From sequence record OR192075.1: 64,000 nucleotides of DNA. One strand, given 5' to 3'. Source of the stretch: Escherichia phage MIZ6. Made by a program: the position numbers and the translations under genes. This document shows, piece after piece, positions 1 through 64,000 of this stretch (the first letter of the stretch is position 1; each line of letters begins with the position of its first letter). The notes under the pieces are model-generated. The model was given only the letters and a program-made list of their open reading frames with translations. It was not told the DNA's origin and searched no databases.

Positions 1-121
1 CTTCGCTCATGAAAGAGCACTGTTTGCCTATGGTGTAGCGTACACGCTGTAATTTCAGTTTACGGAAGCCTTTAACGTTCAGGTCTTTAGCGATTTTCTT
101 TGCGGTTTCGATGTTAGCCAT
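1..121 (-). CDS. hypothetical protein, partial (C-terminus lies beyond window start)
   Basis: ATG at 121-119 behind AGGAGAATCAAACA RBS and promoter cassette; frame open to window edge. Confidence 0.5.
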   Translation of the reverse strand, partial: MANIETAKKIAKDLNVKGFRKLKLQRVRYTIGKQCSFMSE

Positions 122-161
122 TGTTTGATTCTCCTAAGTGGTATCTCGTCTTGATGGTTGT

Positions 162-191
162 ATTGTAGGGGATCTCCCGATCCCCTGTCAA
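162..191 (-). promoter_or_regulatory. sigma70-like early promoter (-35 TTGACA, -10 TACAAT) with GGGGATC-N4-GATCCCC palindrome in spacer
   Basis: hexamers read on minus strand, about 40 nt upstream of ATG at 121. Confidence 0.5.
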
Positions 192-205
192 CACTTTTTA
201 TAAAA

Positions 206-373
206 TTATTTGTTAATTTCTGGTGCGTTGCTCGGATAGTAACCTTCTTTAACACCAAGATATTTTGCAACCATTCCTACAATCTTCTGTGCTACTACAA
301 TGTCAAATTTCAGATAATCTTCGCCGTGGGTTTCAATGATATATGCTTCACATGCTGCTTTAGTCTCGAACAT
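206..373 (-). CDS. small hypothetical protein (55 aa), paralog of 4524..4691
   Basis: hand-translated ORF (MFETKAACEAYIIETHGEDYLKF...); RBS GGAGAATCAAA; below 60-aa track cutoff. Confidence 0.5.
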   Translation of the reverse strand: MFETKAACEAYIIETHGEDYLKFDIVVAQKIVGMVAKYLGVKEGYYPSNAPEINK

Positions 374-406
374 TTTGATTCTCCTATTTCGTTTCGTTAT
401 GTGTGT

Positions 407-435
407 ATTATAGGGGATCTCCCGATCCCCGTCAA
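407..435 (-). promoter_or_regulatory. sigma70-like early promoter (-35 TTGACG, 17-nt palindromic GATC spacer, -10 TATAAT)
   Basis: rc of attata at 407-412 and cgtcaa at 430-435. Confidence 0.5.
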
Positions 436-448
436 CAACTTTTTAAAA

Positions 449-922
449 TTATTTGCACCAAATTCGAATGATTTCGTCTCGTTCAAATTTTTGCCAGATT
501 ACTCGGTCGCCCGCTGCCATAATACTGACAAATCCAGTTATATTTCCGGTGTACTTGCTTTTAGTTTCTGCATCATATTCAAAGAATGGAGCTTTAAGAT
601 CGCTAAACTCATCTTTTCCCACAAACTTCATAACATGACGGTGTGCGTAATATTCGCTTCTTAGTGTTGTTGTGATAGTTCCGTCATCATTTGATTTCAG
701 ATGCAATTCGGCATCTTCATAAAGACTTGCATCTCGTTGTTTACTTTCGATACCATCATTATATGTTGATTTGGTTGCACTCCAACATTGATATGTCTTA
801 TCTACATTTTCGATCTTTTCCTGTGTCATGTCAAAAAGCGGCGCAACCTTTTTCTTAGCCGCGTGCGCAACGTTGGTCATAGACAGTGCCGCAACAACCG
901 CAATAGCAATAATTTTCTTCAT
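449..922 (-). CDS. secreted hypothetical protein with Sec signal peptide
   Basis: N-terminus MKKIIAIAVVAALSMTNVAHA|AKKK; RBS AGGAGATGA. Confidence 0.6.
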   Translation of the reverse strand: MKKIIAIAVVAALSMTNVAHAAKKKVAPLFDMTQEKIENVDKTYQCWSATKSTYNDGIESKQRDASLYEDAELHLKSNDDGTITTTLRSEYYAHRHVMKFVGKDEFSDLKAPFFEYDAETKSKYTGNITGFVSIMAAGDRVIWQKFERDEIIRIWCK

Positions 923-983
923 AATATCATCTCCTTTGGTTTATATGGCGGGAGTATCTTAGCAATACTCCCTTAATACTATA

Positions 984-1265
984 TTATTCGTGATTAGTTT
1001 CGATGTTGTGCATTTTGCACCAGTTCAGCCAATCGCCCAGATCTTGATAGTTGATGCTTTTATCTGCTGCCATCGTTTTTGTCTTGATACCCATATGTGC
1101 GTTATGAGTAAGCATTTTTACAGTGAACTCAATTTTATCGCCTTTAGCTTTAACATCAACCAGTTTGGTCCACTGGCTACCAGCGCCGCGAATGTTCATG
1201 CCAACGATGTTTCCGATGTATGCTTCTTTGTTTTTCAGGATTTCGGTTGCTTTGATGAATTTCAT
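984..1265 (-). CDS. hypothetical protein
   Basis: ORF behind promoter cassette and GGAGAATCAAA RBS. Confidence 0.55.
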   Translation of the reverse strand: MKFIKATEILKNKEAYIGNIVGMNIRGAGSQWTKLVDVKAKGDKIEFTVKMLTHNAHMGIKTKTMAADKSINYQDLGDWLNWCKMHNIETNHE

Positions 1266-1335
1266 TTTTGATTCTCCAGTTCGTTTCGGTATGGGTGTAT
1301 TATGCTATGTTCTTACTTTGGTGTCAACAACTTTT

Positions 1336-1605
1336 TTAGATATTTTCAGAAATAAATTTTAAAACTTGACGTAAATGTTTCTCATCTTTGATAGTCGCCG
1401 GAAGTTCTTCTTTTACTTCCTGTGCAAGATAGATATTTCCGTTCCAAGTGAAAGATCCGTCTTCGTTTACGCGATAGCTGAACATCCACTCGCAATCATT
1501 TTCGATTTCATATACACACAGAAGGGTGTAATCGTTAAAGCTATTGATTTCAAGGTCGAAGCCGTGACGTTTTGCAAAGTTGGTAGTGGTTTTAGTCAGT
1601 GCCAT
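1336..1605 (-). CDS. hypothetical protein
   Basis: ORF behind promoter cassette; same 5'UTR as gene ending at 121. Confidence 0.55.
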   Translation of the reverse strand: MALTKTTTNFAKRHGFDLEINSFNDYTLLCVYEIENDCEWMFSYRVNEDGSFTWNGNIYLAQEVKEELPATIKDEKHLRQVLKFISENI

Positions 1606-1695
1606 TGTTTGATTCTCCTAAGTGGTATCTCGTTTCGATGGGTGTATTATGCTATACACAGGATCTGGTGTCAACAACTTTTTTAAAAAATAGGC

Positions 1696-1722
1696 AATAA
1701 AAAAGCCGACACTATGGTCGGC
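1696..1722 (-). terminator. rho-independent terminator
   Basis: hairpin GCCGACACTATGGTCGGC followed by T-run on minus strand. Confidence 0.6.
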
Positions 1723-1727
1723 ACATT

Positions 1728-2045
1728 TTAAAAATTCTTGCTATATATGCAAGCCTCATAATCTAGAGGATGACCGCCAATCCTACCAGGCTTAATATTC
1801 CAACCGCATCGATATTTGCTGACCATGCTAACCGTTTCGGTTCTTAGAGCATTTCTTTGCAAATCATACCCCCTAAATTCTTGTCTATAAGGACAGTCCG
1901 CTTTGCAAGTTGGCGGTTCTACGTCATTTAGCGGGTCAGAAGCAGTTGGCTTTATTATCAATTCTTTGTTTGCAATAATCATAAGCACATCCCATTGAAG
2001 GCAATTTAACATCTTCGCAATAAGTGTTGAATCCGTCAAATACAA
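1728..2045 (-). CDS. hypothetical Cys-rich protein (start uncertain; TTG at 2045 or ATG at 2012/1982)
   Basis: ORF track; overlaps upstream gene. Confidence 0.35.
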   Translation of the reverse strand: MYLTDSTLIAKMLNCLQWDVLMIIANKELIIKPTASDPLNDVEPPTCKADCPYRQEFRGYDLQRNALRTETVSMVSKYRCGWNIKPGRIGGHPLDYEACIYSKNF

Positions 2046-2115
2046 TCACTTCGTATTTGACTCCATCGGCGATAGCTTTTACTTTATACCATCCATGCTT
2101 GTATAAAATCTTCAT
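1936..2115 (-). CDS. hypothetical protein (59 aa)
   Basis: ATG at 2115 with GAGGG RBS behind promoter cassette. Confidence 0.45.
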   Translation of the reverse strand: MKILYKHGWYKVKAIADGVKYEVIVFDGFNTYCEDVKLPSMGCAYDYCKQRIDNKANCF

Positions 2116-2200
2116 CTTTATTTCCCTCAATCTCGTTTCGATTGGTGTATTATGCTATAGGCGTGAACTGGTGTCAATGCCTTTTTTTAAAATTTTATGC

Positions 2201-2227
2201 AATAAAAAAGCCGACACTAAGGTCGGC
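2201..2227 (-). terminator. rho-independent terminator
   Basis: hairpin GCCGACACTAAGGTCGGC plus T-run on minus strand. Confidence 0.6.
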
Positions 2228-2235
2228 TAATAAAA

Positions 2236-2544
2236 TCATTTAGACAAATAATCATTCTGTGCAATCCGGTCGGCGTATGCTGGTGTTATGTCAATCGCCA
2301 GCACTTTAACGCGTGCTTTCTTGCGACCTGGGTTTTCTCGTAACCAGTGCTCATGACCGTGAACATTTTTATACTTTGATGCTGTTTCGAAAGTACGGAT
2401 CGGACCTGGGTAATCAGCGTAAAGGATCTCTAGATCTTCGGTGATGTAAAAATATACATCGTAATTGCTGTTCTCTAGCTTAAGCAGAGACTTTCGGAAC
2501 ATTGGGAGATTTTCGCGGGTAAATTCAAAGATATTATCTTTCAT
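2236..2544 (-). CDS. HxHW-family small protein (paralog 1 of 6)
   Basis: motifs YFYITEDLEI, HGHEHW, VLAIDI; RBS GAGGATAA. Confidence 0.6.
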   Translation of the reverse strand: MKDNIFEFTRENLPMFRKSLLKLENSNYDVYFYITEDLEILYADYPGPIRTFETASKYKNVHGHEHWLRENPGRKKARVKVLAIDITPAYADRIAQNDYLSK

Positions 2545-2565
2545 AGTATTATCCTCAATAGTTGG

Positions 2566-2589
2566 ATGAAAAGGGGCGTTAACGCCCCC
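2566..2589 (-). terminator. putative terminator hairpin
   Basis: GGGGCGTTAACGCCCC plus short T-run on minus strand. Confidence 0.45.
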
Positions 2590-2594
2590 ATATA

Positions 2595-2882
2595 TTAAAA
2601 CAGTCCTTCCTGTACACCGTAGTAGAGTTCGTCGCTGATAATTTCATTAATGCGACGGTGTGCATATTCCTGATTTGCGAAGTTGTCAGCAAGTTCTACT
2701 TTAGTTTCGCCGTCATGAGTCCATTTAGTGATAACTTTACCATCTGCAAATTTGAAGTTGAACTCTTTAGCTACTGCATCGCGTACCAGACGTGCAAACT
2801 TATTGTTGCGGATTGCATTGTCGGTTTCGTGTGCAGCGTGAGCAAATTTGTTAACTTTCAGAGTGATAGTGATGTATGCCAT
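2595..2882 (-). CDS. hypothetical protein, paralog family A (with 5887..6198)
   Basis: shared motif AIR..VR.A.AKEFN.K; promoter cassette upstream. Confidence 0.55.
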   Translation of the reverse strand: MAYITITLKVNKFAHAAHETDNAIRNNKFARLVRDAVAKEFNFKFADGKVITKWTHDGETKVELADNFANQEYAHRRINEIISDELYYGVQEGLF

Positions 2883-2963
2883 AATTTGATTCTCCTAGTT
2901 AGAAAGTGTATCTCGTTTCGATGGGTGTATTATGCTATACACCCGATCCGTTGTCAACACTTT

Positions 2964-3242
2964 TTATAAAATAATTTTTTGATATTTTTCTATGATGTTT
3001 GTGTAGGTCACATCAACCGCTAGCACCGTTGCTTCGAATCCACCGTTTAGCCAATGGCTATGGTCATGATCGTGAAAGAAACCAAGACCAGTACGAAGAC
3101 CTTCTTTATATTCGGCGCGTACATTTAGATCATCATCGATAAACAGATAAAACCATGAATTTTTACTAGGATTGATGATACAACCTTTCAGATTAGGGAG
3201 AATATCACGACTAAGAATAAACTTATCACCTACTTTTAGCAT
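2964..3242 (-). CDS. HxHW-family small protein (paralog 2)
   Basis: FYLFIDDDL, HDHDHSHW, VLAVDV; internal ATG at 3242 with RBS GTGAGGAAAA. Confidence 0.55.
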   Translation of the reverse strand: MLKVGDKFILSRDILPNLKGCIINPSKNSWFYLFIDDDLNVRAEYKEGLRTGLGFFHDHDHSHWLNGGFEATVLAVDVTYTNIIEKYQKIIL

Positions 3243-3256
3243 AATATTTTCCTCAC

Positions 3257-3565
3257 TTATAAAGTTTGACCGTTGTTTTTCGCGTAATGCTGAATGCGTG
3301 CTTGATCTGCTTCCGCTGGTGATAGATTCCATGCGATCACTACAACTTCTGACGCATCATGATCATTATCACTTACCCAATGATTATGATTCATACAATT
3401 GTTTGCTATCGCGTGAGAAAATGATCTCATTACCGGAGACGTATAATCATAGTAACGGATTTTCAGATTTTCATCAACGTACAAGTAGATCGTATACGGC
3501 TTATATTCAGTAACCAGTAACAGACAGTTACGCAATTCTGGGAAAATCTTTTTAGTTAATTTCAT
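3257..3565 (-). CDS. HxHW-family small protein (paralog 3, divergent)
   Basis: YLYVDENL, NHNHW, VVIAWN; ATG at 3565 with RBS GAGGATTATAAA. Confidence 0.5.
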   Translation of the reverse strand: MKLTKKIFPELRNCLLLVTEYKPYTIYLYVDENLKIRYYDYTSPVMRSFSHAIANNCMNHNHWVSDNDHDASEVVVIAWNLSPAEADQARIQHYAKNNGQTL

Positions 3566-3566
3566 T

Positions 3567-3797
3567 TTATAATCCTCGGTCGCGGCTATAGTACACGGTA
3601 CGCCATACAATTTCATGTTTCGTGTCGCTCCAGCACACGATCTCATTTACTCTTAAATCTTTGTTATCAACAAAAGATGAACATTGTGACGCTTCTTTCA
3701 TCATTTTATCTGCTGTTTTCTCATCAAATACAGCACAGATTTCTTTATACACTCGATAATCTTTGAATTGACTCTGGATACCCATAATTAACACCAT
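3567..3797 (-). CDS. hypothetical protein, paralog family B (with 3745..4008); start uncertain
   Basis: shared FK.YK.Y..I..V....F.EKMM..AS.C.SF motif. Confidence 0.45.
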   Translation of the reverse strand: MVLIMGIQSQFKDYRVYKEICAVFDEKTADKMMKEASQCSSFVDNKDLRVNEIVCWSDTKHEIVWRTVYYSRDRGL

Positions 3798-4008
3798 TCC
3801 AACCAATTGTTTTTGAGAAAACGTTTATCCACTGTTGAGTGTAGCATGTTTCTTTCCATGATACAATACGAGTAGAATAATGGTTTTTGTTTCCAGAAAA
3901 GGACGGGCATTTTGATGCATCTTCCATCATCTTTTCGGCGAACTCTGGTGCGTATACTCGCAGGATCTGTTGATATGCTTTGTATTCTTTAAATTTGCTC
4001 ATAATCAT
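3745..4008 (-). CDS. hypothetical protein, paralog family B
   Basis: ORF; similarity to 3567..3797 product. Confidence 0.5.
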   Translation of the reverse strand: MIMSKFKEYKAYQQILRVYAPEFAEKMMEDASKCPSFSGNKNHYSTRIVSWKETCYTQQWINVFSKTIGWNGVNYGYPESIQRLSSV

Positions 4009-4267
4009 TCACTACCTTATCAGCTTCTTTTGTTGTTTTTACATCAACTGCGATAACTCGTAAAGGTTCGTCATGGTTCCACCAGTGGTCATGAATATCA
4101 GCTTGTGATTTATCACCAAAGGAATCACGAATATCATTTTTACATTTATAGCTAATGTGACCTTCATAGTCAACATAAAGGTAATTATCGAAAATCGGCG
4201 TTTTTAAGATCATACCGAAAAATCTTTCTTTGTGTGTCTTATCCAGCGTTGCAGTAATTCGCATCAT
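3989..4267 (-). CDS. HxHW-family small protein (paralog 4)
   Basis: YLYVDYEGH, IHDHWW, VIAVDV; RBS AAGAGGAA. Confidence 0.55.
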   Translation of the reverse strand: MMRITATLDKTHKERFFGMILKTPIFDNYLYVDYEGHISYKCKNDIRDSFGDKSQADIHDHWWNHDEPLRVIAVDVKTTKEADKVVNDYEQI

Positions 4268-4279
4268 AATATATTCCTC

Positions 4280-4459
4280 TTAGAAAGGGATGGTCATTTC
4301 TTGAGCTTGTACGTTCTCGTTAGGATTAAACTTCATCCAGCCGATATTGTCTACCAGCATATGCACATTTTTATCATATCCTACGTGGGTAGTCAATACT
4401 GTATGTGCTTTACCTTCAATGATGAGTTCCATGTACTTCTGAACTTCGATAGCTTTCAT
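4280..4459 (-). CDS. small hypothetical protein (59 aa)
   Basis: hand-translated (MKAIEVQKYMELIIEGKAHTV...); promoter cassette and GGAGAATCAAA RBS; not in ORF track. Confidence 0.5.
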   Translation of the reverse strand: MKAIEVQKYMELIIEGKAHTVLTTHVGYDKNVHMLVDNIGWMKFNPNENVQAQEMTIPF

Positions 4460-4523
4460 TTTGATTCTCCGTTTGTTGTCTTGATGGGAGTATCTTACTA
4501 CTCCCTTTAATCATTGTCAACTA

Positions 4524-4691
4524 TTATTTGTTAATTTCTGGTGCGTTGCTCGGATAGTAACCTTCTTTAACACCAAGATATTTTGCAACCATTCCGGTGA
4601 TCTTCTGTGCTACTACGATATCGAATTTCAGGTAGTCTTCACCGTGGTTTGCTACAATGTATGCTTCGCATTCTGCTTTAGTCTGGAACAT
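4524..4691 (-). CDS. small hypothetical protein (55 aa), paralog of 206..373
   Basis: hand-translated (MFQTKAECEAYIVANHGEDYLKF...); about 90 percent identical to 206..373 product. Confidence 0.5.
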   Translation of the reverse strand: MFQTKAECEAYIVANHGEDYLKFDIVVAQKITGMVAKYLGVKEGYYPSNAPEINK

Positions 4692-4757
4692 TTTTGATTC
4701 TCCTATCTCGTTGGTATGTGTGCATTATAGGGGATCACCGATCCCCTGTCAACAACT

Positions 4758-5051
4758 TTATAATGCTTTATATGCGTATTTCATAAATTTGTCTGCCACT
4801 TCATTGGCATGTTCAGATTCTACGCCTGATTCGAGAACAATAGCTAGGTCGGTTTCGTCATTCCCGCCGTACCAATGATTTGATGTTCGATTTTTTTCAA
4901 TTGGAAATTGGTCACTTTTATCTGTGCGACAAAATACATCTAAATGCTCGTCGATGTAAAAGATCCAATCTTCATAAAGAATAACGGTATTAGCCAGATT
5001 TTTATTGCCTTCAACGAAAGGTTCGGCTACAAACAAATTAGTATGTTCCAT
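4758..5051 (-). CDS. HxHW-family small protein (paralog 5, degenerate: single His, NHW)
   Basis: FYIDEHLDV, NHWYGG, LAIVLE; ATG at 5051 with RBS GAGGAAAA. Confidence 0.5.
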   Translation of the reverse strand: MEHTNLFVAEPFVEGNKNLANTVILYEDWIFYIDEHLDVFCRTDKSDQFPIEKNRTSNHWYGGNDETDLAIVLESGVESEHANEVADKFMKYAYKAL

Positions 5052-5067
5052 AGTATTTTCCTCAAAA

Positions 5068-5259
5068 TTATACAGCTTCGTAAACTTCCCAATGTCCAAC
5101 ACCAGCACGCTTAACGAAAAGGTTTTCTTTTATGTTATTCATAAACGTCTGGATGGATTTAATGCGGTTTGAAGGTTTCCATTCTTCGTTGGTATTGCGT
5201 CGATACATCATAACATTACCAGTTCGCTTATATTCAGCAACCATTTTAAGACCACACAT
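5068..5259 (-). CDS. hypothetical protein
   Basis: ATG with RBS GAGGATAA. Confidence 0.5.
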   Translation of the reverse strand: MCGLKMVAEYKRTGNVMMYRRNTNEEWKPSNRIKSIQTFMNNIKENLFVKRAGVGHWEVYEAV

Positions 5260-5315
5260 AATATTATCCTCAATTTGTGGGAGAGTATTACCCTCCCGAT
5301 TATTGTTATACTACA

Positions 5316-5618
5316 TTACGCAAAATGGCGTGTCAATGCTTCTTTTGCTGTTCCGCTAAGATTCTCGATCTCTCCTGGCATAACATCAACCGCAAGAACT
5401 TCTACAACATCCTCTGATCCTAACCAGTGAGTATGACCTTTGTAGAACTTGATATCCCATTTATCGCTATCGCTAGCCCACCACACATCACCGTCGATAA
5501 AGTTGATGTAAAGCACACTACGCCACATTGAATTAATTACTTTCAATACTGCGCCTTTCATCTCTTCCACGGTGTGGTCTTCCATTTTGAAGACCTCACC
5601 TACCTGAACTTTTGCCAT
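5316..5618 (-). CDS. HxHW-family small protein (paralog 6)
   Basis: YINFIDGDV, GHTHW, VLAVDV; RBS GAGAGGTGA. Confidence 0.55.
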   Translation of the reverse strand: MAKVQVGEVFKMEDHTVEEMKGAVLKVINSMWRSVLYINFIDGDVWWASDSDKWDIKFYKGHTHWLGSEDVVEVLAVDVMPGEIENLSGTAKEALTRHFA

Positions 5619-5635
5619 TTAGTCACCTCTCTTTA

Positions 5636-5815
5636 TTACATAACAATCACGCCAGCCGTTGAAAGTTGATGTTTCAACTGAGCATTTTCTGCTACCGTCA
5701 AATCAATGATTTCTTGTGACGCTGCAATCATATAGCCATTGGTGATATTGTTTTGCATCAGTTCAATGGTTTCTTCGTTGTAGCGGATTTTAGCGATGAT
5801 TTCGTTGAAGTTCAT
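5636..5815 (-). CDS. small hypothetical protein (59 aa)
   Basis: internal ATG at 5815 directly behind GGAGAATCAATT RBS and promoter cassette. Confidence 0.5.
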   Translation of the reverse strand: MNFNEIIAKIRYNEETIELMQNNITNGYMIAASQEIIDLTVAENAQLKHQLSTAGVIVM

Positions 5816-5886
5816 AATTGATTCTCCTAGTTCGTTTCGGTATGTGTGTAGTATAGGGGATCGGTGATCCCCTGTCAACAACTTTT

Positions 5887-6198
5887 TTAAAGTTTTTCCA
5901 TGATAACGGTCATAATTACATCTTCTGCGCGAGCGGTCAGATTATCAGCGTCAGCATGTGGGCGGCTGGTTGTTACAGAGATAACACCGTTGCGCACTGG
6001 TTTGATGTTGATATCAAGATGATCCGCGAAACGTTCGCCAGTTACAGAATGAATTTTGGTGTTAAATTCTTTTGCCAGTGCCTTGCGAACTTCACGAATC
6101 AGGGTAGCGTTTTTCAGTTGGTTCTCCGCGCTCATGGTCTTCTGGGTGTTCATGGTTCCGTCGAAGTCAATCATTGGCAGCGTTACGATGTATTTCAT
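5887..6198 (-). CDS. hypothetical protein, paralog family A
   Basis: ATG at 6198 behind GGAGAATCAAAA RBS; similarity to 2595..2882. Confidence 0.55.
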   Translation of the reverse strand: MKYIVTLPMIDFDGTMNTQKTMSAENQLKNATLIREVRKALAKEFNTKIHSVTGERFADHLDINIKPVRNGVISVTTSRPHADADNLTARAEDVIMTVIMEKL

Positions 6199-6284
6199 TT
6201 TTGATTCTCCGTTTAAGAAAGTGTGTTTCGTTTTGATGTGTGTAGTATAGGGGATCACCGATCCCCTGTCAACAACTTTTTGAA

Positions 6285-6761
6285 TTATTTTTCTTGATGC
6301 TCGCGATCGTACTTTTCGAAATAAAATTCTACTGGCTGGTCGTGGATTGACAGCAAGCCAAAGCGTTTAGCCGCTCGCAATCCCATATTGCGCTGAATGT
6401 ACTTCTGGAAGTTCTCGCGTATACACTTACGCCAGTATTCTAAGCCCATACAGCTTTTATAAAGATTGCATTGCACACACGCCGGATTCATGTTATAAAG
6501 TATATCATGCTCCGGTTTATGCATTCCTACAACCTTATATTTCCATGATCCATCATCATTACGGGCAATTCGTCCATTTTCATCATAGACTACCTTTGAG
6601 CGTCGCAATACTGGTTTGATGTGGTCTGCGTGCCAGCGATCCCCTAGTTCCTCGCCACAATAGGCACAACGTCCACCATATTTCATTTTCAGGATCTGGC
6701 GTTGCTCTTTCTTTGACAATTTTTTAGGTTTAGGGGCTTTCGCCCCTTCATTATCACACAT
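6285..6761 (-). CDS. HNH endonuclease (putative homing endonuclease)
   Basis: CAYCGEEL...HADHIKP...CVQCNLYK HNH/zinc-finger motifs; start overlaps ligase stop. Confidence 0.7.
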   Translation of the reverse strand: MCDNEGAKAPKPKKLSKKEQRQILKMKYGGRCAYCGEELGDRWHADHIKPVLRRSKVVYDENGRIARNDDGSWKYKVVGMHKPEHDILYNMNPACVQCNLYKSCMGLEYWRKCIRENFQKYIQRNMGLRAAKRFGLLSIHDQPVEFYFEKYDREHQEK

Positions 6762-8250
6762 CGAATACCTCTTTTACTGTATTTGCAGTGGTCTTGTCGT
6801 AGCGAATACGTTTGATGATTGGGAGAAATAAAGAGAACTCCGGTTCATCTTCTTTACGTGATTTGCTGCGGATATACCCGTTGCATGTCATCTCAATAAC
6901 TTTTCCAATCAGGTTATGACGGTCAGCCCATAACATTTCTCGGTCGAGTTCATTTCGACGATCGAACGGAATTACACGTTCAGTACCATCATCACCTTTT
7001 TCGGTTGTAGTGTCGGTTAATCCCGATCCGGTGTTAGTCATCATTCGTCCGCACGCACTACGGACAGTAAAACCGCCTACCTTATTGGGGTCTTTACTAT
7101 GCGGATATACATCAACAATTTCCGCGTCGAAGTCAATCACTTCTTTAAATTTAACCTGATCTTTACTACGGCGATCTTCAAATACACCATGTAAATTTTT
7201 AAGGATAATACCTTCTAAGCCCATGTTGACATAACGATGATATACTTCGCGAGCTTCATCGATATTGTTAACTACAGTGTTTTCGATGATCTGAACACGA
7301 GGATCGTTAAGTTCTTCAACAATCTGTTTTAGTTCTTCGAATCGATCTTTATATTGCTTCGTTGCTTTCTCGTTTCCGTAATACACATCACGGTCGATAA
7401 CATCCCAGACAGTGTAAACAATACATTGGGCTTCTTCTTTTGGAATAGTTCCTTTAAGTGATTTGTTGAGGATACCATTTCCGGTCTGACGATCTGCAAC
7501 AACGGATTCTTTCACTGCTTCCGCTACTGGCGTTAATGGCATTTCCTCTTCTTCAAATATCCATGACAGAGTACCATCATAAACGCTTTCAACGAAGTTC
7601 TGCGCTGGTGTTTGCGAAAGGGTAGGCATATATACCAATTCGCCATCTAGAACAATTCCACGGCCTCGTAGACGCTCTAAAACCGCAAACAAATCATCAA
7701 GCCCTTGATAGGTATTACCTGAGCGGGTATAGATTGCTAATGTTTCCCCGTCAATATCAGCCATACCACGAGCGCCATCGCTTTTAAGTTGTGCATACGC
7801 CGGATACTTGATATTAGCAATAGTCTTATCAGAACATGACGATGCAAGGTGGCACGGCTGCTGGGGGATCAGTTTCTTCCATACCTTGTTTGCAGTAGTA
7901 GCGGAACAACCACATTCCAGATCACGATTCAGGACCATCATTGCAACTTTAGCATCATCTTCTGACAAGCAAGTCAGAGTATCGGTAACTAGCTGTAATG
8001 CTGCATTACCAGTTACTTGACGCGTGGCAAGTTTATTTTTAAAGACCTGTAATGCACCGGATAAAGACAATACAGACGAATAGCGAGACGGTTTATCGTA
8101 TTTCTTTACGCCAAACGTAACCTGTTTGCAATATGCCAGATAAAAGCATTCTTTCAGCGTTTCATTGCTCGCGGATTCTTTCAGAATCTTTTCTTTCAGC
8201 GATGTTTTGTCTGTTGCTGCAAGCTGATTAATGATATTAAGAATTGACAT
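6754..8250 (-). CDS. 30: ATP-dependent DNA ligase (T4 gp30-like)
   Basis: KxDG adenylation motif (QLKSDGARG); T4 gp30-like length and C-terminus; ATG at 8250 with RBS GAGGTGAAA. Confidence 0.9.
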   Translation of the reverse strand: MSILNIINQLAATDKTSLKEKILKESASNETLKECFYLAYCKQVTFGVKKYDKPSRYSSVLSLSGALQVFKNKLATRQVTGNAALQLVTDTLTCLSEDDAKVAMMVLNRDLECGCSATTANKVWKKLIPQQPCHLASSCSDKTIANIKYPAYAQLKSDGARGMADIDGETLAIYTRSGNTYQGLDDLFAVLERLRGRGIVLDGELVYMPTLSQTPAQNFVESVYDGTLSWIFEEEEMPLTPVAEAVKESVVADRQTGNGILNKSLKGTIPKEEAQCIVYTVWDVIDRDVYYGNEKATKQYKDRFEELKQIVEELNDPRVQIIENTVVNNIDEAREVYHRYVNMGLEGIILKNLHGVFEDRRSKDQVKFKEVIDFDAEIVDVYPHSKDPNKVGGFTVRSACGRMMTNTGSGLTDTTTEKGDDGTERVIPFDRRNELDREMLWADRHNLIGKVIEMTCNGYIRSKSRKEDEPEFSLFLPIIKRIRYDKTTANTVKEVFDV

Positions 8251-8716
8251 TTTCACCTCGTTTTGTTAAACGTTCACGAATATCATTGAGGATACTACAA
8301 AATTCCGATTCAGTCAATATAGTCTTTAACGGATCAGTTCCACCTATGCTATGACGTAATTTCTTATTTCCGGTAGAGAGTAATGCTTTACAAAATTCTG
8401 GGTTATTCCGTGCCATCGTAACAAATGCCAGATGTACCAGTCTGTAATAATGCTCACTCATTCGATGAATCGGGCGACCCTGAAAATATAACATGTGATT
8501 CTCAATCTTTTCAGTTCTTCCGGTTCTTTTTGCTTTGCCACCGTGCATCAAAAAGATTTCTCTTTGTCTCTGAGGGTTCTTAAATCTTAGCCCCTGTAAA
8601 AATCCTTCTGTGCTGTTAATATCGCAACCAAATAGACGGAATGGTCTTTTATTGAAATTACTCAATTCACCCGATGGATAAGGTCCACCCGCATAGATAT
8701 CAATTTCAGAAGTCAT
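8237..8716 (-). CDS. NADAR (YbiA/DUF1768-like) domain protein
   Basis: GELSNF ... FLQGLRF ... SEHYY motifs resembling E. coli YbiA. Confidence 0.6.
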   Translation of the reverse strand: MTSEIDIYAGGPYPSGELSNFNKRPFRLFGCDINSTEGFLQGLRFKNPQRQREIFLMHGGKAKRTGRTEKIENHMLYFQGRPIHRMSEHYYRLVHLAFVTMARNNPEFCKALLSTGNKKLRHSIGGTDPLKTILTESEFCSILNDIRERLTKRGENVNS

Positions 8717-8870
8717 TGAAACTAATCTCGCTAATCAGAGAGAACGGATCATAATCGTCATTAGGAATATCGATAGTAATCGAATGAGGGTTTACCCATA
8801 CACCAAACTGGTCTTCTTCGGTGAATACTTCGGTATGGATTTCGTGGATGTTTACATTCATAGTTTTCAT
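8706..8870 (-). CDS. small hypothetical protein (54 aa)
   Basis: hand-translated; RBS AAGGAAAT; stop overlaps NADAR start. Confidence 0.45.
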   Translation of the reverse strand: MKTMNVNIHEIHTEVFTEEDQFGVWVNPHSITIDIPNDDYDPFSLISEISFNDF

Positions 8871-8910
8871 AATAAAATTTCCTTAATAATCAATAACTTA
8901 CAAAATCATA

Positions 8911-8942
8911 TAGCCAAAATATAGGCGGGATTATTTCCCGCC
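8911..8942 (-). terminator. putative terminator
   Basis: hairpin GGCGGGATTATTTCCCGCC then T-rich tract on minus strand. Confidence 0.45.
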
Positions 8943-8953
8943 GTTTAAAATCA

Positions 8954-9277
8954 TTAACCGTAAACTACCACAATATTCTGTTTGTGCGTTACAGTCCATT
9001 TCAGGTCGATCTCTTCTTCCTTCTTAACGCCGTTAATAACGTCTGGATGAGGAACTTTATTCATCTTGCCATGTGGCAGTAAAACAGTTTTACCCAGCAA
9101 TTCTTTATCTACCGTTTCACCGATATCAATAATCTTACCTACCAGCGGAATCTCGCCCATAGTGCGCTTTTGCTCAATAATGATCCCCATAGAGCTTTTT
9201 ACTTCTGTCCCTGCGCTTTCTGCTTTAGCTTCAATAATCACATAGTCACCAAGTGCTTTAGGAGTTTTAACGGTCAT
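8954..9277 (-). CDS. 31: co-chaperonin GroES-like (T4 gp31-like)
   Basis: about 107 aa, GroES-like pattern; synteny between cd and 30; RBS AAGAGGTAA. Confidence 0.7.
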   Translation of the reverse strand: MTVKTPKALGDYVIIEAKAESAGTEVKSSMGIIIEQKRTMGEIPLVGKIIDIGETVDKELLGKTVLLPHGKMNKVPHPDVINGVKKEEEIDLKWTVTHKQNIVVVYG

Positions 9278-9318
9278 AATTTTATTACCTCTTCAAATCA
9301 ATACAGTTTAATGATGAA

Positions 9319-9633
9319 TTATTTATAAATTTCGACGATCTGCGCTGGAGTCAGCCCGTCTACATTAATCAGACTATCAAGCCCAAAACTACGGAAACCT
9401 TCAACTGCAATTTCATATACTGGCAAAGATGTTTCTGATTCTTTACGCGGTTTTTCAACATTAGGAACTAACCACTTTTCGTATGTTTCGAAAGGCATCA
9501 GTGCCGGATCTCGCGTGGCGATCATCTCACGGACAGTACCATCTTTCTTAGTAAACTGCAAAGAGTGAGTACCGACCGAAAACATTTTCTTTAGTGCTTC
9601 ACGAAGTGCGATATTATCAACTTGTTCAGTCAT
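9319..9633 (-). CDS. hypothetical protein
   Basis: ORF; ATG at 9633. Confidence 0.5.
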   Translation of the reverse strand: MTEQVDNIALREALKKMFSVGTHSLQFTKKDGTVREMIATRDPALMPFETYEKWLVPNVEKPRKESETSLPVYEIAVEGFRSFGLDSLINVDGLTPAQIVEIYK

Positions 9634-10132
9634 TATCAATACCCTTCAAATCAGTCAATAATGCTTTTGGAATACGCGTGATCGTAATATCTGCATTATT
9701 CAGAATATCAGCCCAATCACGCCCACCATTTCGATCATATGTGTCGCAATAGTATAGATGTTTAATTCCACTGTTTGCAATTGCTTTAGCGCAATCTGGA
9801 CACGGTGAAGCAGTACACCACATACTAGCGCCTTCAATCGATACACCGCTACGTGCAGCAAACAAAATAGCATTTAATTCAGCGTGGATTTCGTTTTTCT
9901 GTGACCATGCGCTATGTTCTGGTCGTTTTTCTGGGATCATTTTGCCGTCATCATCCAGCCAACCGTTTTTATGTGCATGACAGCTACAATTTACTTGCCC
10001 TGCTGGAGTTCCGTTAAATCCAGTAGAAATGATTCGCCCGTCTTTTTCAATTAGTGCGCCTACCTTCCACGAAACGCATTTAGAGTTCTTTGCGATTAGA
10101 TAGGCGATCTGCATGTAAGTTTGTGACAACAT
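9626..10132 (-). CDS. cd: dCMP deaminase
   Basis: HAELNAI and PCPDCA zinc-binding motifs; aligns to T4 Cd N-terminus (QIAYL...SKC.SWKVGA.IEK.GRIISTG.NG.PAG). Confidence 0.9.
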   Translation of the reverse strand: MLSQTYMQIAYLIAKNSKCVSWKVGALIEKDGRIISTGFNGTPAGQVNCSCHAHKNGWLDDDGKMIPEKRPEHSAWSQKNEIHAELNAILFAARSGVSIEGASMWCTASPCPDCAKAIANSGIKHLYYCDTYDRNGGRDWADILNNADITITRIPKALLTDLKGIDND

Positions 10133-10158
10133 AATATAATCCTCACATCACATATTAA

Positions 10159-10362
10159 TTAACCGTATACGCGAAAGTATTCTACTGATCCGTCGCTATA
10201 CTGTTTTACATTGAATGTATTCACACCATGATTATTTCTCATGATGACATATACACTGCGACGTTCATCGCTAAACGGCATAACTGGCGCTGGTTCAATA
10301 TCAACACTAAAACCACGTTTAGCAAGTGCTTCGCCTAATTGCTTGAGTTTATCGGTAAACAT
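10159..10362 (-). CDS. hypothetical protein
   Basis: ORF; ATG overlaps pseT stop. Confidence 0.5.
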   Translation of the reverse strand: MFTDKLKQLGEALAKRGFSVDIEPAPVMPFSDERRSVYVIMRNNHGVNTFNVKQYSDGSVEYFRVYG

Positions 10363-11240
10363 TAAAAGTCTCCGTAGTTAACCTGAAAACATTCTACACC
10401 AATTGAGCGGTACATGTCAACCACTTGATCACGGTCATCTACTGCCAACACAACATGATAACGCGGTGCAATTTCAGAGAAGAAAATCTCTTTCTTCACT
10501 TCATGATCAGGACGACGATCATTAGTTTCACGTTGAAAATGATCGCTAGGTTCAATACCCTGTTCACGCAGCCATTGCAGAGTATCTTCTTCGCAAACAT
10601 CCTCACGCCCTGAGCATGTAATGATACGATAACCATTATCACGATACAGTTTAAGCATTTCGATCACTTGCGGACGCGGTTTATCTTCTTTGACCTTTGT
10701 CCAGTCAAACGGATGACGACCGCCCTTATCCGCTAATGTTCCATCAATATCAAAGATCACTGCCTTCGGCAGCATGGTATTCGGTTTGTATACTTCTTGA
10801 CCCATATATTCCTGCATCAGATAAAATTGGTTGCGCAAATTAGAAAGTGGAATTGCTTTCTCGCCGCGATAGAAATTACGTTTCTTTAGTGTCTCAAATG
10901 ATTCATTGAACACTTGTTCAGTATACACCGCGTTAAATTCTTTTGCAAGTTCTTTGTAGAATACACGATGTTTTTCTTTCAGGTTGGTATCGGAGATAAT
11001 GATACTCAATCCGCGTGATAGAGTCTCACGAGCAATCATTCTCTGAATAGACTCTACCAGCTTTTCTTTTTCCTTAGTATACTTGTATTTCAAATGTGAG
11101 TCAACACCAAACAACATAAGACGAAGATCATCACGATTCACATTACGATAATTACTAAACCGTTTACACGTTTCCATAGCCCATGTAGTTTTACCGGACC
11201 CAGAACAACCAACGGTTAAAATCACTTCACATTTCGGCAT
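10362..11240 (-). CDS. pseT: polynucleotide 5'-kinase/3'-phosphatase
   Basis: P-loop GCSGSGKTTWA near N-terminus; HAD motif DIDGTL; T4 Pnk-like length; ATG at 11240 with RBS AAGGAGAAATA. Confidence 0.9.
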   Translation of the reverse strand: MPKCEVILTVGCSGSGKTTWAMETCKRFSNYRNVNRDDLRLMLFGVDSHLKYKYTKEKEKLVESIQRMIARETLSRGLSIIISDTNLKEKHRVFYKELAKEFNAVYTEQVFNESFETLKKRNFYRGEKAIPLSNLRNQFYLMQEYMGQEVYKPNTMLPKAVIFDIDGTLADKGGRHPFDWTKVKEDKPRPQVIEMLKLYRDNGYRIITCSGREDVCEEDTLQWLREQGIEPSDHFQRETNDRRPDHEVKKEIFFSEIAPRYHVVLAVDDRDQVVDMYRSIGVECFQVNYGDF

Positions 11241-11692
11241 TATTTCTCCTTCGGTTTGCACCGTTCCTCATTAAGTTCTTTTCGATAATAACACATGATC
11301 AACTTACTTTCAAGTGTATATCTCTTAATATCCGCAAGCCAGACTCTGAATTTTTGGGAGTCCTCCCACGACATAGAAACTCTAGGTTTACCGTCTATTG
11401 TATCCACTTTCAGGTCAATGTCAACTTTTTCTATTGGTGCTGGTAGTTGAGGATGTAATTTCGGTTCCTGTGAATAATGGTCCATTGTACACGAAGAAAG
11501 AGCAAATACAATAGGTACAACGAAGACATGGATTATTGCGGTCTGAAAATTCTTATGTGCTTTCTTAAACATCCAGTGTATCACGAAAATTGAAAACACC
11601 ATCAGGATAATAATGCTTGCACATATCCCCAGATAATCAACCAGATTAAAATTGCTTATCTGCTCTTGCGTAGGCAATATTTCTATGCTCAT
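11240..11692 (-). CDS. membrane protein with internal lipobox (putative o-spanin-like, T4 PseT.2 position)
   Basis: two hydrophobic segments; lipobox ALSSC; translationally coupled to upstream TM/coiled-coil gene; RBS AAGGAGG. Confidence 0.4.
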   Translation of the reverse strand: MSIEILPTQEQISNFNLVDYLGICASIIILMVFSIFVIHWMFKKAHKNFQTAIIHVFVVPIVFALSSCTMDHYSQEPKLHPQLPAPIEKVDIDLKVDTIDGKPRVSMSWEDSQKFRVWLADIKRYTLESKLIMCYYRKELNEERCKPKEK

Positions 11693-12012
11693 TTAGTAGC
11701 CTCCTTTAATTCTTCGGTAAACTCCTTAAATGAATCATTAAGCTGTTTCTCTACCAACTTGGGTTTTTGTGCTACTACATAGCCTCGTGTAGCGTCTTTC
11801 ATTGCTTTGTTTTGTTCTTCTGCAAACTTAGTTCTTATTCCGTACATATCCTTTTGTAGTGAGTCTACGACCTTCATCTTTTCATCTGTCTTTTTCTTAT
11901 ACTCTGTAAATTCCTGATTCAGTCGATCTACCTCCTTTTTATTTTCCCACCACATATTGCCACCTACCCCCAGCAACACAGATATGATAACAATGTATAT
12001 CAGCTTTGACAT
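11689..12012 (-). CDS. putative i-spanin-like protein (T4 PseT.3 position)
   Basis: N-terminal TM (LIYIVIISVLLGVGG) then charged coiled-coil; synteny with T4 spanins between rnlA and pseT. Confidence 0.45.
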   Translation of the reverse strand: MSKLIYIVIISVLLGVGGNMWWENKKEVDRLNQEFTEYKKKTDEKMKVVDSLQKDMYGIRTKFAEEQNKAMKDATRGYVVAQKPKLVEKQLNDSFKEFTEELKEATK

Positions 12013-12023
12013 ATTACCCCCAA

Positions 12024-12050
12024 CGACAAAAGGCGGGGAACTAGCCCCGC
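12024..12050 (-). terminator. rho-independent terminator after rnlA
   Basis: hairpin GCGGGGCTAGTTCCCCGC plus T-run on minus strand. Confidence 0.55.
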
Positions 12051-12056
12051 TTATTA

Positions 12057-13226
12057 TTACCAATCAATCTTATCAGCCGGAATCAGTTTCTTATAATTCC
12101 GTAGATAGTAAGTTTTCATTGAATCCAGAATACGGTCATAATCAAGACCATCAAATGCAATCATCAGACACATGAAAATATATGCTTGTGCATCACCATG
12201 TTTACGTGATTCGATAGTCGCATTGGATGCATATGTCTTTCTGTCTTCTCCCGCGTGTGCGTTATAAAATTCTGTTGCTGTCGTGAAGGCATTGCGAAGA
12301 ATAGACCTGAATGCCTCCTCGAATAGCTCGATTCGTTCCAGTGCTTCCGGTTCGCCTTCATATGCAGCACGCAAATCATCGGTTTCGCTTTCTACGACAT
12401 AGTAGATCAGATTATTAGGAAACATCGATGTGTTTTTAATGTTATGCACACCAATATACCATTCACTCTTCACTTTGAACATTTGACCGTCTTTAGTGCG
12501 TGCAACAATTCCTTCGATACCTTCTGCGGTCCGAACTTCATCAAGAATATTGCTAAAACGCGCTGAATCAACCTGTAACGCATTTACCAGATGAGGACGT
12601 AGGATTGCGTCAGCAAATAGCATTTGATGCGGTACGTACTCTCCTGTGACGTTATGGCGTACATTCAGAAGTGTTAGCGACGGTTCAGAATATTCTACAA
12701 CAATTCGGTTGCTGGGTGCTGTATATTCAAAGTTGAAAGTATAATCAGACCCAATATCAGCAATCTTAGCGCGTAGATCCGCATACTTCTCTGAATACAG
12801 AAGACCGTTTGCTCTCTCTGCCTGGCTTGAGTACAAGGCCGCTTTAGACTTCAACTGAACATAGCCGTTATCAATGTAGGTGCTTACTAGACTACCGTCC
12901 ATTTTGTCCATGACCATTTCCACATCTTCCGGCTTAAAGCGAGCGCGATCATTCTCGCCTAAATTAAAAAACTTCTCCATAGGACGAGATGCAATGCGGA
13001 CCGGACGACCTTTATCGTCAATTTCAAACATGATCCCGCGACACTCTAACGCATCTGGTTTATTCCACATTTCCGGTTTGCTCAAGTACAGATAACTAAA
13101 AATGCGCATACGGGTTTGCATCGCCGTAATTTCATCTTTGTAATAGAACGTATCAGATCCGTCACATAGTGCCATCAGATTTTTGAACAATGCTAAAACT
13201 TTTTTGTTGTTTTCTTTTGTTGACAT
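12057..13226 (-). CDS. rnlA: RNA ligase 1
   Basis: aligns to T4 Rnl1 (ALECRGIMFE...RIASRPMEKFFNL.EN; KxDG as DKMDGSL). Confidence 0.9.
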   Translation of the reverse strand: MSTKENNKKVLALFKNLMALCDGSDTFYYKDEITAMQTRMRIFSYLYLSKPEMWNKPDALECRGIMFEIDDKGRPVRIASRPMEKFFNLGENDRARFKPEDVEMVMDKMDGSLVSTYIDNGYVQLKSKAALYSSQAERANGLLYSEKYADLRAKIADIGSDYTFNFEYTAPSNRIVVEYSEPSLTLLNVRHNVTGEYVPHQMLFADAILRPHLVNALQVDSARFSNILDEVRTAEGIEGIVARTKDGQMFKVKSEWYIGVHNIKNTSMFPNNLIYYVVESETDDLRAAYEGEPEALERIELFEEAFRSILRNAFTTATEFYNAHAGEDRKTYASNATIESRKHGDAQAYIFMCLMIAFDGLDYDRILDSMKTYYLRNYKKLIPADKIDW

Positions 13227-13623
13227 AATTTGTGTTCCATTCTGGTTTAAATTTGGTGATCAAAACAGGTTCTTCGATATCGGCAGTGCTTATAATATCC
13301 TTACCCGTTGGATTCTCGATGTACAACTCAAAGCACTGTCGGTAATAGAATGTTACTGTCTTACCTTCCTCTAGCGCCTTATGAATATTCTTACTCTTGC
13401 GAGTATCCGCTGTTGGTGTTTGTCTGTTAATGCTAGTCCGGTAATAATTGATCCGCTTTCTGAGATTGACAGTCTGACCAATGTATACCAGTTCATCATC
13501 AACAACAATAGCGTAAAGAACATTTAAACGGTTCTTCTGAGGCGGCAGAATCACATCACCATCTTTACACTCTAAACATGAATATTTAACGAATCCATAG
13601 TTTTCTATTAGCTCATTAATCAT
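13162..13623 (-). CDS. denA: GIY-YIG nuclease, endonuclease II-like
   Basis: VLYAIVVDDELVYIGQT.NLRKRINYYRT GIY-YIG core; position between nrdB and rnlA as in T4. Confidence 0.6.
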   Translation of the reverse strand: MINELIENYGFVKYSCLECKDGDVILPPQKNRLNVLYAIVVDDELVYIGQTVNLRKRINYYRTSINRQTPTADTRKSKNIHKALEEGKTVTFYYRQCFELYIENPTGKDIISTADIEEPVLITKFKPEWNTNYVNKRKQQKSFSIVQKSDGTM

Positions 13624-13639
13624 TATCCTTTCCTCACGT

Positions 13640-13666
13640 CACAACAAAGGCGGGATTTCTCCCGCC
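13640..13666 (-). terminator. rho-independent terminator
   Basis: hairpin GGCGGGAGAAATCCCGCC plus TTTGTTGT on minus strand. Confidence 0.5.
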
Positions 13667-13673
13667 CACCTTA

Positions 13674-14072
13674 TTAACTTTCCAGAATATCGCGAGCTTC
13701 GTTACGCTCCTTGATGATTTTCAGGACAAATTCCAGTTTTTCTTTGTTCAGTGTTCCGTTTTCCATTGCTTCTTTGACGGTAAACACTCCGCCACCTTGC
13801 CCGTATACAGTGACAGTGATTTCACCTAACATCGTGGTATGAAAACCGCCAATTTTCGGTGATTCGAAAGAAACAATTACCTCGCGAACAGTATTACCGT
13901 CGTTGATTTCTGAGAGGGTAATGTCGTTTTTGTAGGCGGTTGCTTTAACCATACGGATCAGCATAGTCTGATCTGGGGAGATGGTCATTTTGTCCATTGC
14001 ATGTTGCAATGCAGCGTAACCGAAAACTTTAACGAAGTCCAGAACATCTTTGCGAGTTTGAAATTTAATCAT
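13674..14072 (-). CDS. hypothetical protein
   Basis: ORF with RBS AAGGAGTACC and promoter cassette. Confidence 0.55.
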   Translation of the reverse strand: MIKFQTRKDVLDFVKVFGYAALQHAMDKMTISPDQTMLIRMVKATAYKNDITLSEINDGNTVREVIVSFESPKIGGFHTTMLGEITVTVYGQGGGVFTVKEAMENGTLNKEKLEFVLKIIKERNEARDILES

Positions 14073-14142
14073 CTTGGTACTCCTTAGTTGTTTTGGTGTG
14101 GGAGTATCTTACTACTCCCGTGATATGCTGTCAACTGCTTTT

Positions 14143-14292
14143 TTATGCAACCGCAAACATCAACATTTGAACATTCTTGGCTGTCTGGCTTTCAAAGTTC
14201 TGACATTCTTTGATAATGTCCTCTACTTTCTCGCCGGAGATCTCCGCGTAAGTTTCGATTGCCATTTTCAGTACCGCGTCAAAGTTGTTCAT
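14143..14292 (-). CDS. small hypothetical protein (49 aa)
   Basis: hand-translated; GGAGAATCAAA RBS and promoter cassette; not in track. Confidence 0.45.
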   Translation of the reverse strand: MNNFDAVLKMAIETYAEISGEKVEDIIKECQNFESQTAKNVQMLMFAVA

Positions 14293-14361
14293 TTGATTCT
14301 CCTTAAAGTGTATTTCGTTTCGATGGGGGGGTATATTACTACCCCCGTTTCATGCTGTCAA

Positions 14362-14580
14362 CTACTTTTTAATGACAAGTTCGAATTTTGCTACCTTGCG
14401 TCCTCGTTTATTGAAAGCAACCCACGGACGGTTTTCAATGTAGAACAATTCTTCACCAATAATGAATACTGGCTGATTGTAAAGGCGACCCATCAGGTCA
14501 CGCTGGCGAATGGTAGTAGATTCGTATACTTCGCCTACTACAAAGTGTTTGCTGATAGAGTCGGTGCAAGTAAATTTCAT
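14362..14580 (-). CDS. hypothetical protein
   Basis: ORF; promoter cassette. Confidence 0.5.
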   Translation of the reverse strand: MKFTCTDSISKHFVVGEVYESTTIRQRDLMGRLYNQPVFIIGEELFYIENRPWVAFNKRGRKVAKFELVIKK

Positions 14581-14648
14581 TTTGATTCTCCTTTGTTTTC
14601 TTGATGGGAGTATCTTACTACCCCCCGTTATTCAGTGTCAACTACTTT

Positions 14649-14867
14649 TTACTTGTTGTATTCATTCCACCACTGGGTGAGCTTATCAATTATTTTTGTG
14701 TTTCTATCCAACTTCTCCCACCGTTTTCTATGGTTTATCAACCGGAATAGGTAAGGTGTACTTGTTAAGTGAACTCGGTCAATGTAGTGATTGATGTACT
14801 GCTTTTCGATTCTAAGTTTCATCTTTTTACGATGAAAATATGCAATGACTTGTTCTTCTGTTTCCAT
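14649..14867 (-). CDS. hypothetical protein
   Basis: ORF; RBS GGAGGAA; promoter cassette. Confidence 0.5.
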   Translation of the reverse strand: METEEQVIAYFHRKKMKLRIEKQYINHYIDRVHLTSTPYLFRLINHRKRWEKLDRNTKIIDKLTQWWNEYNK

Positions 14868-14927
14868 ATGTTCCTCCGTTTCGATGGGTGCATTATGCTA
14901 TACCCCGATCCGATTGTCAACACCCAA

Positions 14928-14956
14928 TAACAAAAAAGTCGCCACTATGGGCGACT
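14928..14956 (-). terminator. rho-independent terminator
   Basis: hairpin AGTCGCCCATAGTGGCGACT plus T-run on minus strand. Confidence 0.55.
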
Positions 14957-14967
14957 TTGAACAAACA

Positions 14968-15444
14968 TTAATCATGACCGTGATTTGCAATATCCGCTCG
15001 CGTCTTATCTTTGTGATTTCCTACGTCAAAGACACGATAACCATTTTCACGCAAAACTTTAATCACTTCTGGGTTATCCTCAAAGACTCCGACAACTTCA
15101 TCTTTATCAAAGGATTTAATTACCTCTAATTTGATGTGATAGTCTTTACGGGAATCGGTACGGCCTCTCATAAAGATTTTATCAAAACACACCCCGTTAG
15201 AAATTAACCAATCAATTGTTTCCATGTAAGCATGTGAACTTCGTCCGGTGAGGATGTAAATCAAATGCCCGTTGTCGGAAAGAGCATTAATAACACGAAT
15301 TACATCGTAAATGGGGGAATCTCCCCCACATGCCTTGTTATATTCGATCCATGACTCGACTTTATCAAGATTTTCGGTTGGCATCTTTGCTAGTCGATGC
15401 GTTGGATCTGTGATCGTAAAATCTAAATCGACAAAATATATCAT
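14968..15444 (-). CDS. HAD-superfamily phosphatase-like protein
   Basis: N-terminal DLDFT (DxD) motif; start coupled to nrdB stop. Confidence 0.45.
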   Translation of the reverse strand: MIYFVDLDFTITDPTHRLAKMPTENLDKVESWIEYNKACGGDSPIYDVIRVINALSDNGHLIYILTGRSSHAYMETIDWLISNGVCFDKIFMRGRTDSRKDYHIKLEVIKSFDKDEVVGVFEDNPEVIKVLRENGYRVFDVGNHKDKTRADIANHGHD

Positions 15445-16604
15445 AGATATTTCCCGAATCGGTTGTAGTCGTCGTCTGTTAAATCGGTATTAACCTGAGA
15501 TACCAGATACATGATCTCTACTTCCTGCGCTGCATTCTGTACTTCGTCAGAGTTCAACCATTTACGCATCCACGGTAACGGATGACGACGAACACTAAAC
15601 GGGCTTTTCAGTCCGGCAGCACGCATACGGGAATCTGCCAGGTATTCTATATAGGTTTTCAGAATTTCCGGTGACAGGTTAGGAATTGCCCCCATTGCGA
15701 ATAGGTGGTCTACCCATTCTTTTTCTTGCTCGACAACATCCAGAAAGATTTTCGTTGCTTCGCCTTCAAGTTCTTCCGCAATCTGTTTCCACTCATCACC
15801 ATCAACCCCCGTTTGCCATTGACGAATAATGTATTGTGTGCCTTTTAAGTGAAGTTGTTCATCACGCGCAATAAATTTCATGATCTTCGCGTTACCTTCC
15901 AGTAAACCACGTTCGGCAAAGCTGAAAGTACATGCAAAGGACACATAAAAACGGATTGCCTCCAGTGCATTAACGCAATGCATACACAGATAGAGTGATT
16001 CCATCAGATTGCGTTTAGTTTCTTCCACGTACGAAATGCTATCAGAATATGCATCAAGGTCAAATTCATTTTCAGAAGAACGACTAAAACTTTCTTTAGC
16101 GTCCTCGTATTCACGGATTTTCACCAGAACATCATCATAATATTTCCCGATAGATTCCGCTCGCTTCATGATAGCAGGGTTATCGATGATCTGGTCGAAC
16201 TCACTAGCCGGATCAATGAAACAGTTACGCATAATGTGTGTATAGCTTCGGCTATGAATCGTTTCGCTGAATGTCCATGTTTGCAACCATGTATCGAGAG
16301 TTGGATCAGATACAATTGGACCAAATGCTGCGGACGGTGCGCGACCTTGAATAGAATCAAGTAATGTCTGATACTTCAAGTTTTCAGTAAAGAAACGCTT
16401 TTCAACGTCACCCATATTAAGATATTGAATGCGGTCGGTTGCAAGTGAAATTTCTTCTGGACGCCAGAAAAATGACAATTGCTTTTCGATCAGTTCTTCA
16501 AATACTTGATGACGCTGAATATCATAGCGAGCTATACCCAACCCACTACCCAGAAACATCGGTTCGTTCATAATATCAACATGTTCGCGGTTAAATACGC
16601 TCAT
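15441..16604 (-). CDS. nrdB: ribonucleotide reductase beta subunit
   Basis: T4 NrdB-like length (387 aa), ferritin-like diiron-site motifs; adjacent to nrdA. Confidence 0.9.
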   Translation of the reverse strand: MSVFNREHVDIMNEPMFLGSGLGIARYDIQRHQVFEELIEKQLSFFWRPEEISLATDRIQYLNMGDVEKRFFTENLKYQTLLDSIQGRAPSAAFGPIVSDPTLDTWLQTWTFSETIHSRSYTHIMRNCFIDPASEFDQIIDNPAIMKRAESIGKYYDDVLVKIREYEDAKESFSRSSENEFDLDAYSDSISYVEETKRNLMESLYLCMHCVNALEAIRFYVSFACTFSFAERGLLEGNAKIMKFIARDEQLHLKGTQYIIRQWQTGVDGDEWKQIAEELEGEATKIFLDVVEQEKEWVDHLFAMGAIPNLSPEILKTYIEYLADSRMRAAGLKSPFSVRRHPLPWMRKWLNSDEVQNAAQEVEIMYLVSQVNTDLTDDDYNRFGKYL

Positions 16605-16619
16605 TAATTCACCTCACTA

Positions 16620-16787
16620 TCACTTTTTAACACAAAAGAACTTAGTATTTCTGTTTATTTCGCTATCCTGCTGCAATTCCTGCACAGCTTCAAAACAATT
16701 TTGATATGATGAAAACTCTACGCTGGTAACAGTTCCTTTATTATATACGCCTACGCTAACGGAAAGCAATAACCATAATGTAGTCAT
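16620..16787 (-). CDS. small hydrophobic-N-terminus peptide (55 aa), paralog of 16787..16960
   Basis: hand-translated MTTLWLLLSVSVGVYNKG...; RBS AAGGTGA. Confidence 0.45.
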   Translation of the reverse strand: MTTLWLLLSVSVGVYNKGTVTSVEFSSYQNCFEAVQELQQDSEINRNTKFFCVKK

Positions 16788-16960
16788 TAGTTCACCTTTT
16801 GTTTTTCAACGCAATATAGATTCATAAAGCGTTTATTGTCTTCGCTGATAATCTCGCGAGCTTTAACGCAATCCTGCTTTGTTGCAAACTCAATGCTTGA
16901 CATATTTCCGTAATTATACATTGAATTGCTTATTGCAATCAATAACCATACAGTAGCCAT
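16787..16960 (-). CDS. small hydrophobic-N-terminus peptide (57 aa), paralog of 16620..16787
   Basis: hand-translated MATVWLLIAISNSMYNYG...; RBS GAGG. Confidence 0.45.
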   Translation of the reverse strand: MATVWLLIAISNSMYNYGNMSSIEFATKQDCVKAREIISEDNKRFMNLYCVEKQKVN

Positions 16961-17127
16961 TATCCGACAACCTCAAAACATTTATCATCAGGAAGAATCG
17001 CCCATTCTACACCGTATTCATCCTCGACGTAGTAGCAAGTCCCATCATGTCGAGCATCATATTCATCACCAACAACAAAGCTATCAGCTAGTTCAAAATC
17101 TACAGCAACACATTTTAATTTGGTCAT
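16960..17127 (-). CDS. small acidic hypothetical protein (55 aa)
   Basis: ATG at 17127 with RBS GTGAGGATT. Confidence 0.5.
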   Translation of the reverse strand: MTKLKCVAVDFELADSFVVGDEYDARHDGTCYYVEDEYGVEWAILPDDKCFEVVG

Positions 17128-17158
17128 AATAAAATCCTCACTTGTTTTTGATGGTTGT

Positions 17159-17187
17159 ATTATAGCGGGGATTTCTCCCCGCGTCAA
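17159..17187 (-). promoter_or_regulatory. sigma70-like promoter (TTGACG, 17-nt palindromic spacer GCGGGGATTTCTCCCCG, TATAAT)
   Basis: hexamers on minus strand just downstream of nrdA stop. Confidence 0.5.
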
Positions 17188-17195
17188 CACTTATT

Positions 17196-19439
17196 TTACA
17201 GCTTGCAAGATGAGCACTCGCTAGAGTCTTCCGTACCATCTGCACCGTCGCGAACGTTCGCATAATACAGGGTTTTCAGACCGTAATATTGAGCAAACAA
17301 CATATCATCTAAAACATCAGCAATATCGACTTTACCCGTCTTATAAGTGCTTGGATCGTAGGATGTGTTGGAACTAATCGCCTGATCTACAAACTTCTGC
17401 ATGATCGCTGCCAGTGTCAGATAAGGCTTGTTACCTTTCTTGATCAGTGTCCAAAGCAGGTCAATAACATCAGCATTATTCTCTACGTTCGGAATAACCT
17501 GATTAAATTGCCCTTCTTTCGATCCTTTAACCGATACAATACCGCGAGGCGGTTCAATACCGTTTGTGCTGTTAGATACCTGAGAAGACGACTCACAAGG
17601 CATCAGAGCCGAAAGCGTACTGTTACGAATGCCATATTTTTTCAGGTCTTCGCGCAGTTCTTCCCAATCCATCTCATATACCGGATCAACCAGTTCATCT
17701 ACTGTCTTTTTGTACCAGTCGATAGGCAGTTCACCGCGACCATAACGTGTTTCGTGCATCAGTTCGCAAGCACCCTTCTCTTTAGCCAGTTGCACACTAG
17801 CCTTAATCAGAGCATATTGCAAGCGTTCAAACGTTTTATGCGTAAACTCGTTAGCGTCTTCATATGTGAAGAAATTATCCGCGAGATACGATGCAAAGTT
17901 AGTCACCCCAACACCCAGAGAGCGACGTTTTTTGGCTGTCAGAGCTTGCTCTACAGGATAATCCTGGTAATCTAACAGGTTGTCAAGTGCACGCACCATA
18001 ACCATAGCAATGCGTTCTACTTCTTCCATATTTTCGATATCAAAGTTTCCTAAAACATATGCTGCCAAAGTACATAGGCTGATCTCTGAATCATCACGAC
18101 CCATCGGTTTTGTAGGCAGAGCAATTTCACAACACAGGTTGGATTGTTTAATCGGTGCTACATTACGAATAAACGCCCCGTGATTGTTCATGTTGTCTGT
18201 GAACGTTGGGTAGATTCGACCAGTGTTAAAACGTTCAATTGCCACCGCTAAAAACAGGTCTTCGGCTTTAACACGAGTTTTACGAACACTCGGATCTTTT
18301 TCCAGTTTTTCGTAAAGCTGGCGGAAACCTTCCTCATCTCGGAAGTATAGATCCCACAACAAGCCACCTGCAACATCTGGACTAAACAGAGTAATGTAAT
18401 CCCGTTTAAGGAATCGCTCTACCATCAGGTTATTAATCTGTACGCCGTAATCAAGATGACGAATGCGGTTATCTTCCACCCCCTTATTGTTCTTTAACAC
18501 AATCAGACTTTCAAACTCTAAATGCCACATTGGGTAATAGAGAGTCGCCGCCCCGCCACGAATACCGCCTTGTGAGCATGACTTAACGGCAGTCTGAAAA
18601 TGTTTCCAGAATGGGATAACGCCAGTATGACGAACTTCACCATGCCCGATCTTAGATCCTTCCGCGCGAATCATGCCAGCGTTGATACCGATACCAGCAC
18701 GCTTGCTAATATACTTGATGATTGCATTTGCTGTTTCGTTGATGCCCTGCAATGAGTCATCACTTTCAATCACCACACACGAACTAAATTGGCGTGTTGG
18801 GGTACGCACACCTGCCATAATCGGAGTAGGCAGAGAGATTTGCTTATTCGCAACAGCATTATAAAAATCAATCACATGTTCAAGTCGATTTTCGGTCTCT
18901 TCTTGATGCAAGCACATACCGATCAGCATATACGCAAATTGCGGTGTTTCGATGATTTTCTTAGTGCTGCGATCCTGAACAAGATATTTCTCTTTTAACT
19001 GCATCGCACCAGCATAGGTCATTTTAAAATCAAGTTTATGGTCGATGAATTTCTCCAGATATTCCACTTCTTCACGGGAATACTTTTGCAGAATTTCGCG
19101 ATCATATTTTCCGATTGCAATATTACGCTCAATATGGCTATAAAAATCAATAGGTTGGAATTGACCGTATACTGATTTACGAAGCGCGAACATTGCAAGG
19201 TTACTTGCTACATATTGATAATCGGGTGTTTCTACCGTGATGTTATCTGCGGCGACCTTAATCAATACTTTCTGGATATCATTGGTAGACATACCTTCTG
19301 TCAGAAGTGGTTCAACCATATCAAACAATTCATATGGATCAACGTTATGACCTTCGGCTGCCGCTTCCAGAATTTTCATTACTTTTTCTTTTTCAAACGG
19401 AACAGTCAGACCGGAAGACTTAACAACATTTTTAATCAT
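17196..19439 (-). CDS. nrdA: ribonucleotide reductase alpha subunit
   Basis: 747 aa, class Ia NrdA-like with C-terminal Cys pair (SSECSSCKL). Confidence 0.92.
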   Translation of the reverse strand: MIKNVVKSSGLTVPFEKEKVMKILEAAAEGHNVDPYELFDMVEPLLTEGMSTNDIQKVLIKVAADNITVETPDYQYVASNLAMFALRKSVYGQFQPIDFYSHIERNIAIGKYDREILQKYSREEVEYLEKFIDHKLDFKMTYAGAMQLKEKYLVQDRSTKKIIETPQFAYMLIGMCLHQEETENRLEHVIDFYNAVANKQISLPTPIMAGVRTPTRQFSSCVVIESDDSLQGINETANAIIKYISKRAGIGINAGMIRAEGSKIGHGEVRHTGVIPFWKHFQTAVKSCSQGGIRGGAATLYYPMWHLEFESLIVLKNNKGVEDNRIRHLDYGVQINNLMVERFLKRDYITLFSPDVAGGLLWDLYFRDEEGFRQLYEKLEKDPSVRKTRVKAEDLFLAVAIERFNTGRIYPTFTDNMNNHGAFIRNVAPIKQSNLCCEIALPTKPMGRDDSEISLCTLAAYVLGNFDIENMEEVERIAMVMVRALDNLLDYQDYPVEQALTAKKRRSLGVGVTNFASYLADNFFTYEDANEFTHKTFERLQYALIKASVQLAKEKGACELMHETRYGRGELPIDWYKKTVDELVDPVYEMDWEELREDLKKYGIRNSTLSALMPCESSSQVSNSTNGIEPPRGIVSVKGSKEGQFNQVIPNVENNADVIDLLWTLIKKGNKPYLTLAAIMQKFVDQAISSNTSYDPSTYKTGKVDIADVLDDMLFAQYYGLKTLYYANVRDGADGTEDSSECSSCKL

Positions 19440-19507
19440 ATTACCTCACTTCATATTTTAGCAGGAACAAGTTTATCCTCCATATTGGGGGCTTTCGCCC
19501 CCTTTGT

Positions 19508-20740
19508 TTATACTGCCATTTGAGCGGTGATCGCTGGATGGCTTTGATAGTTGTGAATTTTAAAGTCTTTCGGAGTCTTTGTCAATACCTCATCTAAAGA
19601 TTTAAATTCCGGCAACTCAATTGTTGGTTTATCAAACGGAACACGGCTTAACTGTTCCATAACTTGATCAAAGTGGTTTTTGTAAATGTGAGTATCTCCA
19701 CCAGAGAAAATCAGTTCTCCTACCTCAAGATCACACATTTTCGCTATGATGTGAGTTAACAGCGCATAGCTGGCAACATTAAAGGGCAAGCCCAAAAAGC
19801 TGTCTACGCTTCGCTGAAACCACATACAAGACAGTTTACCTTCATTGACGTAGAATTGCACGAAAGGATGACATACACCCAATACAGCATTATGTGTTCC
19901 TTGTACGTTCCATGAGTCAATGATGATACGTCGATCCGTTGGATTGTTTTTAATTTGTTCAATCACGTTTTGTAACTGGTCTTCCCAAATCTTCGGGCGA
20001 TAGACATATTCTTCATCGTCTTTAGTGCTCGATGTGTCTACGTCCATACTAGCAAAGATCGTGGTATCTGGTGCTAAAATATCCCCACCCAGATAATCAC
20101 TATCAAGTAGATAACCGAAATAACCATCATCTACCCATTCCTGGAATCCCCACAAGCAATATGCATCATTAACAAAATTAGATTGAGTCTTCCAGTGATC
20201 TGCTACTAAGAATTGATTATATTCAGAATCAAACTCTTCATAACGCATACCACGCCAGATAGCACATAAACGGTCTTCTGTGTCGTTGGTTGGCGTAAAG
20301 TCTTCTACCCACGGGTGTTTAAATGTATGTGTATATTTGCTCTTAACGCGCTTAATTTTGATTTCACCGTGTGGATGAATCGGTTTGCGTCGCCATGCCA
20401 TACCATACATATTGCCGACATTATAACCATTGAATCGCAAAGGATTCTTTTCTTTCATATCAAGACAGTTGCCGCGCCAAATGTCGAAGGCTTCTTCGTC
20501 AAACTTTCCGCGTGTAATTTCCTGTAAGCGACGGCGGTCAAGTGATCCCTCCATAAACCATAGCAATTCGCCAATTACAGAGGCTGTAGCCATCTTTTTA
20601 GTGGTCAGTAACGGAAACCCCTTGCTTAAGTCAATTCGCATCTCTGCGCCGAATTTAGAGAGCGTACCTACCCCCGTTCGGTCTTCACGAGGCCAACCGT
20701 TATCAAGAACATCACGCAATAGTTTCAAATATTCTTTCAT
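19508..20740 (-). CDS. td: thymidylate synthase with large internal insertion
   Basis: ThyA motifs (DRTGVGT, catalytic CH in VCHPF, LGLPFNVASYALL) plus an extra ~125 residues after YGMAWRR. Confidence 0.85.
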   Translation of the reverse strand: MKEYLKLLRDVLDNGWPREDRTGVGTLSKFGAEMRIDLSKGFPLLTTKKMATASVIGELLWFMEGSLDRRRLQEITRGKFDEEAFDIWRGNCLDMKEKNPLRFNGYNVGNMYGMAWRRKPIHPHGEIKIKRVKSKYTHTFKHPWVEDFTPTNDTEDRLCAIWRGMRYEEFDSEYNQFLVADHWKTQSNFVNDAYCLWGFQEWVDDGYFGYLLDSDYLGGDILAPDTTIFASMDVDTSSTKDDEEYVYRPKIWEDQLQNVIEQIKNNPTDRRIIIDSWNVQGTHNAVLGVCHPFVQFYVNEGKLSCMWFQRSVDSFLGLPFNVASYALLTHIIAKMCDLEVGELIFSGGDTHIYKNHFDQVMEQLSRVPFDKPTIELPEFKSLDEVLTKTPKDFKIHNYQSHPAITAQMAV

Positions 20741-20981
20741 CCCACATCACCTTTTTCTTGTTGATTGCTTTCTTACGCAGTTTTGCTACTGTCTCGTCAA
20801 TATCGATAAAGACAACGCCACGGTCGAATACAGTAGCAGGTCTTGAGATATCGCTATTTTCTTGCACAGGAAGCCATGATGCGCTCGCTTCATCATAGAG
20901 ATATTGTAAACCGTAATAATCTACGGCTACTGCGTAGTTTTCACTGGTAGCCGTCCATAATTGAATAATACCGACTTTCAT
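20712..20981 (-). CDS. hypothetical protein
   Basis: ATG at 20981 overlapping upstream stop as TAATG. Confidence 0.45.
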   Translation of the reverse strand: MKVGIIQLWTATSENYAVAVDYYGLQYLYDEASASWLPVQENSDISRPATVFDRGVVFIDIDETVAKLRKKAINKKKVMWDERIFETIA

Positions 20982-21073
20982 TATTGTTCCCGTCCGCAAT
21001 GTAAGCACCGACTACCAGCAAACATTAAAGATTCACCACAATGTTTGCACTCATAATCTGTCAGAATTTTCAT
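20981..21073 (-). CDS. zinc-ribbon miniprotein (30 aa)
   Basis: hand-translated MKILTDYECKHCGESLMFAGSRCLHCGREQ; RBS GAAGG; TAATG coupling. Confidence 0.4.
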   Translation of the reverse strand: MKILTDYECKHCGESLMFAGSRCLHCGREQ

Positions 21074-21074
21074 G

Positions 21075-21644
21075 TTACGCCTTCTTACGTTCTAAAATTT
21101 GTTCGCTGATCAGGTAATTATCAAGGAAGTAATTATGTTCTTCTTTGGTTACAAAGTCAAAATATAATTCCTGAATCATTTCCTTAGAGATACCAACATC
21201 ATATTCAAATGGATCGTTGATCCCTGAACGTTGAACATACGTTAACACAATACGGTCCGCAAAGTCAACCGCTTTTTCAATCAGGGAAGGTCCGCCGATA
21301 ACACTTACCAAACCTTGCGTTTTCTCTAGGGCTTTTAACAGATCCTTCAATTCAATTCCAGTATACACATCAGGTTGGTCGCCATTTTTAGCTTTCGGTT
21401 CTGGCTTGCTGGTATCGGTGCTAATAACCACATTCAAACGTCCCCAAAGTGCTTTAGGCAGACTTTCAAAGGTATTACGTCCCATTACTACCGCAGCAAA
21501 ATCAACCTCGCCAATAGTGCGGATTTTAAAGTTTTCCATATCTTTTTTGATTGGACGCCCCCACGGTAAACCGCCTTTAAAACCAAAAGCCCAATTTTCA
21601 TCCGACATTTTAGTGTCACCAATCGCAAATACACATTGAATCAT
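21075..21644 (-). CDS. frd: dihydrofolate reductase
   Basis: aligns to T4 Frd (GLPWGR, VMGRNTF, VIGGP); RBS AGGAGA. Confidence 0.88.
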   Translation of the reverse strand: MIQCVFAIGDTKMSDENWAFGFKGGLPWGRPIKKDMENFKIRTIGEVDFAAVVMGRNTFESLPKALWGRLNVVISTDTSKPEPKAKNGDQPDVYTGIELKDLLKALEKTQGLVSVIGGPSLIEKAVDFADRIVLTYVQRSGINDPFEYDVGISKEMIQELYFDFVTKEEHNYFLDNYLISEQILERKKA

Positions 21645-21659
21645 AATATAAATCTCCTA

Positions 21660-21989
21660 TCAAATCAGTTTAAAGAAGTTTTCGTTTACATTTTCTTCTG
21701 TGATTGCTGTCTTAAATTCTTGACCGTTATCCGGTGTGATGAAATAACGGTCAGAATAATCACGAAAACGTTTTAAGTGAGATACCCCAACATTAACACC
21801 ATTTTCCCAAAAACGAAAGGTAATCATTTTTGGTTCATATCGATAGTCGCTGGTTAACACAGTACCATCACCGCGACGGGCTTCATAAACCGTAATACAT
21901 TCACGATTAGCGGCTTTAAGGCATTCTTCAATAGTGCCGCACGAGATAATACTTACTTTTTCATCTACGATTTGTTCTACAGTCCACAT
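21660..21989 (-). CDS. hypothetical protein
   Basis: ORF; RBS GAGAGGATTA; promoter cassette. Confidence 0.55.
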   Translation of the reverse strand: MWTVEQIVDEKVSIISCGTIEECLKAANRECITVYEARRGDGTVLTSDYRYEPKMITFRFWENGVNVGVSHLKRFRDYSDRYFITPDNGQEFKTAITEENVNENFFKLI

Positions 21990-22044
21990 AATATAATCCT
22001 CTCTTTGTTTTGATGTTTGTATTATACACTATTGCGTTGCGCTG

Positions 22045-22374
22045 TCAACCTTTTTGTTCCATGAAAAGCGGTGCTGTTTCTTCTTTCAGTTTAATAACTA
22101 GCGCGGAAACTTCATCAAGAAAATCTTTTTCCATATGAGCAAGCATTGATTTAGAATCTTTGATGACTTTCAAAGAATATTCACTTAGATTTCCTTGTCC
22201 TAACAATAATGCAGGATACACACTATGTGGGATCTCGATTTCATGATATTCGCTCATATTATAATATTTGTGAATTTTTAAATCTATATTTCTTCGTTGT
22301 ACGTCCACATCAGCAATGACATACAGAAGTTCGATTTTATCACTTTTCTGGGAAAGGGTAGCATTCAAAAACAT
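22045..22374 (-). CDS. hypothetical protein
   Basis: ORF; promoter cassette. Confidence 0.55.
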   Translation of the reverse strand: MFLNATLSQKSDKIELLYVIADVDVQRRNIDLKIHKYYNMSEYHEIEIPHSVYPALLLGQGNLSEYSLKVIKDSKSMLAHMEKDFLDEVSALVIKLKEETAPLFMEQKG

Positions 22375-22454
22375 TGTTAATCCTCCGTTGTTTCGATGAG
22401 TTCATTATACATTACCTCGCCAACATGTCAATACATTTTCATAAAATTTTAGGC

Positions 22455-22483
22455 AATAAAAAAGCCTCCCCGAAGGAAGGCTT
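22455..22483 (-). terminator. rho-independent terminator after gene 32
   Basis: imperfect hairpin AAGCCTTCC..GGGAGGCTT plus TTTTTATT on minus strand. Confidence 0.5.
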
Positions 22484-22492
22484 TAAAATTCA

Positions 22493-23461
22493 TTACATCC
22501 CTAACAGAGCGTCAAGATCATCCAGATCAGAAGCGGAGGAAGTACCGCCACCCAGGTCCAGAGATGCCATCAGGTCATCAGCGGAAGAATCTAACGCCGT
22601 GCTAGCTGCGTTAATACCAACTACAGTGCTAGCTGCGGTAGTACCAGCGTCGAATGCATTCATCTGTGCGTCAAAATCATCAAGCTGGCTGTTAATCGCT
22701 GCCGCAGCACTGGAAGCCGCAGCACCAGCTACCATAGAAACGCCCATAGTTTTCTTAAATTTGGTTTCCAGTTCATCGAACGGTTTAAACTGGCTAGGCG
22801 CTACAATCTCACTCAGATCAACCATGTTTTCCATCAGATATTTCTGATATGCTTCGTCTTCAATTTTCGGAAGCTGTGATTGCTGCATGAAACGAGAATC
22901 ATCATAGTTCTGGTGTTTATCAACCTTCTTAGCTTTCAGGAGGAAGTTAGCACCGGAGAACACACAAGTTACATCTACCGGAACTTCGCCCATGTCGGTA
23001 TTCACGTTCACCATTGCAACGATCTTATCATAAATTTTCTGACCGAAGCGGAATTTGAATACCTTACCTTCATTTTCTGGTGCTTGAGGATCTTTCAGTA
23101 CCAGAATGTTTGCGTAGTAAGACGCTTTACGCTTAATCAGTTGCCATTCGGTTTTATCGGTATTGTATAGGTCTTTTTCGTTAATATATTTGCACACAGG
23201 GCAAGAATCAAAATCACCGTGGGTGCTGGAGCAGTTTTCCCAATACCATTTACCATTAACTTTGAAGGAATGGTTTACCAGTTTCACAATCGGCAGACCG
23301 TCTTCTGTCTTAGACGGCAGGAAGCGAATCAGGGCTTCACCGTTACCTGCTGCATCAGTCTTAATCTTCCACTCTTTCGGATCTTCTTTGGAGAAACCGT
23401 TGCCACCTTTCAGTGCGGCCAGTTGAGCTTGCAGTTTGGAAGAATCTTGGCGTTTAAACAT
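22493..23461 (-). CDS. 32: single-stranded DNA-binding protein (T4 gp32-like)
   Basis: near-colinear match to T4 gp32 (LPSK, CSSTHGD.DSCPVC zinc site, acidic C-terminus). Confidence 0.93.
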
Positions 23462-23497
23462 ATTCACTATTCCTTCTTTTGATTAATTTACTAGACT

Positions 23498-23525
23498 ATT
23501 ATACAGATTTAAATTTACTTGTCAA
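23498..23525 (-). promoter_or_regulatory. sigma70-like promoter upstream of gene 32 (TTGACA, 16 nt, TATAAT)
   Basis: hexamers on minus strand; -35 overlaps stop of gene 59. Confidence 0.5.
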
Positions 23526-24202
23526 CTATTTGTTTCGGCTTTTAATTGAGATATTTCTTTACACTCTTTAACTACTTTAACAAATAATGCTCTTGCTTTT
23601 GCGGCGTCAATAACAAGTAGTTTCTTGTACGCCTTCATTTTAACACTATAAGTTTGCCAAATCAAGTCTTTGGCTACCTTGTCGTGTTCGTCGATTATAT
23701 TTAGAAAGCTATCTAACAACATAAAAGACTCAAACGATATAATCCGATTTTGCAGTAGTTTAAAGATACCGCTAGTTTCGGTTGCGGGATTGTATGTGAT
23801 TAGCTCTTTAAGAGTAACCCCGCGTTTCTCGGAGAAGTATACCAGACTTTTAATGTCATCGTCAAATCGTGTTGCTGCATCGGTTATCTTTCCTATGTAT
23901 TCCATATAAAAGCCGTATGCGTCAACATCAGTGATTTCACCTACCCATGCATCGGTATTGGCTACCAGATTGCTTAGGAATAGGAAGTATAGTTCTCTTA
24001 GATTGTACTTTTCCGCTAATTTTGCGAAATAATACTTATCTCTGCGTTTATTGAATGCGGCATCAGACAACCGCATCCTCCAATTGTATTTTACACAATC
24101 ATAACGCCCGTTCATATGAGCTTTCATCATGCAATATAACATATACACAGATTTAGCATTAATTCGCATATCTGGATCTGGAGGAAGACGGTTTCTGATC
24201 AT
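23522..24202 (-). CDS. 59: helicase loader (T4 gp59-like)
   Basis: aligns to T4 gp59 (KSVY.LY.M.K.HMNG.YD..KYNW.MR.SDAA..KRRDKY). Confidence 0.9.
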   Translation of the reverse strand: MIRNRLPPDPDMRINAKSVYMLYCMMKAHMNGRYDCVKYNWRMRLSDAAFNKRRDKYYFAKLAEKYNLRELYFLFLSNLVANTDAWVGEITDVDAYGFYMEYIGKITDAATRFDDDIKSLVYFSEKRGVTLKELITYNPATETSGIFKLLQNRIISFESFMLLDSFLNIIDEHDKVAKDLIWQTYSVKMKAYKKLLVIDAAKARALFVKVVKECKEISQLKAETNS

Positions 24203-24211
24203 ACATACCCC

Positions 24212-24481
24212 TTAAATATCGAGAGTGTTGGTCGGTTCGTCGATCACTCCCTTCCTGAGCGTTCTATTTACTATACATTCTTGTGTGATCTTGTCAATAA
24301 TGGACACCGGAATATACTTCTGATAGTGACCATATTCGATAGAGTTTTCCTCTACAAACTGCGTTGTCGCTTCAAGATAAGTCAACCCCTCTTCAACAAC
24401 CAGTTTTTCGATTGCAAGACCGTTTGCTGTTTTATTCGCGGCTTTTACCGCATGTTCATTAAGCATTGAACACCCGATCAT
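24212..24481 (-). CDS. hypothetical protein (gp33-like by position only)
   Basis: synteny between 59 and dsbA-like; no motif confirmation. Confidence 0.35.
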   Translation of the reverse strand: MIGCSMLNEHAVKAANKTANGLAIEKLVVEEGLTYLEATTQFVEENSIEYGHYQKYIPVSIIDKITQECIVNRTLRKGVIDEPTNTLDI

Positions 24482-24734
24482 AGAGTTCTACTGCTTCATC
24501 GCGTTCTGCTTCGAAGGTTTCGCGCTGTTGTTGGTGATACAGTTTAAACAGAATGCCCCACATTTTACCATCTACGCCTAATTCTTCTTTAGCACGCTGC
24601 TTGATCTCTTTGATCTTATCGCCGTATGCTTCTTGAATGGTTTTCTGATCGCTGGCTTCTTTAATCAGTTGTGCCAGGGTATTTCCGTGCACTGCTTCGT
24701 CAAATACTACTTTTTCTTTTTTCTGTTCAGTCAT
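24459..24734 (-). CDS. hypothetical protein (DsbA-like dsDNA-binding protein by position)
   Basis: 91 aa, RBS AGAGGGTTAA; synteny. Confidence 0.4.
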   Translation of the reverse strand: MTEQKKEKVVFDEAVHGNTLAQLIKEASDQKTIQEAYGDKIKEIKQRAKEELGVDGKMWGILFKLYHQQQRETFEAERDEAVELYDRVFNA

Positions 24735-24738
24735 AATA

Positions 24739-25335
24739 TTAACCCTCTTTCGTCATTAATTGAAAACCACGTTCAGCTTTTGAGATTTCGCTAGGACTTA
24801 AATCGTCACCAACATATTCTAGCATCATTTCTCGGATAATGTCAAGTGCTTTTTCATCACCTGATTTTAACTCGAACTCAAGTTCATAGTGAGCATCTCC
24901 AATTCCTTCGCCTAAACGTCGATAATAGAAAGTGTCTTTGCACATTTCCACTATACCACAACCCATATCTAGAGTCAATGACTTGCGATGTGTCATTATT
25001 TGCATTAGAGGAATGACATGTTCTGAGTTCACCCCTAGACTATCAACAAAATGGGCGAACTCATCCCATTTTGAAAACGTCATTTCCTCACGGTTGAACA
25101 GTCCAGATTCACCATCGACAATTTTGACCATGACTAATGTTCTATAAACGTCAAGTCGTGCATAAATTCCTTTTCGACGTAGTGCATGGTCTTCGGTATC
25201 ATAATAAAATTCGTGTTTTAATATGTTATCTCGGTCGACGAGATTGTACCCGTCATACATTGCCACCCACACATCACAGATTGTTTCCACGCCTTCATGT
25301 GAATGAGCATAGTATTTTAATTCAAGCTCTCTCAT
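24739..25335 (-). CDS. CYTH-like triphosphate tunnel metalloenzyme domain protein
   Basis: N-terminal E-x-E-x-K (ELELK) and C-terminal E-x-E-x-E (ELEFE) signature; Arg cluster LRRKG. Confidence 0.4.
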   Translation of the reverse strand: MRELELKYYAHSHEGVETICDVWVAMYDGYNLVDRDNILKHEFYYDTEDHALRRKGIYARLDVYRTLVMVKIVDGESGLFNREEMTFSKWDEFAHFVDSLGVNSEHVIPLMQIMTHRKSLTLDMGCGIVEMCKDTFYYRRLGEGIGDAHYELEFELKSGDEKALDIIREMMLEYVGDDLSPSEISKAERGFQLMTKEG

Positions 25336-25345
25336 ATGTCAACCC

Positions 25346-26293
25346 TTAGAACTCACCAATTTTCTGCAACATTTTAACTAACGCATTTGTTACAAAATAG
25401 TTATAAATTTTACCGCGTGGTGCTGGTTTAGATTTTTCCCATGCTAACAAAATTTCATATTCGATGTTATCGGGAATAAATTCAAAATCAATAAGTTCGC
25501 GGTTTTCGTCAAAGCGTCGTGCTTCTTCCTCTGTCATCAAAGACTTTGGATCTTCGGCATCGAAAATTTGCTCTAACCATTTGGTTGCAATTGGTTTAGC
25601 TCGTTCCCCTTCCAGTCGTGAGATAATGAAATCGCTACGGCACTTGATAGAAGCTACACCGTCTTTTGCGTCACCCTTAACACATTTTACCATAAGGTCT
25701 TTGTAAGGGCTACCGTATTTGCATTTCTTCCATGCTTTCTGTACTGGTGCCCACTGTTTCACGTTTTTGTATTTGTGCAACTGTGTGTAGTCACCATCGC
25801 CGGAGTTGATTAGCACCTGGCGACCTTCTACAGAAAACTTTTTAGTTAATACAGCGATTATATCATCCGCTTCAACTTTGTCAACCTTAATAACGTGATA
25901 AGGCATGTTCTCTTTAAACTCTTCGGTGATCTTATTGATCGCAGCAAAGATCATCTCCCAATCACGCGGATCTGCGTCTCGTTTTTCCTTACGGTTGCGT
26001 TTATAGTAAGGGGCGATATCACGTCGCCAGTAACCTTTACTTGAATCAAAGGCAAGTACCGTAATTGGGTATTGCTCTTTGAATTTTGTCATATTATAAC
26101 GCATGGTGTCAAGGATAAGATGACGGATCATGCCTTCATTAATAGGATCTTCCGGTTTAAAGGTATGCGAGATAGTAGCAATCATAAGCTGCGACATATC
26201 AATCAAATGCACACCTTCCGGCAGTTTATCTTCTGGATCATCGAAGAAATCATTAAGTGTAGCGGTAGTTTTTGTAAACGGGTTATACGTCAT
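25346..26293 (-). CDS. rnh: RNase H / 5'-3' flap exonuclease (T4 Rnh-like)
   Basis: near-colinear match to T4 RNase H (MIRHLILD, GYWRRD, KVDKVEADDIIAVL, DGDYTQLHKY.NVKQW, RGKIYNYF). Confidence 0.93.
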   Translation of the reverse strand: MTYNPFTKTTATLNDFFDDPEDKLPEGVHLIDMSQLMIATISHTFKPEDPINEGMIRHLILDTMRYNMTKFKEQYPITVLAFDSSKGYWRRDIAPYYKRNRKEKRDADPRDWEMIFAAINKITEEFKENMPYHVIKVDKVEADDIIAVLTKKFSVEGRQVLINSGDGDYTQLHKYKNVKQWAPVQKAWKKCKYGSPYKDLMVKCVKGDAKDGVASIKCRSDFIISRLEGERAKPIATKWLEQIFDAEDPKSLMTEEEARRFDENRELIDFEFIPDNIEYEILLAWEKSKPAPRGKIYNYFVTNALVKMLQKIGEF

Positions 26294-26295
26294 AA

Positions 26296-26481
26296 TTAAG
26301 TTCTCTCCACTCTCACAACAACATATTCACCAAACGAGTTAGATACTTCACGGTCATACCCGTACTTTTCCATAACTCGCAGAATTGCATTGTTTAATTC
26401 GGCACGGAAATAATTATAATCCTTATCAGGGATTCTGTCAACTACCCATTTTGCACCTTCTGACAAATCAACTTTAACCAT
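26296..26481 (-). CDS. hypothetical protein
   Basis: ORF with RBS AAGAGGATGA. Confidence 0.5.
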   Translation of the reverse strand: MVKVDLSEGAKWVVDRIPDKDYNYFRAELNNAILRVMEKYGYDREVSNSFGEYVVVRVERT

Positions 26482-26519
26482 AATATATCATCCTCTTTTG
26501 TTTCTATCAAGCCTTATTT

Positions 26520-26527
26520 TATAAATA
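26520..26527 (+). promoter_or_regulatory. T4-type late promoter -10 element TATAAATA upstream of gene 34
   Basis: exact TATAAATA about 28 nt upstream of ATG 26556. Confidence 0.5.
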
Positions 26528-26555
26528 TGAACATACTATAAAAGGAGACCCAATA

Positions 26556-29500
26556 ATGGCAGATTTTTCTCAACATTTCAAGGCCACATTTGGCTTTGAC
26601 GCTGGTAATGAAAAGGTCGTCAATGTAGCATACGCAGATAAAAACACATCAACGGATGCGGTCAACGTTGAATTTTTCAATTACCATAATGGTATTACTC
26701 AGTATGACACAACTCGCGGTTATGATCAATACGGAACTACAATCTATCAAAACCGTCCGTATTATGCAAAAGAAGATATCACAAAGCCAGCAGGTGATTT
26801 TGACCCGACTAAATGGCAAGCACTGCGCACCGATCCACGTTGGGATTATATTGCAGCAACTTCCGGTGATACTCCTTTAAAGTCTGGTGATTATATCGCA
26901 GCAGATGGTCAATTTGCAAACTTGACTTTCTCTATGCCAACTAAACCAGCAGAGGGAGACACTATAACAGTAAAAGATATCGGTGGCAAGTGTGGTGTTA
27001 ACGAATTATCGTTCTTGAGTTCAGGACATGAGTTTTACCATAACGGTAATGTGTATAACCGAAAATGGTATTGCACTACCCCGTATGCAATGAACTATTT
27101 CATCTTTGTTCGGAATCGTTGGCATGTTTATCAGACGGGAACAGAGCCGCGCGGTGTGTACGCACAGCCAGCGATTGATGCTATTCAAATGCAGAATGGT
27201 GACCAGGTATTTCGTCGTAGTTCGTTGGGTAATATTACCTTAGTGCTTCCTAAGTTTGCCAACAATGGCGACATGATCCAGACTACAGACCTTGACGGAT
27301 TAACCGCAACCAACCACGTTACGGTTAAAGTTCATGAGCACGCAGAAGAACAATCAATTGGCACGTCCGGTCTAAAAGAGATTATCGGTAAGCGTAGCGG
27401 TCATGGTGTATTCATCTTTGACAAGACGGAAAACTTATGGCGTTTGTGGGATGGTGATCAGTCTGTTCGTCTTAAACCGATCATCGATGACACTCGCTTG
27501 CAACCTAATAGCTATGTTGCTGTATTTGGTGATCGTGATGTTACTCTGACGCTGCCGACCAATGTCGAGCCGGGTGATCGTATTCAAGTTTCTATGCAGT
27601 ATATGCACGGAAACCAGAATTGCCGTATTATCACCCCCACAGAGGATACAAAAATCCTTATGCAGAAAAACATGGTTCAGTTTCCTAAGCGTAGCGAGTA
27701 CCCATTCAACGGGACCGACACATGGAAGGAAGTGTCTGAATTGTCGTTCAATGCGGCTAGTGATTATGTACCTTATCTGGAGTTCTCTTATTCAGAAGGT
27801 GATGATGGTAAGAAACATTGGCTGGTAGCACACTCTCATCCGATCGTCGAACGAGTAGACCCTACTCGTAAAGAGCGTGTTGGTGTAATTGCACTGGCTA
27901 CCCAGGATGAAACAAACAAAAACCATGAAGATAATCCTAGCGACGAAGTTGCGGTGACTCCAAAGGTTCTGGCTAATAAAACAGCCAACGAAACTCGACG
28001 CGGTATTGCTCGCATTGCAACTCAAGCGGAAACGCATCAAGATACTGGTTCCAACTTCCTGGATGATGTTATCGTTACGCCTAAAAAGTTAAATGACTGT
28101 GTTGCTACCGAAGCCCGTCGTGGTGTGATGGAAATTGCAACCCAGCACGAAACCAATGAAGGTTTAGACGATACCCGCGCTATTACTCCTAAGAAATTAG
28201 AAGAACGTCGCGCTTCCGAAGATCTCGCTGGTATTGCTGAAATTGTTCAGGTTGGCGGTAGTGCTGCCGCTCGACGTGGCGAAGCTGGTACAGGGATCTA
28301 TAACATCAACGACCATGCTAAAATTGTTACGCCAAAAAACATCAACGAGGTCAAGGCGACCGAAACTTCCCGTGGTGTTGGCTATCTGGCAACTGACGCG
28401 GAAGTGCAAGGGGCTACAGAATCAACCCCGCAAGATGCTTTACTAATCACGACTCGCACGCTAACGAAACGTACTGCTACCGAATCGCGCACTGGTATCG
28501 CTGAAATTGCAACTCAGGAAGAAACAAACTTAGGTCAAAGTGATAACCATATCATCACGCCTAAAAAGCTGCATACTCGCCGCGCAACGGAAACTTTACA
28601 TGGTTTAGCAGAAATTGCAACTCAGCCGGAATTTGACGCAGGTCTTGACGATGCTCGCATTTCTACTCCATTGAAGATTAAAACCTTCTTTGAGAATGCA
28701 CAGCGTTTGAAAGTAGATCCGACTCAGGGGCTTAACCTTACTGGTGATTTGTGGCAAGGTATCATGATCAGCGGTCTGGATGCAACCGAAGACACAAAAG
28801 GTGTCGCTAAAGTTGCTACTACTCAGCTTACGGATGCTGGTCAAGATGATACTACAATCATCACGCCTAAAAAGCTGCAAGGCAAAAAAGCCACCGAAGG
28901 TAAAGAAGGTATTATCCGCGTTGGTACTCAAGCCGAAACCGTGGCTGGTACACTGGCTAATGTAGCAATTTCTCCGAAGAACTTCAAATATGTTGTTCAG
29001 ACAGAGGATACATGGAAAGCAACCGAAGCTCGTCGTGGTTTCTTGAAAGTTGCTACTCAGGAAAACTGTTTTGTTGGTGACAATCTGCAAGGTTCTACTC
29101 AAGAACTAGGAAACTACCAGCATGACGGAATTGCTGTTACTCCGAAAGGATTAAACTACGCACTTGCTAATTTCTTACCTAAGATGGCAACCGCTCAGAA
29201 TAGTTTGAAATTGGGTAACGTAGAGGCCGCTAAATGGGCGCGTAGAGACATTGACCAGACCATAGAGAGCAATTACACGTTTAATAAAAACGTTAACGTG
29301 AAGGGCGATTTAGGGTGCTTAAAATCTGGTTCCTTTGAAACTCTTTCTGTGACTAAGAACTCTACTGATGTTCCGAGTAATGGTCATCTGGTGTTGGGTA
29401 AGCGTGGAGTTGACGGTCACACCGGAATTACTCTGCATGGTACAACCGCATCGGAAGGCATGAAAAACTCGTGGTCTATTATCGTTGGTGGTACTGGAAC

Positions 29501-30296
29501 AGCGCAAGTTGTTGATAGTGATGCTATCGCTTTCGGTCAAATCAATGATGGTGGAGTCGTCGAGCATTACGCCTTTGCTGTGGAACACAATGGCGACGCG
29601 ACAGCATATAGAGACTTTATTGCAGGTCGTAACCTGTATGCGAAACAAGGCGGTTTATACATTGTTGACCAGTCTAATCCGGCAATGACTCGTTCCCCAG
29701 ATGGTATGCTGAATATCGGTCACGGTGGAAGTGTTAACATCAAGGCAGGTCATCAAACGTTAACTACCGAGATCGCCGGACAGAAATATCAGATCGTACA
29801 CGCAGGAAACGCTGACGAAGTTCTTAACCGTCAGTTTGTTAAGAATGCTGGCGATACAATGGTCGGCAAGCTGACTATGGATAATGCGCCTATTGTTTCT
29901 GTTAAGCATGAAGCTAGCGCGGCAACCGCTCCGGCAATCGGCAACATCGGTTTCTGGAATATGCGAGTTACTACCCAGAACATCAAAGAAACTTATCCAG
30001 AGAAGAAAAACGGTACTCTGATGCAATGGGGTACTGACGCGGACGGGCTTACCCAGCTTTGGTCCCCTGATGGTACTCATAAACATTATATCCGTTCCGG
30101 TACTGGTGGTCAATGGACCGCATGGGGTGAAATTTACACCAAACAGAATAAGCCTACCGCTCAGGAAATCGGGGCAGTAGTTGCAGAAGGTGGTTTAATG
30201 AACTCTATGACGGTTCGTGATTGGATCAAAGTTGGTAATGTTAAAATCATCGCCAATAATCTGACTCGTACCGTAGACTTTATCTGGGAAGACTAA
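26556..30296 (+). CDS. 34: long tail fibre proximal subunit (T4 gp34-like)
   Basis: 1246 aa; N-terminus and repeated ATQ/ITPKKL motifs match T4 gp34. Confidence 0.9.
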   Translation: MADFSQHFKATFGFDAGNEKVVNVAYADKNTSTDAVNVEFFNYHNGITQYDTTRGYDQYGTTIYQNRPYYAKEDITKPAGDFDPTKWQALRTDPRWDYIAATSGDTPLKSGDYIAADGQFANLTFSMPTKPAEGDTITVKDIGGKCGVNELSFLSSGHEFYHNGNVYNRKWYCTTPYAMNYFIFVRNRWHVYQTGTEPRGVYAQPAIDAIQMQNGDQVFRRSSLGNITLVLPKFANNGDMIQTTDLDGLTATNHVTVKVHEHAEEQSIGTSGLKEIIGKRSGHGVFIFDKTENLWRLWDGDQSVRLKPIIDDTRLQPNSYVAVFGDRDVTLTLPTNVEPGDRIQVSMQYMHGNQNCRIITPTEDTKILMQKNMVQFPKRSEYPFNGTDTWKEVSELSFNAASDYVPYLEFSYSEGDDGKKHWLVAHSHPIVERVDPTRKERVGVIALATQDETNKNHEDNPSDEVAVTPKVLANKTANETRRGIARIATQAETHQDTGSNFLDDVIVTPKKLNDCVATEARRGVMEIATQHETNEGLDDTRAITPKKLEERRASEDLAGIAEIVQVGGSAAARRGEAGTGIYNINDHAKIVTPKNINEVKATETSRGVGYLATDAEVQGATESTPQDALLITTRTLTKRTATESRTGIAEIATQEETNLGQSDNHIITPKKLHTRRATETLHGLAEIATQPEFDAGLDDARISTPLKIKTFFENAQRLKVDPTQGLNLTGDLWQGIMISGLDATEDTKGVAKVATTQLTDAGQDDTTIITPKKLQGKKATEGKEGIIRVGTQAETVAGTLANVAISPKNFKYVVQTEDTWKATEARRGFLKVATQENCFVGDNLQGSTQELGNYQHDGIAVTPKGLNYALANFLPKMATAQNSLKLGNVEAAKWARRDIDQTIESNYTFNKNVNVKGDLGCLKSGSFETLSVTKNSTDVPSNGHLVLGKRGVDGHTGITLHGTTASEGMKNSWSIIVGGTGTAQVVDSDAIAFGQINDGGVVEHYAFAVEHNGDATAYRDFIAGRNLYAKQGGLYIVDQSNPAMTRSPDGMLNIGHGGSVNIKAGHQTLTTEIAGQKYQIVHAGNADEVLNRQFVKNAGDTMVGKLTMDNAPIVSVKHEASAATAPAIGNIGFWNMRVTTQNIKETYPEKKNGTLMQWGTDADGLTQLWSPDGTHKHYIRSGTGGQWTAWGEIYTKQNKPTAQEIGAVVAEGGLMNSMTVRDWIKVGNVKIIANNLTRTVDFIWED

Positions 30297-30301
30297 TTAA
30301 A

Positions 30302-30317
30302 GGGGGCGAAAGCCCCC
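30302..30317 (+). other. intergenic stem-loop between genes 34 and 35 (no T-tract)
   Basis: GGGGGCGAAAGCCCCC palindrome immediately before RBS of gene 35. Confidence 0.4.
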
Positions 30318-30329
30318 TATGGGGTTATT

Positions 30330-31469
30330 ATGACACAAGATATAGAATTACGCAACACTGGAATTAGGTTTGCGCATTTCGACGAAGACTCTGCGACATT
30401 TACCAGCATTTCAGAAAATAACTCTGTGATGTATAAGCTGGAAGTGCGCGGATCTAATGCGGATTCTACCAAACCAGCAAGAATTAGATTTAATGGAGTG
30501 GAGATCGTTGGCACTGGCTATGAAAATGGCCTAAATTTTAAAGTTCTTACTCCAACTGGACAACTACACGAAGAAAAGGTATTCTATGGTCGCGGTGCTG
30601 TTTTGGCAATGCGTGATTATCTTTCTTTGCTGAAAGGTGACTATATCATTGCGATGGCAACGCATGGAGAATTGTTTGCAGATCCGATAAGTGATGTTGT
30701 ATTTTCTAAGATGGGATCTGTATCATTCCCGAATCACATTTTGCTACAGCAAATGCCTCGCGTATCCTATGCAGCAATTTATTCTACTAAAATGGGTAAA
30801 ATTGTGTGCGAAGGGATGCAAGCGACCCACGGGGAAGGACAAGATTCATCTATACAAATTGAGAAGGTTTATGATACTATAGATGATCTTGCTATAACAG
30901 GAACACCACAACGATTTTTAGATTATCCGGTTGAGTATGTTAGCGAAGATGCCGAACATTTCGAGCTAATACAATGGCCTCGTGATGAGACCAGCGCACC
31001 ACTTGAGGATTTTAACATAAAGGCAGGTGACAAACTATCAATATCCTTTGAATTGTTCCGTGATAGTGCCGCAGCCGCAGCCAACGTAACAGCGCGTTTC
31101 TATCACAACTACTTCACCGATGGACAATATCAAACTGGTGTTCGATACAATGCCAGCAAAAAAGACCAATGGGAAAAGTTTGAAGCCGTCTATACCGTAC
31201 CGGAAGGTGTCGATAGTGTAGTAACTGGTTGTATCAGATATCCAACCAACTCCAATGAAGGTATTGTTAAAATTAGAAACATACTAATAACGCCGATCAG
31301 TGGAGTGGTCAAAACTACTGGTCCTACTTCATTTGGTGTTAATGGTGTTAGAACAACTCATATTCAGGATAACGGTGATTTTACTAACCCTGTAATGAGT
31401 CTTCTTAAGCTGCCTAGAGACAATAAACATATCACATCCAACAACTTTAAAGAGTTCGATGTTGATTAA
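30330..31469 (+). CDS. 35: long tail fibre hinge protein (T4 gp35-like)
   Basis: 379 aa (T4 gp35 is 372 aa); position between 34 and 36. Confidence 0.75.
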   Translation: MTQDIELRNTGIRFAHFDEDSATFTSISENNSVMYKLEVRGSNADSTKPARIRFNGVEIVGTGYENGLNFKVLTPTGQLHEEKVFYGRGAVLAMRDYLSLLKGDYIIAMATHGELFADPISDVVFSKMGSVSFPNHILLQQMPRVSYAAIYSTKMGKIVCEGMQATHGEGQDSSIQIEKVYDTIDDLAITGTPQRFLDYPVEYVSEDAEHFELIQWPRDETSAPLEDFNIKAGDKLSISFELFRDSAAAAANVTARFYHNYFTDGQYQTGVRYNASKKDQWEKFEAVYTVPEGVDSVVTGCIRYPTNSNEGIVKIRNILITPISGVVKTTGPTSFGVNGVRTTHIQDNGDFTNPVMSLLKLPRDNKHITSNNFKEFDVD

Positions 31470-31481
31470 CATTTTTAACAA

Positions 31482-31510
31482 GCCGATCCATGTGGTCGGC
31501 TTTATTTTTA
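31482..31510 (+). terminator. rho-independent terminator after gene 35
   Basis: hairpin GCCGATCCATGTGGTCGGC followed by TTTATTTTTA. Confidence 0.65.
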
Positions 31511-31515
31511 TACAG

Positions 31516-31534
31516 TTGGTTAAAATGTAACCAA
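31516..31534. promoter_or_regulatory. perfect palindrome TTGGTTA-N5-TAACCAA (possible operator)
   Basis: seen in 34/35 to 36 intergenic region. Confidence 0.3.
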
Positions 31535-31631
31535 AACGAAGAAAGATCTTTAGAATAATAGAAAATTTGTTTCGGTTAAAAATTAGTCAGTGCCTCCGGC
31601 ACGTCGCGAAGCGATATTTTTGTTAACATTC

Positions 31632-31639
31632 TATAAATA
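31632..31639 (+). promoter_or_regulatory. T4-type late promoter -10 element TATAAATA upstream of gene 36
   Basis: exact TATAAATA about 33 nt upstream of ATG 31673. Confidence 0.5.
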
Positions 31640-31672
31640 CTCGGAACTATAACTAATTTTTGAGGTTACTTT

Positions 31673-33163
31673 ATGGCAGATTTGAAATATGGATCTACTG
31701 TAGGTGGATCTCCCATTTGGACGCAAGGAAACTTGACGATCCAGCCAGCGGGGGATCAGCTTTTCTACAAAGGTCATAAAATCTATACCGCTTTTGATAG
31801 ACCTTCGGCTACCGATTTTGATGCTGTTAGTGCATCCGAAGGTGGCACATTTCAAAAGCAAGTTCATTTCGAGGAAGGTTTAAGCGTAGGTAGCGCATCG
31901 GCTGGAGAAACCAAAAAGAATGGTATCTTTAAAGGTCAGAGTGACGCTGCTAATTTTGACGGCGTAAGCTGGGGTTTGCATTCATGGAAGTCAATCGGCT
32001 TTGTTAATGCCCGTGATGGCGTTATTATGGCGTATATTGACACCACAACGGGCGAATTTAAGTCTAAAGGGACTATCGAAGGGACAACCATTAAAGACAC
32101 AGGTCAACGCGTCTATAGCCCTGTTAATAAACCAACGAATAATGATTTAGATTTGGTGTCTCGTCGCGGTGATACCCTCACAGGAACATATAATTTAAAC
32201 ACCGTCACTGTTAAACTATCGGTTGATTCGAAATTAATTGCAAGGGAACGTGATTTAATTAATTTTGATGCGACTAAGATCTATTATGGTAACGTTCTTG
32301 ATACGTTGGTCTTCCGAAGTAAAGATGAGCCTACCATTTTTGTTAATGGCAAAGAAGGTCGTTTTTATCACACCAACAATAAACCAACTAAAGCCGATGT
32401 TGGACTAGGCAATGTCACCAATGATGCACAGGTTAAACGTGCTGGTGATATTATGGAAGGTAACTTGCAAGCGCCTAGAATGTTGGCGACAAACGATCCT
32501 GCTGGTCCGAATGAATTGGTTCGTTTGAGCTACTTTGAGAGAAAATCAATGGTAGCAAATCCAACCATCATAGGAAACGTTGATTGGAACACTCTTATTA
32601 ATCGCGGTATCTATCGTGTGGAAAATGCTGGGTCGGGTACTAATAAACCGTCTGATAGCTATTATAACGGCGTTTTGATGGTATATCGCCCAGAAGATGC
32701 GGTCGGTACTCGTCGAATTGTTCAGGTGTATTATCCTGAATCTATTGACCATCCGATGTGCTGGCGTTCTTGTTCTAATGAATCATGGACTGCATGGAAC
32801 TATGTAGATCACCGTAAATTAGCCGATATTCGCTATGTTAACGTAACTGGCGATACCATGACAGGACCGTTAACTGTTCCGGCTGCAAACGGTGTTAGAA
32901 CGGCTAAAACTAACTATAACGGGGATAACTGTTATGCGGCGTTAAGCGGTGCTGATGGTACTGCTATGATTCACCGCATTAGTGATATTAAAGGGACCGA
33001 AAAGCTGGGGATCACCCACGACTCAAAGGTCGTGTTTTTCCGTTCTAGAAACAATACTCAAACCGTGGACCGCTATCAGCTTTATCATGAAGGTAATAAA
33101 CCTACTCCGGCTGATGTTGGAGCGGTTCCACTTAATGCGGTGATTGATTTTGGTACTTTCTAA
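31673..33163 (+). CDS. 36: long tail fibre distal connector (T4 gp36-like, enlarged)
   Basis: N-terminus MADLKYGSTVGGSPIWTQGN matches T4 gp36; 496 aa versus 221 aa in T4. Confidence 0.8.
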   Translation: MADLKYGSTVGGSPIWTQGNLTIQPAGDQLFYKGHKIYTAFDRPSATDFDAVSASEGGTFQKQVHFEEGLSVGSASAGETKKNGIFKGQSDAANFDGVSWGLHSWKSIGFVNARDGVIMAYIDTTTGEFKSKGTIEGTTIKDTGQRVYSPVNKPTNNDLDLVSRRGDTLTGTYNLNTVTVKLSVDSKLIARERDLINFDATKIYYGNVLDTLVFRSKDEPTIFVNGKEGRFYHTNNKPTKADVGLGNVTNDAQVKRAGDIMEGNLQAPRMLATNDPAGPNELVRLSYFERKSMVANPTIIGNVDWNTLINRGIYRVENAGSGTNKPSDSYYNGVLMVYRPEDAVGTRRIVQVYYPESIDHPMCWRSCSNESWTAWNYVDHRKLADIRYVNVTGDTMTGPLTVPAANGVRTAKTNYNGDNCYAALSGADGTAMIHRISDIKGTEKLGITHDSKVVFFRSRNNTQTVDRYQLYHEGNKPTPADVGAVPLNAVIDFGTF

Positions 33164-33168
33164 TTTTA

Positions 33169-33192
33169 GCGGGGATTATCTCCCCGCTTTTC
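33169..33192 (+). terminator. putative terminator after gene 36
   Basis: hairpin GCGGGGATTATCTCCCCGC plus TTTTC. Confidence 0.5.
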
Positions 33193-33233
33193 TAAATAAT
33201 ATTATTCTAATAACCGTTTAAGGATTTTATAAA

Positions 33234-35990
33234 ATGGCAGATTTAAGCAGAATCCAATTTAAACGCACTAGCACTAAAGGTCGTAAACCTGATGCTAGTG
33301 CGATGAATCCGGGGGAATTGGCAATCAACCTTGCGGATCAATATCTTCTTACTAAAAATGATTCCGGTGCTATTATCAATTTAAGTTGTCCTCCGGTGTA
33401 TGACCGACAAGTTAGATTCGCTGGTAAGGTTGACGGTGACAACTATATTTTAGGTAAAACTGCTAACTATATGGATGATTCAACCGCTCGCGACCTTAAC
33501 AAATTTGGTGCGTTTCGAACGAATAATGCTGATGGATGGTCTAACTTGATTCTGAACATTCCTCATTCTAGCGGTAAAGCACACGGTCGCGGGTTTGAAT
33601 TTCAATATGGTTCTAGTTCCTCTCAGGTTAAAACCTATGGCTTTGATCAGGATGGTAACAAGAGATTCAGTTACCGCATGTATCATGAAGGCGATAAACC
33701 TACACCATCGGAATTGAACGTTTACAGCAAACAAGAAGTAGATAGAATGTTTGTTAAAAACGTTAAAATGTCTACTCCTCCCGATGTAAGTCGAGGATAT
33801 TTCAAAATTGCTACCGCCATGATCCCCCAGCAAGGAAAAATGGCATTTATTCGTATCTATGGTGGTAATGGATATAACGTTAACTCTATGGATCAAGTTG
33901 ACTTTGTAGAAATCGTGATTCGTGGTGGGAATGGAAATCCTAAAGGTGTTAGTATTGCAGCATATCGACGAAATGCTTTAAATCAGCTTGAAGTATTTGC
34001 TATTAATACATCTGGTGATAACTATGATATCTATGTAAAATATGGTCGATACACCGATAACGTTATTGTAGAATTTGGAAAAACGGTCGATGTTAATTTA
34101 ACTGTTCATGATGTTCCGGCTTTTTCGGAAGCAAAACCTGCTGGTACTACCTTTGAAGGTCGTGTTATTACGATGTTCAACACCGAAAACAAAGCCGGAA
34201 CGTTGATGTTTGATAATAACTCACAAGCAACCTATGATATTGTGAGCCTTAGCAATGCACCTGATAATAGCCGAAATTATCTGCGTAAATTCCGTAGCAA
34301 AGCGAATGAAACAATATGGCATGAAACTGTTCAAGGTGATGTGTATCGTCTGGCTACTGGTTCCACCGACCAAAAAGAAGTATTAAAAATTGTTGGTAGT
34401 GATGGTTTATTTGTCAATAGACTTCATCTGCAAGGCAATAACGCGATTCGTATGTGGCGTCCTACTGGTTGTAGTAACTATTTTGAATATATGGATCAGC
34501 GAGACGGGGCTAATAAACGTCAAGGCTGGTTTGGTTTTGGTTCTACAGAAACCAACGATTTTCAATGGTATAGTGACGAAGGTAAAAACTTTGTTAAGCT
34601 AGAAGCAAGTGGTCAAGTATCTTTAAGCGCAGGTGCAACCAAAATTGTATACACTAATGGTCAATATGTAGCTGCCAATTCTGATGCATACCGTATGATC
34701 TTTGGTAATTATGGTGCATTCTGGCGTAATGACGGCACTAAAGTTTATCTTCTTTCTACTGCCGAAAATGATCGTTTTGGTGGATGGAATAGCTATCGTC
34801 CATTCATTTATGATTTAACTTCCGGTAACGTTCAATTAGGCGGTGATGGTAACGAAGATGCATTAACGTTAGAATGTGCTTCTCGTGCCGCTCGCTTTAG
34901 TAATGACGTTTACATTAAGAAAGGGCTTTTGACTTTCGACGCTGGGCGATTAAATTCCCGCGATTACTTCCGGTTTAACCATTGGGGCGATAGCAATAAC
35001 GGTCGCGATAACATCCTACAGATTGAAGACAGTCAGGGCGCACATTTTATCACTGAACGTGCTATGGGTACTGGTAACATAACAACACGTTTTAGAGGCT
35101 TTGTACGTGTAGAATCTGGTGAAATTGCATTTGATGCTAACCGTGGTTCTTCTTCGCAATTTAGTCTCCATACATGGGGTAATGAATCACGAAAACAAGT
35201 TTTTGAATGTAAGGATGCAACAAGTTATCATTGGTATACCGAACGTACTGCGGGTGGCACTGGTCCGGTTAAGTTCTCTGTTGCAGGTTCTTTCTATAGC
35301 GGAAGCGATGTTAACGTAGGCGGTAGTCTGAATTTTGGTAATGCTATTCAACGCGGCGCTAGCGTCATTACTATAGATTCTGGTTCTGCGGGTGCTGGTT
35401 CTTTTGCATCTCAACATGATGATAACGTCAAAGCACCTATTTTCCAACGTTTAGACCGTGGTGATGCGTCTATATATGTTCCTTTGATTAAGCAACGTTA
35501 TGTTCAAGGTGCAGTAACATTCTCGTTGGGTATGCTTCTTAACGAAGGTTCATGGCGAGTTCATGTTAAAGGTTCTGGTGTTGAATCTAATACTACCTTC
35601 TATAAAAACGGCGATTTCCAAGCTGGACGCAATGGTAACTTTAACGACGTTTACATTCGCTCTGACTCTCGCCTGAAAATCAACAAGGAAGAGTATAAAG
35701 AGAATGCTACCGATAAAGTAAATAATCTTAAGGTATATTCCTACGATAAGGTTAAATCTTTAACCGACCGTACTGTAATCGCTCATGAAGTTGGTATTAT
35801 TGCTCAGGATCTTGAAAAAGAATTGCCGGAAGCAGTAACAACTTCTAACATCGGCGACCCAGATAACCCAGAAGAGATCTTAACAATTTCTAACTCTGCT
35901 GTCAACGCTCTTTTAATTAAGGCGTTTCAGGAAATGAGCGAAGAATTGAAAGCCGTTAAAGCTGAACTAGCGGAACTTAAAAAGAATTAA
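33234..35990 (+). CDS. 37: long tail fibre distal subunit (T4 gp37-like) with C-terminal intramolecular chaperone domain
   Basis: N-terminus and AGAGSFASQ..YVP.IKQRYVQG block match T4 gp37; C-terminal SDSRLK autocleavage-type motif and coiled-coil tail. Confidence 0.88.
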   Translation: MADLSRIQFKRTSTKGRKPDASAMNPGELAINLADQYLLTKNDSGAIINLSCPPVYDRQVRFAGKVDGDNYILGKTANYMDDSTARDLNKFGAFRTNNADGWSNLILNIPHSSGKAHGRGFEFQYGSSSSQVKTYGFDQDGNKRFSYRMYHEGDKPTPSELNVYSKQEVDRMFVKNVKMSTPPDVSRGYFKIATAMIPQQGKMAFIRIYGGNGYNVNSMDQVDFVEIVIRGGNGNPKGVSIAAYRRNALNQLEVFAINTSGDNYDIYVKYGRYTDNVIVEFGKTVDVNLTVHDVPAFSEAKPAGTTFEGRVITMFNTENKAGTLMFDNNSQATYDIVSLSNAPDNSRNYLRKFRSKANETIWHETVQGDVYRLATGSTDQKEVLKIVGSDGLFVNRLHLQGNNAIRMWRPTGCSNYFEYMDQRDGANKRQGWFGFGSTETNDFQWYSDEGKNFVKLEASGQVSLSAGATKIVYTNGQYVAANSDAYRMIFGNYGAFWRNDGTKVYLLSTAENDRFGGWNSYRPFIYDLTSGNVQLGGDGNEDALTLECASRAARFSNDVYIKKGLLTFDAGRLNSRDYFRFNHWGDSNNGRDNILQIEDSQGAHFITERAMGTGNITTRFRGFVRVESGEIAFDANRGSSSQFSLHTWGNESRKQVFECKDATSYHWYTERTAGGTGPVKFSVAGSFYSGSDVNVGGSLNFGNAIQRGASVITIDSGSAGAGSFASQHDDNVKAPIFQRLDRGDASIYVPLIKQRYVQGAVTFSLGMLLNEGSWRVHVKGSGVESNTTFYKNGDFQAGRNGNFNDVYIRSDSRLKINKEEYKENATDKVNNLKVYSYDKVKSLTDRTVIAHEVGIIAQDLEKELPEAVTTSNIGDPDNPEEILTISNSAVNALLIKAFQEMSEELKAVKAELAELKKN

Positions 35991-36030
35991 GGAAACTCCC
36001 AGGGAAGGGAACTACTAAGGAGAAACGGCT

Positions 36031-36270
36031 ATGGTCTATAATATCGTCATTGGCGCTTTGTCTAATTTCGGAATGAAATTATTGTCAAAGTTAATTAGTG
36101 AAAAGATGCTCACTAAAATTTTCTTCTATTGCGCTCGTCGTCTTGCGGCTTATACCAATACGCCAATTGATGATCGTTTTGTGGAAGAACTTTATAAGGA
36201 GTTTAATAAAGATCAGTCAGAAGATAGTAACGAGCAAGATAAATCTAGTGATAGTCAACTACCTAAATAA
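36031..36270 (+). CDS. hypothetical protein with hydrophobic N-terminus
   Basis: strong RBS AAGGAGAAA; sits where T4 has gp38. Confidence 0.55.
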   Translation: MVYNIVIGALSNFGMKLLSKLISEKMLTKIFFYCARRLAAYTNTPIDDRFVEELYKEFNKDQSEDSNEQDKSSDSQLPK

Positions 36271-36303
36271 GAGTACACTGTCATAGTTATCTTAGGGCAT
36301 TAT

Positions 36304-36960
36304 ATGCAAGTTTCTGAAAAAGGGAAAGACTTTGCTATCTCAAATGTCCTGCGCGCTATTTTCACAACTAAAAGCACGGAGTTGCTCGTACTTCGTGTTT
36401 TTGCTGCCGTCGTGTTGTCCATATTGGCATTTGTCGTTTATAGTAAAAACGAGTTATTTGCGCTTTATAAAGAGACTCGTTATGAGACTTATGCTCACAT
36501 TCTCCAGGTAGAGAAAGACCGCAATTTTGATAATGCAGCACAGGAGCAGTTACAGATAGTTCATGTGTCGGCTGATGCCGATTTTTCTGCTGTTTTTAGT
36601 TTTCGTCCGAAAAACCTAAACTATTTTGTTGATTTGGTGGCATATGAAGGAAAGCTACCACACACAATCGATGAAAAAAATTTAGGCGGATTCCCTATCA
36701 ATAAAACGAGTGAAGAATATCGTAGGCATCTTTTAGGTAAATCATATTTTACCGATAAAGATTTCCAGTATATTCCATCAAGAGAAAAGAAATTAGAGAA
36801 TATCGATATAGGTTTCATGTATTCTTGTCCTATATTCAATCTCGATAATGTCTATTCTGGTAGTATCGCCATTTCATGGAAGAATAAACCGGATATTGAC
36901 ATTGAGAATTTAGATACTCTTTGCAATCAATCTGCCAGAATCCTCGGAAGGATTAGATAA
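36304..36960 (+). CDS. t: holin (T4 t-like)
   Basis: 218 aa, colinear with T4 T holin (QLQIVH.S.EADFSAV.SFRPKNLNYFVD..AYEGKLP, ARILGR). Confidence 0.9.
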   Translation: MQVSEKGKDFAISNVLRAIFTTKSTELLVLRVFAAVVLSILAFVVYSKNELFALYKETRYETYAHILQVEKDRNFDNAAQEQLQIVHVSADADFSAVFSFRPKNLNYFVDLVAYEGKLPHTIDEKNLGGFPINKTSEEYRRHLLGKSYFTDKDFQYIPSREKKLENIDIGFMYSCPIFNLDNVYSGSIAISWKNKPDIDIENLDTLCNQSARILGRIR

Positions 36961-36966
36961 CTTAAA

Positions 36967-36998
36967 GGGGAAGCCTTTCGGCCTCCCCTTCTTTTTAT
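36967..36998 (+). terminator. rho-independent terminator, probably bidirectional
   Basis: hairpin GGGGAAGCC-TTTC-GGCCTCCCC followed by TTCTTTTTATT. Confidence 0.6.
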
Positions 36999-37243
36999 TG
37001 GCGCATAGACGCGCCTGAATCGCATTTTGACGCTGTATGATGAAAACAGGTAGCGTACCAGTCATCGGCTTGTTTGTCTTCGTCAGAAAACGCGTAATTT
37101 CGTTGTACGCCGTTTTCTACTTTGACCAGTGCGATAGCTGTTTCTGGAAGATCAATCAATCGGACAAAATCACCATCTTCCCACTCTACACGAGCAATAT
37201 CATAGCCCATCTCAAAGTATACAATCGCTTGTTCTAATTTCAT
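36995..37243 (-). CDS. DUF2829-like small protein (Tad2-like candidate)
   Basis: LEQAIVYFEMGYDIARVEW ... SDEDKQADDWY pattern resembles DUF2829. Confidence 0.4.
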   Translation of the reverse strand: MKLEQAIVYFEMGYDIARVEWEDGDFVRLIDLPETAIALVKVENGVQRNYAFSDEDKQADDWYATCFHHTASKCDSGASMRQ

Positions 37244-37563
37244 TCTGGAAACTTCCCGTAAACATTCTCTGCCAGCTTACGTGCGTCTTTTACAATATCT
37301 TTCATGTAATGACTATAATTTTTAGCTAGATCAATGATGCAATCAACAAAGAAGTAATAGCGTCGCAGTGCTACCATCTCAACATCTTCAAGATGACCAT
37401 TTTCTCCAATCTCTGAAATATGTTTAAATTCCTTTCGGATCGCGTCCATCGCGACATTAACTTCTTTTATAATATCTTTCGTATTATATGCACCTCGACT
37501 AATCAAAATTTTGGTTATGTCCTCTGCTTTTTCGTGAAAGTTGTCAATTTCAAACTCGATCAT
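37240..37563 (-). CDS. hypothetical protein, tandem paralog of 37678..38010
   Basis: ATG at 37563 with RBS GAGAGGTGATT; shared C-terminal motif AR..EN.(Y/F).KF. Confidence 0.5.
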   Translation of the reverse strand: MIEFEIDNFHEKAEDITKILISRGAYNTKDIIKEVNVAMDAIRKEFKHISEIGENGHLEDVEMVALRRYYFFVDCIIDLAKNYSHYMKDIVKDARKLAENVYGKFPE

Positions 37564-37677
37564 AATCACCTCTCATAATTTCACGCTGTTGTGTCAACAT
37601 TTTTTCGTGGTTTGCTAATTCTATACCTTGTAATAGCATAACCAGTGCAATTTTCAATGATTCATCATCTTTCATAA

Positions 37678-38010
37678 TCAAAATTTATCGAAAATATTCT
37701 CTGTCATAATTCTTGCTTCGTCGATTATTTTCGTCATGTTCATGGTGTAGTTATGATCATTTAGTGCTTTAATGACAACGAGCAAGGAATCTAAAAACAC
37801 TCGATACCGGGTATATTCTACGCTATTTGTGAATACCGATGTTTTCTCTACTTTATCGATCAGATAGCCTAAAACCGATAGCGCCTCGTTTACTTCCCTT
37901 GTTACTTTATCGGCGCTAAACAACACCGGATAAAGACGCGGTGTGATTAACCGCGCTGCCTCTTTCAATTCGGTCGCTTTCCAGGATTCATATTTGTCAT
38001 AGTTAAACAT
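37678..38010 (-). CDS. hypothetical protein, tandem paralog of 37240..37563
   Basis: ORF; similar length and C-terminus. Confidence 0.5.
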   Translation of the reverse strand: MFNYDKYESWKATELKEAARLITPRLYPVLFSADKVTREVNEALSVLGYLIDKVEKTSVFTNSVEYTRYRVFLDSLLVVIKALNDHNYTMNMTKIIDEARIMTENIFDKF

Positions 38011-38022
38011 TGTATAATCTCC

Positions 38023-38355
38023 TTACAGATGAAAACCTGTTACGATCACCGCATCGATCGTACCGCTAGGAATAAACGGTTCGCCCTCTTTTATTTCAAC
38101 TTTGAATTGATGCCATTTCGCTAATACTTCTTCCGGTACACCCAGCGATTCGGCGTCTGCTTTAGTTTCATCCATAATCCAACTAGGCTGCATGAGAGCA
38201 TAGTTTACATAGTCCATTTCTGGGGTCATGTCATCAATGTTAATATATTTGCAGTTGACGCGTTTCAGAATTTCAAATTCTTTATTGTCAACCTGTACCA
38301 TGTATAATTCAGTAGTTTCTGGAATCAGTTCCCAAACAATCAGTACATTTTTCAT
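38023..38355 (-). CDS. hypothetical protein
   Basis: RBS GTGAGGTGA. Confidence 0.55.
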   Translation of the reverse strand: MKNVLIVWELIPETTELYMVQVDNKEFEILKRVNCKYINIDDMTPEMDYVNYALMQPSWIMDETKADAESLGVPEEVLAKWHQFKVEIKEGEPFIPSGTIDAVIVTGFHL

Positions 38356-38363
38356 AGTTCACC

Positions 38364-38732
38364 TCACTTAACAAAGATTTTCTTTAATGCTTTCAGGATC
38401 GTTGCTTCCGGCGCTTCTTCCGGTGGAGGAAGCAATTCTACCACTTCCTCTTCCAACTCGATATAGTCTACCAGATATTCTACATAGAATGCAAGTGCTT
38501 CCATGAAATTAGATGCTACATCCGATTCACCACACGCACCTACATGCATTGTATAAACACCACTGCGATCAAGTTTGTGGATGCTTCCCAGATAGTTCCG
38601 GTTATACCAGACTTCCCACACTTTCAGCTTTCCAGTTTTTGTTGCTGTTTTATAATCGGTTTCGTAATGATGCAATTGACGTTGCAAATCATTGATAATA
38701 ACACATTTTTCGTAATTGTTTTGAATTTCCAT
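38364..38732 (-). CDS. hypothetical protein
   Basis: RBS GTGAGGATTA. Confidence 0.55.
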   Translation of the reverse strand: MEIQNNYEKCVIINDLQRQLHHYETDYKTATKTGKLKVWEVWYNRNYLGSIHKLDRSGVYTMHVGACGESDVASNFMEALAFYVEYLVDYIELEEEVVELLPPPEEAPEATILKALKKIFVK

Positions 38733-38742
38733 GATGTAATCC

Positions 38743-38934
38743 TCACTTATCGTTAAGAAGTTCTAAAACTTTCTGTCGTACTTTGTCAATATTGGTTGAT
38801 TCAAAAACTGTACGGTATCCCCAGCTTTGACCGTATGAGCGCGAGCAATCCCCATAACCCCATTGTTCAACCTGATAATATTCAAGGAATGGGTGCTGCC
38901 GAACTATGATACCATCGCGATTAAAAATTACCAT
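38743..38934 (-). CDS. hypothetical protein
   Basis: RBS GTGAGGATTA. Confidence 0.5.
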   Translation of the reverse strand: MVIFNRDGIIVRQHPFLEYYQVEQWGYGDCSRSYGQSWGYRTVFESTNIDKVRQKVLELLNDK

Positions 38935-38957
38935 AATATAATCCTCACGTCAACAAC

Positions 38958-39236
38958 TTATTTTCGGTTGTACTTCTGCCACTTTCGGTAATACTGCTTG
39001 TAATATTGTTTAATGTTTGGTGGTTCGTCACTATACATGTTATCAACCATCATGTCAATAAGACCTTCCGGTGTTTGATAGTTACCCGCTCGAATGAGTT
39101 CCTTAATCAAAAGATCTTGTGTCGCTTTATACTTGACAATAACAACTGTCTTTTCTGCCTTTCCAATTCCGATCCGGTCGTTAGCTCTCATAGCATCCCA
39201 CCAATCTTTTTTAAACTTCATGTTGTTAAATTTCAT
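38958..39236 (-). CDS. hypothetical basic protein
   Basis: RBS AAGAAGGG. Confidence 0.5.
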   Translation of the reverse strand: MKFNNMKFKKDWWDAMRANDRIGIGKAEKTVVIVKYKATQDLLIKELIRAGNYQTPEGLIDMMVDNMYSDEPPNIKQYYKQYYRKWQKYNRK

Positions 39237-39239
39237 AAT

Positions 39240-40040
39240 TTAACCCTTCTTATATTCGCAAACATATTGAGTACCATAATCATAGCTAATGCGACCTTTC
39301 TCGATGACTTCAAAGCGGATTTCATCGTTTTCCCCTACCCACATTTTGTACTCGTTGAAGTATCCTGCTACATCCGGTTTGCTCATACCAACAACCATAT
39401 TTTTATATTGTTTGCTGCGTGTCAGATTTGATTTAAACACTTCGCGCTCATCAACATATACGAAAGAAGACAATTCACCTTCGGTCATGGTCATTTTCAG
39501 CTTGCCGCCCTTGTTGCCATAAGTAGAGTTGCCATACAATGGATCTTTGCGGCTGTCTGTTTCAATACCATCAATGATTTTCCATGTAAATTTTGCAATG
39601 CACTGATAAGTGATAGATCCAGAGATTTTCTCTTCTTTCTTCTGTTCTTCCACCACTTTTTCTTCCTGTTTCGGTTGTTCTTCTTCAACCTTCGCAGAAG
39701 TCTCTGAATCGCTTTCTGACTCGGTTTCTTCTTTAGGTAATACATTCATCAAGTTTTGGATTTGAGCGTTGTATACAGCCTCCAGTGGCTGGATCTGTCC
39801 GATATTGATCATTGTATCACGAACAGTTTTATTCCAGTTGCGTTGCTCTTGTTTCAGAGACGGATCAATCTTAACAGCCTTAACATACACCTCATGAAGT
39901 TTCGAATCCAGTGCGGAGATTGACTCATTAGCACAAATAAACTTCTCTGATTTGGTAGTGGCTTTAGCGCAATCAAAGGACGCAGCATTAGCACCGAAAG
40001 CAGTAGCGGAAAGAACGATCGCAGCGATAATGTTTTTCAT
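39240..40040 (-). CDS. secreted protein with LprI/DUF1311-like N-terminal domain
   Basis: signal peptide MKNIIAAIVLSATAFGANA; DCAKATT..EKFICANE..ALD..L...Y Cys pattern; acidic linker. Confidence 0.5.
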   Translation of the reverse strand: MKNIIAAIVLSATAFGANAASFDCAKATTKSEKFICANESISALDSKLHEVYVKAVKIDPSLKQEQRNWNKTVRDTMINIGQIQPLEAVYNAQIQNLMNVLPKEETESESDSETSAKVEEEQPKQEEKVVEEQKKEEKISGSITYQCIAKFTWKIIDGIETDSRKDPLYGNSTYGNKGGKLKMTMTEGELSSFVYVDEREVFKSNLTRSKQYKNMVVGMSKPDVAGYFNEYKMWVGENDEIRFEVIEKGRISYDYGTQYVCEYKKG

Positions 40041-40114
40041 AATATATTCCTCAATGTTTTGTCTTGATGGGAGTATCTTACTACTCCCTTAATCCGGTGT
40101 CAACTACTTTTAAA

Positions 40115-40414
40115 TTATTTTCGCCATTCACCGGAAACAATAAAGTTTGTAAAGTGATCGTGGTCCGTGATAACGTCATTAAGTACCATATGTGGATACA
40201 CTTTAGTGATAATTTTACTAAGTACCATATGCGGATATGCTTTAGTGTAATCACGTTTACGATCAGTCATCCAGCCAACGAAAGTTGGTGCAAAGTACGG
40301 TACACCGTCAGACGATGCCATATTAAACCCTTTATCAACCATAAATGCAGCCGCCCTAAGATTTTTAATTGAAGTAGTGCGACTAATTTCAAAAACTTTA
40401 TCGGTAAAATTCAT
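40115..40414 (-). CDS. hypothetical protein containing internal tandem repeat (KAYPHMVL / KVYPHMVL)
   Basis: ATG at 40414 with G-rich RBS; 39-bp DNA tandem repeat inside. Confidence 0.5.
   Translation of the reverse strand: MNFTDKVFEISRTTSIKNLRAAAFMVDKGFNMASSDGVPYFAPTFVGWMTDRKRDYTKAYPHMVLSKIITKVYPHMVLNDVITDHDHFTNFIVSGEWRK
40181..40255. repeat. about 39-bp direct tandem repeat, 2 copies
   Basis: aagtaccatatg(t/c)ggata(c/t)(a/g)ctttagtg... repeated back to back. Confidence 0.6.
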
Positions 40415-40415
40415 T

Positions 40416-40625
40416 TTAAGCCCCCGCTCGTGCATTAATACGCATTTTCTGCATAGCCATGATCTGGTTTACTGCTTCTTCTTTACGTTCTTGCGTGATA
40501 ACGTGACCAGATTCCGCAAACTCTCCCGCAACTTCTTCTACGATCTCGCGAACTTGAGAACGTCCAAAGATGCGGTTTCCTTCGTAGCTCATAAACTCGG
40601 TTACTACTTGCTCGATAGATTTCAT
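40416..40625 (-). CDS. hypothetical protein
   Basis: promoter cassette and GGAGAATCA RBS. Confidence 0.55.
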   Translation of the reverse strand: MKSIEQVVTEFMSYEGNRIFGRSQVREIVEEVAGEFAESGHVITQERKEEAVNQIMAMQKMRINARAGA

Positions 40626-40691
40626 GTGATTCTCCTTTCGTTTCGGTGTGGGAGTATGTTAATACTCCCATTTCTTTACGTCAACCAGTTT

Positions 40692-40934
40692 TTAGAAATT
40701 TTTCGCTTCTTCTTCGGTCATCATCACCGCGCATTCGTGCATAACTTTGAAAACCGGGTCAATCATATCGAATGCTTCGCTGGACAGTTTACGAGAAGCG
40801 ATTTTGATTGCTTCAACGTCTTCTACTACAGGAACAAAAACAGTTTTCAGTTCGTCGAGCACGGCAGCTTCTTTTTCATTCAGGAAGATCCCAGCGTCGT
40901 ACAGTGCAACTTCGATAACATTAACTTTAACCAT
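40692..40934 (-). CDS. hypothetical acidic protein
   Basis: RBS GGAGGAAATAAA; promoter cassette. Confidence 0.55.
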   Translation of the reverse strand: MVKVNVIEVALYDAGIFLNEKEAAVLDELKTVFVPVVEDVEAIKIASRKLSSEAFDMIDPVFKVMHECAVMMTEEEAKNF

Positions 40935-40973
40935 TTTATTTCCTCCAGTTCGTTTCGGTATGGGAGTATAATA

Positions 40974-41198
40974 CTACCGATGACCTTTGGCGTCAACTGC
41001 TTTTTTATTATTTTCGTGAAAATTTTTCGTCGCCTCATGTGCTTTTCGCTGGGCTTCTTGTTGTGCTTGCTGGCGTGCTGCCTCTTGTGAAGCCATAACG
41101 GAAGCATTTGCAGCAGTTACAGCCGCTACCATCGCTGCGGTATTAGCATTTACAGTACATGCACTAGCCAGCAAAGCAATTGCAATCATTTTCTTCAT
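40974..41198 (-). CDS. small secreted protein or lipoprotein
   Basis: signal peptide MKKMIAIALLASAC; RBS AAAGGGGAAA. Confidence 0.5.
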   Translation of the reverse strand: MKKMIAIALLASACTVNANTAAMVAAVTAANASVMASQEAARQQAQQEAQRKAHEATKNFHENNKKAVDAKGHR

Positions 41199-41365
41199 AG
41201 TTTCCCCTTTAGGTTATCTTCGACCTTCACCCATTCCGCGTATTCTTGCGCGGCTACTTTCGGATTTAGTCCGTCTTCGTACATTGCTTCAAGTAATTCT
41301 TCGTCGGTGGGCTTATACCCTAGATAAGCCTCCACCTGATTTTTCCAAATTTTATACCAGTTCAT
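41195..41365 (-). CDS. small hypothetical protein (56 aa)
   Basis: ATG at 41365 with RBS GGTGA. Confidence 0.45.
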   Translation of the reverse strand: MNWYKIWKNQVEAYLGYKPTDEELLEAMYEDGLNPKVAAQEYAEWVKVEDNLKGKL

Positions 41366-41369
41366 ATTA

Positions 41370-41642
41370 TCACCAGTCAAGAGCGCGTGTCTCTGCGTCT
41401 TCCCATGCTTGATCCATAACAGCCTTGAAAACATATTCTAAAGTATCATCTTTAGAGAATCCGAAGACCTTAGACGGAATATCTTCAATTGCTACTCCCG
41501 CGACTTCTGCATTACGCGCTTGGCAATAATGCAACTCTAAGTTATCGAGATAGCGACCGCCTAATTTCTCCATATCATCCCAGCATTTCCAGTAACCTAC
41601 TTTATTTGCAATCGCTAACACCTTGCTGTTTTCGTTGTTCAT
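41370..41642 (-). CDS. hypothetical protein
   Basis: ATG at 41642 directly behind GGAGAATCAAAG RBS and promoter cassette. Confidence 0.55.
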   Translation of the reverse strand: MNNENSKVLAIANKVGYWKCWDDMEKLGGRYLDNLELHYCQARNAEVAGVAIEDIPSKVFGFSKDDTLEYVFKAVMDQAWEDAETRALDW

Positions 41643-41711
41643 CTTTGATTCTCCTTTTGTTTGGTATGTGTGTATTATGCAATGATGGATTTGTGAAGTC
41701 AACAACTTTTT

Positions 41712-41742
41712 AAAATAAAAAAGCCGACCACACGGATCGGCT
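41712..41742 (-). terminator. rho-independent terminator
   Basis: hairpin AGCCGATCCGTGTGGTCGGCT plus TTTTTTATTTT on minus strand. Confidence 0.6.
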
Positions 41743-41752
41743 TAATAATCAG

Positions 41753-42145
41753 TTACTTACTAAATTTCTTTTTGGCTTCGTCTACCGCATGAGATGCCAG
41801 TACCGCAGCCGCATGTGCACTTTTATCTGTGTTGCAGAGAACACCCAGATAAACATCACGCCAAAGTTTAATCATCTCGTAGATCATATCAATATCATTT
41901 TCTTGTTTGTTGGCGATGCTATTCGTCGTTATCTGGTAAGGTAACGGCTTAATCTGTACTGGTTCCGCCATCGGGCTAAACGGTTTCGGATCAGTCATCG
42001 GATTAATTGATGGCGATGTTTTCCATACGTCATTATTCCACGGTTTAACGGTTGTACCGTATATTTTATAAGGATTTTTGTCTGGATCAACCATCCATGC
42101 ATGATGGATACCTAAACCATTTGAAGTGATGCGTCGTTCAGTCAT
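41753..42145 (-). CDS. hypothetical protein
   Basis: RBS GAGGGGG. Confidence 0.55.
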   Translation of the reverse strand: MTERRITSNGLGIHHAWMVDPDKNPYKIYGTTVKPWNNDVWKTSPSINPMTDPKPFSPMAEPVQIKPLPYQITTNSIANKQENDIDMIYEMIKLWRDVYLGVLCNTDKSAHAAAVLASHAVDEAKKKFSK

Positions 42146-42344
42146 GTTTTACCCCCTCTGATAATTCTTTCATCAAGCTGTCGATCTTTGCTCTGTGTTC
42201 TGGCGTGTTTGTCATCTCTGCTAATTTGCTCAGAGATTCACTGGTGATCCGGTTGGATTCTTCCAGTGTTTCAACGACAATTGGCACAATCTTTTTATTG
42301 TTGTACAGAAATGCAATATAACCGCCTTCTGGATATTCTTTCAT
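42138..42344 (-). CDS. hypothetical protein
   Basis: ATG at 42344 with RBS AAGAAGGG. Confidence 0.5.
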   Translation of the reverse strand: MKEYPEGGYIAFLYNNKKIVPIVVETLEESNRITSESLSKLAEMTNTPEHRAKIDSLMKELSEGVKHD

Positions 42345-42346
42345 AA

Positions 42347-43711
42347 TCAACCCTTCTTAAGTTCTTTAAGATCTTTCTTATATTCCTTCATTGCGGTCGT
42401 CTTTGTCCAATACTCATATTCACTATGATGTTTCTCGGCATCTTTGACCAGTCGATCATACTCTTCTTGAGTAACGCTATACAATGGCATAGAAACTAGC
42501 TTATCGGCGTATGGACGCAGTTTTTCATGTCCATTGATGGATTGCATTACATCGGCCTTTTTCTTTCCCTGTAGCTCGATTTCGCCATTAATTACGAGAT
42601 CGATAAATTCGGCTTTAGCCATTGCATAATTGTATGCTTCCAGCGTTTCCGCTTGCATCAATTCAATGCGTTTATCGACATACCCTAATCGGATTTCGAC
42701 GAATCGACGGATCAGATCGCTCGCTTTCTCGAATACTTCTACTAAACCACGTTCATTAACCACTACGATATTCTGGGCTACTAACTGTGTTAGTTTAAAA
42801 TCCTTCATGATTTGCTCATGTCGAGCGGATTCATCTTCGCTTTTGAAATAATCGCGTTTCAGTGTTACTTCAAATCTGAATCCATCCTTAGAGCAACGGT
42901 CATTATATGAGACAATCAGATCTTTTTCTTCCAGTGCATCCAGTACCGCTACATATTCTTCACGGTCGAACTTATAAGGGACTTCTGATATTGTCAGCTT
43001 AGTCTTGCCGTTTAGTTCATATGTACCCTCAAGAATCACACCATCGCGATCATCTCGCGGGATAACTTTACCCGTGAATTTCGGGAATTGAACACTAGGT
43101 TCTTTATCCAGTTTTCCGGCAAGTGCTAGCTCTGTGCATTCAATGAGGCTTTCCAGTGAATGCGGTAAAATGTCAGTTTTATACCCTGTAGCAATACCAC
43201 TAATACCATTAGCCAATACCATTGGCACAACTGGCAAGTAGAACGCTGGCGGGATGTGTTCCAGATCTTCGTGCTTAGGTGCGCAATTCATATCTTTATA
43301 GATTTTAAAGAAGTTTTCATGCACGCGAGCAAAGATATAACGTGCCGCACCTGCTTTCTGGACTAAACGCGATCCGAAGTTACCTTGACCGTCAAGCAGT
43401 GGAGTATTATTGCTCCATGTATTCGCCATAAGTGATCCGGCTTCTACGGCATTAGTTTCCCCGTGGTGATAACCCAACTCGGCAACACCAGATCCAATAT
43501 CTGCCATCTTACGGAATTTCTTACGGTCGCCTTTACTCTTTTGCAAAGCACATTCCATAACAAAGCGTTGCACTGGTTTAAGCCCATCCACTAATTGAGG
43601 AATCCCGCGTTCCTCGGCAGAATAGATCGCATATTCCTTAGCTTCATTATGTACAATGCTTTCAAGGCTGCGGTAAGTAAATGTGTTTACAATTTGACTA
43701 ATTTTATCCAT
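42347..43711 (-). CDS. 52: DNA topoisomerase II medium subunit (T4 gp52-like, GyrA-like)
   Basis: GLKPVQRFV active-site region; colinear with T4 gp52; ATG at 43711 with RBS GAGGTGAAG. Confidence 0.9.
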   Translation of the reverse strand: MDKISQIVNTFTYRSLESIVHNEAKEYAIYSAEERGIPQLVDGLKPVQRFVMECALQKSKGDRKKFRKMADIGSGVAELGYHHGETNAVEAGSLMANTWSNNTPLLDGQGNFGSRLVQKAGAARYIFARVHENFFKIYKDMNCAPKHEDLEHIPPAFYLPVVPMVLANGISGIATGYKTDILPHSLESLIECTELALAGKLDKEPSVQFPKFTGKVIPRDDRDGVILEGTYELNGKTKLTISEVPYKFDREEYVAVLDALEEKDLIVSYNDRCSKDGFRFEVTLKRDYFKSEDESARHEQIMKDFKLTQLVAQNIVVVNERGLVEVFEKASDLIRRFVEIRLGYVDKRIELMQAETLEAYNYAMAKAEFIDLVINGEIELQGKKKADVMQSINGHEKLRPYADKLVSMPLYSVTQEEYDRLVKDAEKHHSEYEYWTKTTAMKEYKKDLKELKKG

Positions 43712-43718
43712 CTTCACC

Positions 43719-44081
43719 TCATACACGCTTACAAATCACATTCTTTACTTTATCAGATTTATCAGCCCAATCCAATAGCCATTTTAACGGAAGGATTGAC
43801 ACAATAAACGGGGCAGCAATCAAAGCAAACATGATACACCTGATAATCAGGAAAACGCAAGTGACAAAACTAGCGATAGTGATCCCGACAAAACAAAATA
43901 CCATAGAAAACAGAGTAATGATATAGAAAGGCCAGAATACCCACTCCCGCATCTTAACGCCTTTGTATTCTCTGAATTGCTTAAAATCTACAAACAACTC
44001 TCGGATAGACGCGTACAGGACCGAAAAATCATCTTTCATTGCTCTGAATGAGCAATCTTCTATTTTAGAATGACCTAGCAT
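43719..44081 (-). CDS. membrane protein (2 predicted TM helices)
   Basis: hydrophobic segments WVFWPFYIITLFSMVFCFVGITIASFV and FALIAAPFIVSILPL. Confidence 0.5.
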   Translation of the reverse strand: MLGHSKIEDCSFRAMKDDFSVLYASIRELFVDFKQFREYKGVKMREWVFWPFYIITLFSMVFCFVGITIASFVTCVFLIIRCIMFALIAAPFIVSILPLKWLLDWADKSDKVKNVICKRV

Positions 44082-44083
44082 TA

Positions 44084-44377
44084 TTAACCGCCTTTCATCA
44101 TTGATACTGGAATTGTTTTCTGATTTGTGTATAACTGGCCTACTTCAATTTTTTCTTGAATCACCACGACGTTACAATATCCACTGTCTTTAAGTTTTCT
44201 GATAATAACTCGCTTTTGTTCGTCGGTGATAGGATTGACTGTTCTCACCAATTCACCGCAAATAATAGCACCATCTTTACAATTACCAGTAACTTTCATG
44301 CTACGACCGTGAACAACAACCACATCACCGTAAATCACATTTTCGTCGTCGTATTTGGTAATAACCGTGACCGTCAT
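44084..44377 (-). CDS. hypothetical protein
   Basis: RBS AGAGGGAA. Confidence 0.5.
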   Translation of the reverse strand: MTVTVITKYDDENVIYGDVVVVHGRSMKVTGNCKDGAIICGELVRTVNPITDEQKRVIIRKLKDSGYCNVVVIQEKIEVGQLYTNQKTIPVSMMKGG

Positions 44378-44389
44378 AATGTATTCCCT

Positions 44390-44415
44390 CTAAGAAAGGC
44401 CGCGCAAAGCGGCCT
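44390..44415 (-). terminator. putative terminator
   Basis: hairpin AGGCCGC-TTTGC-GCGGCCT plus TTTCTTAG on minus strand. Confidence 0.45.
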
Positions 44416-44422
44416 ATGTTGA

Positions 44423-44749
44423 TTATTGTTCTACAGTATAGCCGTTGTTTTCAAGCCATGCAATAACAATCTTTTCGCCAATTTCATCGAGCATTTCATC
44501 AGCGCCATATTCTTTAATGAAAGTCGATGGATCATTATTGCTTACTACGTGCTGGATCACAACATGTTCAGGAATTGCGTCTAGCAGTTCGCTATGATCA
44601 TACTCATTAACGATATCTTCAACACTAACATTATTAACCAAATCAACATCATCCATAGTCACAGTAACGCGACCGGACGGACGCAATGAATATTGGCTAC
44701 TTTCAACTTCAACATGTGCACTTTCGCAAGTAACTTTCATATCAACCAT
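44423..44749 (-). CDS. hypothetical acidic protein
   Basis: RBS CAGAGGAATTAATT. Confidence 0.5.
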   Translation of the reverse strand: MVDMKVTCESAHVEVESSQYSLRPSGRVTVTMDDVDLVNNVSVEDIVNEYDHSELLDAIPEHVVIQHVVSNNDPSTFIKEYGADEMLDEIGEKIVIAWLENNGYTVEQ

Positions 44750-44763
44750 AATTAATTCCTCTG

Positions 44764-45756
44764 TTAGTAATGGCTAAAACCTTCGGTTACATCTTCAACC
44801 ACATAGTAACGATGACAGCGCATTTTGGCATTCGCATAATCTTTCGGGATACTTACAACGTGACGCGGATCAACTTTACATTTAATGATTCGGCCTCGTC
44901 CACCGCCATAGTGCGGAATATAGTGTTTCGCTGCAACGTGGAGTCCATTAGAGCAAGTGCGATCATCATCTGGGTCCACGTCTTTACGCTTCATTTTAAC
45001 CGTGCGCCCTGGGCTATTATCAAACGTATGCGTAAAGAAATCTTTATAATCAACATCAACACGTTTCCATGCATAGAAACAACCATCTTCCCCGATCTCA
45101 ATGTCGTTGTGCTCTAAGAAGTCAAATAGACGATCTACCGCCTTACGGCTAGGGTTTTTCTTGCACTTCTCAAAGAAGTTCAGATAGTGCGTATATGGCT
45201 TATTCTCTTTAATCGACTCCACAACTCGACGAGTCAGATTATTATCAAGAACAATATTATGATAATACACAATACCATTTTCGATACGGAAAGCGCCGTG
45301 ATAATATACTTCAACCGCTTTCTTAATGTCAATCAGCGTAATAGCTTTGATGAAATCATTATGTTTAATCGCTTCCAGTGCTTCATTAAAGTTAACATGC
45401 GACGGATCAGCAGTATAAACAATGTCACCACATGTAATAGTAATAAACTTAGTTGAGGCTATTGCTACGATTTTTGAGGAAGTAGTCACGGGCTTTTTTG
45501 CGCGTTCACCTCCTTTTCCTTTACTGGTTTTACGGCGTGCTTTACGTTTTTCTAGTGCCTTGCGACCTTCCGCTACTGCGTCTTTCTGAATCAGTAATAC
45601 ACGGGAAGCAGTACGACGAGATACCCCAAATGCTGCCGCAAGTGCTTCGCGGGTAGTAAACTTACCTTCGCCCCACTGTTTAGCCAGTTTGATTTGTTTT
45701 TCAGAATCCAGGCATTGAACGTTACGGTCAGAGACGGTGATTTTTGCTTTAGTCAT
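44764..45756 (-). CDS. rIIB: rIIB protein with N-terminal HTH extension
   Basis: colinear with T4 rIIB (SRKAVDRLFDFL, YAWKRV, CSNGLHV, PRHVVSIP.DYANAKMRCH.YYVVEDVTE). Confidence 0.88.
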   Translation of the reverse strand: MTKAKITVSDRNVQCLDSEKQIKLAKQWGEGKFTTREALAAAFGVSRRTASRVLLIQKDAVAEGRKALEKRKARRKTSKGKGGERAKKPVTTSSKIVAIASTKFITITCGDIVYTADPSHVNFNEALEAIKHNDFIKAITLIDIKKAVEVYYHGAFRIENGIVYYHNIVLDNNLTRRVVESIKENKPYTHYLNFFEKCKKNPSRKAVDRLFDFLEHNDIEIGEDGCFYAWKRVDVDYKDFFTHTFDNSPGRTVKMKRKDVDPDDDRTCSNGLHVAAKHYIPHYGGGRGRIIKCKVDPRHVVSIPKDYANAKMRCHRYYVVEDVTEGFSHY

Positions 45757-45818
45757 AGTATTCATTCCTCTATTAGTTGGGCGACTATCGCCGCCCGATT
45801 CACATCATTATACCAGAA

Positions 45819-45950
45819 TTATTTTGCTTCTACAACCTTGCGGATTGTGCGGTCTGATACATTATAGATTCGTGCCAGTTCGCCTTTAGTCAAGCCGCGA
45901 GCGTATTGTTTACGGATGGTTTCTTTCTGGATAGCGGTCAGTTTAGTCAT
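45819..45950 (-). CDS. small helix-turn-helix protein (43 aa) resembling the rIIB N-terminal HTH
   Basis: hand-translated MTKLTAIQKETIRKQYARGLTKGELARIYNVSDRTIRKVVEAK; RBS GAGGTGA. Confidence 0.5.
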   Translation of the reverse strand: MTKLTAIQKETIRKQYARGLTKGELARIYNVSDRTIRKVVEAK

Positions 45951-45961
45951 AATATCACCTC

Positions 45962-48070
45962 TTAAAATTTAACATTCTTAACCAGTTTCATAAAGTCTTG
46001 TGCGCGTTTGTCGTTATGCAGAATACGATACCAGTTATCTACAATATCATACAGTAACGGGCTATTCTCTTTAAACTTAGCACAAACTGCTTTAATTCGT
46101 TCGTTTGCTGCCGTGAATTTTTCATCACAGATCTTTTTAGTTTCTTCGTCCATAATCCAACGAGTACGAAGGAGTAACTTGGAAACCTCTTTATTATAAT
46201 GACGACCGTACAGTCTGTCAATAAATTCTGGAACACAGCGTTCTAATTCATCGTCATGATACAACATAGTGATCACACCCAGATATTCGCCATACCCCAG
46301 ATGATTGGTCTTAACCTTCTTAGCCAGACCAGCCAGCTTACCGCGAACAAATTCTAGCGCACATTCCAATTGTTCGTCAACGAGATATTTTTGTGTCTCG
46401 TTTCGAGTAATAATATACTTTGTTACCCCGAAGTAGTCAAGCGCCGTGTGTAATGTATTTTCATTATAGATCGATTGACGGCTACGGCTTTCGAATGCAT
46501 CACCTACGCGGAACATGTGCAAGCCTGATAACTCGCGAATCTCTGCCGCTTTCATGTGATGGCTGGTTTTATGCCAACTGTCACCAATCTTTTCCATGAT
46601 ATACACGTTAGGCAGCTTGGGAGTAGCTTCACGTTGTGTACGCTCGGTCTTCTCCGGCTTAACTGCTTTAGCACGCAGATCATCGGCCTCTGATACCTTA
46701 ATCACGGTCATTTCAGATTCATCATAATACTGTTTGATGTACTCGAAAGTCTCCATATGTTTTTCGTTGCGCTGACGGAACACCAGTACCTTTTTATTAA
46801 TGCCGTATTCCTGGACCATGCCGTTAAGAGTCAGTGCACGCAGTTTCGGTTTATCGGTATCATCAATAAGACACGTAATATCTTCTTTATGCATCCATAC
46901 AAAATGCGTAATATTGTATTGACTGCTAACGAAAGCAGGTCGCAATTTGCTGATTGTGTGTCGATGATGATACAGAGTATACACCTGACCTTCTACGTCA
47001 TTAGGCGAATCTTTACCCGCATTCACAAACTTATTATAGATTGCTACCGGATCATCCCACTGTCCGATCTTACCCATCTTGCTAATAATATTGCGTTGCG
47101 TCGATGAATACTCGCTCATAAATTGCGCAAGTTTACGCTCTGTTTTAATGTTGGCGATCTTCTCTTTAACCTTTTCCAACATCATTTCATTGATTTCTGC
47201 AATGCGTTTTTCGATGTTCGCTTTAGTCTCAATTGACAAGTGAACTTCTTCACGCGATGGCATCAGGTCCAAATCACCCAACTCAAAATTAATGTAAATG
47301 GTCTGGTGCTGGCGGTTTACAGCTTCTAACCATGTTCCGCGAACATATTCATACGGGATCGGATACTGGATCTTACCCATGATTGCATATACTACATAGG
47401 AATCGTTATCACGCCCATTACAAACATAATAATTATCAAAGCTAGGGAAATAATTAATTTCGATTGCATTGATATTAGGTTTGTGTTCACCAAAATGACG
47501 CAGTACAAACTGTGCTTCTCGATGCCATGTCTGAATGTCTTTTTCTTTCACCGGAATAGTGATTTTCAGACCATTGTCTTCATAGGTCGGTTCGTCGAAA
47601 ATCTGCACCATTTTCGGCATAGAGTTTTGCACAAATGCCGTAAAGCCATAAGCGCGACCATTGTAGTAGTTTACGATTGTAAAGGTGTCGGTGTAGCTAT
47701 AAGCAGATTTCGCACCCAAACCAAAAGATCCGATATAATCATTAGTTTGGTCTTTTGTTGATTCAAAGTAAACCGTAAACAGTTGTTCTAATTCTTTCTT
47801 AGACGGAATACCAGTACCATAATCACGCACAGAAAAATACGGTTCGATTGCAGTTGGTAAATGAATATCAAACGGACGATCTAAGGTTCCGGCTTCTTTG
47901 TGAGTGTCGGTAGCATTGCACGAATACTCACGGACACAAGCACGTTCACAATATTGATAAGTGTTCTTAGAAAGCACCATAAAAGCCTTGCTACTTGCTT
48001 TCAGTGAAAAATCAACCGCACCGCTCAAGTCACTGCCAAATACTTCTTCATTATCAATATGCATTTTCAT
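45962..48070 (-). CDS. rIIA: rIIA protein
   Basis: colinear with T4 rIIA N-terminal ATPase-like region (DYGTG, NDYIGSFGLGAKSAYSYTDTFTI). Confidence 0.9.
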   Translation of the reverse strand: MKMHIDNEEVFGSDLSGAVDFSLKASSKAFMVLSKNTYQYCERACVREYSCNATDTHKEAGTLDRPFDIHLPTAIEPYFSVRDYGTGIPSKKELEQLFTVYFESTKDQTNDYIGSFGLGAKSAYSYTDTFTIVNYYNGRAYGFTAFVQNSMPKMVQIFDEPTYEDNGLKITIPVKEKDIQTWHREAQFVLRHFGEHKPNINAIEINYFPSFDNYYVCNGRDNDSYVVYAIMGKIQYPIPYEYVRGTWLEAVNRQHQTIYINFELGDLDLMPSREEVHLSIETKANIEKRIAEINEMMLEKVKEKIANIKTERKLAQFMSEYSSTQRNIISKMGKIGQWDDPVAIYNKFVNAGKDSPNDVEGQVYTLYHHRHTISKLRPAFVSSQYNITHFVWMHKEDITCLIDDTDKPKLRALTLNGMVQEYGINKKVLVFRQRNEKHMETFEYIKQYYDESEMTVIKVSEADDLRAKAVKPEKTERTQREATPKLPNVYIMEKIGDSWHKTSHHMKAAEIRELSGLHMFRVGDAFESRSRQSIYNENTLHTALDYFGVTKYIITRNETQKYLVDEQLECALEFVRGKLAGLAKKVKTNHLGYGEYLGVITMLYHDDELERCVPEFIDRLYGRHYNKEVSKLLLRTRWIMDEETKKICDEKFTAANERIKAVCAKFKENSPLLYDIVDNWYRILHNDKRAQDFMKLVKNVKF

Positions 48071-48084
48071 AATATAATCCTCAC

Positions 48085-48342
48085 TTAATTAAAATCTTCT
48101 TTGTCCATCTCTGCGTAGATTACATCCCACGCCCATAAATCAATAAACGCATTATATGTCACGGTGCAATCGTTGTCAATCACTTCTTTCGCATATTTCT
48201 TGATGTTTTCGTAGGAAACTTGCGGGTCAATTTTGTGTTTACGAAGGTGCGCATATTCATATCTCAGACATTTCATAAATAGGTCCATCGATTTCTTTTC
48301 TCGATGACACTTGGCGATCATAAAATCAAAACTTCGACTCAT
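48085..48342 (-). CDS. hypothetical protein
   Basis: RBS AAGGAGTAG. Confidence 0.5.
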   Translation of the reverse strand: MSRSFDFMIAKCHREKKSMDLFMKCLRYEYAHLRKHKIDPQVSYENIKKYAKEVIDNDCTVTYNAFIDLWAWDVIYAEMDKEDFN

Positions 48343-48353
48343 TTTTCTACTCC

Positions 48354-48548
48354 TTATACATTTTCAATTACCCATTGCAGATGGGCTTCTGCGTCAACCA
48401 GTTCAGCGCGGCTTTTCTCTAAGCACTTGCTGTATTCTTTACGTTCCCACTCGGCAATTTCGTTTTTCAGGACTTCTTCATAGTAAGCAATTACGCCTTT
48501 CAGGTCTGAAACTTTACGGCTTGCCAATTCGATGTAATGGTTACGCAT
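48354..48548 (-). CDS. hypothetical protein
   Basis: GGAGAATCAAA RBS. Confidence 0.5.
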   Translation of the reverse strand: MRNHYIELASRKVSDLKGVIAYYEEVLKNEIAEWERKEYSKCLEKSRAELVDAEAHLQWVIENV

Positions 48549-48735
48549 TTTGATTCTCCTTTGTTACTAGATAACGAATTTGGTCTTGCATTGCGATCAG
48601 TTCCCAGCGTGCTACTTTCATCATGGAAACTGACTCTTTGAACATAATATTAGCTTTTTCCTTCTCCCCTGTCAAGTAGATTTCTGCAATTTTTTCACAA
48701 AATTTTTGAGTTTCTTCATTCTTAAACGGTTTCAT
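48541..48735 (-). CDS. hypothetical protein
   Basis: ATG at 48735 with RBS AAAGGTTGA; promoter cassette. Confidence 0.5.
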   Translation of the reverse strand: MKPFKNEETQKFCEKIAEIYLTGEKEKANIMFKESVSMMKVARWELIAMQDQIRYLVTKENQNA

Positions 48736-48801
48736 ATAAGTCAACCTTTTGTTTTCGATGGGGACATTATGATATATCCCCGATCCAGTGTCAACAGATT
48801 T

Positions 48802-49101
48802 TTAATCTTTTTTCAGTGCATCCATTACTCGCTCTGCGATCAGTTCTCGTAAGCACTGATAACCATGATATTTGATGGCAATGTCACGCAGATCATTAAC
48901 CAGTTCCCGTACTTCATGGTCTTTCAGATCGTCTCTGTATTTCGATTTAACCGTGTCTTTAGGTGGATTGCGGATAACCTGAAAACCTTGTTCTGCAATC
49001 ACTGCGGCTTCGCGCTGGCGTTCATGTTGTACTGTATTTTTGATCAGGTCTGCTTCCATGAACTTTGCCATACTCATCATCATGTTATTCTTTTTGCTCA
49101 T
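48802..49101 (-). CDS. hypothetical protein
   Basis: ATG at 49101 with RBS GAGGATTTAATA; own promoter. Confidence 0.5.
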   Translation of the reverse strand: MSKKNNMMMSMAKFMEADLIKNTVQHERQREAAVIAEQGFQVIRNPPKDTVKSKYRDDLKDHEVRELVNDLRDIAIKYHGYQCLRELIAERVMDALKKD

Positions 49102-49135
49102 TATTAAATCCTCATAAAAGAAAAGGGAGACTCCC

Positions 49136-49163
49136 ATTATAGAGAATCTCCCTTGTATGTCAA
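49136..49163 (-). promoter_or_regulatory. sigma70-like promoter (TTGACA, 16 nt, TATAAT) overlapping a terminator-like hairpin
   Basis: hexamers on minus strand between topoisomerase stop and next ATG. Confidence 0.5.
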
Positions 49164-49166
49164 GTG

Positions 49167-50990
49167 TTATGATTGCATCCAAATTTTGCGCTGATCTGCA
49201 TCTTCACTATAGAGCAAATCGAATAGCTCTTTATAGTTTTCCGGTAACGTGATGATCTCCATGACAGGATCGTTGATCACGCGATGATAGTCTGATTCTG
49301 TGAGCGATGCTAAACCTTTGATATATCGAATGTTGTAACCTTTGATATTATCTCGGTCGTTCTCGAAATCTTCTAGGTCATAATACCATCGAACATCATC
49401 ACCTTTCTTTGGTTCAGCAATGATAATAGGTGTTTTGATAAACCGGATTCGTCCATCTTCGAACAATTCAGGCCAACGTGCAAAGAAAGAGATCAGACTA
49501 GGTTTAATAGACCCGATCCCGTCAGTATCAGCGTCTGTCATAATCGCAATATTTTTGTATTGCATAACTTCCAATGCATCAACACCAAATTGCAAGCCAG
49601 TGATCGCCATGATGTTAAAAATTTCGGCGTTCTTAACGATCTTTGCCTCCGGTTGTTCCCACGTTGTAAGAGTTTTGCCTCGCAACGGGAAACCTCCATG
49701 TAAATCTTGATCGCGTACAGAGATCAGATAGTTGATCGCGGAATCACCTTCCGTCAAAAACAGGGTAGTTTCTGCGTCAGTTCCAATAAGGTTAGCTTTA
49801 ACGTGTTTTGCCACCTTAGCCCGTTTCGCTGCCTTTGCTGCCTTAGTCGCTGCCGCTTTATCTGCTGCCTCTTTGCGTGCCAGGACTACAGCAATAATAG
49901 GCATGATAATGTTTTCTTTCTTAGCAATGACTTTAGCCAGCTTTTTAAAATCAAGATCAATATGACGCTTGATATCACCAGTTGGATTAGTCAATCGTTC
50001 TTTTGTCTGTGAATCAAAACGAAGGTTAGGCAATTCACGAACAATAAGAATACAGGTCAATCCAGACTTAACCGCAGCTTTAGTAACATCAACCTTATAT
50101 TCTTTCTTGATTCGTTTTACAATCTCTTCACAAAGATCATCTGTCACATAATCAACGTGTGTTCCCCCGTTTTTGGTAAACAGACCATTAGCAAAGGATA
50201 CTGATTTAAAACCTTCTCCCTCGACCGCAGGAACTAGGGCAAGTGAAAAGTTTTTATCTTCAATGACAAACGGATCATCATTGTATAGTTTAGCATAATC
50301 CTTGAACTTGCTGGTTATCTTTTTGCCATTAAACTTAAACGTGATCTTAGGAAAGATTACACTCAATGAATACATTCGATCGCAAATCACATCTGAAATT
50401 TCTTGTGACATGATCATACCTTCAAAATGATCGAAATCGGGGCAGAACGTAACCTTAGTTCCTTTCAGTTTTGACGGCTTAGATGACCAGCTAATATTTT
50501 CTGCACCATTGGTACATTGAACGGTCAGTTCATTCTCTCCGTCACACGTCACACCAGTAAACCAGGACGAGAAAAATGATGTGAGCGCGCTTCCGATCCC
50601 ATTCATACCCATAGTAACACGATTTGTATCATCAAAGTTAGACCCTGCTTTAGCTCGTGTCCATGCAGCAACTGGTTGTGGAATCTGTTTCCCTTCTGGC
50701 GTCGTAACAATATGTTGCGGAATACCGCGACCATTATCTGTTACTGACACAATGTTATCTTTTATATCCACACTAATAACATTAGCGTACTCAAAATTAG
50801 TGCGGATCGCCTCGTCTACAGAATTGTCGATAATTTCATCAATAATTTTAACTAGACCGGGAACGTATGAAACTTTGGTCCATTTTCCAAATAGGAAACG
50901 ATTGTGTGATTCATAAGTCGTTGACCCGATGTACATTGAAGGCCTCTTAAGACAGTGAGCGCGATCATCCAACAGCAAAAATTCAGACAT
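49167..50990 (-). CDS. 39: DNA topoisomerase II large subunit (GyrB-like; T4 gp39 plus gp60 equivalent in one ORF)
   Basis: colinear with T4 gp39 (PSMYIGS, DNGRGIP, LTEGDSA); 607 aa continuous. Confidence 0.9.
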   Translation of the reverse strand: MSEFLLLDDRAHCLKRPSMYIGSTTYESHNRFLFGKWTKVSYVPGLVKIIDEIIDNSVDEAIRTNFEYANVISVDIKDNIVSVTDNGRGIPQHIVTTPEGKQIPQPVAAWTRAKAGSNFDDTNRVTMGMNGIGSALTSFFSSWFTGVTCDGENELTVQCTNGAENISWSSKPSKLKGTKVTFCPDFDHFEGMIMSQEISDVICDRMYSLSVIFPKITFKFNGKKITSKFKDYAKLYNDDPFVIEDKNFSLALVPAVEGEGFKSVSFANGLFTKNGGTHVDYVTDDLCEEIVKRIKKEYKVDVTKAAVKSGLTCILIVRELPNLRFDSQTKERLTNPTGDIKRHIDLDFKKLAKVIAKKENIIMPIIAVVLARKEAADKAAATKAAKAAKRAKVAKHVKANLIGTDAETTLFLTEGDSAINYLISVRDQDLHGGFPLRGKTLTTWEQPEAKIVKNAEIFNIMAITGLQFGVDALEVMQYKNIAIMTDADTDGIGSIKPSLISFFARWPELFEDGRIRFIKTPIIIAEPKKGDDVRWYYDLEDFENDRDNIKGYNIRYIKGLASLTESDYHRVINDPVMEIITLPENYKELFDLLYSEDADQRKIWMQS

Positions 50991-50996
50991 ATTATA

Positions 50997-51740
50997 TCAT
51001 TCTCCGTCAGTTCGTTTCAGGTATTCCAATGCCGCATATAATCTTTGAGGATCGTCTTTGAACATCCCTAATCCGGCATTACATTTTCCACAAAGAACAC
51101 CTCTTATCTTACCAGTCTTATGATTATGGTCAAGATGTTTCCACTTTTGGCGTTTTCTCACGCCGCATCGTTCATTTATGAATTTTACACCGCATATCTC
51201 GCAATTGTCAACTCTTCCTAAAATTTCTAACGCTTCTCTTTTTGATATTTTTATACCATTTTCGGCATGATGATATGGCCTATCTAGTTCTCGCTCTCGC
51301 TTCTCAAACAATCGACACTCATCAGAACAATACTTTTGAGATACGTTTATTGCAACAAATGGTTTACCACATTTAGCGCATTCTCGTTCAATCTTTATGT
51401 TTTGTGCCTGGTCCAACGATGCGCAACGAGAACAGCAAAATTTATGATAGCCTTTAGAGTATGTATGATAATTTACAGGATTTGGGCATCTTGCACATTT
51501 AACTATTCCTGTTATTCCGTGGCGCAATCTATAAACAGCCTCGTTATATGGTTGTTGATTTCTGAGACCTCCATTACAGAACTTAAACTCATTCCTTATA
51601 ATCTGAAATTCCGCAGGATACAATTTTTCCATTTCAGGAATTTTATTTTCTTTAAAAAGATTTGAGTTTAGTCTATTTCCGCTTTTCGCCTCCAGAACAT
51701 CAACAATAAACTTTTTGATGTTCACTTTTTCTCTCTCCAA
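50997..51740 (-). CDS. HNH homing endonuclease-like protein (start uncertain, TTG or internal ATG)
   Basis: multiple CxxC pairs and DHNHKTGKIRGVLCGKCN HNH motif; beside topoisomerase gene as mobA is in T4. Confidence 0.6.
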   Translation of the reverse strand: MEREKVNIKKFIVDVLEAKSGNRLNSNLFKENKIPEMEKLYPAEFQIIRNEFKFCNGGLRNQQPYNEAVYRLRHGITGIVKCARCPNPVNYHTYSKGYHKFCCSRCASLDQAQNIKIERECAKCGKPFVAINVSQKYCSDECRLFEKRERELDRPYHHAENGIKISKREALEILGRVDNCEICGVKFINERCGVRKRQKWKHLDHNHKTGKIRGVLCGKCNAGLGMFKDDPQRLYAALEYLKRTDGE

Positions 51741-51832
51741 TTCATAACATAACCATAACTTACTGCAACCGCCACAAAGACGGCTGCAACAATCATATTA
51801 AAAATTGAGTGATTGTCAAGTATATGACTCAT
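51722..51832 (-). CDS. putative 36-aa transmembrane peptide
   Basis: hand-translated MSHILDNHSIFNMIVAAVFVAVAVSYGYVMNWREKK; ATGA coupling to upstream stop; no clear RBS. Confidence 0.3.
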   Translation of the reverse strand: MSHILDNHSIFNMIVAAVFVAVAVSYGYVMNWREKK

Positions 51833-52002
51833 GACACGCGCACATTTTTATCGTAATACCCGCCATTAATCCCGCGCGGGGCAGTTAATCCCTGTTTGCA
51901 TTCTTTACCACATTCAGGGCATTCTGCCTTTTCACGCTCGGAAATTTTGCGGATTTTCTGAAATTGACCGTGTTCTTCACAAGAATAATCATATAATGGC
52001 AT
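51829..52002 (-). CDS. zinc-ribbon protein (FmdB-like)
   Basis: YDYSCEEHGQF...CPECGKEC; ATG at 52002 with RBS AAAGGGGATAATA. Confidence 0.5.
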   Translation of the reverse strand: MPLYDYSCEEHGQFQKIRKISEREKAECPECGKECKQGLTAPRGINGGYYDKNVRVS

Positions 52003-52003
52003 A

Positions 52004-52672
52004 TTATCCCCTTTGTTTCTTAACTGAATTTGGATCTGGATTTTCTGGCAAGTCTTCCAGACCCATAGCATAACGTTGTGCATAGATTAGCATAAGAATA
52101 TCGCGAGCGCAATCATGAATTGCATCATGTGCGATAAAACCATCTAGCGTACCCATTGGTAACGGACACTCACACATCCCGCGATGCATCAATGTACGCT
52201 CAATGGCGGTGCGAACATCTCGGATGTTCCAGAATCGCACAGGTTCAAGATTGAACGTCTCTCGTGTATTGTGTGCACGGCGGATCATATCAACTAGTAA
52301 CGGAATATCAAACGCATTACCGCGTGACCACATTACGGATTTAACCGGATCTACTCCTACGGCTTCACAGAATGCGTTAAAACGCGCTAAACCTTCTTTA
52401 GTTGATACTTCCGTACCATTTGTGATTAATTGCTTTCTCATGCCTTCTGAGGCGGTATTCTTCCACCATTCAACCACACCATGATCAAACACCCTTACAC
52501 CTTTCTGGGAAGGAATATCAAATTTTACCAGAAAGGAATTGTCAACCAGTTCTTTAAATGTAGGTGGATTGTGCGGATCTTCTTTAAATCCGATTGCCGC
52601 CATATTGATAACCGCCCCATCAGGCGGATAACCTAAACTTTCAAAGTCAATCATTAAATCCACTGGAAGCAT
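52004..52672 (-). CDS. dexA: exonuclease A (T4 DexA-like)
   Basis: colinear with T4 DexA (IDFE, KFD..SQKG...F....EWWKN, TLDGF.AHD.IHDCA.DI.ML.YA.RYAMGLED); ATG at 52672 with RBS GGAGGA. Confidence 0.88.
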   Translation of the reverse strand: MLPVDLMIDFESLGYPPDGAVINMAAIGFKEDPHNPPTFKELVDNSFLVKFDIPSQKGVRVFDHGVVEWWKNTASEGMRKQLITNGTEVSTKEGLARFNAFCEAVGVDPVKSVMWSRGNAFDIPLLVDMIRRAHNTRETFNLEPVRFWNIRDVRTAIERTLMHRGMCECPLPMGTLDGFIAHDAIHDCARDILMLIYAQRYAMGLEDLPENPDPNSVKKQRG

Positions 52673-52673
52673 T

Positions 52674-52916
52674 TTAAATATCCTCCGCGATATGCCGGAA
52701 CAACTCCAGATCGTTTTTATCCAGAATGAAACCGCTACAATCAATAATCCCGTTACCGTAATTATCGGTTAACAGTCGTTCCGTTGCCATGTATGCGCGT
52801 ACTTTGTTGTTAAAATTCATTACATGTTGTGCATAGTCACAATGAATCTTTTGACGGTTCCACGCGACAATTGATTGTAGATGTATTACATTAGCCACAT
52901 TATTAATAACAACCAT
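52674..52916 (-). CDS. hypothetical protein
   Basis: ORF adjacent to dexA start. Confidence 0.45.
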   Translation of the reverse strand: MVVINNVANVIHLQSIVAWNRQKIHCDYAQHVMNFNNKVRAYMATERLLTDNYGNGIIDCSGFILDKNDLELFRHIAEDI

Positions 52917-52917
52917 A

Positions 52918-53085
52918 TCAAAACCCTCGCTTAGTGAAATATTCGATCATTTTATTGATACATTCAGCTTCACTGTCGCCGGATACGTTCCATCCATAAT
53001 GACCCCAACTAAAACACATGGTAACAGTTCCATTGTGACGGCGTACCGTCACATCATCAAATTCTGGGATACTTCGCATAATCAT
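52918..53085 (-). CDS. small hypothetical protein (55 aa)
   Basis: hand-translated; RBS GAGGAAATTATT. Confidence 0.45.
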   Translation of the reverse strand: MIMRSIPEFDDVTVRRHNGTVTMCFSWGHYGWNVSGDSEAECINKMIEYFTKRGF

Positions 53086-53095
53086 AATAATTTCC

Positions 53096-54487
53096 TCAAA
53101 TATAGTCTACTCGATACCGCGCACGGGTAACACCCACATATAATAACTGCATTGCCAATTCAAAGTCAACATTGTCTGTACACATGCAAGGAGTATACAG
53201 GAACACGCGGTCTACGCTGATCCCTTGTGACTTATGAATGGTGCAAGCTGGTAATGCTTTTACATTCAAGAACATACGCTTCATCGTCCAGAATGAATCC
53301 CAATCTGGTTTAAATTTTGGATTCTCTTTCTTCATTTCGCGATATTGTCCGGCGACCGTATTCAGATAGATAGAGAAAATGTTCTTCTGACGTTGTTCTG
53401 TCAGAATGTTGATTTCTACTAAATCTGGTTTATCTGTAGTGATTCCGACTGCATCTAAACCTACTTTCTGATTTAGGATTTCTTTGTCTTCGTCATCATC
53501 GACGCTTTCCACTTTCAGAGTATATCCTAAAACTGGTTGCGGATCTACCCCCGTGCAACGTAATGTAAATTCACGCGGGATGACCTCTTTAACTCGGATC
53601 ATCTCACCATTGTTAAAAATAACATTGGGAATCTTCTTCCCGCGTTCATCTCGCAGATATTCGATCAATGGTTCCTGAGTAACCAGAATTTCATCTACAA
53701 TCACTGGTTCATCGGTGTTATAAACGCGCTTACGTACAATTTCATTGAGTTTTTCGACGCTCTTGTTAGTGTAGGCCAGAATACGGTTTTCTAGAAGGTC
53801 TTCCGGCGTTTTAACGGTTTCGAAATAATGTTTCATAAACTCCGGCAGAGTTGAGCTATGGAATACACCCTCGTTACCGCACTGTTTTTCGAATACCCAT
53901 TTACCGTTACGGACAGCGGTCGCCACATCAATGATCGGTGCATTAGATCGTTTAATTTCTGTCAACTCCACGTTTTGAAAATTTTCATCCGTGAAGAAAG
54001 GAGAAATTGACGTTGCACCGCTCGGATCAACTGGTCGTAACTGGTGCGGATCGCCAACTGCAATAACAACAATTCGACCGTTGATACTCTTCATGAGAAT
54101 ATCAAATAGTTTCTTATCGACCATACTCGCTTCATCAACAATGATGATCTGAACATCATCTAGTTTAGGAGTATCTTTTTGTTCAAATACTTGAGTATCT
54201 TCATAGTTGGTCGGGTTAAGACGCAATAAAGCATGTAAAGTAAATGCTTGACGACCTACCGCCTTACTCAAAACTTTTTTAGCCTGATGGGTAGGCGTTG
54301 CCAAAACCACACCAGTTACACCACGGCGGACCATTTCCTGAACAATGAATTTCATCATTGCGGTTTTACCAGTACCCGCCGCACCACGGACAGTTGTATG
54401 CTTCTTTTGTTCAATGCGTTTCATTAGAACATCAAAAGCATGTTTTTGTCCGTCTGTTAACATATCGAAAGTTAATACTCTGCTCAT
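53096..54487 (-). CDS. dda: DNA helicase Dda (SF1)
   Basis: colinear with T4 Dda (GAAGTGKT Walker A, NAPIIDVATAVRNGKW, YVGVTRAR). Confidence 0.92.
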   Translation of the reverse strand: MSRVLTFDMLTDGQKHAFDVLMKRIEQKKHTTVRGAAGTGKTAMMKFIVQEMVRRGVTGVVLATPTHQAKKVLSKAVGRQAFTLHALLRLNPTNYEDTQVFEQKDTPKLDDVQIIIVDEASMVDKKLFDILMKSINGRIVVIAVGDPHQLRPVDPSGATSISPFFTDENFQNVELTEIKRSNAPIIDVATAVRNGKWVFEKQCGNEGVFHSSTLPEFMKHYFETVKTPEDLLENRILAYTNKSVEKLNEIVRKRVYNTDEPVIVDEILVTQEPLIEYLRDERGKKIPNVIFNNGEMIRVKEVIPREFTLRCTGVDPQPVLGYTLKVESVDDDEDKEILNQKVGLDAVGITTDKPDLVEINILTEQRQKNIFSIYLNTVAGQYREMKKENPKFKPDWDSFWTMKRMFLNVKALPACTIHKSQGISVDRVFLYTPCMCTDNVDFELAMQLLYVGVTRARYRVDYI

Positions 54488-54801
54488 TATCCTAAAATCC
54501 TCACCTTGCGAACACAGATAGTATTGAGTTCTCGCCGTACCCGTTCTTTTTCATATTCAGGAATTTTATATTCGATACCATCCCGAACAATTTCAGAAGA
54601 CCGGATTATACCAAATTTTCTTTTAGGCACAACCTTGTATTTCGGTTCACCTGCCAATAGACTCTCACAATAATCTATCTGATCACACATTGACGCTAAC
54701 GCAGCATCATGTGTTTCGCAAGTTAGGACGCGACCCTTCGCGTCCACTGAGTATTGAAAGAATCCGTCTTTATCACGATAACATACAGCAAATACATGCA
54801 T
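54487..54801 (-). CDS. hypothetical protein
   Basis: ORF coupled to dda. Confidence 0.5.
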   Translation of the reverse strand: MHVFAVCYRDKDGFFQYSVDAKGRVLTCETHDAALASMCDQIDYCESLLAGEPKYKVVPKRKFGIIRSSEIVRDGIEYKIPEYEKERVRRELNTICVRKVRILG

Positions 54802-55556
54802 TATAAACCTACCTTAGCTTTCATCAATTCAATCCACGACGCATCAATCGGAAGCCCGTATTTCACGCGTTCTTTTTGTGCTGGCGTTAAGTTCTCATAC
54901 TTAGAAAGAGATTCAATCAAAACGCTGGTATATTTTAGCACGATTTCGGCATTGTTTGCAATAGCCTTAAGTTTTTCTTCTTTCTTGTTGATTTCGCTAA
55001 GTGCTTGCTTGAGATCTGCAATTTTCTGATAACGTTCTTCCATACGGAAGAGAGTATTTTTAATCGCTCGCTCTGCTGCCTCTGCTTTCTCCGGTTCGTT
55101 GTGCTTTTTGTGGCGCTCGATTGCTAATTTCTTTTCTTCAATTGCCATTTCCTGATTTTTGATGCGATTCTCGTTAAGTTCGATCCACTCGATGTACTTC
55201 GCACGTAGGGCAATTTCATCATCAGAAAGTTTACCGTTAGTTCCTAGTTCCTGGATCTCTTTAAGAGATTCGATAGTGTGATTGCCACGGAAAGAATTAT
55301 ATTTCAGTTTAACCGGAATTACATTGCCATCAACATATCCCAGATTGCAATCAATGCGCTCTAAGGAGAGTCCGTCATCACCTTCACCGAAAGCCTCACC
55401 TGAATAGGCGCAATGAGTCTGACGGTAAATGTTACGCACTGTGACTAAGCTCATAGAGAAGTCTTTGTTGCGACGTGAAGCGCCAGCCATGATAGAGTTC
55501 AGACGGAAAACAACCAGTGCCAATTCTTCGTTAGATTTAAAAGCAAACAGTTTCAT
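54801..55556 (-). CDS. hypothetical protein: degenerate HNH_3-like N-terminal motif plus C-terminal coiled coil
   Basis: HCAYSGE...LSLERID...GYVDGNV pattern; Lys/Glu-rich heptad-like tail. Confidence 0.35.
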   Translation of the reverse strand: MKLFAFKSNEELALVVFRLNSIMAGASRRNKDFSMSLVTVRNIYRQTHCAYSGEAFGEGDDGLSLERIDCNLGYVDGNVIPVKLKYNSFRGNHTIESLKEIQELGTNGKLSDDEIALRAKYIEWIELNENRIKNQEMAIEEKKLAIERHKKHNEPEKAEAAERAIKNTLFRMEERYQKIADLKQALSEINKKEEKLKAIANNAEIVLKYTSVLIESLSKYENLTPAQKERVKYGLPIDASWIELMKAKVGL

Positions 55557-55618
55557 AATTGATTCTCCTTAGTTGGTATGTGTGTATTATTGTCTATCTT
55601 GGTTTGTGATGTCAACAC

Positions 55619-56122
55619 TTAAATTAAAGAAAATTTGTAAATCTCTATCAGATCGCCGTTACACGCGTAAACTTCCTCGATCTCATCAAGGATCATGGTC
55701 GTTCCTGTCTTGTATATGCACTCGCGCTCGTCTGCCAACATAGCATACAAAGACAGTCGAGTAGTCGGATTGTCATACTCTTTAGACACCACTCGGTCAA
55801 TAGCATGTTCGTAATAATTCATGCAAGGCTTGGTTGGTTTTATCGCAATAATCTTTCCTGTTGCATAAACATCGGTTGCAAAGTCCTCTGCTGTTGATTG
55901 CAGCGGTGTAAAGCTCATAGGACGCTCTACAACGAAAGAATCACCTACAATTAAGGTATCCAACTTACGGCCTTCTCTTTTGCTCACACCGCGATACAAG
56001 GCTTCATGATGCACTAACCGTTCAGTCTTTTCGATCAATCCATTAAGGATCGACATATCGATATTTTCTTTAGAGTTCATCACTTCATCAATGATGTTAA
56101 GTTCTTCTGGTGTAAATTGCAT
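55619..56122 (-). CDS. putative ADP-ribosyltransferase (Alt/ModA/ModB-like)
   Basis: R (LYRG) ... S-x-T (MSFTPLQST) ... E-x-E (DERE) order and spacing; position near 56 and dda as T4 modA/modB. Confidence 0.45.
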   Translation of the reverse strand: MQFTPEELNIIDEVMNSKENIDMSILNGLIEKTERLVHHEALYRGVSKREGRKLDTLIVGDSFVVERPMSFTPLQSTAEDFATDVYATGKIIAIKPTKPCMNYYEHAIDRVVSKEYDNPTTRLSLYAMLADERECIYKTGTTMILDEIEEVYACNGDLIEIYKFSLI

Positions 56123-56123
56123 A

Positions 56124-56155
56124 ATAAAAAAGCCTCCAATCTTTCGACGGGAGGC
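56124..56155 (-). terminator. rho-independent terminator after gene 56; its 3' stem contains the GGAGG RBS of the next gene
   Basis: hairpin GCCTCCCGTCGAAAGATTGGAGGC followed by TTTTTTATT then ATG at 56122. Confidence 0.55.
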
Positions 56156-56191
56156 ATAATAAAACCATTATAGAGTAGTGTCAACTAATTT

Positions 56192-56710
56192 TTAGTAGCC
56201 GCGTTCTTGACGGGCGAAGTTTTCAGCATTTTTCAGATAGTACAGCTTGAAGATATCCTTAGCGGTTAAACCTAAGCCCAGCATTTTAATCAGCACAAAA
56301 TGCCAGATATCGATCAATTCCATCGCAATTTCGGTTTTATCGTCATCTGACAGATCAGCAAATTTACGCGCTCGTGCTTCGCCGTGGTTCTTCTTCCACA
56401 CTTTAGTAATTGCGCTTGCATCTTTGCCATTTGACATGCCACCCAGGGCAACATAAAGTTCTCGTGTCTCGTCGTCGATTGCGTCATCCCACAACTTCAT
56501 CCAGTCAAGGATCTCCCCGCAAGTTTCCAGCTTATCAGGATGCGGCACCCACTCAAATTTATCAGCTAGTGCGACCTGTAAGCCTTTTTGCATATCTAAC
56601 ATTACTTGCAGCGGGTCTTTGCCGCTAGTGATTGCCTCGGAATACGCAATACCAGCTTTAGACATAGTTTCGTCGCTAACCAGACCAGCACAAGAATTAA
56701 ATTCTGACAT
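56192..56710 (-). CDS. 56: dCTPase/dUTPase (T4 gp56-like)
   Basis: colinear with T4 gp56 (KDPLQVMLDMQ, HPDKLET, ELIDIWHFVL, FKLYYLKN.ENFARQ.RGY). Confidence 0.92.
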   Translation of the reverse strand: MSEFNSCAGLVSDETMSKAGIAYSEAITSGKDPLQVMLDMQKGLQVALADKFEWVPHPDKLETCGEILDWMKLWDDAIDDETRELYVALGGMSNGKDASAITKVWKKNHGEARARKFADLSDDDKTEIAMELIDIWHFVLIKMLGLGLTAKDIFKLYYLKNAENFARQERGY

Positions 56711-56724
56711 ATTCACCTCATTAA

Positions 56725-57753
56725 TTAAAATTTACAATATTTCATAAACCGCATTTTAGCCATCAGACCTTGTACGGTGTTCTCTTTGATATATTCCATG
56801 ATCTGGTCGCGTGTAGCGCCCTCGTCCTGAATCATGGCGTTAACGTCTTTAGAATGCCACGGGCAACGGTCCCACAATACAATCTTTTCCCCTGCATTGA
56901 TAAACTTTTCCAGTCGGTGCATTGTATCGGCAGACCGTGGTTCCGCATCAAGTACAAACACTCGCTGGTCTGGGAAAGGTATTTCATCTAATCCCAAAGT
57001 ACCGCCAGTAATTGCACACCCGTTATCAATAAACAATGAATCGATCGGACCTTCTAAGAAATACACTGGTTTACTCGGATCGGCGCGTTCAAGACCATAG
57101 ACCTTACTCGCTAACTCATGAGTTTTAATCGTCATATATTTGGTCTTTCCGTAATCCTTTCTCAATGCTCGCCCCTGAATGGATTCTATCTTGTTCTCGC
57201 GGTTAAAGATAGGAATCACTAAACGCGGTTCAGGTTGTGGATTCTTGAAAGTATCAGCCTTAATGTGATTTGCTACCTTTTGCCATTCTCTCGTGAAATA
57301 CAGAAGATCCCATTTATCGTGGGGAATGCAACGATCACTGACATACTTTATTATAGGATGATTAGCCGGGAGAGTATCTAACCTCTCACAGAAAGGCAAT
57401 GTTTGCACTTTCTTAATCTCCGGCTTTTCTACCTTTTTCAGTGGCTTGAACGTGGTGTTCTTGTGGTCGCCTTGTTCCTTCCGTCGTTCAATAAGCCATT
57501 CCCTGAATAGGTCCGGCTTATATTGTTTGAGAAATTCACCTAACGGCTGATTGTAGTTACAGTTGAAACAACCGCATCGCAAACTATCCTTATAGGTATA
57601 GATACGGAATCGCGCTTGAGTATGATTTTTCTTTGAGTCACCGCAGATCGGACAACTACAGACCAGCGTAAATGAGCTAGTATGCAACCGTTTAAAATTT
57701 CGTTCGCCGTATATGGCTTTTTCCGCTATTTCATAATCTGCGTAGTAAATCAT
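56725..57753 (-). CDS. 61: DNA primase (T4 gp61-like)
   Basis: 342 aa as T4 gp61; N-terminal CxxC...CxxC zinc ribbon; TOPRIM-like acidic motifs. Confidence 0.88.
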   Translation of the reverse strand: MIYYADYEIAEKAIYGERNFKRLHTSSFTLVCSCPICGDSKKNHTQARFRIYTYKDSLRCGCFNCNYNQPLGEFLKQYKPDLFREWLIERRKEQGDHKNTTFKPLKKVEKPEIKKVQTLPFCERLDTLPANHPIIKYVSDRCIPHDKWDLLYFTREWQKVANHIKADTFKNPQPEPRLVIPIFNRENKIESIQGRALRKDYGKTKYMTIKTHELASKVYGLERADPSKPVYFLEGPIDSLFIDNGCAITGGTLGLDEIPFPDQRVFVLDAEPRSADTMHRLEKFINAGEKIVLWDRCPWHSKDVNAMIQDEGATRDQIMEYIKENTVQGLMAKMRFMKYCKF

Positions 57754-57762
57754 AATAACCTC

Positions 57763-57966
57763 TTATAGCTCAAATTTCATGAAAGTTCCTACACTTTCAT
57801 TTTCATTCTCTCCGTTCTCATCTAAGCCAAATTTGTAGACACTACCATCTGGCGCTGTGTAAGAGAATACACGAAAACGGCCTACCGGATCAAGTTCTGT
57901 AAATTCATATTCTTTTCCGGCTTCAAACAGTGCATATGTGCTCTTAAGACATTTCATCGTAATCAT
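57763..57966 (-). CDS. hypothetical protein
   Basis: ORF. Confidence 0.5.
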   Translation of the reverse strand: MITMKCLKSTYALFEAGKEYEFTELDPVGRFRVFSYTAPDGSVYKFGLDENGENENESVGTFMKFEL

Positions 57967-58106
57967 TTAAGCGCCACCGACAACAGAATTAGAACTACAC
58001 CAACATACATTGTGATCTCGGATAACTTTTCTGTTTTTGTTTTGTGTCCAGATAATCCGAAAACAACAACACCGATAATAGCGGACAGCAAGCCAACGAT
58101 AAACAT
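57963..58106 (-). CDS. small membrane protein (47 aa)
   Basis: hand-translated MFIVGLLSAIIGVVVFGLSG...; ATGA coupling to downstream gene. Confidence 0.4.
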   Translation of the reverse strand: MFIVGLLSAIIGVVVFGLSGHKTKTEKLSEITMYVGVVLILLSVALK

Positions 58107-58113
58107 GATGATA

Positions 58114-58290
58114 CTAAGCACCGTCTTTCTCCTTTTTGCGTTTTTCTTTACCCGCTACACTAGGTCCACGATTGGTAATAGATCCGCTCGTTTCACCTGC
58201 TGCGATCTTCTCAGGATTGCCGCCAGCATCACCAGCGGTCATATCTTCTTTGAGTTTATTTTCTTCAACAAACTGTTTAAATCCAATCAT
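58114..58290 (-). CDS. small hydrophilic protein (58 aa)
   Basis: hand-translated MIGFKQFVEENKLKEDM...; ATGA coupling with upstream gene. Confidence 0.4.
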   Translation of the reverse strand: MIGFKQFVEENKLKEDMTAGDAGGNPEKIAAGETSGSITNRGPSVAGKEKRKKEKDGA

Positions 58291-58664
58291 AGAATAATCT
58301 CTTTCAGTAAGTCAACAATCTGGTCTTTCGTCAGTTTATCCTGATTCTCTACAATCTTGATAACACAAGCGTTAACATCTTTTCGAGTCACGCGGGAGAT
58401 CGTTTTAATCCGGTTAAATGGTTCGTAGAAATATACTGCTTCATTATAGAGAGCGGATACTTTACGACGCATTTGATCTTTATCTGACAAGAAAACAAGT
58501 GCTGTTTTATGACCTTCTACACCCGCCACGTTATATAGTTCAGCAACACCCCAGCGACCTTCCGGTTCAATCATTCCGGCGTGTTTACCGTCGATAAAAA
58601 TCAGAATATCTCCGTTGAATGCGGTTTTGAATGCTACATCTTCCGGCGTAATCATATTTTTCAT
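58287..58664 (-). CDS. hypothetical protein
   Basis: ORF. Confidence 0.5.
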   Translation of the reverse strand: MKNMITPEDVAFKTAFNGDILIFIDGKHAGMIEPEGRWGVAELYNVAGVEGHKTALVFLSDKDQMRRKVSALYNEAVYFYEPFNRIKTISRVTRKDVNACVIKIVENQDKLTKDQIVDLLKEIIL

Positions 58665-58694
58665 GATATAGTCTCCTTAGAGTTTCATTATAAA

Positions 58695-59330
58695 TTAATC
58701 TAATGTAGAAAGCAAATGTTTTGTTTCTTTCAGTTGTCGTTCAAGATTTTTGCGTTTCTCTTTAAGTTGCATTTTAGCATTATTTCGCTCTCTTGTAACC
58801 TCTTTATCAATGCTCTTATTCCAGTTATCAATATCAGAATAAGTTGGCATACCCAATTCTAGACCTAATGCGGTTGGATGCAGGGTAACAGTCCATAAAC
58901 CGCTAATCTTCTTAAACAGGTCGGGGTGTAGTGTACTATCTACATCTTCCGGTGTCAACTCTTTTTCTTCTTTCAGTGGTGGGATCTCGTCATATGGTTC
59001 CAGTGCATTTACTTTAATATCAGATACCTCATCAAAGAATCCGCGTACATCCGCAGGAAATACACAAGCAATTTCCCAACCGTGATCACGCAGAGAAGTA
59101 ATATTTTTCACTCCCCCACCATGTGTGATGATTGATGTGACATTGCCATCAAGGTCCACCGAATTTACGAGAAATGGCTTATCGTCTGTCAGATCATTAT
59201 AAAACTGTGCTTCGGCTGTAGTCATCTCCAGAAACAGATCTCGGATCGGACGACCATCAGGTGCGTTACCTTCCTTGAGAGTATAAAAGCGACTTACGAT
59301 CCATTTTGGCGGTAAAGAATTAGCGATCAT
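58695..59330 (-). CDS. hypothetical protein
   Basis: ORF. Confidence 0.5.
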   Translation of the reverse strand: MIANSLPPKWIVSRFYTLKEGNAPDGRPIRDLFLEMTTAEAQFYNDLTDDKPFLVNSVDLDGNVTSIITHGGGVKNITSLRDHGWEIACVFPADVRGFFDEVSDIKVNALEPYDEIPPLKEEKELTPEDVDSTLHPDLFKKISGLWTVTLHPTALGLELGMPTYSDIDNWNKSIDKEVTRERNNAKMQLKEKRKNLERQLKETKHLLSTLD

Positions 59331-59380
59331 GTTATATCTCCTATCAAATCATTCACCAGCGCCCCGCAGGGCGCATTTTA

Positions 59381-60793
59381 TTAGAAAGTCATGTTATTTG
59401 CTAGCTCGTCGAGTTTTTCTCGTTTCTCGGCTTGCTGTGCGCTTTGTGGTTTAACTTGTGCATTCTCCTGATCTGCGATCTGGTTTGGTACTTCATACCA
59501 ACGCTGATTTCCTTTTTTCACACCAACGTTAAACCGTGAATAATAGTTCTTGTCACCGTAACGAGACTTGATCTGCTTCATGAGTTGAACGCCCATTTTA
59601 GCCAGGTCTTCGGTTTCGATAACACCCAACATAAAATCGGCTGTAGCCGGAAGACCTGCTGATTCAGCGGTATCACTCATGTTAAGGTCGGAAGCATCCC
59701 AACCCGCGCGGGTAGTCTGTGCCGCAGTCCAACCAACAACATCCCACTTAACAAAAAATCCTCGCAGTTCTTCCGCAATCGCCTTAACTAGTGTGTAACT
59801 ATTTTCAGAGTATACACGCAAGCGAGACGATGCGCAAATCCCCAGATAGTCAACAATCACAACATCAGGTTTAAACTGTTTCTTGAGTCGCAATTCATTC
59901 ATTAACGCCTCAAAGTGATTGGAGTTTGCGCCACCAGTCGGATACTGCTTGATCATCAATTTTCCAACCGGACGATCTCCGATCTTCTTATTCTTAACAC
60001 GCTTCATACGTGCGGAATATTCCGCAAAAGAAACATTACCATTATCCAATTCATCTAATGTAATGTCAAGCAAGTTTGCGTCGATACGTTTGGCTACGAC
60101 ATGCTCTGCCATCTCCATTGAGATATACAATACATCATAACCACATTCCATATAATCCGCAGCAAGAGAACACAAGCCAAGCGATTTACCAACGTTTACA
60201 CCAGCAAGCAACACATTTAGCGTTTTTCTTTCCGCCCCTCCTTTCGTGATTTTATTCAACATCGGCAGCTTAAACGGGATCTTATTCGCCTTAGTCTGAT
60301 ATAGCAAGAATCGTTTTTCAAAGTCATTAAACCAGTCATGACCTACATCAGAATCAAACGTAATGGATAGTGCTTCCTGCATAATTTCAGGAATAGCGCC
60401 CTCACTAGGCAATTTCTTATTCTGTTTCTCTTTTGGTAGTTGTGCGTTCGCCTGAATCTCTAGCGCCCGTGACATTGCATTATACATGGCACGGTCACGA
60501 ATAAATTTTTCGGTTTCCTTCATTAACCAATCAAGGTCTTCCGGTGTATTCTCCAGCGAATCGAGAAGAGTTTTAGCCCCTTCATATGTTGTCTGATTGC
60601 CTCTCTCCTTGTCCAAAGCAATCTGTAATGCAGTTGGCGTAGGAATATTGGAATATTCGTCTACGTGCTTTTTAATCAGCTTATAAATCAGTTTTTCTTC
60701 GTCTTCGGTGAAGTAGTCCGCTTTAAGGTGAGGCCATACATTCGTAAAGAATGCGCCATTGTAAATCAACTGTGAAAAGATAGTTTTAATCAT
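59381..60793 (-). CDS. 41: replicative DNA helicase (T4 gp41-like, DnaB family)
   Basis: 470 aa; Walker A GVNVGKS; position between uvsX and 61. Confidence 0.9.
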   Translation of the reverse strand: MIKTIFSQLIYNGAFFTNVWPHLKADYFTEDEEKLIYKLIKKHVDEYSNIPTPTALQIALDKERGNQTTYEGAKTLLDSLENTPEDLDWLMKETEKFIRDRAMYNAMSRALEIQANAQLPKEKQNKKLPSEGAIPEIMQEALSITFDSDVGHDWFNDFEKRFLLYQTKANKIPFKLPMLNKITKGGAERKTLNVLLAGVNVGKSLGLCSLAADYMECGYDVLYISMEMAEHVVAKRIDANLLDITLDELDNGNVSFAEYSARMKRVKNKKIGDRPVGKLMIKQYPTGGANSNHFEALMNELRLKKQFKPDVVIVDYLGICASSRLRVYSENSYTLVKAIAEELRGFFVKWDVVGWTAAQTTRAGWDASDLNMSDTAESAGLPATADFMLGVIETEDLAKMGVQLMKQIKSRYGDKNYYSRFNVGVKKGNQRWYEVPNQIADQENAQVKPQSAQQAEKREKLDELANNMTF

Positions 60794-61107
60794 ACATAGC
60801 CCCCAACTACACGCATAACAAAGGTCTTGAGTTTATACCAGAAAGTTTCTTTTTTCAACTTTTCTTCTGCTTCTTTGATCTGCGCGGTTAACGCCTTAAT
60901 GACGTGTGGATATACCACATCACGATCTGACGGCGTGGAGTAGTCGACCACAATACCTTTAGTGTCTGGATCGTATTCAACATTATGAATATAGACAATA
61001 TGATGTTCTCCCTCTTCATCAACAATTATCAGTTCCTGGATAACTGTCTTCATTGCTTCTTGAATCAAGCCGTGTGCTTCTTCTAAACTTGTTGGCTTCT
61101 TATCCAT
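60790..61107 (-). CDS. hypothetical protein (gp40-like by position), hydrophobic C-terminus
   Basis: synteny between 41 and uvsX; C-terminal FWYKLKTFVMRVVGGYV. Confidence 0.35.
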   Translation of the reverse strand: MDKKPTSLEEAHGLIQEAMKTVIQELIIVDEEGEHHIVYIHNVEYDPDTKGIVVDYSTPSDRDVVYPHVIKALTAQIKEAEEKLKKETFWYKLKTFVMRVVGGYV

Positions 61108-61125
61108 AATATAATCCTCTCTAGA

Positions 61126-61150
61126 TATGAAAAAGGGGCACGTAGCCCCT
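61126..61150 (-). terminator. rho-independent terminator after uvsX
   Basis: hairpin AGGGGCTACGTGCCCCT plus TTTTTCAT on minus strand. Confidence 0.6.
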
Positions 61151-61162
61151 TTACTACCATTG

Positions 61163-62233
61163 TTATGCTAACATATCTTCGATTTCTTTGTCAACTGCTT
61201 CGTCGCTGATCACTTGCCCCAGCTTATAATGATCGTTGATTGCTTCGTTAAACTTATCGTTTGTCAGAAGTGGTTTCCAGAACTCAATGCTATTGGTTTC
61301 TTTAGCACGGAACTTGCGTTCTTCGGTTTCCATCTCTCCGGTCTCGGTATTTAGGATTGAACGAGAATACCAGCCGTTTGACGGTTTCACTACCCAGCCT
61401 AACTCTACAGCCAATTCCAGCAAGCCGGAATAAGGATCGATGCCACCGCTAAATGTTACGCTAATCGGGAACTTCGATTTTTCTTTAACGGTTCGCGATT
61501 TTTCCGCATTCAGGATAAAATCATAACCAGTAATTTCGGTTCCTTCTTTCTGCTGACGACGACCAATAATGAAAACTTCATTGGCTGAATACATCGCGCC
61601 CGTACCGCCGGACATAACGGTTTTACTAAACATTTCTTGCGTTTCGTAAGTGTGGTTAATAGCGATGCACGGGATATCATTCATAGTCAGATACGGCGTA
61701 ACCATACGGAACAAGCCTTTAAGTGCTTTAGCTCGCGTCATATCCTGTGCGGATTTCTCATTAATCGCGTCTTCAACTTCTTTTTTACTTGCTAAGTTAC
61801 CGATTGAGTCAATAAAGATGATCACTTTATCTTCACGGGTAATTTGCTCAAGCTGGTTCATGATTTCAAATTTAAGTTCTTCGATGTTCTTGATCGGAAC
61901 ATGCACCACGCGATCAGGATCTACACCCATAGATTCAAGATAAGCGGATGTAATACCGAACTCAGAATCAAAGAACAAACACGCCGCATCAGGATTCTGT
62001 TTCATGTATGCACTAACGCAAGTTAATCCCATGTTTGATTTAAAGTGCTTAGACGGACCAGCAAAGAAAATCAGACCAGATTGAAAGCCTTTTTTAAGAT
62101 CACCTGAAAACGCAATATTCAGCATCGGGATCTTAGTGCGAGTATTTGTTTTTTCGTTAAAGAAGCTGGATTTAGACAGTACCGCAGTAGTTTTCAGGGT
62201 AGAGTTCTTTTTCAGTTTTTCCAGTACAGACAT
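61163..62233 (-). CDS. uvsX: recombinase UvsX (RecA-like)
   Basis: near-colinear with T4 UvsX (GPSKHFKSN Walker A, PCIAINHTYETQEMFSKTVM.GGTG). Confidence 0.94.
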   Translation of the reverse strand: MSVLEKLKKNSTLKTTAVLSKSSFFNEKTNTRTKIPMLNIAFSGDLKKGFQSGLIFFAGPSKHFKSNMGLTCVSAYMKQNPDAACLFFDSEFGITSAYLESMGVDPDRVVHVPIKNIEELKFEIMNQLEQITREDKVIIFIDSIGNLASKKEVEDAINEKSAQDMTRAKALKGLFRMVTPYLTMNDIPCIAINHTYETQEMFSKTVMSGGTGAMYSANEVFIIGRRQQKEGTEITGYDFILNAEKSRTVKEKSKFPISVTFSGGIDPYSGLLELAVELGWVVKPSNGWYSRSILNTETGEMETEERKFRAKETNSIEFWKPLLTNDKFNEAINDHYKLGQVISDEAVDKEIEDMLA

Positions 62234-62244
62234 TATTAATACCT

Positions 62245-62472
62245 CTATTCAGTTAATCCGTAATACTTTAATTGCTTCATTGTTATTCGATCTTTGTAGT
62301 GCTCTTGAATTAACTTTTTCATCGCATCAACATCGATCGTCACAAATACTTCGTTGCTGTGATTTCCGTGAACTTTCTTGAAATGCTCTATGCCTTCCTC
62401 ACGTTCACGTTTAATCTTTTCAATGTCTCTCATAATATATTTCTCACGTTGGCGGGTATCGTCACCCAACAC
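62245..62472 (-). CDS. small hypothetical protein (probably starts at ATG 62433)
   Basis: RBS GTGAGAAAT before internal ATG. Confidence 0.45.
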   Translation of the reverse strand: MLGDDTRQREKYIMRDIEKIKREREEGIEHFKKVHGNHSNEVFVTIDVDAMKKLIQEHYKDRITMKQLKYYGLTE

Positions 62473-62494
62473 CCGCCATTATACACACTTTATC

Positions 62495-64000
62495 TTAAAT
62501 GTCAAACAGGTCCGTAAGCGATGCCACCTTTTCATATTGCAGCTTTGCAGCCGTGGTAATGTTCTCCAGTGGTTTGACGAAAGTCTTATTAAACAACAAA
62601 GGCCAGTCTAACCACTTCAACACTTCTGATTCAATTTCTGGCGGAATACGAGTACCAGACAACCAACCAAAACAGATTTCTCCAAACGGATTTCGATCTT
62701 TAAGCGGTACAATCATAACCTTCTCGCCTTCACGAATCGGATCTAGTCCGAATTTTCGAGCATTACGATTATAACACAATACACTCTTAACCGCATACGG
62801 ACAACCCTTAATCGGATACCCGTTTGAATCGCTGTATTTCTGTAGGTTGTTTGCCGATGATACCGCAGCAACCTCAAGATAGTCAAGTTTTCTAAACTCT
62901 TGCTCAAAAATACCGTAGTATTCCTGCAATGACTCTTCCCCTTCCTGCAACATACGGCGAATACATTCTTTCAGTGATTTCTGACATGCTTTAGGGGTAG
63001 AGCTACGTTGCGTTTCCAATCCCATGATTTTTAGCTTAGGTTCAGCAAAGCGCGTTCCTTCCATATCCCAAACATTAAGAGCATAACGCTTTTTACCAGT
63101 CCAGAATCCACCGATACCCGCAGATTTCAACGGAGGACCAGCAATTGCCTCACGGTCCATAAACATCAAGTGCTCATAGTTATTCATGTACTCGCATAAC
63201 TCGCGATATCCCTTGTCGATAATAGGTTCCATTCGATGTTTACCGAAATTATCAAGGAAGTCAACAAGTTTTTCGGTATCGTCGAAACGGTCTTCCCCGC
63301 CAACCTTATCAATAACATTGTTAACCAGCACATAAACGGAGTCAGTATCACAATAACGAACATATGCAAAATCGGTTGTTCCGCAAAGCTCGTTTAAGTA
63401 TTCGTTAATCTTACGCTCAATCCACTGAATTGCAAGCTGACCAAACAAGGTGATCGCACTAGCGTTACGGAGATCATAAAAACGGAATTTAGGATTCCCC
63501 AACGCACCATAAAGGGAGTTGATCAAAACTTTACGAGAAAGCTGGTTTGTATTGCACAAGATCGACTCGTCTTTACATTCTTCCAGCAATTTCTCTAAGG
63601 CATCTTTACTTAATTCAGAAAGCATCGATTTAAACGCTTCATCAAAGTCGTGACGCACTTCAACGCTATAGCTAATGGTTCCCCCATAAACATGATTTTC
63701 ATCGTGTAGAATCGCTTTACATAGTTCAGCATTGCGATCACATGCCAACATCATGTTTTTGTACTGCTTGCGCTGGTCGAATACCTTTTTAATCTCAATC
63801 GGTACGATACCATGAATATCTTTTCGATACATCCACCCGTTAGGCGAGCAAGAATACTCATCACTCGGACGTGGTGCAGTTTTATTGATATACTCGTGCA
63901 TCGGTGCAGCATCAAAAGATCCAGCGATTGTTTCAGGCGAAATATTAACCTGTCGAATAATAGATGGATACAGACTTGTCAAGTCAAAGCTCATCATCCA
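62495..64000 (-). CDS. 43: DNA polymerase family B (T4 gp43-like), C-terminal part; 5' end beyond window
   Basis: motif A DLTSLYPSII; frame open to window end. Confidence 0.9.
   Translation of the reverse strand, partial: WMMSFDLTSLYPSIIRQVNISPETIAGSFDAAPMHEYINKTAPRPSDEYSCSPNGWMYRKDIHGIVPIEIKKVFDQRKQYKNMMLACDRNAELCKAILHDENHVYGGTISYSVEVRHDFDEAFKSMLSELSKDALEKLLEECKDESILCNTNQLSRKVLINSLYGALGNPKFRFYDLRNASAITLFGQLAIQWIERKINEYLNELCGTTDFAYVRYCDTDSVYVLVNNVIDKVGGEDRFDDTEKLVDFLDNFGKHRMEPIIDKGYRELCEYMNNYEHLMFMDREAIAGPPLKSAGIGGFWTGKKRYALNVWDMEGTRFAEPKLKIMGLETQRSSTPKACQKSLKECIRRMLQEGEESLQEYYGIFEQEFRKLDYLEVAAVSSANNLQKYSDSNGYPIKGCPYAVKSVLCYNRNARKFGLDPIREGEKVMIVPLKDRNPFGEICFGWLSGTRIPPEIESEVLKWLDWPLLFNKTFVKPLENITTAAKLQYEKVASLTDLFDI

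Follow-up and report, generated by a model that had tools for sequence, protein, structure and literature searches.

Repeated early-promoter cassettes in an RB49-like Escherichia phage as probable promoter-early stem-loops

Relation to the cassettes of RB49 and phi1

Promoter-early stem-loops (PeSLs) were defined and studied experimentally in earlier work (Arbiol et al. 2010, PMC2839356; Comeau et al. 2014, PMC4122927). A PeSL lies in front of small genes, where a strong early promoter of the host type is fused to a stem-loop and a ribosome-binding site; these cassettes are known to promote gene shuffling (PMC2839356, PMC4122927). The PeSL206/205 promoter of RB49/phi1 is very strong (about 13,000 Miller units), and host RNA polymerase alone suffices for the strength of this orthologue of a cassette described below (PMC2839356). 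The stem-loop cuts downstream expression like a strong terminator; that of PeSL211/210 terminated about as well as rrnB T1 and lowered lacZ (PMC2839356). Recombination between neighboring PeSLs excises gene cassettes as mini-circles, and such circles formed from ORF192 and ORF210 in RB49/phi1 (PMC2839356). Neither GATC, RegB nor an inverted loop is discussed in the PeSL papers (PMC2839356, PMC4122927).

We analyzed 64,000 nucleotides of Escherichia phage MIZ6 (OR192075.1; here, the window), which the RB49-like Krischvirus Escherichia phage MIZ2 matches at 100% over 7 kb. Bases 1 to 6280 cover RB49 ORF190–ORF210, the alt–ligase hyperplastic region, and the window genes are collinear with ORF190-ORF210 between alt and gene 30. 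Three PeSLs that were tested by experiment in RB49/phi1 have orthologues among the cassettes described here. For RB49 PeSL206/205, 210/209 and 192/191, promoter core and dyad are the same as in the window, with minor differences elsewhere in the cassette. The two sets share genus, region (ORF190-210) and orthologous cassettes whose promoter core and dyad are the same or nearly so. They also share the A/T-rich tract at the stop codon, the sigma-70 consensus promoter, the Shine-Dalgarno sequence and ATG, a stem-loop of G-tract and C-tract placed in the spacer or across the -10, and a position upstream of ORFans and at indel breakpoints. Differences are at strain level only: dyads are swapped at PeSL191/190, PeSL199/198 and PeSL211/210, and ORF211, inserted in RB49 at the upstream edge of PeSL211/210 (window 6292/6301), is absent from this phage. 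The repeated unit is therefore very likely to consist of PeSLs, the composite regulatory cassettes found in Krischvirus, the RB49-like group of T4-type phages. The first-pass annotation had read it as an early promoter and 5′ untranslated region cassette, which agrees with the PeSLs of RB49/phi1, published early promoters that have been tested by experiment (PMC2839356); the unit is already published, and the finding is correct but ordinary. Two observations go beyond the PeSL paper: the match of GGAGAATCAAA to the RegB/S1 consensus, and one dyad that is the reverse complement of two others.

Composition of the cassettes

Each cassette takes up 60 to 90 bp and separates two small early genes. 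An A/T-rich, UP-like tract holds the stop codon of the preceding gene and is followed by a sigma-70 promoter close to consensus (GTTGACA, 17 nt, TATAAT-like); the unit is completed by a stem-loop rich in G/C, a short leader that is conserved, the GGAG Shine-Dalgarno sequence and the ATG. The predicted start site is the A after CCC, which would place the stem, in the spacer or across the -10/discriminator, upstream of the cassette's own start; a published early-promoter consensus carries C at -3 to -1, in agreement with 5′-end mapping (PMC1524935).

All 22 minus-strand ATGs listed in the first-pass annotation proved real and are preceded by TTGAC(A/G/T), a 16- to 18-nt spacer and a -10-like hexamer. 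The GGGGATC-N3-4-GATCCCC subfamily comprises exactly the five copies claimed (168-185, 413-430, 4730-4746, 5856-5872 and 6250-6266), with a match in 0 of 100 dinucleotide-preserving shuffles and 0 expected by chance. GGAGAATCAA occurs 14 times, always on the minus strand (0.23 expected), and TTGAC-N16-19-TANNAT 40 times (39 minus-strand and 1 plus-strand; 4.2 expected in all); under looser settings, promoter-like sites numbered 66 on the minus strand compared with 6 on the plus. On folding, the dyads form stable hairpins (-13 to -21 kcal/mol; z = -2.0 to -5.0 versus shuffles). Other parts of the original description needed narrowing. The conserved leader is exact (GGAGAATCAA) at 13 of the 22 listed sites, but the remainder have other Shine-Dalgarno contexts, for example GAGGATTATATT. 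A dyad had been ascribed to every cassette, but none is significant at ATG 1265, 2115, 21989, 22374, 41642 or 55556, and those at ATG 14867 and 40934 are degenerate only; the -10, given as TAnAAT-like, is CATAAT in the GTGTAT subfamily. One cassette was missing from the list, upstream of ATG 922 (dyad 950-972, weak -35).

Table 1. Cassettes and dyads in the window
Feature	Coordinates	Strand	Details
PeSL before ATG 121 (RB49 ORF190 orthologue)	122..205	-	-35 TTGACA 191-186; -10 TACAAT; leader end GGAGAATCAAACA
Dyad of ATG 121 PeSL, GGGGATCgggaGATCCCC	168-185	-	fills spacer; RNA fold -20.7 kcal/mol, z -4.96
PeSL before ATG 373 (ORF191 orthologue)	374..448	-	TTGACG, dyad 413-430, TATAAT, GGAGAATCAAA; core identical in RB49 PeSL192/191
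PeSL before ATG 922 (ORFan192 orthologue; PeSL193/192 of the 2010 paper)	923..983	-	RB49 counterpart; weak -35
Dyad of ATG 922 PeSL, GGGAGTATT/GATACTCCC	950-972	-	around -10 TAAGAT; z -3.71
Cassette before ATG 1265 (ORF193)	1266..1335	-	TTGACA-17-CATAAT and conserved leader; no dyad, 3′ arm ATACACC alone left (MFE -0.5, z +0.55)
Cassette before ATG 1605 (ORF194)	1606..1727	-	canonical terminator 1705-1722, then promoter
Dyad of ATG 1605, GTGTAT/ATACAC	1642-1659	-	6 bp, overlaps -10 CATAAT
Cassette before ATG 2115 (ORF196)	2116..2235	-	canonical terminator 2209-2228, then TTGACA-17-CATAAT; dyad lost
PeSL before ATG 2882 (ORF198)	2883..2963	-	dyad across -10 CATAAT; z -2.69
Dyad of ATG 2882, GGGTGTAT-agcata-ATACACCC	2923-2944	-	
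PeSL before ATG 4459 (ORF204)	4460..4523	-	dyad GGGAGTA-gtaaga-TACTCCC 4486-4505 across -10 TAAGAT; z -4.75
PeSL206/205 orthologue before ATG 4691	4692..4757	-	perfect TTGACA-17-TATAAT; spacer-filling dyad GGGGATCggtGATCCCC 4730-4746
Cassette before ATG 5259 (ORF207)	5260..5336	-	TTGACA-17-TAGTAT within end of upstream ORF; hairpin GGGAGgGTAatACtCTCCC downstream of -10 ("downstream" positional subclass)
PeSL210/209 orthologue before ATG 5815	5816..5886	-	dyad GGGGATCaccGATCCCC 5856-5872
PeSL211/210 orthologue before ATG 6198 (ORFan210)	6199..6284	-	dyad GGGGATCggtGATCCCC 6250-6266
Four PeSLs before ATG 14072, 14292, 14580, 14867	14073..14935	-	stems GGGAGTA/TACTCCC; compensatory GGGGGTA/TACCCCC; G:T wobble variant; degenerate GTAT variant behind canonical terminator
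PeSL before ATG 17127	17128..17202	-	spacer-filling dyad GCGGGGAgaaaTCCCCGC, without GATC; z -3.78
Second cassette cluster before ATG 40040, 40625, 40934, 41642	40041..41717	-	dyads GGGAGTA-type at ATG 40040 and 40625, degenerate at 40934, none at 41642

The RegB/S1 consensus, GG*AGRAYARAA, comes from T4, and a divergent regB has been reported for RB49 (review PMC3014915). GGAGAATCAAA agrees with GGAGRAYARAA at 10 of 11 positions, and its 12 sites are confined to the minus strand. Like T4 RegB/S1 targets, it has an early-gene GGAG Shine-Dalgarno sequence and then an A-rich tract; unlike them, position 8 is C where the T4 consensus has A. By this resemblance to a T4-derived consensus, and although the RegB of RB49 is divergent, conserved GGAGAATCAAA is probably also a RegB/S1 cleavage site, which would later inactivate these early mRNAs.

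Role of the stem

PeSL stems share with intrinsic terminators a G/C-rich stem of 6 to 9 bp, a loop of 3 to 6 nt and a position at the end of the upstream cistron, and one PeSL orthologue lowered read-through as rrnB T1 does. Where such terminators have a run of T, PeSL stems are followed by the -10 hexamer (TATAAT or TATACT) or by the discriminator/start region. Because no T-run follows the promoter-embedded dyads (tails TATAATGC, TATACTAC and ATCAAGAC), they are not canonical intrinsic terminators; a consensus intrinsic-terminator scan called none of them and did call the canonical terminators at 1705-1722 and 2209-2228. Since the stem would lie upstream of the cassette's own start site, the hairpin would occur only in read-through RNA from the upstream gene, where it would insulate against or attenuate upstream transcription and leave the cassette's own mRNA unaffected. 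For stems of the spacer class, the weak U/A tail would be supplied by the -10 hexamer (UAUAAU) itself. The hairpins could instead act mainly post-transcriptionally, by stabilizing the 3′ end of the upstream cistron or shielding it from exonucleases, or by serving as sites of pausing or processing, without being true terminators; we regard this as unlikely but realistic, and it is compatible with PeSL identity, differing in the role of the stem alone. It would suit stems that have no T-run and fail the canonical pattern, as well as the class-B tails AUCAAGAC or AUCGAAAC. In five cassettes a separate canonical terminator lies a short way upstream, a hint that the dyad alone may not always suffice; the dyad is lost in four of these five, a proportion that is not significant (P = 0.33). 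Against it stands PeSL211/210, the sole stem-loop tested, which lowered lacZ like rrnB T1 (PMC2839356). Efficient termination is documented for this one stem-loop only, in a reporter construct, in which termination and destabilization give the same signal.

Across Krischvirus loci, at least 31 distinct perfect dyads were found, and their loops vary (ggt, acc, atc, ggc, ggga, gcga). They include the compensatory series GGGAGTA/TACTCCC to GGGGGTA/TACCCCC to TGGAGTA/TACTCCA and a same-locus change from GGGTGTAT/ATACACCC at ATG 2882 to GGGGATAT/ATATCCCC in RB49, equal to two compensatory pairs. In orthologous cassettes of other Krischvirus genomes the stem is still perfect, with its sequence altered and one or both GATC lost: the PeSL191/190 stem is GGGGATCgggaGATCCCC in the window versus GGGGAGgataaCTCCCC in RB49 (GGGGAG..CTCCCC with 0 GATC in RB49 and PHB13), and the RB49 stems of PeSL211/210 (GGGGATcacgtATCCCC) and PeSL186/185 (GGGGGTCaccGATCCCC) each hold 1 GATC. 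Stems of many unrelated sequences coexist, and they lie at several positions with respect to the -35/-10. A comparison of RNA hairpin with double-stranded palindrome gave 7 G:T wobbles versus 4 A:C mismatches (P = 0.27). Selection would act on stem pairing, neither on sequence nor on GATC.

The first-pass annotation had proposed that the dyads are repressor operators or Dam switches, neither of which was supported, given that stems are swapped among orthologues and GATC is lost. Moreover, the orthologue of the 6250-6266 dyad is a terminator/attenuator in the literature (PMC2839356), an outcome that the annotation itself had named as refuting. Control by a host or phage repressor dimer that binds the promoter palindrome and shuts off early transcription is very improbable. 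Perfect palindromes over the spacer or -10 do occupy the classic operator position, symmetric (compensatory) changes also suit a symmetric protein site, and Arbiol et al. speculated on a protein binding GGGG...CCCC, though for recombination (PMC2839356). However, a single sequence-specific repressor could not read 31 or more perfect dyads with unrelated stems (GGGGATC, GGGGAG, GCGGGGA, GGGTGTAT, GGGGATAT, GGGAGTA and others) at differing positions relative to the -35/-10. One stem is exchanged for another between orthologous cassettes, half-site spacing is not conserved because loop length and sequence vary freely, about one-third of the cassettes have no dyad, and in uninfected E. coli the promoter of PeSL206/205 shows very strong constitutive activity (PMC2839356). 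Even harder to credit is that GATC methylation state sets the activity of the GGGGATC...GATCCCC subfamily as Dam- or SeqA-sensitive promoters. The spacers of five strong promoters do hold two GATC 7 to 8 bp apart, one GATC is also frequent in class-B spacers, and cassette cores are about 3-fold enriched (14 GATC in about 900 nt, in copies that are paralogous rather than independent). Yet GATC is not conserved at orthologous positions in the RB49 and PHB13 cassettes above, lies within the spacer outside the -35 and -10 hexamers, and is at expectation across the window (347 observed versus 342.5 expected; 1.01). In class B, the GAT of GATC is part of an extended stem, paired with ATC at the transcript start, and the adjoining gene annotated "DNA methyltransferase" has no detectable methyltransferase signature.

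Cassette exchange

Alignment breakpoints against five relatives cluster at PeSLs, with 32 of 60 within 30 nt of one, compared to 8% expected. The ORF191 and ORF205 cassettes are paralogous (88% identity over gene plus PeSL), and the leaders of ATG 1605 and ATG 121, which are 94% identical, form the crossover pair behind the published 191-194 mini-circle (PMC2839356). Reverse-complementing the dyads at 4730 and 6250 gives exactly the one at 5856-5872, with the loop changed from GGT to ACC. This inversion, the mark of a template switch or of inversion at an extruded hairpin, and the breakpoint clustering would both fit stems that act as DNA, as hairpins or cruciforms recognized by a structure- or sequence-specific recombination protein that targets cassette exchange. 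Arbiol et al. raised the idea themselves, and one published RB49 mini-circle crossover falls inside the loop (PMC2839356). We nevertheless consider such a role quite improbable: no dedicated recombinase was identified, the other published crossovers lie between the -10 and Shine-Dalgarno sequence or in the A/T-rich tract, as plain homologous recombination predicts, and T4-type recombination needs <50 bp of homology (PMC2839356).

Like lambdoid "morons" and integron cassettes, PeSL units are small accessory genes with their own promoter and terminator, gained or lost as units. Unlike those systems, they have no integrase or attC, all are co-oriented with the flanking early genes, and the regulatory sequence is itself the recombination substrate. 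The 60 to 100 bp of sequence shared among cassettes would give the phage recombination system the homology for cassette gain, loss and duplication.

Identity of the repeated cassette

The first-pass annotation had described a common early promoter and leader, with an embedded palindrome, ahead of many minus-strand genes; this observation is confirmed, with refinements to the leader, the dyad, and the list of cassettes. All 22 start positions that it named are minus-strand ATGs, each preceded by TTGAC(A/G/T), a spacer of 16 to 18 nt, and a -10-like hexamer. The pattern TTGAC-N16-19-TANNAT occurs 40 times (4.2 expected), with 39 copies on the minus strand, and the cassette promoter cores gave 10 to 12 of 12 consensus matches in a consensus promoter scan. 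GGGGATC-N3-4-GATCCCC is present in five copies, where the annotation had placed them, and none of 100 dinucleotide-preserving shuffles contained any match. The exact leader GGAGAATCAA occurs 14 times, exclusively on the minus strand (0.23 expected); it was found at 13 of the 22 named starts and is absent from the others. The dyads are predicted to form hairpins with folding energies of -13 to -21 kcal/mol (z-scores of -2.0 to -5.0), about one-third of the cassettes either lack a dyad or carry a degenerate one, and an additional, previously unlisted cassette lies upstream of ATG 922.

The promoter-early stem-loop (PeSL) was described for phages RB49 and phi1 by Arbiol, Comeau, Kutateladze, Adamia and Krisch in 2010 (PMC2839356), and a 2014 paper by Comeau et al. 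(PMC4122927) extended the description. Its parts are an AT-rich tract containing the upstream gene's stop codon, σ70 consensus -35 and -10 elements, a Shine-Dalgarno (SD) sequence with start codon, and a stable stem-loop, often a G-tract paired with a C-tract, in one of five possible positions: between -35 and -10 or overlapping -10 (the commonest places), overlapping -35, farther upstream, or immediately past -10 (PMC2839356). Each genome carries about 50 PeSLs, mainly in hyperplastic regions and ahead of ORFans (PMC2839356). In the window, AAAAAG(T)TG precedes TTGACA, the upstream TAA falls within an A/T-rich tract, the stem-loops occupy three positional classes (see the table), and an SD sequence and the ATG of a small gene form the 3′ end in a hyperplastic location. 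PeSL206/205, 210/209, and 192/191 (named for the two flanking ORFs) share promoter core and dyad with RB49. We conclude that the repeated unit, correctly recognized as an early promoter and leader cassette, is the PeSL, since it has every listed PeSL feature and is orthologous to PeSLs tested in RB49 and phi1. The feature is therefore already known and has been experimentally characterized at the same loci in sister phages.

In a BLAST search of bases 1 to 6600 against phage genomes, 58 Krischvirus (RB49-like, Straboviridae) records matched. Direct alignment showed that phage MIZ2 (OR167178.1), from record position 32001, is 100% identical to and collinear with the window; an apparent 2-kb MIZ2 insertion was an artefact of joined matches between repeated PeSLs. 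According to the MIZ2 and RB49 annotations, window 1-6280 is a block of small hypothetical genes with alt on one side and the HNH endonuclease gene and gene 30 ligase on the other, corresponding to RB49 ORF190 to ORF210; RB49 is collinear here at 95 to 96% identity. The genes downstream of the cassettes encode hypothetical proteins of 40 to 160 aa between alt and gene 30. Just outside the window, MIZ2 and RB49 carry a gene annotated "DNA methyltransferase" (MIZ2 record 30915-31586, which is L001:1922-2593 in our locus set; orthologue of RB49p189). Checked as a possible Dam, its product matched nothing in Pfam, NCBIfam, or PDB sequences (E-value cut-offs of 0.001, 1, and 1), and standard profiles thus lend no support to the annotation.

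Positions of cassette elements, related hairpins, and cassette gains and losses (window coordinates)
Feature	Position	Strand	Remark
Dyads filling the -35/-10 spacer	168-185, 413-430, 4730-4746, 5856-5872, 6250-6266, 17187		Spacer class
Dyads overlapping -10	2923-2944, 4486-4505, 950-972		-10 class; 950-972 belongs to the cassette of ATG 922
Dyad of the downstream class	5336		
Cassettes with no or degenerate dyad (ATG)	1265, 2115, 21989, 22374, 41642, 55556; partly 14867, 40934	minus	
Terminators called by the consensus scan	1705-1722, 2209-2228		
RegB-like sites (GGAGAATCAAA)	124-134, 374-384, 1267-1277, 1608-1618, 2885-2895, 4460-4470, 4693-4703, 6200-6210, 14292-14302, 14581-14591, 41644-41654, 48549-48559	minus	
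Promoter with -10 in hairpin loop	49101-49178	minus	TTGACA-16-TATAAT; 13-bp hairpin AAGGGAGATTCTC / GGGAGTCTCCCTT, then TTTTCTTTT
Promoter-like site, then canonical terminator hairpin in leader	56122-56184	minus	GCCTCC..GGAGGCTTTTTT
Promoter-like site, then leader terminator hairpin	61107-61194	minus	GGGGC..GCCCCTTTTT
Missing in JK32	211-982		ORF191-192; ORF210 also missing
Missing in MIZ4	everything up to 982		
Inserted in RB49, PHB13, G37-3	6292/6301		ORF211 present
Spacer-filling GGGG...CCCC dyad, non-Krischvirus contigs			L006, L008, L010, L012, L016, L018, L022-L026, L028, L033

Selection on the dyads and the position of the stem

The first-pass annotation had read the dyads as repressor operators or as elements of Dam-methylation control, and we found neither reading supported. 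A protein bound inside the promoters would call for one conserved palindrome whose half-sites keep a constant spacing and which always sits at the same place in the promoter. However, a survey of the window, five further Krischvirus genomes, and two Krischvirus contigs from IMG/VR yielded 31 distinct perfect dyads in promoter cores, at several promoter positions, with unrelated stems (GGGGATC, GGGGAT, GGGGAG, GCGGGGA, GGGTGTAT, GGGGATAT, GGGAGTA, GGGGGTA, and TGGAGTA, among others) and loops of 3 to 6 nt that vary freely in sequence (ggt, acc, atc, ggc, ggga, gcga). Between orthologous cassettes, one stem is exchanged for another and pairing is retained: in PeSL199/198, GGGTGTAT..ATACACCC of the window corresponds to GGGGATAT..ATATCCCC of RB49, a difference of two compensatory pairs. 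The same exchanges bear on methylation, which would call for GATC to be kept at orthologous promoters and to overlap sequence that RNA polymerase or a regulator contacts. The PeSL191/190 dyad is GGGGATCgggaGATCCCC in the window, GGGGAGgataaCTCCCC in RB49 and G37-3, and GGGGAGacaccCTCCCC in PHB13, and the three relatives have no GATC there; PeSL211/210 of RB49 (GGGGATcacgtATCCCC) has one. The sites lie in the spacer only, the frequent spacer GATC of the -10 class being part of an extended stem in which it pairs with ATC at the transcript start, and GATC is neither over- nor underrepresented in the window (347 observed versus 342.5 expected; ratio, 1.01). Because stems are swapped with pairing kept, the dyads are varied, and GATC is about as frequent as expected, selection on the dyads appears to maintain pairing and neither a recognition sequence nor GATC. 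Imperfect dyads, compared on the sense strand for an RNA hairpin versus a double-stranded palindrome, had 7 G:T wobbles versus 4 A:C mismatches (p = 0.27).

Dyads of the spacer class fit wholly between -35 and -10; those of the -10 class have the discriminator (ACTCCC or ACACCC) as their 3′ arm. A 2002 RB49 paper by Desplats reportedly contains 5′-end mapping. For RB49, the early consensus that was predicted, which has C at -3 to -1, is in agreement with mapped 5′ ends (Nolan et al., PMC1524935). By this geometry the start site would be the A after CCC, about 7 nt past -10. Since such a start places the dyad upstream of the cassette's own transcript, the hairpin of both classes is predicted to be absent from that transcript and to form only in read-through RNA of the upstream gene, which is consistent with the published insulator or attenuator role on upstream transcription. 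The PeSL211/210 stem-loop (orthologue of window 6199-6284) lowered lacZ as much as rrnB T1 did, and PeSL206/205 (orthologue of window 4692-4757) gave about 13,000 Miller units, most of its clones having gained -35 or -10 mutations, presumably from excess promoter strength (PMC2839356). The promoter core and dyad GGGGATCGGTGATCCCC of window 4692-4757 are identical to those of RB49 PeSL206/205.

The dyads have the G/C-rich hairpin of an intrinsic terminator. No promoter-embedded dyad passes the consensus terminator scan's threshold of at least 5 T in 8 after the stem, the tails being TATAATGC, TATACTAC or ATCAAGAC; the scan did call two genuine terminators in the region. The dyads are not canonical intrinsic terminators. 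Because they lack a T-run, are not called by the scan, and in the spacer class have as their sole U/A-rich tail the -10 hexamer UAUAAU, we retain the alternative that the stems act partly as 3′-end stabilizers or pause sites. A strong dyad is missing from 4 of 5 cassettes with a separate canonical terminator versus 12 of 26 without one (p = 0.33).

Cassette exchange, hairpin inversion, and other promoter-hairpin fusions

Breakpoint alignment of the window with RB49, JK32, PHB13, MIZ4, and G37-3 revealed gains and losses of cassette size with ends at PeSL edges. Insertions, deletions, and replacements among these related phages are thus associated with PeSLs, as in the published description: of 60 breakpoints, 32 fall no more than 30 nt from a PeSL versus 8% for random positions, a figure in which events are shared between genomes and viable indels favor intergenic DNA anyway. 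Mini-circles containing ORFan192 (window 449-922) and ORFan210 (5887-6198) have been recovered, formed via recombination of flanking PeSLs (PMC2839356). The orthologues of ORF191 and ORF205 (206-373 and 4524-4691) are paralogous 55-aa genes, each with a GGGGATC PeSL (88% identity over 244 nt), and represent a duplicated gene-plus-PeSL cassette inside 4.3 kb. The leaders of ATG 121 and ATG 1605 are 94% identical over 48 nt. ORF211, a homologue of an integron ORF (PMC2839356), lies between the HNH endonuclease gene and the ORF210 PeSL in RB49, PHB13, and G37-3. It is absent from MIZ2 (window 6285-6301 versus 9333-9697 of comparison locus L002), and the indel adjoins the AT-rich PeSL edge.

Four points lie outside the PeSL papers: an inverted dyad, the spread of the GTTGACA-dyad layout beyond Krischvirus, the absence of an Rfam family, and a RegB match. 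The dyad GGGGATCaccGATCCCC at 5856-5872 (loop ACC) is the exact reverse complement of GGGGATCggtGATCCCC at 4730-4746 and 6250-6266 (loop GGT), and RB49 has the same whole-hairpin inversion between neighboring cassettes. Template switching at a DNA hairpin that had been extruded would be expected to invert a whole element in this way and possibly left this footprint; the exactness of the inversion hints at extrusion. The layout GTTGACA-GGGG(stem)CCCC-TAnnnT was also found in IMG/VR contigs that are unrelated to Krischvirus (for example, GGGGAGATTATCTCCCC, GGGGCTTTCATCGGCCCC, and GGGGATGAACAATCCCC, some recurring across contigs), in a search whose pattern imposed the outer 4 bp and left inner pairing free; its presence there points to the compact promoter-hairpin fusion as a recurrent phage design. 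No Rfam family matched in a scan of 1-7000 (E ≤ 1).

Three other minus-strand sites in the window combine a promoter or promoter-like site with a terminator hairpin. The one at 49101-49178 (minimum free energy, -21 kcal/mol; z, -4.8) has, judged by sequence, a canonical terminator whose loop holds the promoter -10. For the site at 56184, initiation about 7 nt past -10 would fall in the 5′ arm, so that only upstream read-through transcripts would be terminated. The hairpin at 61194 starts about 17 nt after -10.

A possible RegB/S1 link and the role of PeSLs

The RegB/S1 strong-site consensus GG*AGRAYARAA, derived from T4, is cut between G and A (PMC3014915). At 12 cassette sites, the invariant leader end GGAGAATCAAA agrees with this T4 consensus in 10 of its 11 positions; with at most one mismatch, the consensus occurs 16 times in total, a modest excess over chance (9.9 ± 3.2). 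A divergent regB is reported for RB49 (PMC3014915), the inspected part of the window has no regB among its annotated genes, and the PeSL paper does not mention RegB (PMC2839356). The resemblance suggests that PeSL-driven mRNAs share a posttranscriptional shut-off through RegB/S1, for which the candidate cut in the leader may be GG^AGAATCAAA. That PeSLs carry both of two extra control layers, with GGAGAATCAAA serving as a RegB/S1 site and the GGGGATC...GATCCCC stems extruding as DNA hairpins in vivo, we regard as unlikely.

PeSLs allow T4-type phages to gain, lose, and duplicate small accessory genes with neighboring transcription undisturbed, as was established between 2010 and 2014 in the same region of sister phages. 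The window contributes one more strain-level instance, comparative evidence that what selection maintains is pairing and not a GATC or protein-binding sequence, and a link between PeSLs and RegB that can be tested. If the RegB layer were real, every PeSL-driven ORFan would be under a common posttranscriptional shut-off; if the extrusion layer were, the promoters could respond to supercoiling, Dam/SeqA state, or a structure-specific protein.

Follow-up and report, generated by a model that had tools for sequence, protein, structure and literature searches.

How much of the early region at the start of the phage MIZ6 sequence goes back to gene duplication, and how did its related genes come to lie where they do? 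The window analysed here (OR192075.1; 64,000 nt) derives from a Krischvirus, an RB49-like T4-type coliphage; it is 99.8% identical to phage MIZ2, and the RB49 ORF map can be transferred to it. Bases 1–6300 form the hyperplastic region downstream of the DNA ligase gene gp30, between gp30/HNH and alt, for which Arbiol et al. (2010; PMC2839356) described promoter/stem-loop cassettes (PeSLs) in RB49 and phi1. A promoter scan of these 6.3 kb returned nine minus-strand promoters matching the consensus at 11–12 of 12 positions; they can be aligned with one another as PeSLs, and their layout fits the published description. From these consensus matches and from the reporter assays that Arbiol et al. 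(PMC2839356) performed on other PeSLs, we infer that transcription of all genes of the region probably runs leftward, starting at near-consensus sigma-70 promoters of the PeSL type.

The region harbors two tiny, phage-restricted early-gene families, each present as a pair of genuine paralogs (Table 1): ORF198 and ORF210 (family A), and ORF201 and ORF202 (family B). Such pairs are ordinary for a fast-shuffling region of this type. The four reading frames given in a preliminary description of this DNA all exist, lie on the minus strand, and coincide with annotated MIZ2 CDSs and with RB49 ORF198, ORF210, ORF201, and ORF202. Taken as a whole, we consider it probable that the family B pair is a tandem duplicate, that the family A pair is ancient and cassette-derived, and that family A adopts a DinI-like fold.

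Table 1 Features of the two paralog pairs and their flanks in the MIZ6 window.
Feature	Position	Strand	Evidence
Stem-loop GGGGCG-TTAA-CGCCCC then TTTT, between ORF198 and ORF197	2577..2592	-	sequence, fold
Family A copy 1, RB49 ORF198 homolog, 95 aa	2595..2882	-	phrog_7474, E 4.8e-43
PeSL-type early promoter and leader upstream of ORF198	2883..2983	-	promoter 11/12 at 2957-2929
Leader motif ACACTTTCTAAC, between -10 box and Shine-Dalgarno of ORF198	2898..2909	-	alignment of nine PeSLs
Family B copy, RB49 ORF201 homolog, 72 aa	3567..3785	-	phrog_8471, E 2.4e-33
Family B copy, RB49 ORF202 homolog, 87 aa	3745..4008	-	phrog_8471, E 3.4e-36
5-nt insertion, GGTTG on minus strand, relative to phi1/JSE/KMB43	3800..3804	-	DNA alignment
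PeSL heading ORF205-204-203-202-201-200-199, a seven-gene early operon with the family B pair	4692..4778	-	promoter 12/12 at 4752-4724
PeSL downstream of ORF210 and upstream of ORF209; second boundary of ORF210 cassette	5816..5886	-	promoter 11/12 at 5878-5850
Family A copy 2, RB49 ORF210 homolog, 103 aa	5887..6198	-	phrog_7474, E 7.3e-43
PeSL upstream of ORF210	6199..6298	-	promoter 11/12 at 6272-6244; fold -13.2 kcal/mol
Leader motif ACACTTTCTTAA, equivalent site upstream of ORF210	6213..6224	-	alignment of nine PeSLs

ORF201 and ORF202 form an old tandem pair

ORF201 and ORF202 align by BLASTP with 25 of 63 identities (40%; E 8e-17). Their Smith-Waterman score of 132 (shuffle mean 24; z about 24) lies beyond all 20,000 shuffles, the kind of control on which the preliminary description had staked both of its paralogy claims. 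Less exact was its motif for this pair, since the 'YK' and 'F-x-EKMM' elements occur in ORF202, whereas ORF201 has YR and TADKMM. The genes are adjacent, lie on the same strand, resemble each other significantly over their full length, and both appear functional; their paralogy is certain, and they form an old adjacent tandem duplicate, with adjacency and homology demonstrated directly and the duplication event being what we infer from them. A single gene of ~70 codons would have been duplicated in tandem inside the operon, its copies then drifting to about 40% identity. That operon runs from its heading PeSL without a further strong promoter, the scan finding none after 4724 and before 2957.

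Purifying selection maintains both copies: dN/dS relative to phi1 is 0.15 for ORF201 and 0.14 for ORF202, and of the 56 Krischvirus records with family B, most retain both. Copy number and alleles of this ORFan family, which is confined to Krischvirus-like phages, differ among relatives. At least JSE and KMB43 have a single copy and lack the second, and ORF201 is only 62% identical between MIZ6 and phi1 in a neighborhood where adjoining genes reach 98%. ORF201 and ORF202 types, at 38–52% identity, are nearer to each other than either is to the single-copy homolog of contig L009 (25–38%), for which no firm placement was obtained.

In MIZ6, ORF202 and ORF201 overlap by 41–53 nt in different frames, and the 3′ tail of ORF202 is without a counterpart in phi1 or JSE. 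Both observations would suit the idea that one of the two ORFs is spurious and the paralogy a reading-frame artefact of a single gene. This we regard as refuted, and its residual probability as negligible. The homologous segments (ORF202 residues 1–64, ORF201 residues 2–65) are encoded by separate DNA, phi1 has the two types head-to-tail, only 2 nt apart, and each of the two genes is conserved under the selection just described. Moreover, the alignment of the junction accounts for the overlap: the 5-nt insertion puts ORF202 out of frame with the ancestral TAA, at which the ORF202-type proteins of phi1, JSE, and KMB43 finish (...LEWC*, 69–71 aa), so that the frameshift gave it a new tail of ~17 codons, which reaches from the insertion to 3745 and runs over the start of ORF201. 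The same alignment corrects that start. While the preliminary description and the MIZ2 annotation place it at 3797, this ATG is absent elsewhere; the conserved ATG is at 3785, and TTAATTATG is kept across phi1, JSE, and KMB43.

Comparable events are on record for plastic regions of T4-like phages, for example alt/alt.-1/alt.-2 as well as motB and RB69ORF010c (Nolan et al. 2006; PMC1524935). These, too, are adjacent, same-strand, strongly diverged duplicates of early non-essential genes, and the ORF201/ORF202 pair represents the same type of event; unlike those genes with known functions, however, it belongs to an ORFan family.

ORF198 and ORF210 are real but distant homologs

The second pair is separated by 3.3 kb and shares about 27% identity. 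Neither BLASTP nor tblastn matched ORF198 to ORF210, most likely because a second seed word was missing. Their Smith-Waterman score of 57 (shuffle mean 26; z 6.3–6.8) was equalled or exceeded in just six of 20,000 shuffles, yielding a Gumbel P of 1.2e-4 and, corrected over all 190 ORF pairs, an E of about 0.03; the local alignment covers only 24–27 residues. Within it, the VR-x-A-x-AKEFN-x-K part of the motif in the preliminary description is in register, whereas its 'A-x-IR' part aligns non-homologous positions. On direct similarity alone, the pair is thus marginal.

Independent evidence makes it solid. SP18gp146 is matched by both genes in tblastn (45% identity, E 3e-7; 32%, E 2e-5), and hhalign links the SP18 group to the ORF198 group (98.3%, E 2e-14) and to the ORF210 group (95.5%, E 1.6e-8) over 70–88 columns, the direct comparison of the two groups giving 82% (E 1e-5); the argument leans on transitivity via this one intermediate group, and the alignments are shallow (Neff 1–2). 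A multiple alignment of family A is colinear over its full length with members of similar length, and the BFVD model of RB49 ORF210 superimposes on our ORF198 model with TM scores of 0.68/0.60. Both proteins also match phrog_7474 end to end, an assignment that is not independent, as orthologs of the pair are probably among the profile's source sequences. That two unrelated genes came to share a short AKEFN motif by chance or by convergence would fit the silent BLAST searches and the short direct alignment; given the SP18 bridge, the colinearity, the common fold, and the rarity of the score among shuffles, this reading is largely refuted and very improbable. We conclude that ORF198 and ORF210 are real but distant homologs, as the preliminary description had proposed.

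ORF210 resides on a mobile PeSL cassette

ORF210 is the only gene of a PeSL-to-PeSL cassette of 394 bp (repeat spacing from 5842 to 6236). Its upstream PeSL comprises, in order, an AT-rich tract, TTGACA, a GGGGATC-GGT-GATCCCC stem-loop in the spacer, TATACT, a leader, GGAGAATCAAAA, and the ATG; the promoter (TTGACA-17-TATACT) is a near-consensus sigma-70 promoter. Stems of 8 bp (-13.2 kcal/mol) flank the gene on both sides. Region and elements are the same as in the PeSL system of RB49 and phi1 (PMC2839356; Comeau et al. 2014, PMC4122927), and the ORF210-flanking PeSLs show the described layout of AT-rich tract, -35 box, GGGG..CCCC stem-loop, -10 box, and Shine-Dalgarno sequence. MIZ6 ORF210 is the ortholog of ORFan210, for which PeSL mini-circles were detected by inverse PCR in RB49 and phi1 (Arbiol et al. 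2010; PMC2839356). In phage ELT3, which is devoid of ORF210, a single chimeric PeSL joins HNH to ORF209, as such a cassette system predicts: it combines the loop (ACC) of the ORF209-side PeSL with the AT-rich upstream stretch of the other, and the deletion equals the 394-bp unit. The gene is hence polymorphic for presence, with a breakpoint inside the PeSLs, and still behaves as a cassette.

ORF198 is the first gene behind its own promoter (TTGACA-17-CATAAT), likewise of near-consensus sigma-70 type with an AT-rich tract upstream, the spacer stem-loop of which is degenerate (-5.7 kcal/mol, z -1.0). No PeSL lies downstream of ORF198; a stand-alone stem-loop without promoter (-13.3 kcal/mol, z -3.0, matched in none of 200 shuffles) follows instead and likely serves as an attenuator closing the ORF198 unit. 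The leaders of ORF198 and ORF210 have in common a motif of 11–12 nt, whose exact pattern occurs in the 64 kb only at the two sites listed and is missing from the other seven aligned PeSLs; versions with one mismatch are no rarer than chance.

The split of ORF198 and ORF210 appears ancient

Family A is tiny: within 1.8–5.8 billion proteins it amounts to 4–6 clusters, whose members come without exception from Krischvirus or Gaprivervirus-type phages. ORF198 is present at ≥95% identity in 56 of about 59 records of Krischvirus and ORF210 in 43; the tblastn search found no ORF210-type gene outside Krischvirus. The SP18 homolog sits in another plastic region, between tRNA genes and e.6, and the ligase–alt region of contig L009 contains one family A gene, which is 198-like. 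A midpoint-rooted tree of about 100 columns unites ORF198 with its metagenomic ortholog and with the homologs from Gaprivervirus in one clade and leaves ORF210 outside it, a placement that a higher evolutionary rate of ORF210 could also produce. Because ORF210 falls outside ORF198 plus homologs from another genus, the split would seem to be ancient, predating the genus-level spread of the family, rather than a recent local copy.

It may stem from an ancient duplication or from separate cassette acquisition. In the latter case, the pair would not go back to a duplication within this phage lineage; both genes would belong to a broader family of mobile ORFans, would have diverged beforehand, and would each have come in separately from another phage by PeSL cassette integration. 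The branching order, the patchy presence of ORF210, the different location of the Gaprivervirus homolog, and the L009 contig with a 198-type gene only are all compatible with this, as is the proposal by Arbiol et al. (PMC2839356) that mini-circles are vectors of horizontal transfer. However, so small a family offers no visible outside donor pool, the ORF210 type is restricted to Krischvirus in our searches, and the exact leader motif of just these two genes points to a common cassette ancestor. We therefore rate separate acquisition as a real but distinctly less probable alternative. Under an ancient duplication, ORF198 and ORF210 would descend from one ancestral leader-plus-gene cassette—an origin suggested by the shared leader motif, on top of the protein homology shown above—and the copies would most likely have parted by PeSL-to-PeSL recombination, with a mini-circle excised and re-integrated at another PeSL. 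This last step is our deduction, as no genome with ORF210 at a different PeSL was found.

Both pair groupings are already public as full-length HMM matches to phrog_7474 and phrog_8471, which are labelled 'unknown function' and are silent on within-genome paralogy, mechanism, and fold. In the two PeSL studies (PMC2839356, PMC4122927), the genes figure as ORFans unrelated to one another, and the changes discussed are insertions, deletions, and replacements; neither study uses 'duplicat-' or 'paralog' in the sense of these gene pairs. The paralogy of ORF198 and ORF210 with their related leaders and the tandem paralogy of ORF201 and ORF202 are not stated there.

Predicted folds and possible function

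The AF2 model of ORF198 (pLDDT 81.5, pTM 0.75) has a β-α-β-β-α topology, the fold of about 80 residues that characterizes DinI (81 aa, versus 95–103 aa for family A; PDB 1GHH/7YWA; PF06183), suggesting that family A is a DinI-like domain. A sequence relationship was not detected: PF06183 matched none of seven family A members at E≤10, hhalign against E. coli DinI gave a probability of 0.35%, a PDB sequence search did not return DinI, and when 1.84 billion representatives were searched with an HMMER profile, family A alone came back. Tautomerase/MIF folds score nearly as high as DinI for the model; the catalytic N-terminal proline (Pro1) on a β-α-β unit that marks this superfamily is not seen in family A. 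The predicted domain is probably not an enzyme and would work by attaching to a protein of either host or phage.

Read from the sequence, the C-terminal helix of family A holds 5–6 acidic residues in each subgroup. DinI binds RecA filaments via an acidic C-terminal helix and modulates the SOS response. It is conceivable, albeit unlikely, that family A proteins modulate filaments in a DinI-like manner and travel on PeSL cassettes that excise themselves; ORF198 and ORF210 would then each act on a recombinase filament of its own, such as that of host RecA or that of phage UvsX, or would block host defences triggered by RecA/SOS. If so, the two family A paralogs would document concretely, for the first time, that a re-integrating PeSL mini-circle can create a new gene copy.

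For family B, the ORF201 model (pLDDT 89.5) is a small helical protein that returned no fold match. The family is predicted to be a four-helix mini-protein with no recognisable relatives.

Paralog families make up about half of the region

The preliminary description regarded the first 6 kb as largely a product of local gene duplication. 'Largely duplication' is roughly right, because four families—the 55-aa pair ORF191/205, the HxHW genes ORF197/199/200/203/208 plus ORF206, and the two pairs above—supply 12 of the 20 ORFs and cover about 51% of bases 1–6200, to which the repeated PeSL promoter cassettes add further repetition. Pair ORF201/ORF202 is tandem, and ORF191/205, with a DNA identity of 89%, represents a cassette copied recently. 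'Local' holds less well: the split of ORF198 and ORF210, 3.3 kb apart, appears ancient, and the process is one of cassette shuffling, old duplication, and allele replacement rather than of simple recent local copying. PeSL-mediated insertion and excision and replacement by deeply diverged alleles have also shaped the region; ORF203 is 54% identical between MIZ6 and phi1 amid neighbor genes at 98%.

Gene map and promoter organization

Over bases 1–8300, the window shares 99.8% identity with Escherichia phage MIZ2 and 92–97% with RB49, phi1, JSE, and about 55 other records of Krischvirus (RB49-like T4-type coliphages); every gene in this stretch is on the minus strand. Below position 6285, past the genes for DNA ligase and an HNH endonuclease, lie 20 consecutive small ORFs annotated as 'hypothetical', for which we use the RB49 numbering. 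It was in this hyperplastic region that Arbiol et al. (2010; PMC2839356) defined promoter-early stem-loop cassettes (PeSLs)—strong sigma-70 early promoters joined with stem-loop terminators—and showed the excision of ORFan192 and ORFan210 as PeSL mini-circles. The HNH and ligase genes overlap by 8 nt at the 3′ end of the latter. Relatives differ in the stretch between HNH and ORF210: ahead of ORF210's upstream PeSL, RB49 has an additional gene, ORF211 (a homolog of a Vibrio superintegron ORF, according to Arbiol et al.), and several other phages depart from the window at about this place.

Nine promoters match the TTGACA-17/18-TATAAT consensus at 11–12 of 12 positions and align as one repeated element, which comprises an AT-rich tract, the –35 box, spacer, and –10 box, followed by a ACACCCATCGAAACGAGAT leader, AGGAGAATCAAA, and ATG. 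The spacer holds GGGGATC-N3/4-GATCCCC in five of the nine aligned PeSLs. On the resulting map, ORF210 is a single-gene unit bounded by two stem-loop PeSLs 394 nt apart, ORF198 comes first behind a promoter whose spacer has lost its folding, and ORF202 and ORF201 sit in the middle of a seven-gene operon. Two intrinsic terminators (GCCGAC-N6-GTCGGC, then TTTTTT) share 86% identity over 44 nt (repeat D9); each is immediately followed downstream by a PeSL promoter, and thus terminator-plus-promoter modules are repeated as units too.

Features of the region (window positions; genes and promoters on the minus strand)
Feature	Position	Remark
DNA ligase gp30	6754–8256
HNH endonuclease	6285–6761
ORF210	5887–6198	family A
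ORF198	2595–2882	family A
ORF202	3745–4008	family B
ORF201	3567–3785/3797	family B
HxHW family	2236–2544, 2964–3242, 3257–3565, 3989–4267, 4758–5051 (ORF206), 5316–5618
ORF191/ORF205 copies	205–376, 4523–4694	89% DNA identity over 172 nt; z 52
Stem-loop PeSLs directly ahead of ORF191/ORF205	375–461, 4692–4778
Promoters	6272, 5878, 4752, 2957, 2177, 1674, 1327, 435, 191
Hairpin after ORF198	2577–2592	GGGGCG-TTAA-CGCCCC-TTTT; –13.3 kcal/mol, z –3.0
Intrinsic terminators	2209–2228, 1705–1722
Repeat D9	1679–1722, 2184–2227
GGTTG insertion	3800–3804
Unit [ORF210]
Unit [209-208-207-206]
Unit [205-204-203-202-201-200-199]
Unit [198-197]		ends at terminator 2228–2209; more units downstream

ORF198 and ORF210 are distant homologs

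The preliminary description had proposed ORF198 and ORF210 (family A) as paralogs on the basis of a shared motif. Neither BLASTP nor tblastn matched the two, which most likely reflects a failure of heuristic seeding rather than evidence against homology, since full Smith-Waterman and profile methods recover the pair. The Smith-Waterman score of 57 (z 6.3–6.8) was reached in 6 of 20,000 shuffles, with a Gumbel P of 1.2e-4 and an E of about 0.03 once corrected for the region's 190 ORF pairs. Taken alone, this direct sequence similarity is marginal; together with a bridging protein, a shared profile, and structure models, however, the case for homology is solid. The bridge is SP18gp146 from the SP18-type Gapriverviruses, matched by ORF198 at 45% identity (E 3e-7) and by ORF210 at 32% (E 2e-5). 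In profile-profile comparisons, the SP18 group matched the ORF198 group at 98.3% probability (E 2e-14, 88 columns) and the ORF210 group at 95.5% (E 1.6e-8, 70 columns), and a direct comparison of the ORF198 and ORF210 groups gave 82% (E 1e-5, 27 columns). Visibly intermediate between the two, the SP18 protein resembles ORF210 at its N-terminus and ORF198 at its C-terminus. Both ORFs also give full-length matches to phrog_7474 (about 1e-43), although this profile was probably built from both subgroups and hence is not independent evidence. Finally, when the AlphaFold model of ORF198 (pLDDT 81.5, pTM 0.75) is superposed on the BFVD model of RB49 ORF210, which was computed independently, the TM scores are 0.68/0.60 and the probability 0.98. 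The proposed paralogy thus stands, as does the motif core VR-x-A-x-AKEFN-x-K; the leading 'A-x-IR' does not, as the full alignment shows that it pairs non-homologous positions.

An old split with a shared leader

Of about 59 Krischvirus records, 56 carry ORF198 with at least 95% identity and 43 ORF210. ELT3 lacks ORF210 and retains a single chimeric PeSL: the downstream PeSL contributes the loop (ACC) and –10 box, which are joined to the 3′ end of HNH and the upstream PeSL's AT-rich part—exactly the product described by Arbiol et al. (PMC2839356). In a neighbour-joining tree, ORF210 branches as an outgroup to the set of ORF198, its L009 ortholog (76% identical; L009 is a Krischvirus-like metagenomic contig), and the Gaprivervirus group; ORF198 is 27–28% identical to ORF210 and 43% to SP18, and ORF210 is 33% identical to SP18. 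SP18 carries its gene in another plastic region, located between the tRNA genes and e.6; of family A, the ligase–alt region of L009 holds only the 198-type, with the contig's single family B gene directly after it. On these placements, the 198/210 split predates the spread of the 198-type between genera and does not stem from a recent local duplication.

The two genes nevertheless share a feature of their leaders. Among the nine aligned PeSLs, only those ahead of ORF198 and ORF210 have ACACTTTCT(T)AA inserted in the leader, downstream of the –10 region and before the Shine-Dalgarno sequence, and the exact ACACTTTCT leader pattern is confined to those two places within the 64-kb window. The common insert argues against two wholly independent acquisitions, a point that is suggestive rather than conclusive because the motif is short. 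In SP18 (GQ981382), positions 5925–6000 ahead of the family A homolog contain a GGGGGTATACAAGCCCCC stem-loop, a CATAAT –10-like box, and GGAGAATAAAATG, a PeSL-like layout though in another genus and another plastic region. In RB49 ORF210 (NC_005066, 6392–6721), 18 nt are tandemly duplicated in frame (ERFADH-ERFADH), a repeat missing from the window ORF210 and most relatives; it falls in the modelled loop joining the first helix to the second strand.

ORF201 and ORF202 are tandem paralogs

The second proposed pair, ORF201 and ORF202 (family B), was borne out directly: BLASTP aligned them with 25/63 identities (E 8e-17), the Smith-Waterman score of 132 far exceeded those of 20,000 shuffles (mean 24, maximum 54), and both match phrog_8471. 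The similarity spans residues 1–64 of ORF202 and 2–65 of ORF201, for which the coding DNA is non-overlapping. In phi1 the two genes stand head to tail with a 2-nt spacer, and ORF202 ends after 69 aa (...LEWC*). A 5-nt insertion, GGTTG, in the window and RB49 carries the ORF202 frame beyond the phi1-type stop into a tail of about 17 unrelated codons that runs over the ORF201 start, which explains the ORF202/ORF201 overlap noted previously. Both forms of ORF202 are common: in a spread listing of 34 Krischvirus rows, 15 matched all 87 residues and 19 only residues 1–70/71. For ORF201, the ATG at 3785 is the conserved start codon; that at 3797 is missing from phi1, JSE, and KMB43. JSE and KMB43 lack ORF201, and the same TTAATTATG junction there joins ORF202 to the homolog of ORF200.

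Between the window and phi1, dN/dS is 0.15 for ORF201 (62% identity, dS 1.8) and 0.14 for ORF202 (88% identity); both are therefore genuine genes, kept by purifying selection. The alleles of ORF201 have diverged deeply and are in part mosaic; P0014 joins a phi1-type N-terminal half to a window-type C-terminal half. ORF201-type and ORF202-type proteins are 38–52% identical to each other and 25–38% identical to the sole family B homolog of L009. A duplication within the Krischvirus lineage would fit, while the tree itself does not resolve it.

Duplication is one of several processes

An all-against-all comparison of the 20 ORFs recovered four families: ORF191/205, ORF201/202, ORF198/210, and the HxHW family (ORF197/199/200/203/208). 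ORF206 joins the last only through two L009 proteins that both match it (z 22–26), one of which also matches ORF200, 203, 208, and 197 (z 5–11) and the other ORF199 (z 6). The families account for 12 of the 20 ORFs, or roughly 3.15 of the 6.2 kb, and their divergence ranges from 89% DNA identity down to about 25% protein identity. A DNA-level repeat search over 1–6400 recovered the PeSLs, the ORF191/205 copy, and the terminator repeats, and no nucleotide similarity within ORF198/210 or ORF201/202. The ORF191/205 pair is by far the youngest duplication and looks like a copy of a whole PeSL-plus-gene cassette. A segmental duplication of a two-gene unit made of a family A gene and an HxHW gene (198-197 versus 210-209-208) finds no support, as the nearest paralog of ORF197 is ORF200 rather than ORF208.

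Neighbouring genes differ sharply in their protein identity to phi1 (ORF198, 98%; ORF199, 98%; ORF200, 89%; ORF201, 62%; ORF202, 88%; ORF203, 54%; ORF204, 92%); for ORF201 and ORF203, dS is saturated. The comparison of 2964–4267 with phi1 indicates gene-sized allele replacement within one operon, at boundaries without PeSLs. Given the four families, their span of divergence, and these differences between neighbours, the region combines old and new duplication with cassette gain and loss and allele replacement. The earlier view of the first 6 kb as largely a product of local duplication is therefore roughly right for the share of ORFs in families, while simple recent local copying does not account for the process.

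L009 (ENA ERZ27235406 k119_4708, 5110–10950) keeps the ligase-HNH...alt region with a different gene order (193-like, two 206-like, 198-like, B-like, 194-like, and 209-like, together with four small ORFs without matches); it has one gene each of families A and B, side by side.

Predicted folds and possible functions

Among 5.8 billion proteins, family A forms six clusters and family B nine, and a family A profile searched against 1.84 billion representatives found only the family itself. None of ORF198, ORF210, ORF201, and ORF202 had a credible match in sequence searches of Pfam, PADLOC, or the PDB. Family A has a confidently predicted DinI-like fold; sequence gave no support for membership in the DinI family, and a BFVD search with the model had no hit labelled DinI, matching only family members and two unnamed proteins of 87 aa. 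A DinI-like protein-binding role is a lead of low probability. The tautomerase hallmark Pro1 is absent. A 77-aa gene after HNH in L009 that seemed DinI-like by eye was discarded as a candidate, having no Pfam match, an hhalign probability of 0.27% against family A, and no BLASTP match to DinI. Family B yielded a confident model without a match to known folds; a metal- or Cys-based function is unlikely, as phi1 ORF201 and P0013 have another residue in place of the Cys of AS-x-C-x-SF. HxHW family members are spread across five PHROGs (9345, 17255, 15972, 15965, 16486), and none has a Pfam or PADLOC match.

Relation to previous work

The PeSLs of this region and the mobility of ORF210 have been published (PMC2839356), and both groupings are already in PHROGs; neither paralogy is mentioned in the PeSL papers or the five-genome comparison. 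What appears new, if incremental, is the explicit tie of the mini-circle cassette ORF210 to a distant paralog whose leader is related, the explanation of the ORF202/201 overlap by a frameshift, and the predicted folds of families A and B. Overall, the observation was confirmed and its interpretation partly supported; the feature is ordinary for a region of this known kind. The region's behaviour is as expected from the literature, so current understanding is unchanged.

Hyperplastic regions are home to most of the unexplored genes of T4-type phages, and how these genes multiply and move is understood only in part. Here, one 6-kb stretch holds duplications of three ages—the distant ORF198/210 pair, the tandem ORF201/202 pair, and the recent ORF191/205 cassette copy—which supports the idea that PeSL recombination makes paralogs besides shuffling genes. 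Families A and B are small, well-defined candidates for host-takeover or anti-defence screens.

Elsewhere in the window, GC skew and AT skew flip sign over about 26–36 kb (26000–36000) and GC climbs to 0.46 at 28–30 kb, suggesting a plus-strand gene block within an otherwise minus-strand window.

Follow-up and report, generated by a model that had tools for sequence, protein, structure and literature searches.

Gene 30.3 of an RB49-like coliphage: a probable AdfN-type NADAR glycohydrolase encoded next to DNA ligase

The 30.3 gene of Escherichia phage MIZ6 (OR192075.1) encodes the Krischvirus orthologue of the T4 anti-DarT factor AdfN, a protein of NADAR (YbiA) fold limited to the core domain. 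By analogy with T4 it probably (we put the odds at roughly 0.78) acts as a glycohydrolase countering DarT1-type ADP-ribosylation of phage DNA. The gene lies in a 64-kb window (the whole stretch of DNA analysed here, about 40% of the genome; see Table 1), and several points are directly observed: its family and fold, E37 and H122 as conserved residues, a C-terminal helix that is intact, selection of the purifying kind and a conserved position in the gene 31–gene 30 interval. It is on account of orthology, fold and active-site conservation that the function of T4 gp30.3 is taken to be the most likely one for this protein too. Counted against this reading are the 38% identity to the tested T4 protein, an arginine at the position of the phosphate-binding lysine, the dependence of T4 AdfN on a T-even factor for full activity and a sub-threshold match to the general NADAR profile PF08719.

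The phage NADAR family was predicted bioinformatically by de Souza and Aravind (as cited in PMC11543638), with activity in vitro being shown in 2024 and a role against DarTG1 in 2025. T4 gp30.3 takes ADP-ribose off guanine in DNA in vitro and is inactive on thymine-linked ADP-ribose (Cihlova et al., Toxins 2024, PMC11125620). The same protein is AdfN (anti-DarT factor NADAR), which T-even phages need in order to grow on DarTG1 hosts and which suffices for that growth, and homologues of which are stated to occur across T4-like phages (Johannesman et al., Nat Commun 2025, PMC11825919); an independent transposon screen found T4 gp30.3 to be conditionally essential on DarTG1. T4 AdfN requires E36 and K43 for full activity, shows no binding to DarT1 and is fully effective only in cells infected by a T-even phage, a phage factor being needed (PMC11825919). 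A literature search yielded no relevant publication that connects DarTG with Krischvirus or RB49.

By extension from T4, events in an infected cell would run as follows. The 30.3 protein, a putative single-domain NADAR-fold ADP-ribosyl glycohydrolase, would be made early in infection from the transcript of DNA ligase. A host DarT1-type toxin would place ADP-ribose on guanine bases of replicating phage DNA, and the 30.3 protein would cleave the N-glycosidic bond between ADP-ribose and guanine, restoring a replicable template and so permitting phage growth on DarTG1-carrying E. coli. The enzymatic activity, the specificity for guanine as against thymine and the protection from DarTG1 are all carried over from the published work on T4 gp30.3, and the Arg44 variant described below would have to be active in vivo. 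An earlier note on this DNA had suggested reversal of DarT-type DNA ADP-ribosylation and a counter-defence role, a proposal that matches the published experiments on the T4 orthologue and is supported here.

If correct, RB49-like coliphages would share with T-even phages an enzymatic counter-defence of the AdfN type directed at DarTG1, which could be of use when the host range of therapeutic or model phages is to be predicted for DarTG1-positive E. coli. Genes of this kind are already known, the position had been annotated before, and conceptually nothing here is new. The sole fresh detail is a natural lysine-to-arginine change (Arg44), fixed within the clade, at a residue whose arginine mutant in DarG1 behaves differently in vitro and in vivo.

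Table 1. Features in and around gene 30.3 of the window
Feature	Position	Strand	Details
HNH endonuclease ORF	6285..6761	(-)	PF01844; PHROG 2118, E=9e-54; start overlaps ligase stop by 8 nt
ATP-dependent DNA ligase, gene 30 orthologue	6754..8250	(-)	PF01068, E=2.8e-22; PHROG 114, E=1.4e-141
gp30.3/AdfN orthologue CDS	8237..8716	(-)	159 aa; phage-type NADAR domain, no extensions
C-terminal helix (residues 136-157) and tail	8240..8311	(-)	DSSP on model
H122 codon CAT	8351..8353	(-)	last-strand His defining phage (gp30.3) NADARs
R44 codon AGA	8585..8587	(-)	natural Lys-to-Arg variant; equivalent to T4 K43, PnNADAR K50, C7 K95
E37 codon GAA	8606..8608	(-)	equivalent to T4 AdfN E36, P. nicotianae NADAR E43, E. 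coli C7 NADAR E88
54-aa ORF	8706..8870	(-)	PHROG 15277; stop overlaps 30.3 start by 11 nt
Terminator-like GC hairpin and T-run	8924..8942	(-)	just downstream of gene 31; 7-bp stem, 6 GC pairs
Gene 31.1 orthologue	9319..9639	(-)	WYL_2/Sm-like SH3 domain, PF10902, E=1.2e-9

The gene, its family and the NADAR fold

The 30.3 ORF, taken from the open reading frame listing of the window, starts with ATG, and its translation contains GELSNF at residues 16-21, FLQGLRF at 39-45 and SEHYY at 87-91. That a NADAR-like ORF lies here and overlaps the start of a DNA ligase gene, as had been noted previously, is borne out by the ORF coordinates and by the ligase start. Over the surrounding 3.5 kb, identity is 99.9% with Escherichia phages MIZ2 and MIZ3 and 98-99% with a further 57 records, Krischvirus RB49 and JSE among them, which places the window in an RB49-like phage of the family Straboviridae. 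In the JSE record of 2008 the gene is already annotated as 'gp30.3 conserved hypothetical protein'.

The protein matches PF08010 (Phage_30_3) with 130.1 bits (cut-off 36, E=6.5e-38) over profile positions 2-138 of 138, and PHROG 652 with E=9e-45. Of 50,697 phage records searched by tblastn, 1,509 carry the gene, almost all of these being T4-like phages with enterobacterial, Acinetobacter, Aeromonas or Vibrio hosts, and an exhaustive HMMER search of a 1.84-billion-protein library of cluster representatives gave 967 matches at E<=0.001. The column statistics reported below are drawn from this exhaustive search, a smaller homologue search having given 7 relatives, too few for the purpose. An orthologue with 68% identity is present in a Logan contig (L009), comparison with which gives a dN of 0.21, a dS of 1.75 and a ratio of about 0.12 (Nei-Gojobori), a value that is approximate because dS is near saturation. 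The gene is under purifying selection and, given the PF08010 and PHROG 652 matches, the 967 representatives and the dN/dS ratio, is not a chance ORF.

The wider family shows some architectural variety. Metagenomic members include fusions to a calcineurin-like metallophosphoesterase (P0064) and to BspA-type leucine-rich repeats (P0045), proteins with a tandem second gp30.3 domain (P0013, P0014) and several of around 470 amino acids, among them P0018, P0031 and P0067, that share a recurrent N-terminal region of around 310 amino acids with no Pfam match.

A search with the NADAR profile PF08719, which the earlier note had proposed as a check, did not reach threshold (15.6 bits against a gathering score of 35.1, E=0.02), and 38 of 80 relatives likewise gave sub-threshold matches, the best at E=3.5e-6. 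Membership of the NADAR superfamily thus rests on profile–profile and fold evidence. The NCBIfam model 'NADAR family anti-phage protein' was uninformative (14.3 bits against 240). Searched as a single sequence against PDB sequences, the protein found no NADAR, only a spurious match to DltA (E=7e-4), and a family profile was therefore needed: built from 80 gp30.3-family members, this reached E. coli YbiA (2b3w, E=4e-4) and P. nicotianae NADAR (8bau, E=0.08), and hhalign of the same 80-member profile against YbiA gave a probability of 95.7% (E=8.6e-9) over 136 columns. An AlphaFold model from the single sequence was unusable (pLDDT 45) and was replaced by an AlphaFold2 model based on the 80-sequence alignment, with a mean pLDDT of 95.9 and a pTM of 0.90; its top two Foldseek matches were those of the profile search, each with a probability of 1.00. 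Johannesman et al. report the same three structures for T4 AdfN (PMC11825919).

Active-site residues and the Arg44 variant

BLASTP aligns the protein with T4 gp30.3 end to end, at 38% identity over 151 residues (E=8e-30). Of the YbiA/NADAR motifs on which the first identification was based, LSN-F and EGFLQ-L(K/R) are conserved in the family, whereas SEHYY is mostly lineage-specific, with S87 and Y90 alone being common across the gp30.3 family. The most diagnostic residue, H122, was absent from those motifs. It is His in 151 of 153 relatives and is aligned by hhalign with the Glu of YbiA 'KLVEHT', the last-strand residue being Glu in YbiA, Asp in DarG1 and BC4488 and His in phage gp30.3 proteins (PMC11125620, PMC11543638). 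The glutamate at the E37 position, whose counterpart in known NADARs touches the distal ribose (PMC11543638, PMC11825919), is likewise found in 150 of 153 relatives, and the alignments to T4, YbiA and 8bau agree on its placement.

The picture for the third position is different. In T4, P. nicotianae and E. coli C7 NADARs, a lysine coordinates phosphate here (PMC11543638, PMC11825919), and a check of the catalytic residues by alignment, as the earlier note had suggested, upholds E37 and H122 but finds that lysine replaced by Arg44. Lysine occupies the column in 140 of 153 aligned domain sequences and arginine in 9, the remaining 4 differing from both; arginine is common to the Krischvirus cluster (P0001), the 68%-identical relative (P0002) and six more distant sequences, which keep E37 or H122. 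The 30.3 protein has every testable defining feature of the gp30.3 family except strict identity at this lysine. In the C7 NADAR, the corresponding K95R mutant still hydrolyses guanine-linked ADP-ribose (G-ADPr) in vitro, yet it fails to protect cells from the toxicity of DarT1 (PMC11543638), so that Arg44, whilst conservative and of like charge, cannot be assumed to be neutral in vivo.

One consequence might be that the substitution attenuates the protein in vivo, so that the counter-defence would be weak or would not function, much as with the defective allele of RB69. That phage has a natural frameshift in adfN, and loss of the last 15 residues, and with them the C-terminal helix, inactivates its allele (PMC11825919). 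The failure of K95R in cells and the fact that T4 K43A gives partial rescue only (PMC11825919) are in keeping with this, but we consider it highly unlikely: the arginine is fixed across the Krischvirus clade and the 68%-identical relative, at a dN/dS of 0.12, and recurs in the six distant relatives; K95R retains hydrolysis in vitro; and the 30.3 ORF is intact and full length, unlike that of RB69, the last residue of T4 AdfN aligning at residue 150 within an unbroken C-terminal helix.

It is unlikely, too, that the protein is an active NADAR hydrolase whose main natural substrate is something other than DarT1-modified phage DNA, such as guanine-ADP-ribosylated RNA, molecules modified by a different ADP-ribosylating toxin or collateral products made by phage ADP-ribosyltransferases. 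All NADAR families, that of phage T4 included, remove G-ADPr from RNA in vitro (PMC12945103), the authors of the AdfN study speculate on detoxification of other DNA- or RNA-ADP-ribosylating defences (PMC11825919), and the Arg44 variant together with 38% identity leaves room for shifted specificity. Against this, resistance to DarTG1 is the only in vivo phenotype known for the gp30.3 family, and no homologue of the Alt-type ADP-ribosyltransferase was detected near 30.3 in the window, unlike the situation in T4. A distinctly unlikely variant on the AdfN reading is that Arg44 marks a shift in substrate or partner requirement, making the Krischvirus lineage a natural specificity variant of the phage NADARs; examples may be action against a different DarT1 variant, action on RNA G-ADPr or independence from the T-even co-factor. 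Were this the case, the lineage could help to find what tunes AdfN activity in vivo.

Finally, it is extremely improbable that the protein is a YbiA-like housekeeping N-glycosidase of riboflavin-pathway intermediates or that it inhibits another defence by non-enzymatic means, as has been reported for a phage NADAR acting without catalysis against Retron-Eco1. The glutamate that defines the YbiA family is a histidine in 30.3, and the catalytic positions are near-invariant across the gp30.3 family, which argues for catalysis. The T4 orthologue needs E36 and K43 for full function.

Gene order and the overlap with DNA ligase

The genes run in the order 54-aa ORF, 30.3, ligase, HNH. The ligase is a protein of 500 amino acids with 41% identity to that of T4, and whilst the ORF extends mechanically to a GTG at 8256 (6754..8256, minus strand), its real start is likely to be the ATG at 8250, this being preceded by a GAGG Shine–Dalgarno sequence (8259..8256) and being the start annotated in JSE. 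The stop codon of 30.3 (8239..8237) lies 14 nt inside the ligase coding sequence (20 nt with the GTG start), and the 14-nt overlap is seen also in the JSE annotation and in contig L009. The final nine residues of the 30.3 protein, TKRGENVNS, run past the end of T4 AdfN, are encoded by the ribosome-binding region and first codons of the ligase gene and are modelled with lower confidence (block mean 77). In the Krischvirus clade the 3′ end of 30.3 has become fused to the translation start of ligase.

The hairpin separates gene 31 from the 54-aa ORF, 30.3 and ligase, although it is a pattern match of a kind no more frequent than in shuffled sequences; a promoter scan around 30.3 likewise found sites no more numerous than in shuffled sequence. 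As read from the sequence, the hairpin after gene 31 and the chain of overlapping stops and starts suggest a single expression unit made up of the 54-aa ORF, 30.3, ligase and the HNH gene that follows. The 54-aa ORF has no Pfam or NCBIfam match but is found in the same arrangement in JSE and L009, with the same 11-nt overlap with the 30.3 start in the latter. It is less constrained than 30.3 (dN 0.61, dS 1.35), a conserved C-terminal 'IPNDDYDP(F/L)SLI' contrasting with a fast-evolving remainder. As a tightly coupled neighbour it might merit attention, given the need of T4 AdfN for a phage co-factor. Some close relatives (MIZ2/MIZ3 and KMB43) match the 3.5-kb region in two to three pieces spread over 5-5.4 kb, pointing to extra insertions around ligase and suggesting homing-endonuclease traffic at the locus. 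The gene 31.1 orthologue is labelled 'tail fiber protein' in several relatives, which looks like annotation drift.

In T4, the corresponding block reads cd, 31.2, 31.1, 31, rIII, 30.9 to 30.4, 30.3, 30.2, 30.1, 30 and alt. By tblastn only cd, 31.1, 30.3 and 30 have counterparts in the window, with gene 31 identified via PHROG 931, so that 30.3 has been kept where most of its T4 neighbours have not, and it is the absence of 30.1 and 30.2 that brings it directly against ligase.

The earlier note had taken adjacency to ligase as a hint of a DNA-repair accessory, and the 14-nt overlap, conserved in L009, does imply co-transcription and possibly coupled translation. A comparison of contexts in six phage lineages leads us to reject a repair role. 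Two genes (30.2 and 30.1) lie between 30.3 and ligase in T4, four in RB16 and one in an Acinetobacter phage; in Aeromonas phage 25 the 30.3-family gene is surrounded by a cluster of tRNA genes and in Sinorhizobium phage phiM9 it adjoins a DinG-like helicase gene, with no ligase nearby in either. The variable distance indicates that adjacency reflects inherited gene order and is not evidence of joint function. In addition, glycohydrolysis by NADARs restores the intact base and leaves no nick to seal (PMC11543638), and a protein acting physically or functionally with the ligase is hardly credible. The phiM9 layout (L007; 2603..2962 and 3340..4920), in which the gp30.3-family gene is two genes upstream of the helicase gene, recalls the arrangement in E. 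coli (L008), whose chromosome has ybiA beside dinG-ybiB in divergent orientation.

Comparison with known NADAR systems and other anti-DarT factors

T4 encodes further anti-DarT factors. No homologue of Tk.4 (AdfM, a macrodomain anti-DarTG2 factor; HIDEN-SEQ preprint) was found anywhere in the 64-kb window, nor was one of gp61.2 (AdfA), although gene 61 (primase) is present with 51% identity to T4 (56725..57753, minus strand). Upstream of gene 61, close to the position of T4 gp61.2/AdfA (208 amino acids), is an ORF of 211 amino acids (58695..59330, minus strand) that belongs to a different PHROG (16187 versus 3781) and has no tblastn similarity to AdfA; it could be a positional analogue or a simple replacement.

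Amongst characterised NADARs, DarG1 is the antitoxin of DarTG1 (E. coli C7; G. lovleyi 8bat; Schuller et al., Mol Cell 2023, PMC11543638). The 30.3 protein is an orphan relative and not a DarG1: the gene is flanked by the 54-aa ORF and DNA ligase rather than a DarT toxin gene, and the protein lacks the N-terminal extension and has His in place of the catalytic Asp (D171) and Arg in place of Lys95. E. coli YbiA (2b3w) is the NADAR N-glycosidase of riboflavin damage control. It is about 20% identical to the 30.3 protein, differs from it in the last-strand Glu, and is found in a chromosomal housekeeping or SOS-linked context, whereas 30.3 is an early gene of a lytic phage. AdfN-Bas32 and AdfN-Bas60 (T5-like and Vequintavirinae phages) are, like 30.3, phage-encoded orphan NADARs and counter DarTG1, but they are described as members of other NADAR clades that need no phage co-factor (PMC11825919).

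The nearest known system is T4 AdfN. Both proteins belong to PF08010 and PHROG 652, are 38% identical over their whole length and comprise the core domain without an N-terminal extension; both have the Glu (E36/E37), the last-strand His (H123/H122) and an intact C-terminal helix; and both are encoded in the gene 31–gene 30 interval of a Straboviridae genome. The carrier here is RB49-like, and RB49 uses unmodified cytosine. Where T4 AdfN has Lys43 the 30.3 protein has Arg44, together with a nine-residue C-terminal tail derived from the ligase overlap, and where T4 has 30.2 and 30.1 before ligase the window has neither, 30.3 abutting ligase on one side and, on the other, a 54-aa ORF unrelated to the T4 gene upstream of 30.3.
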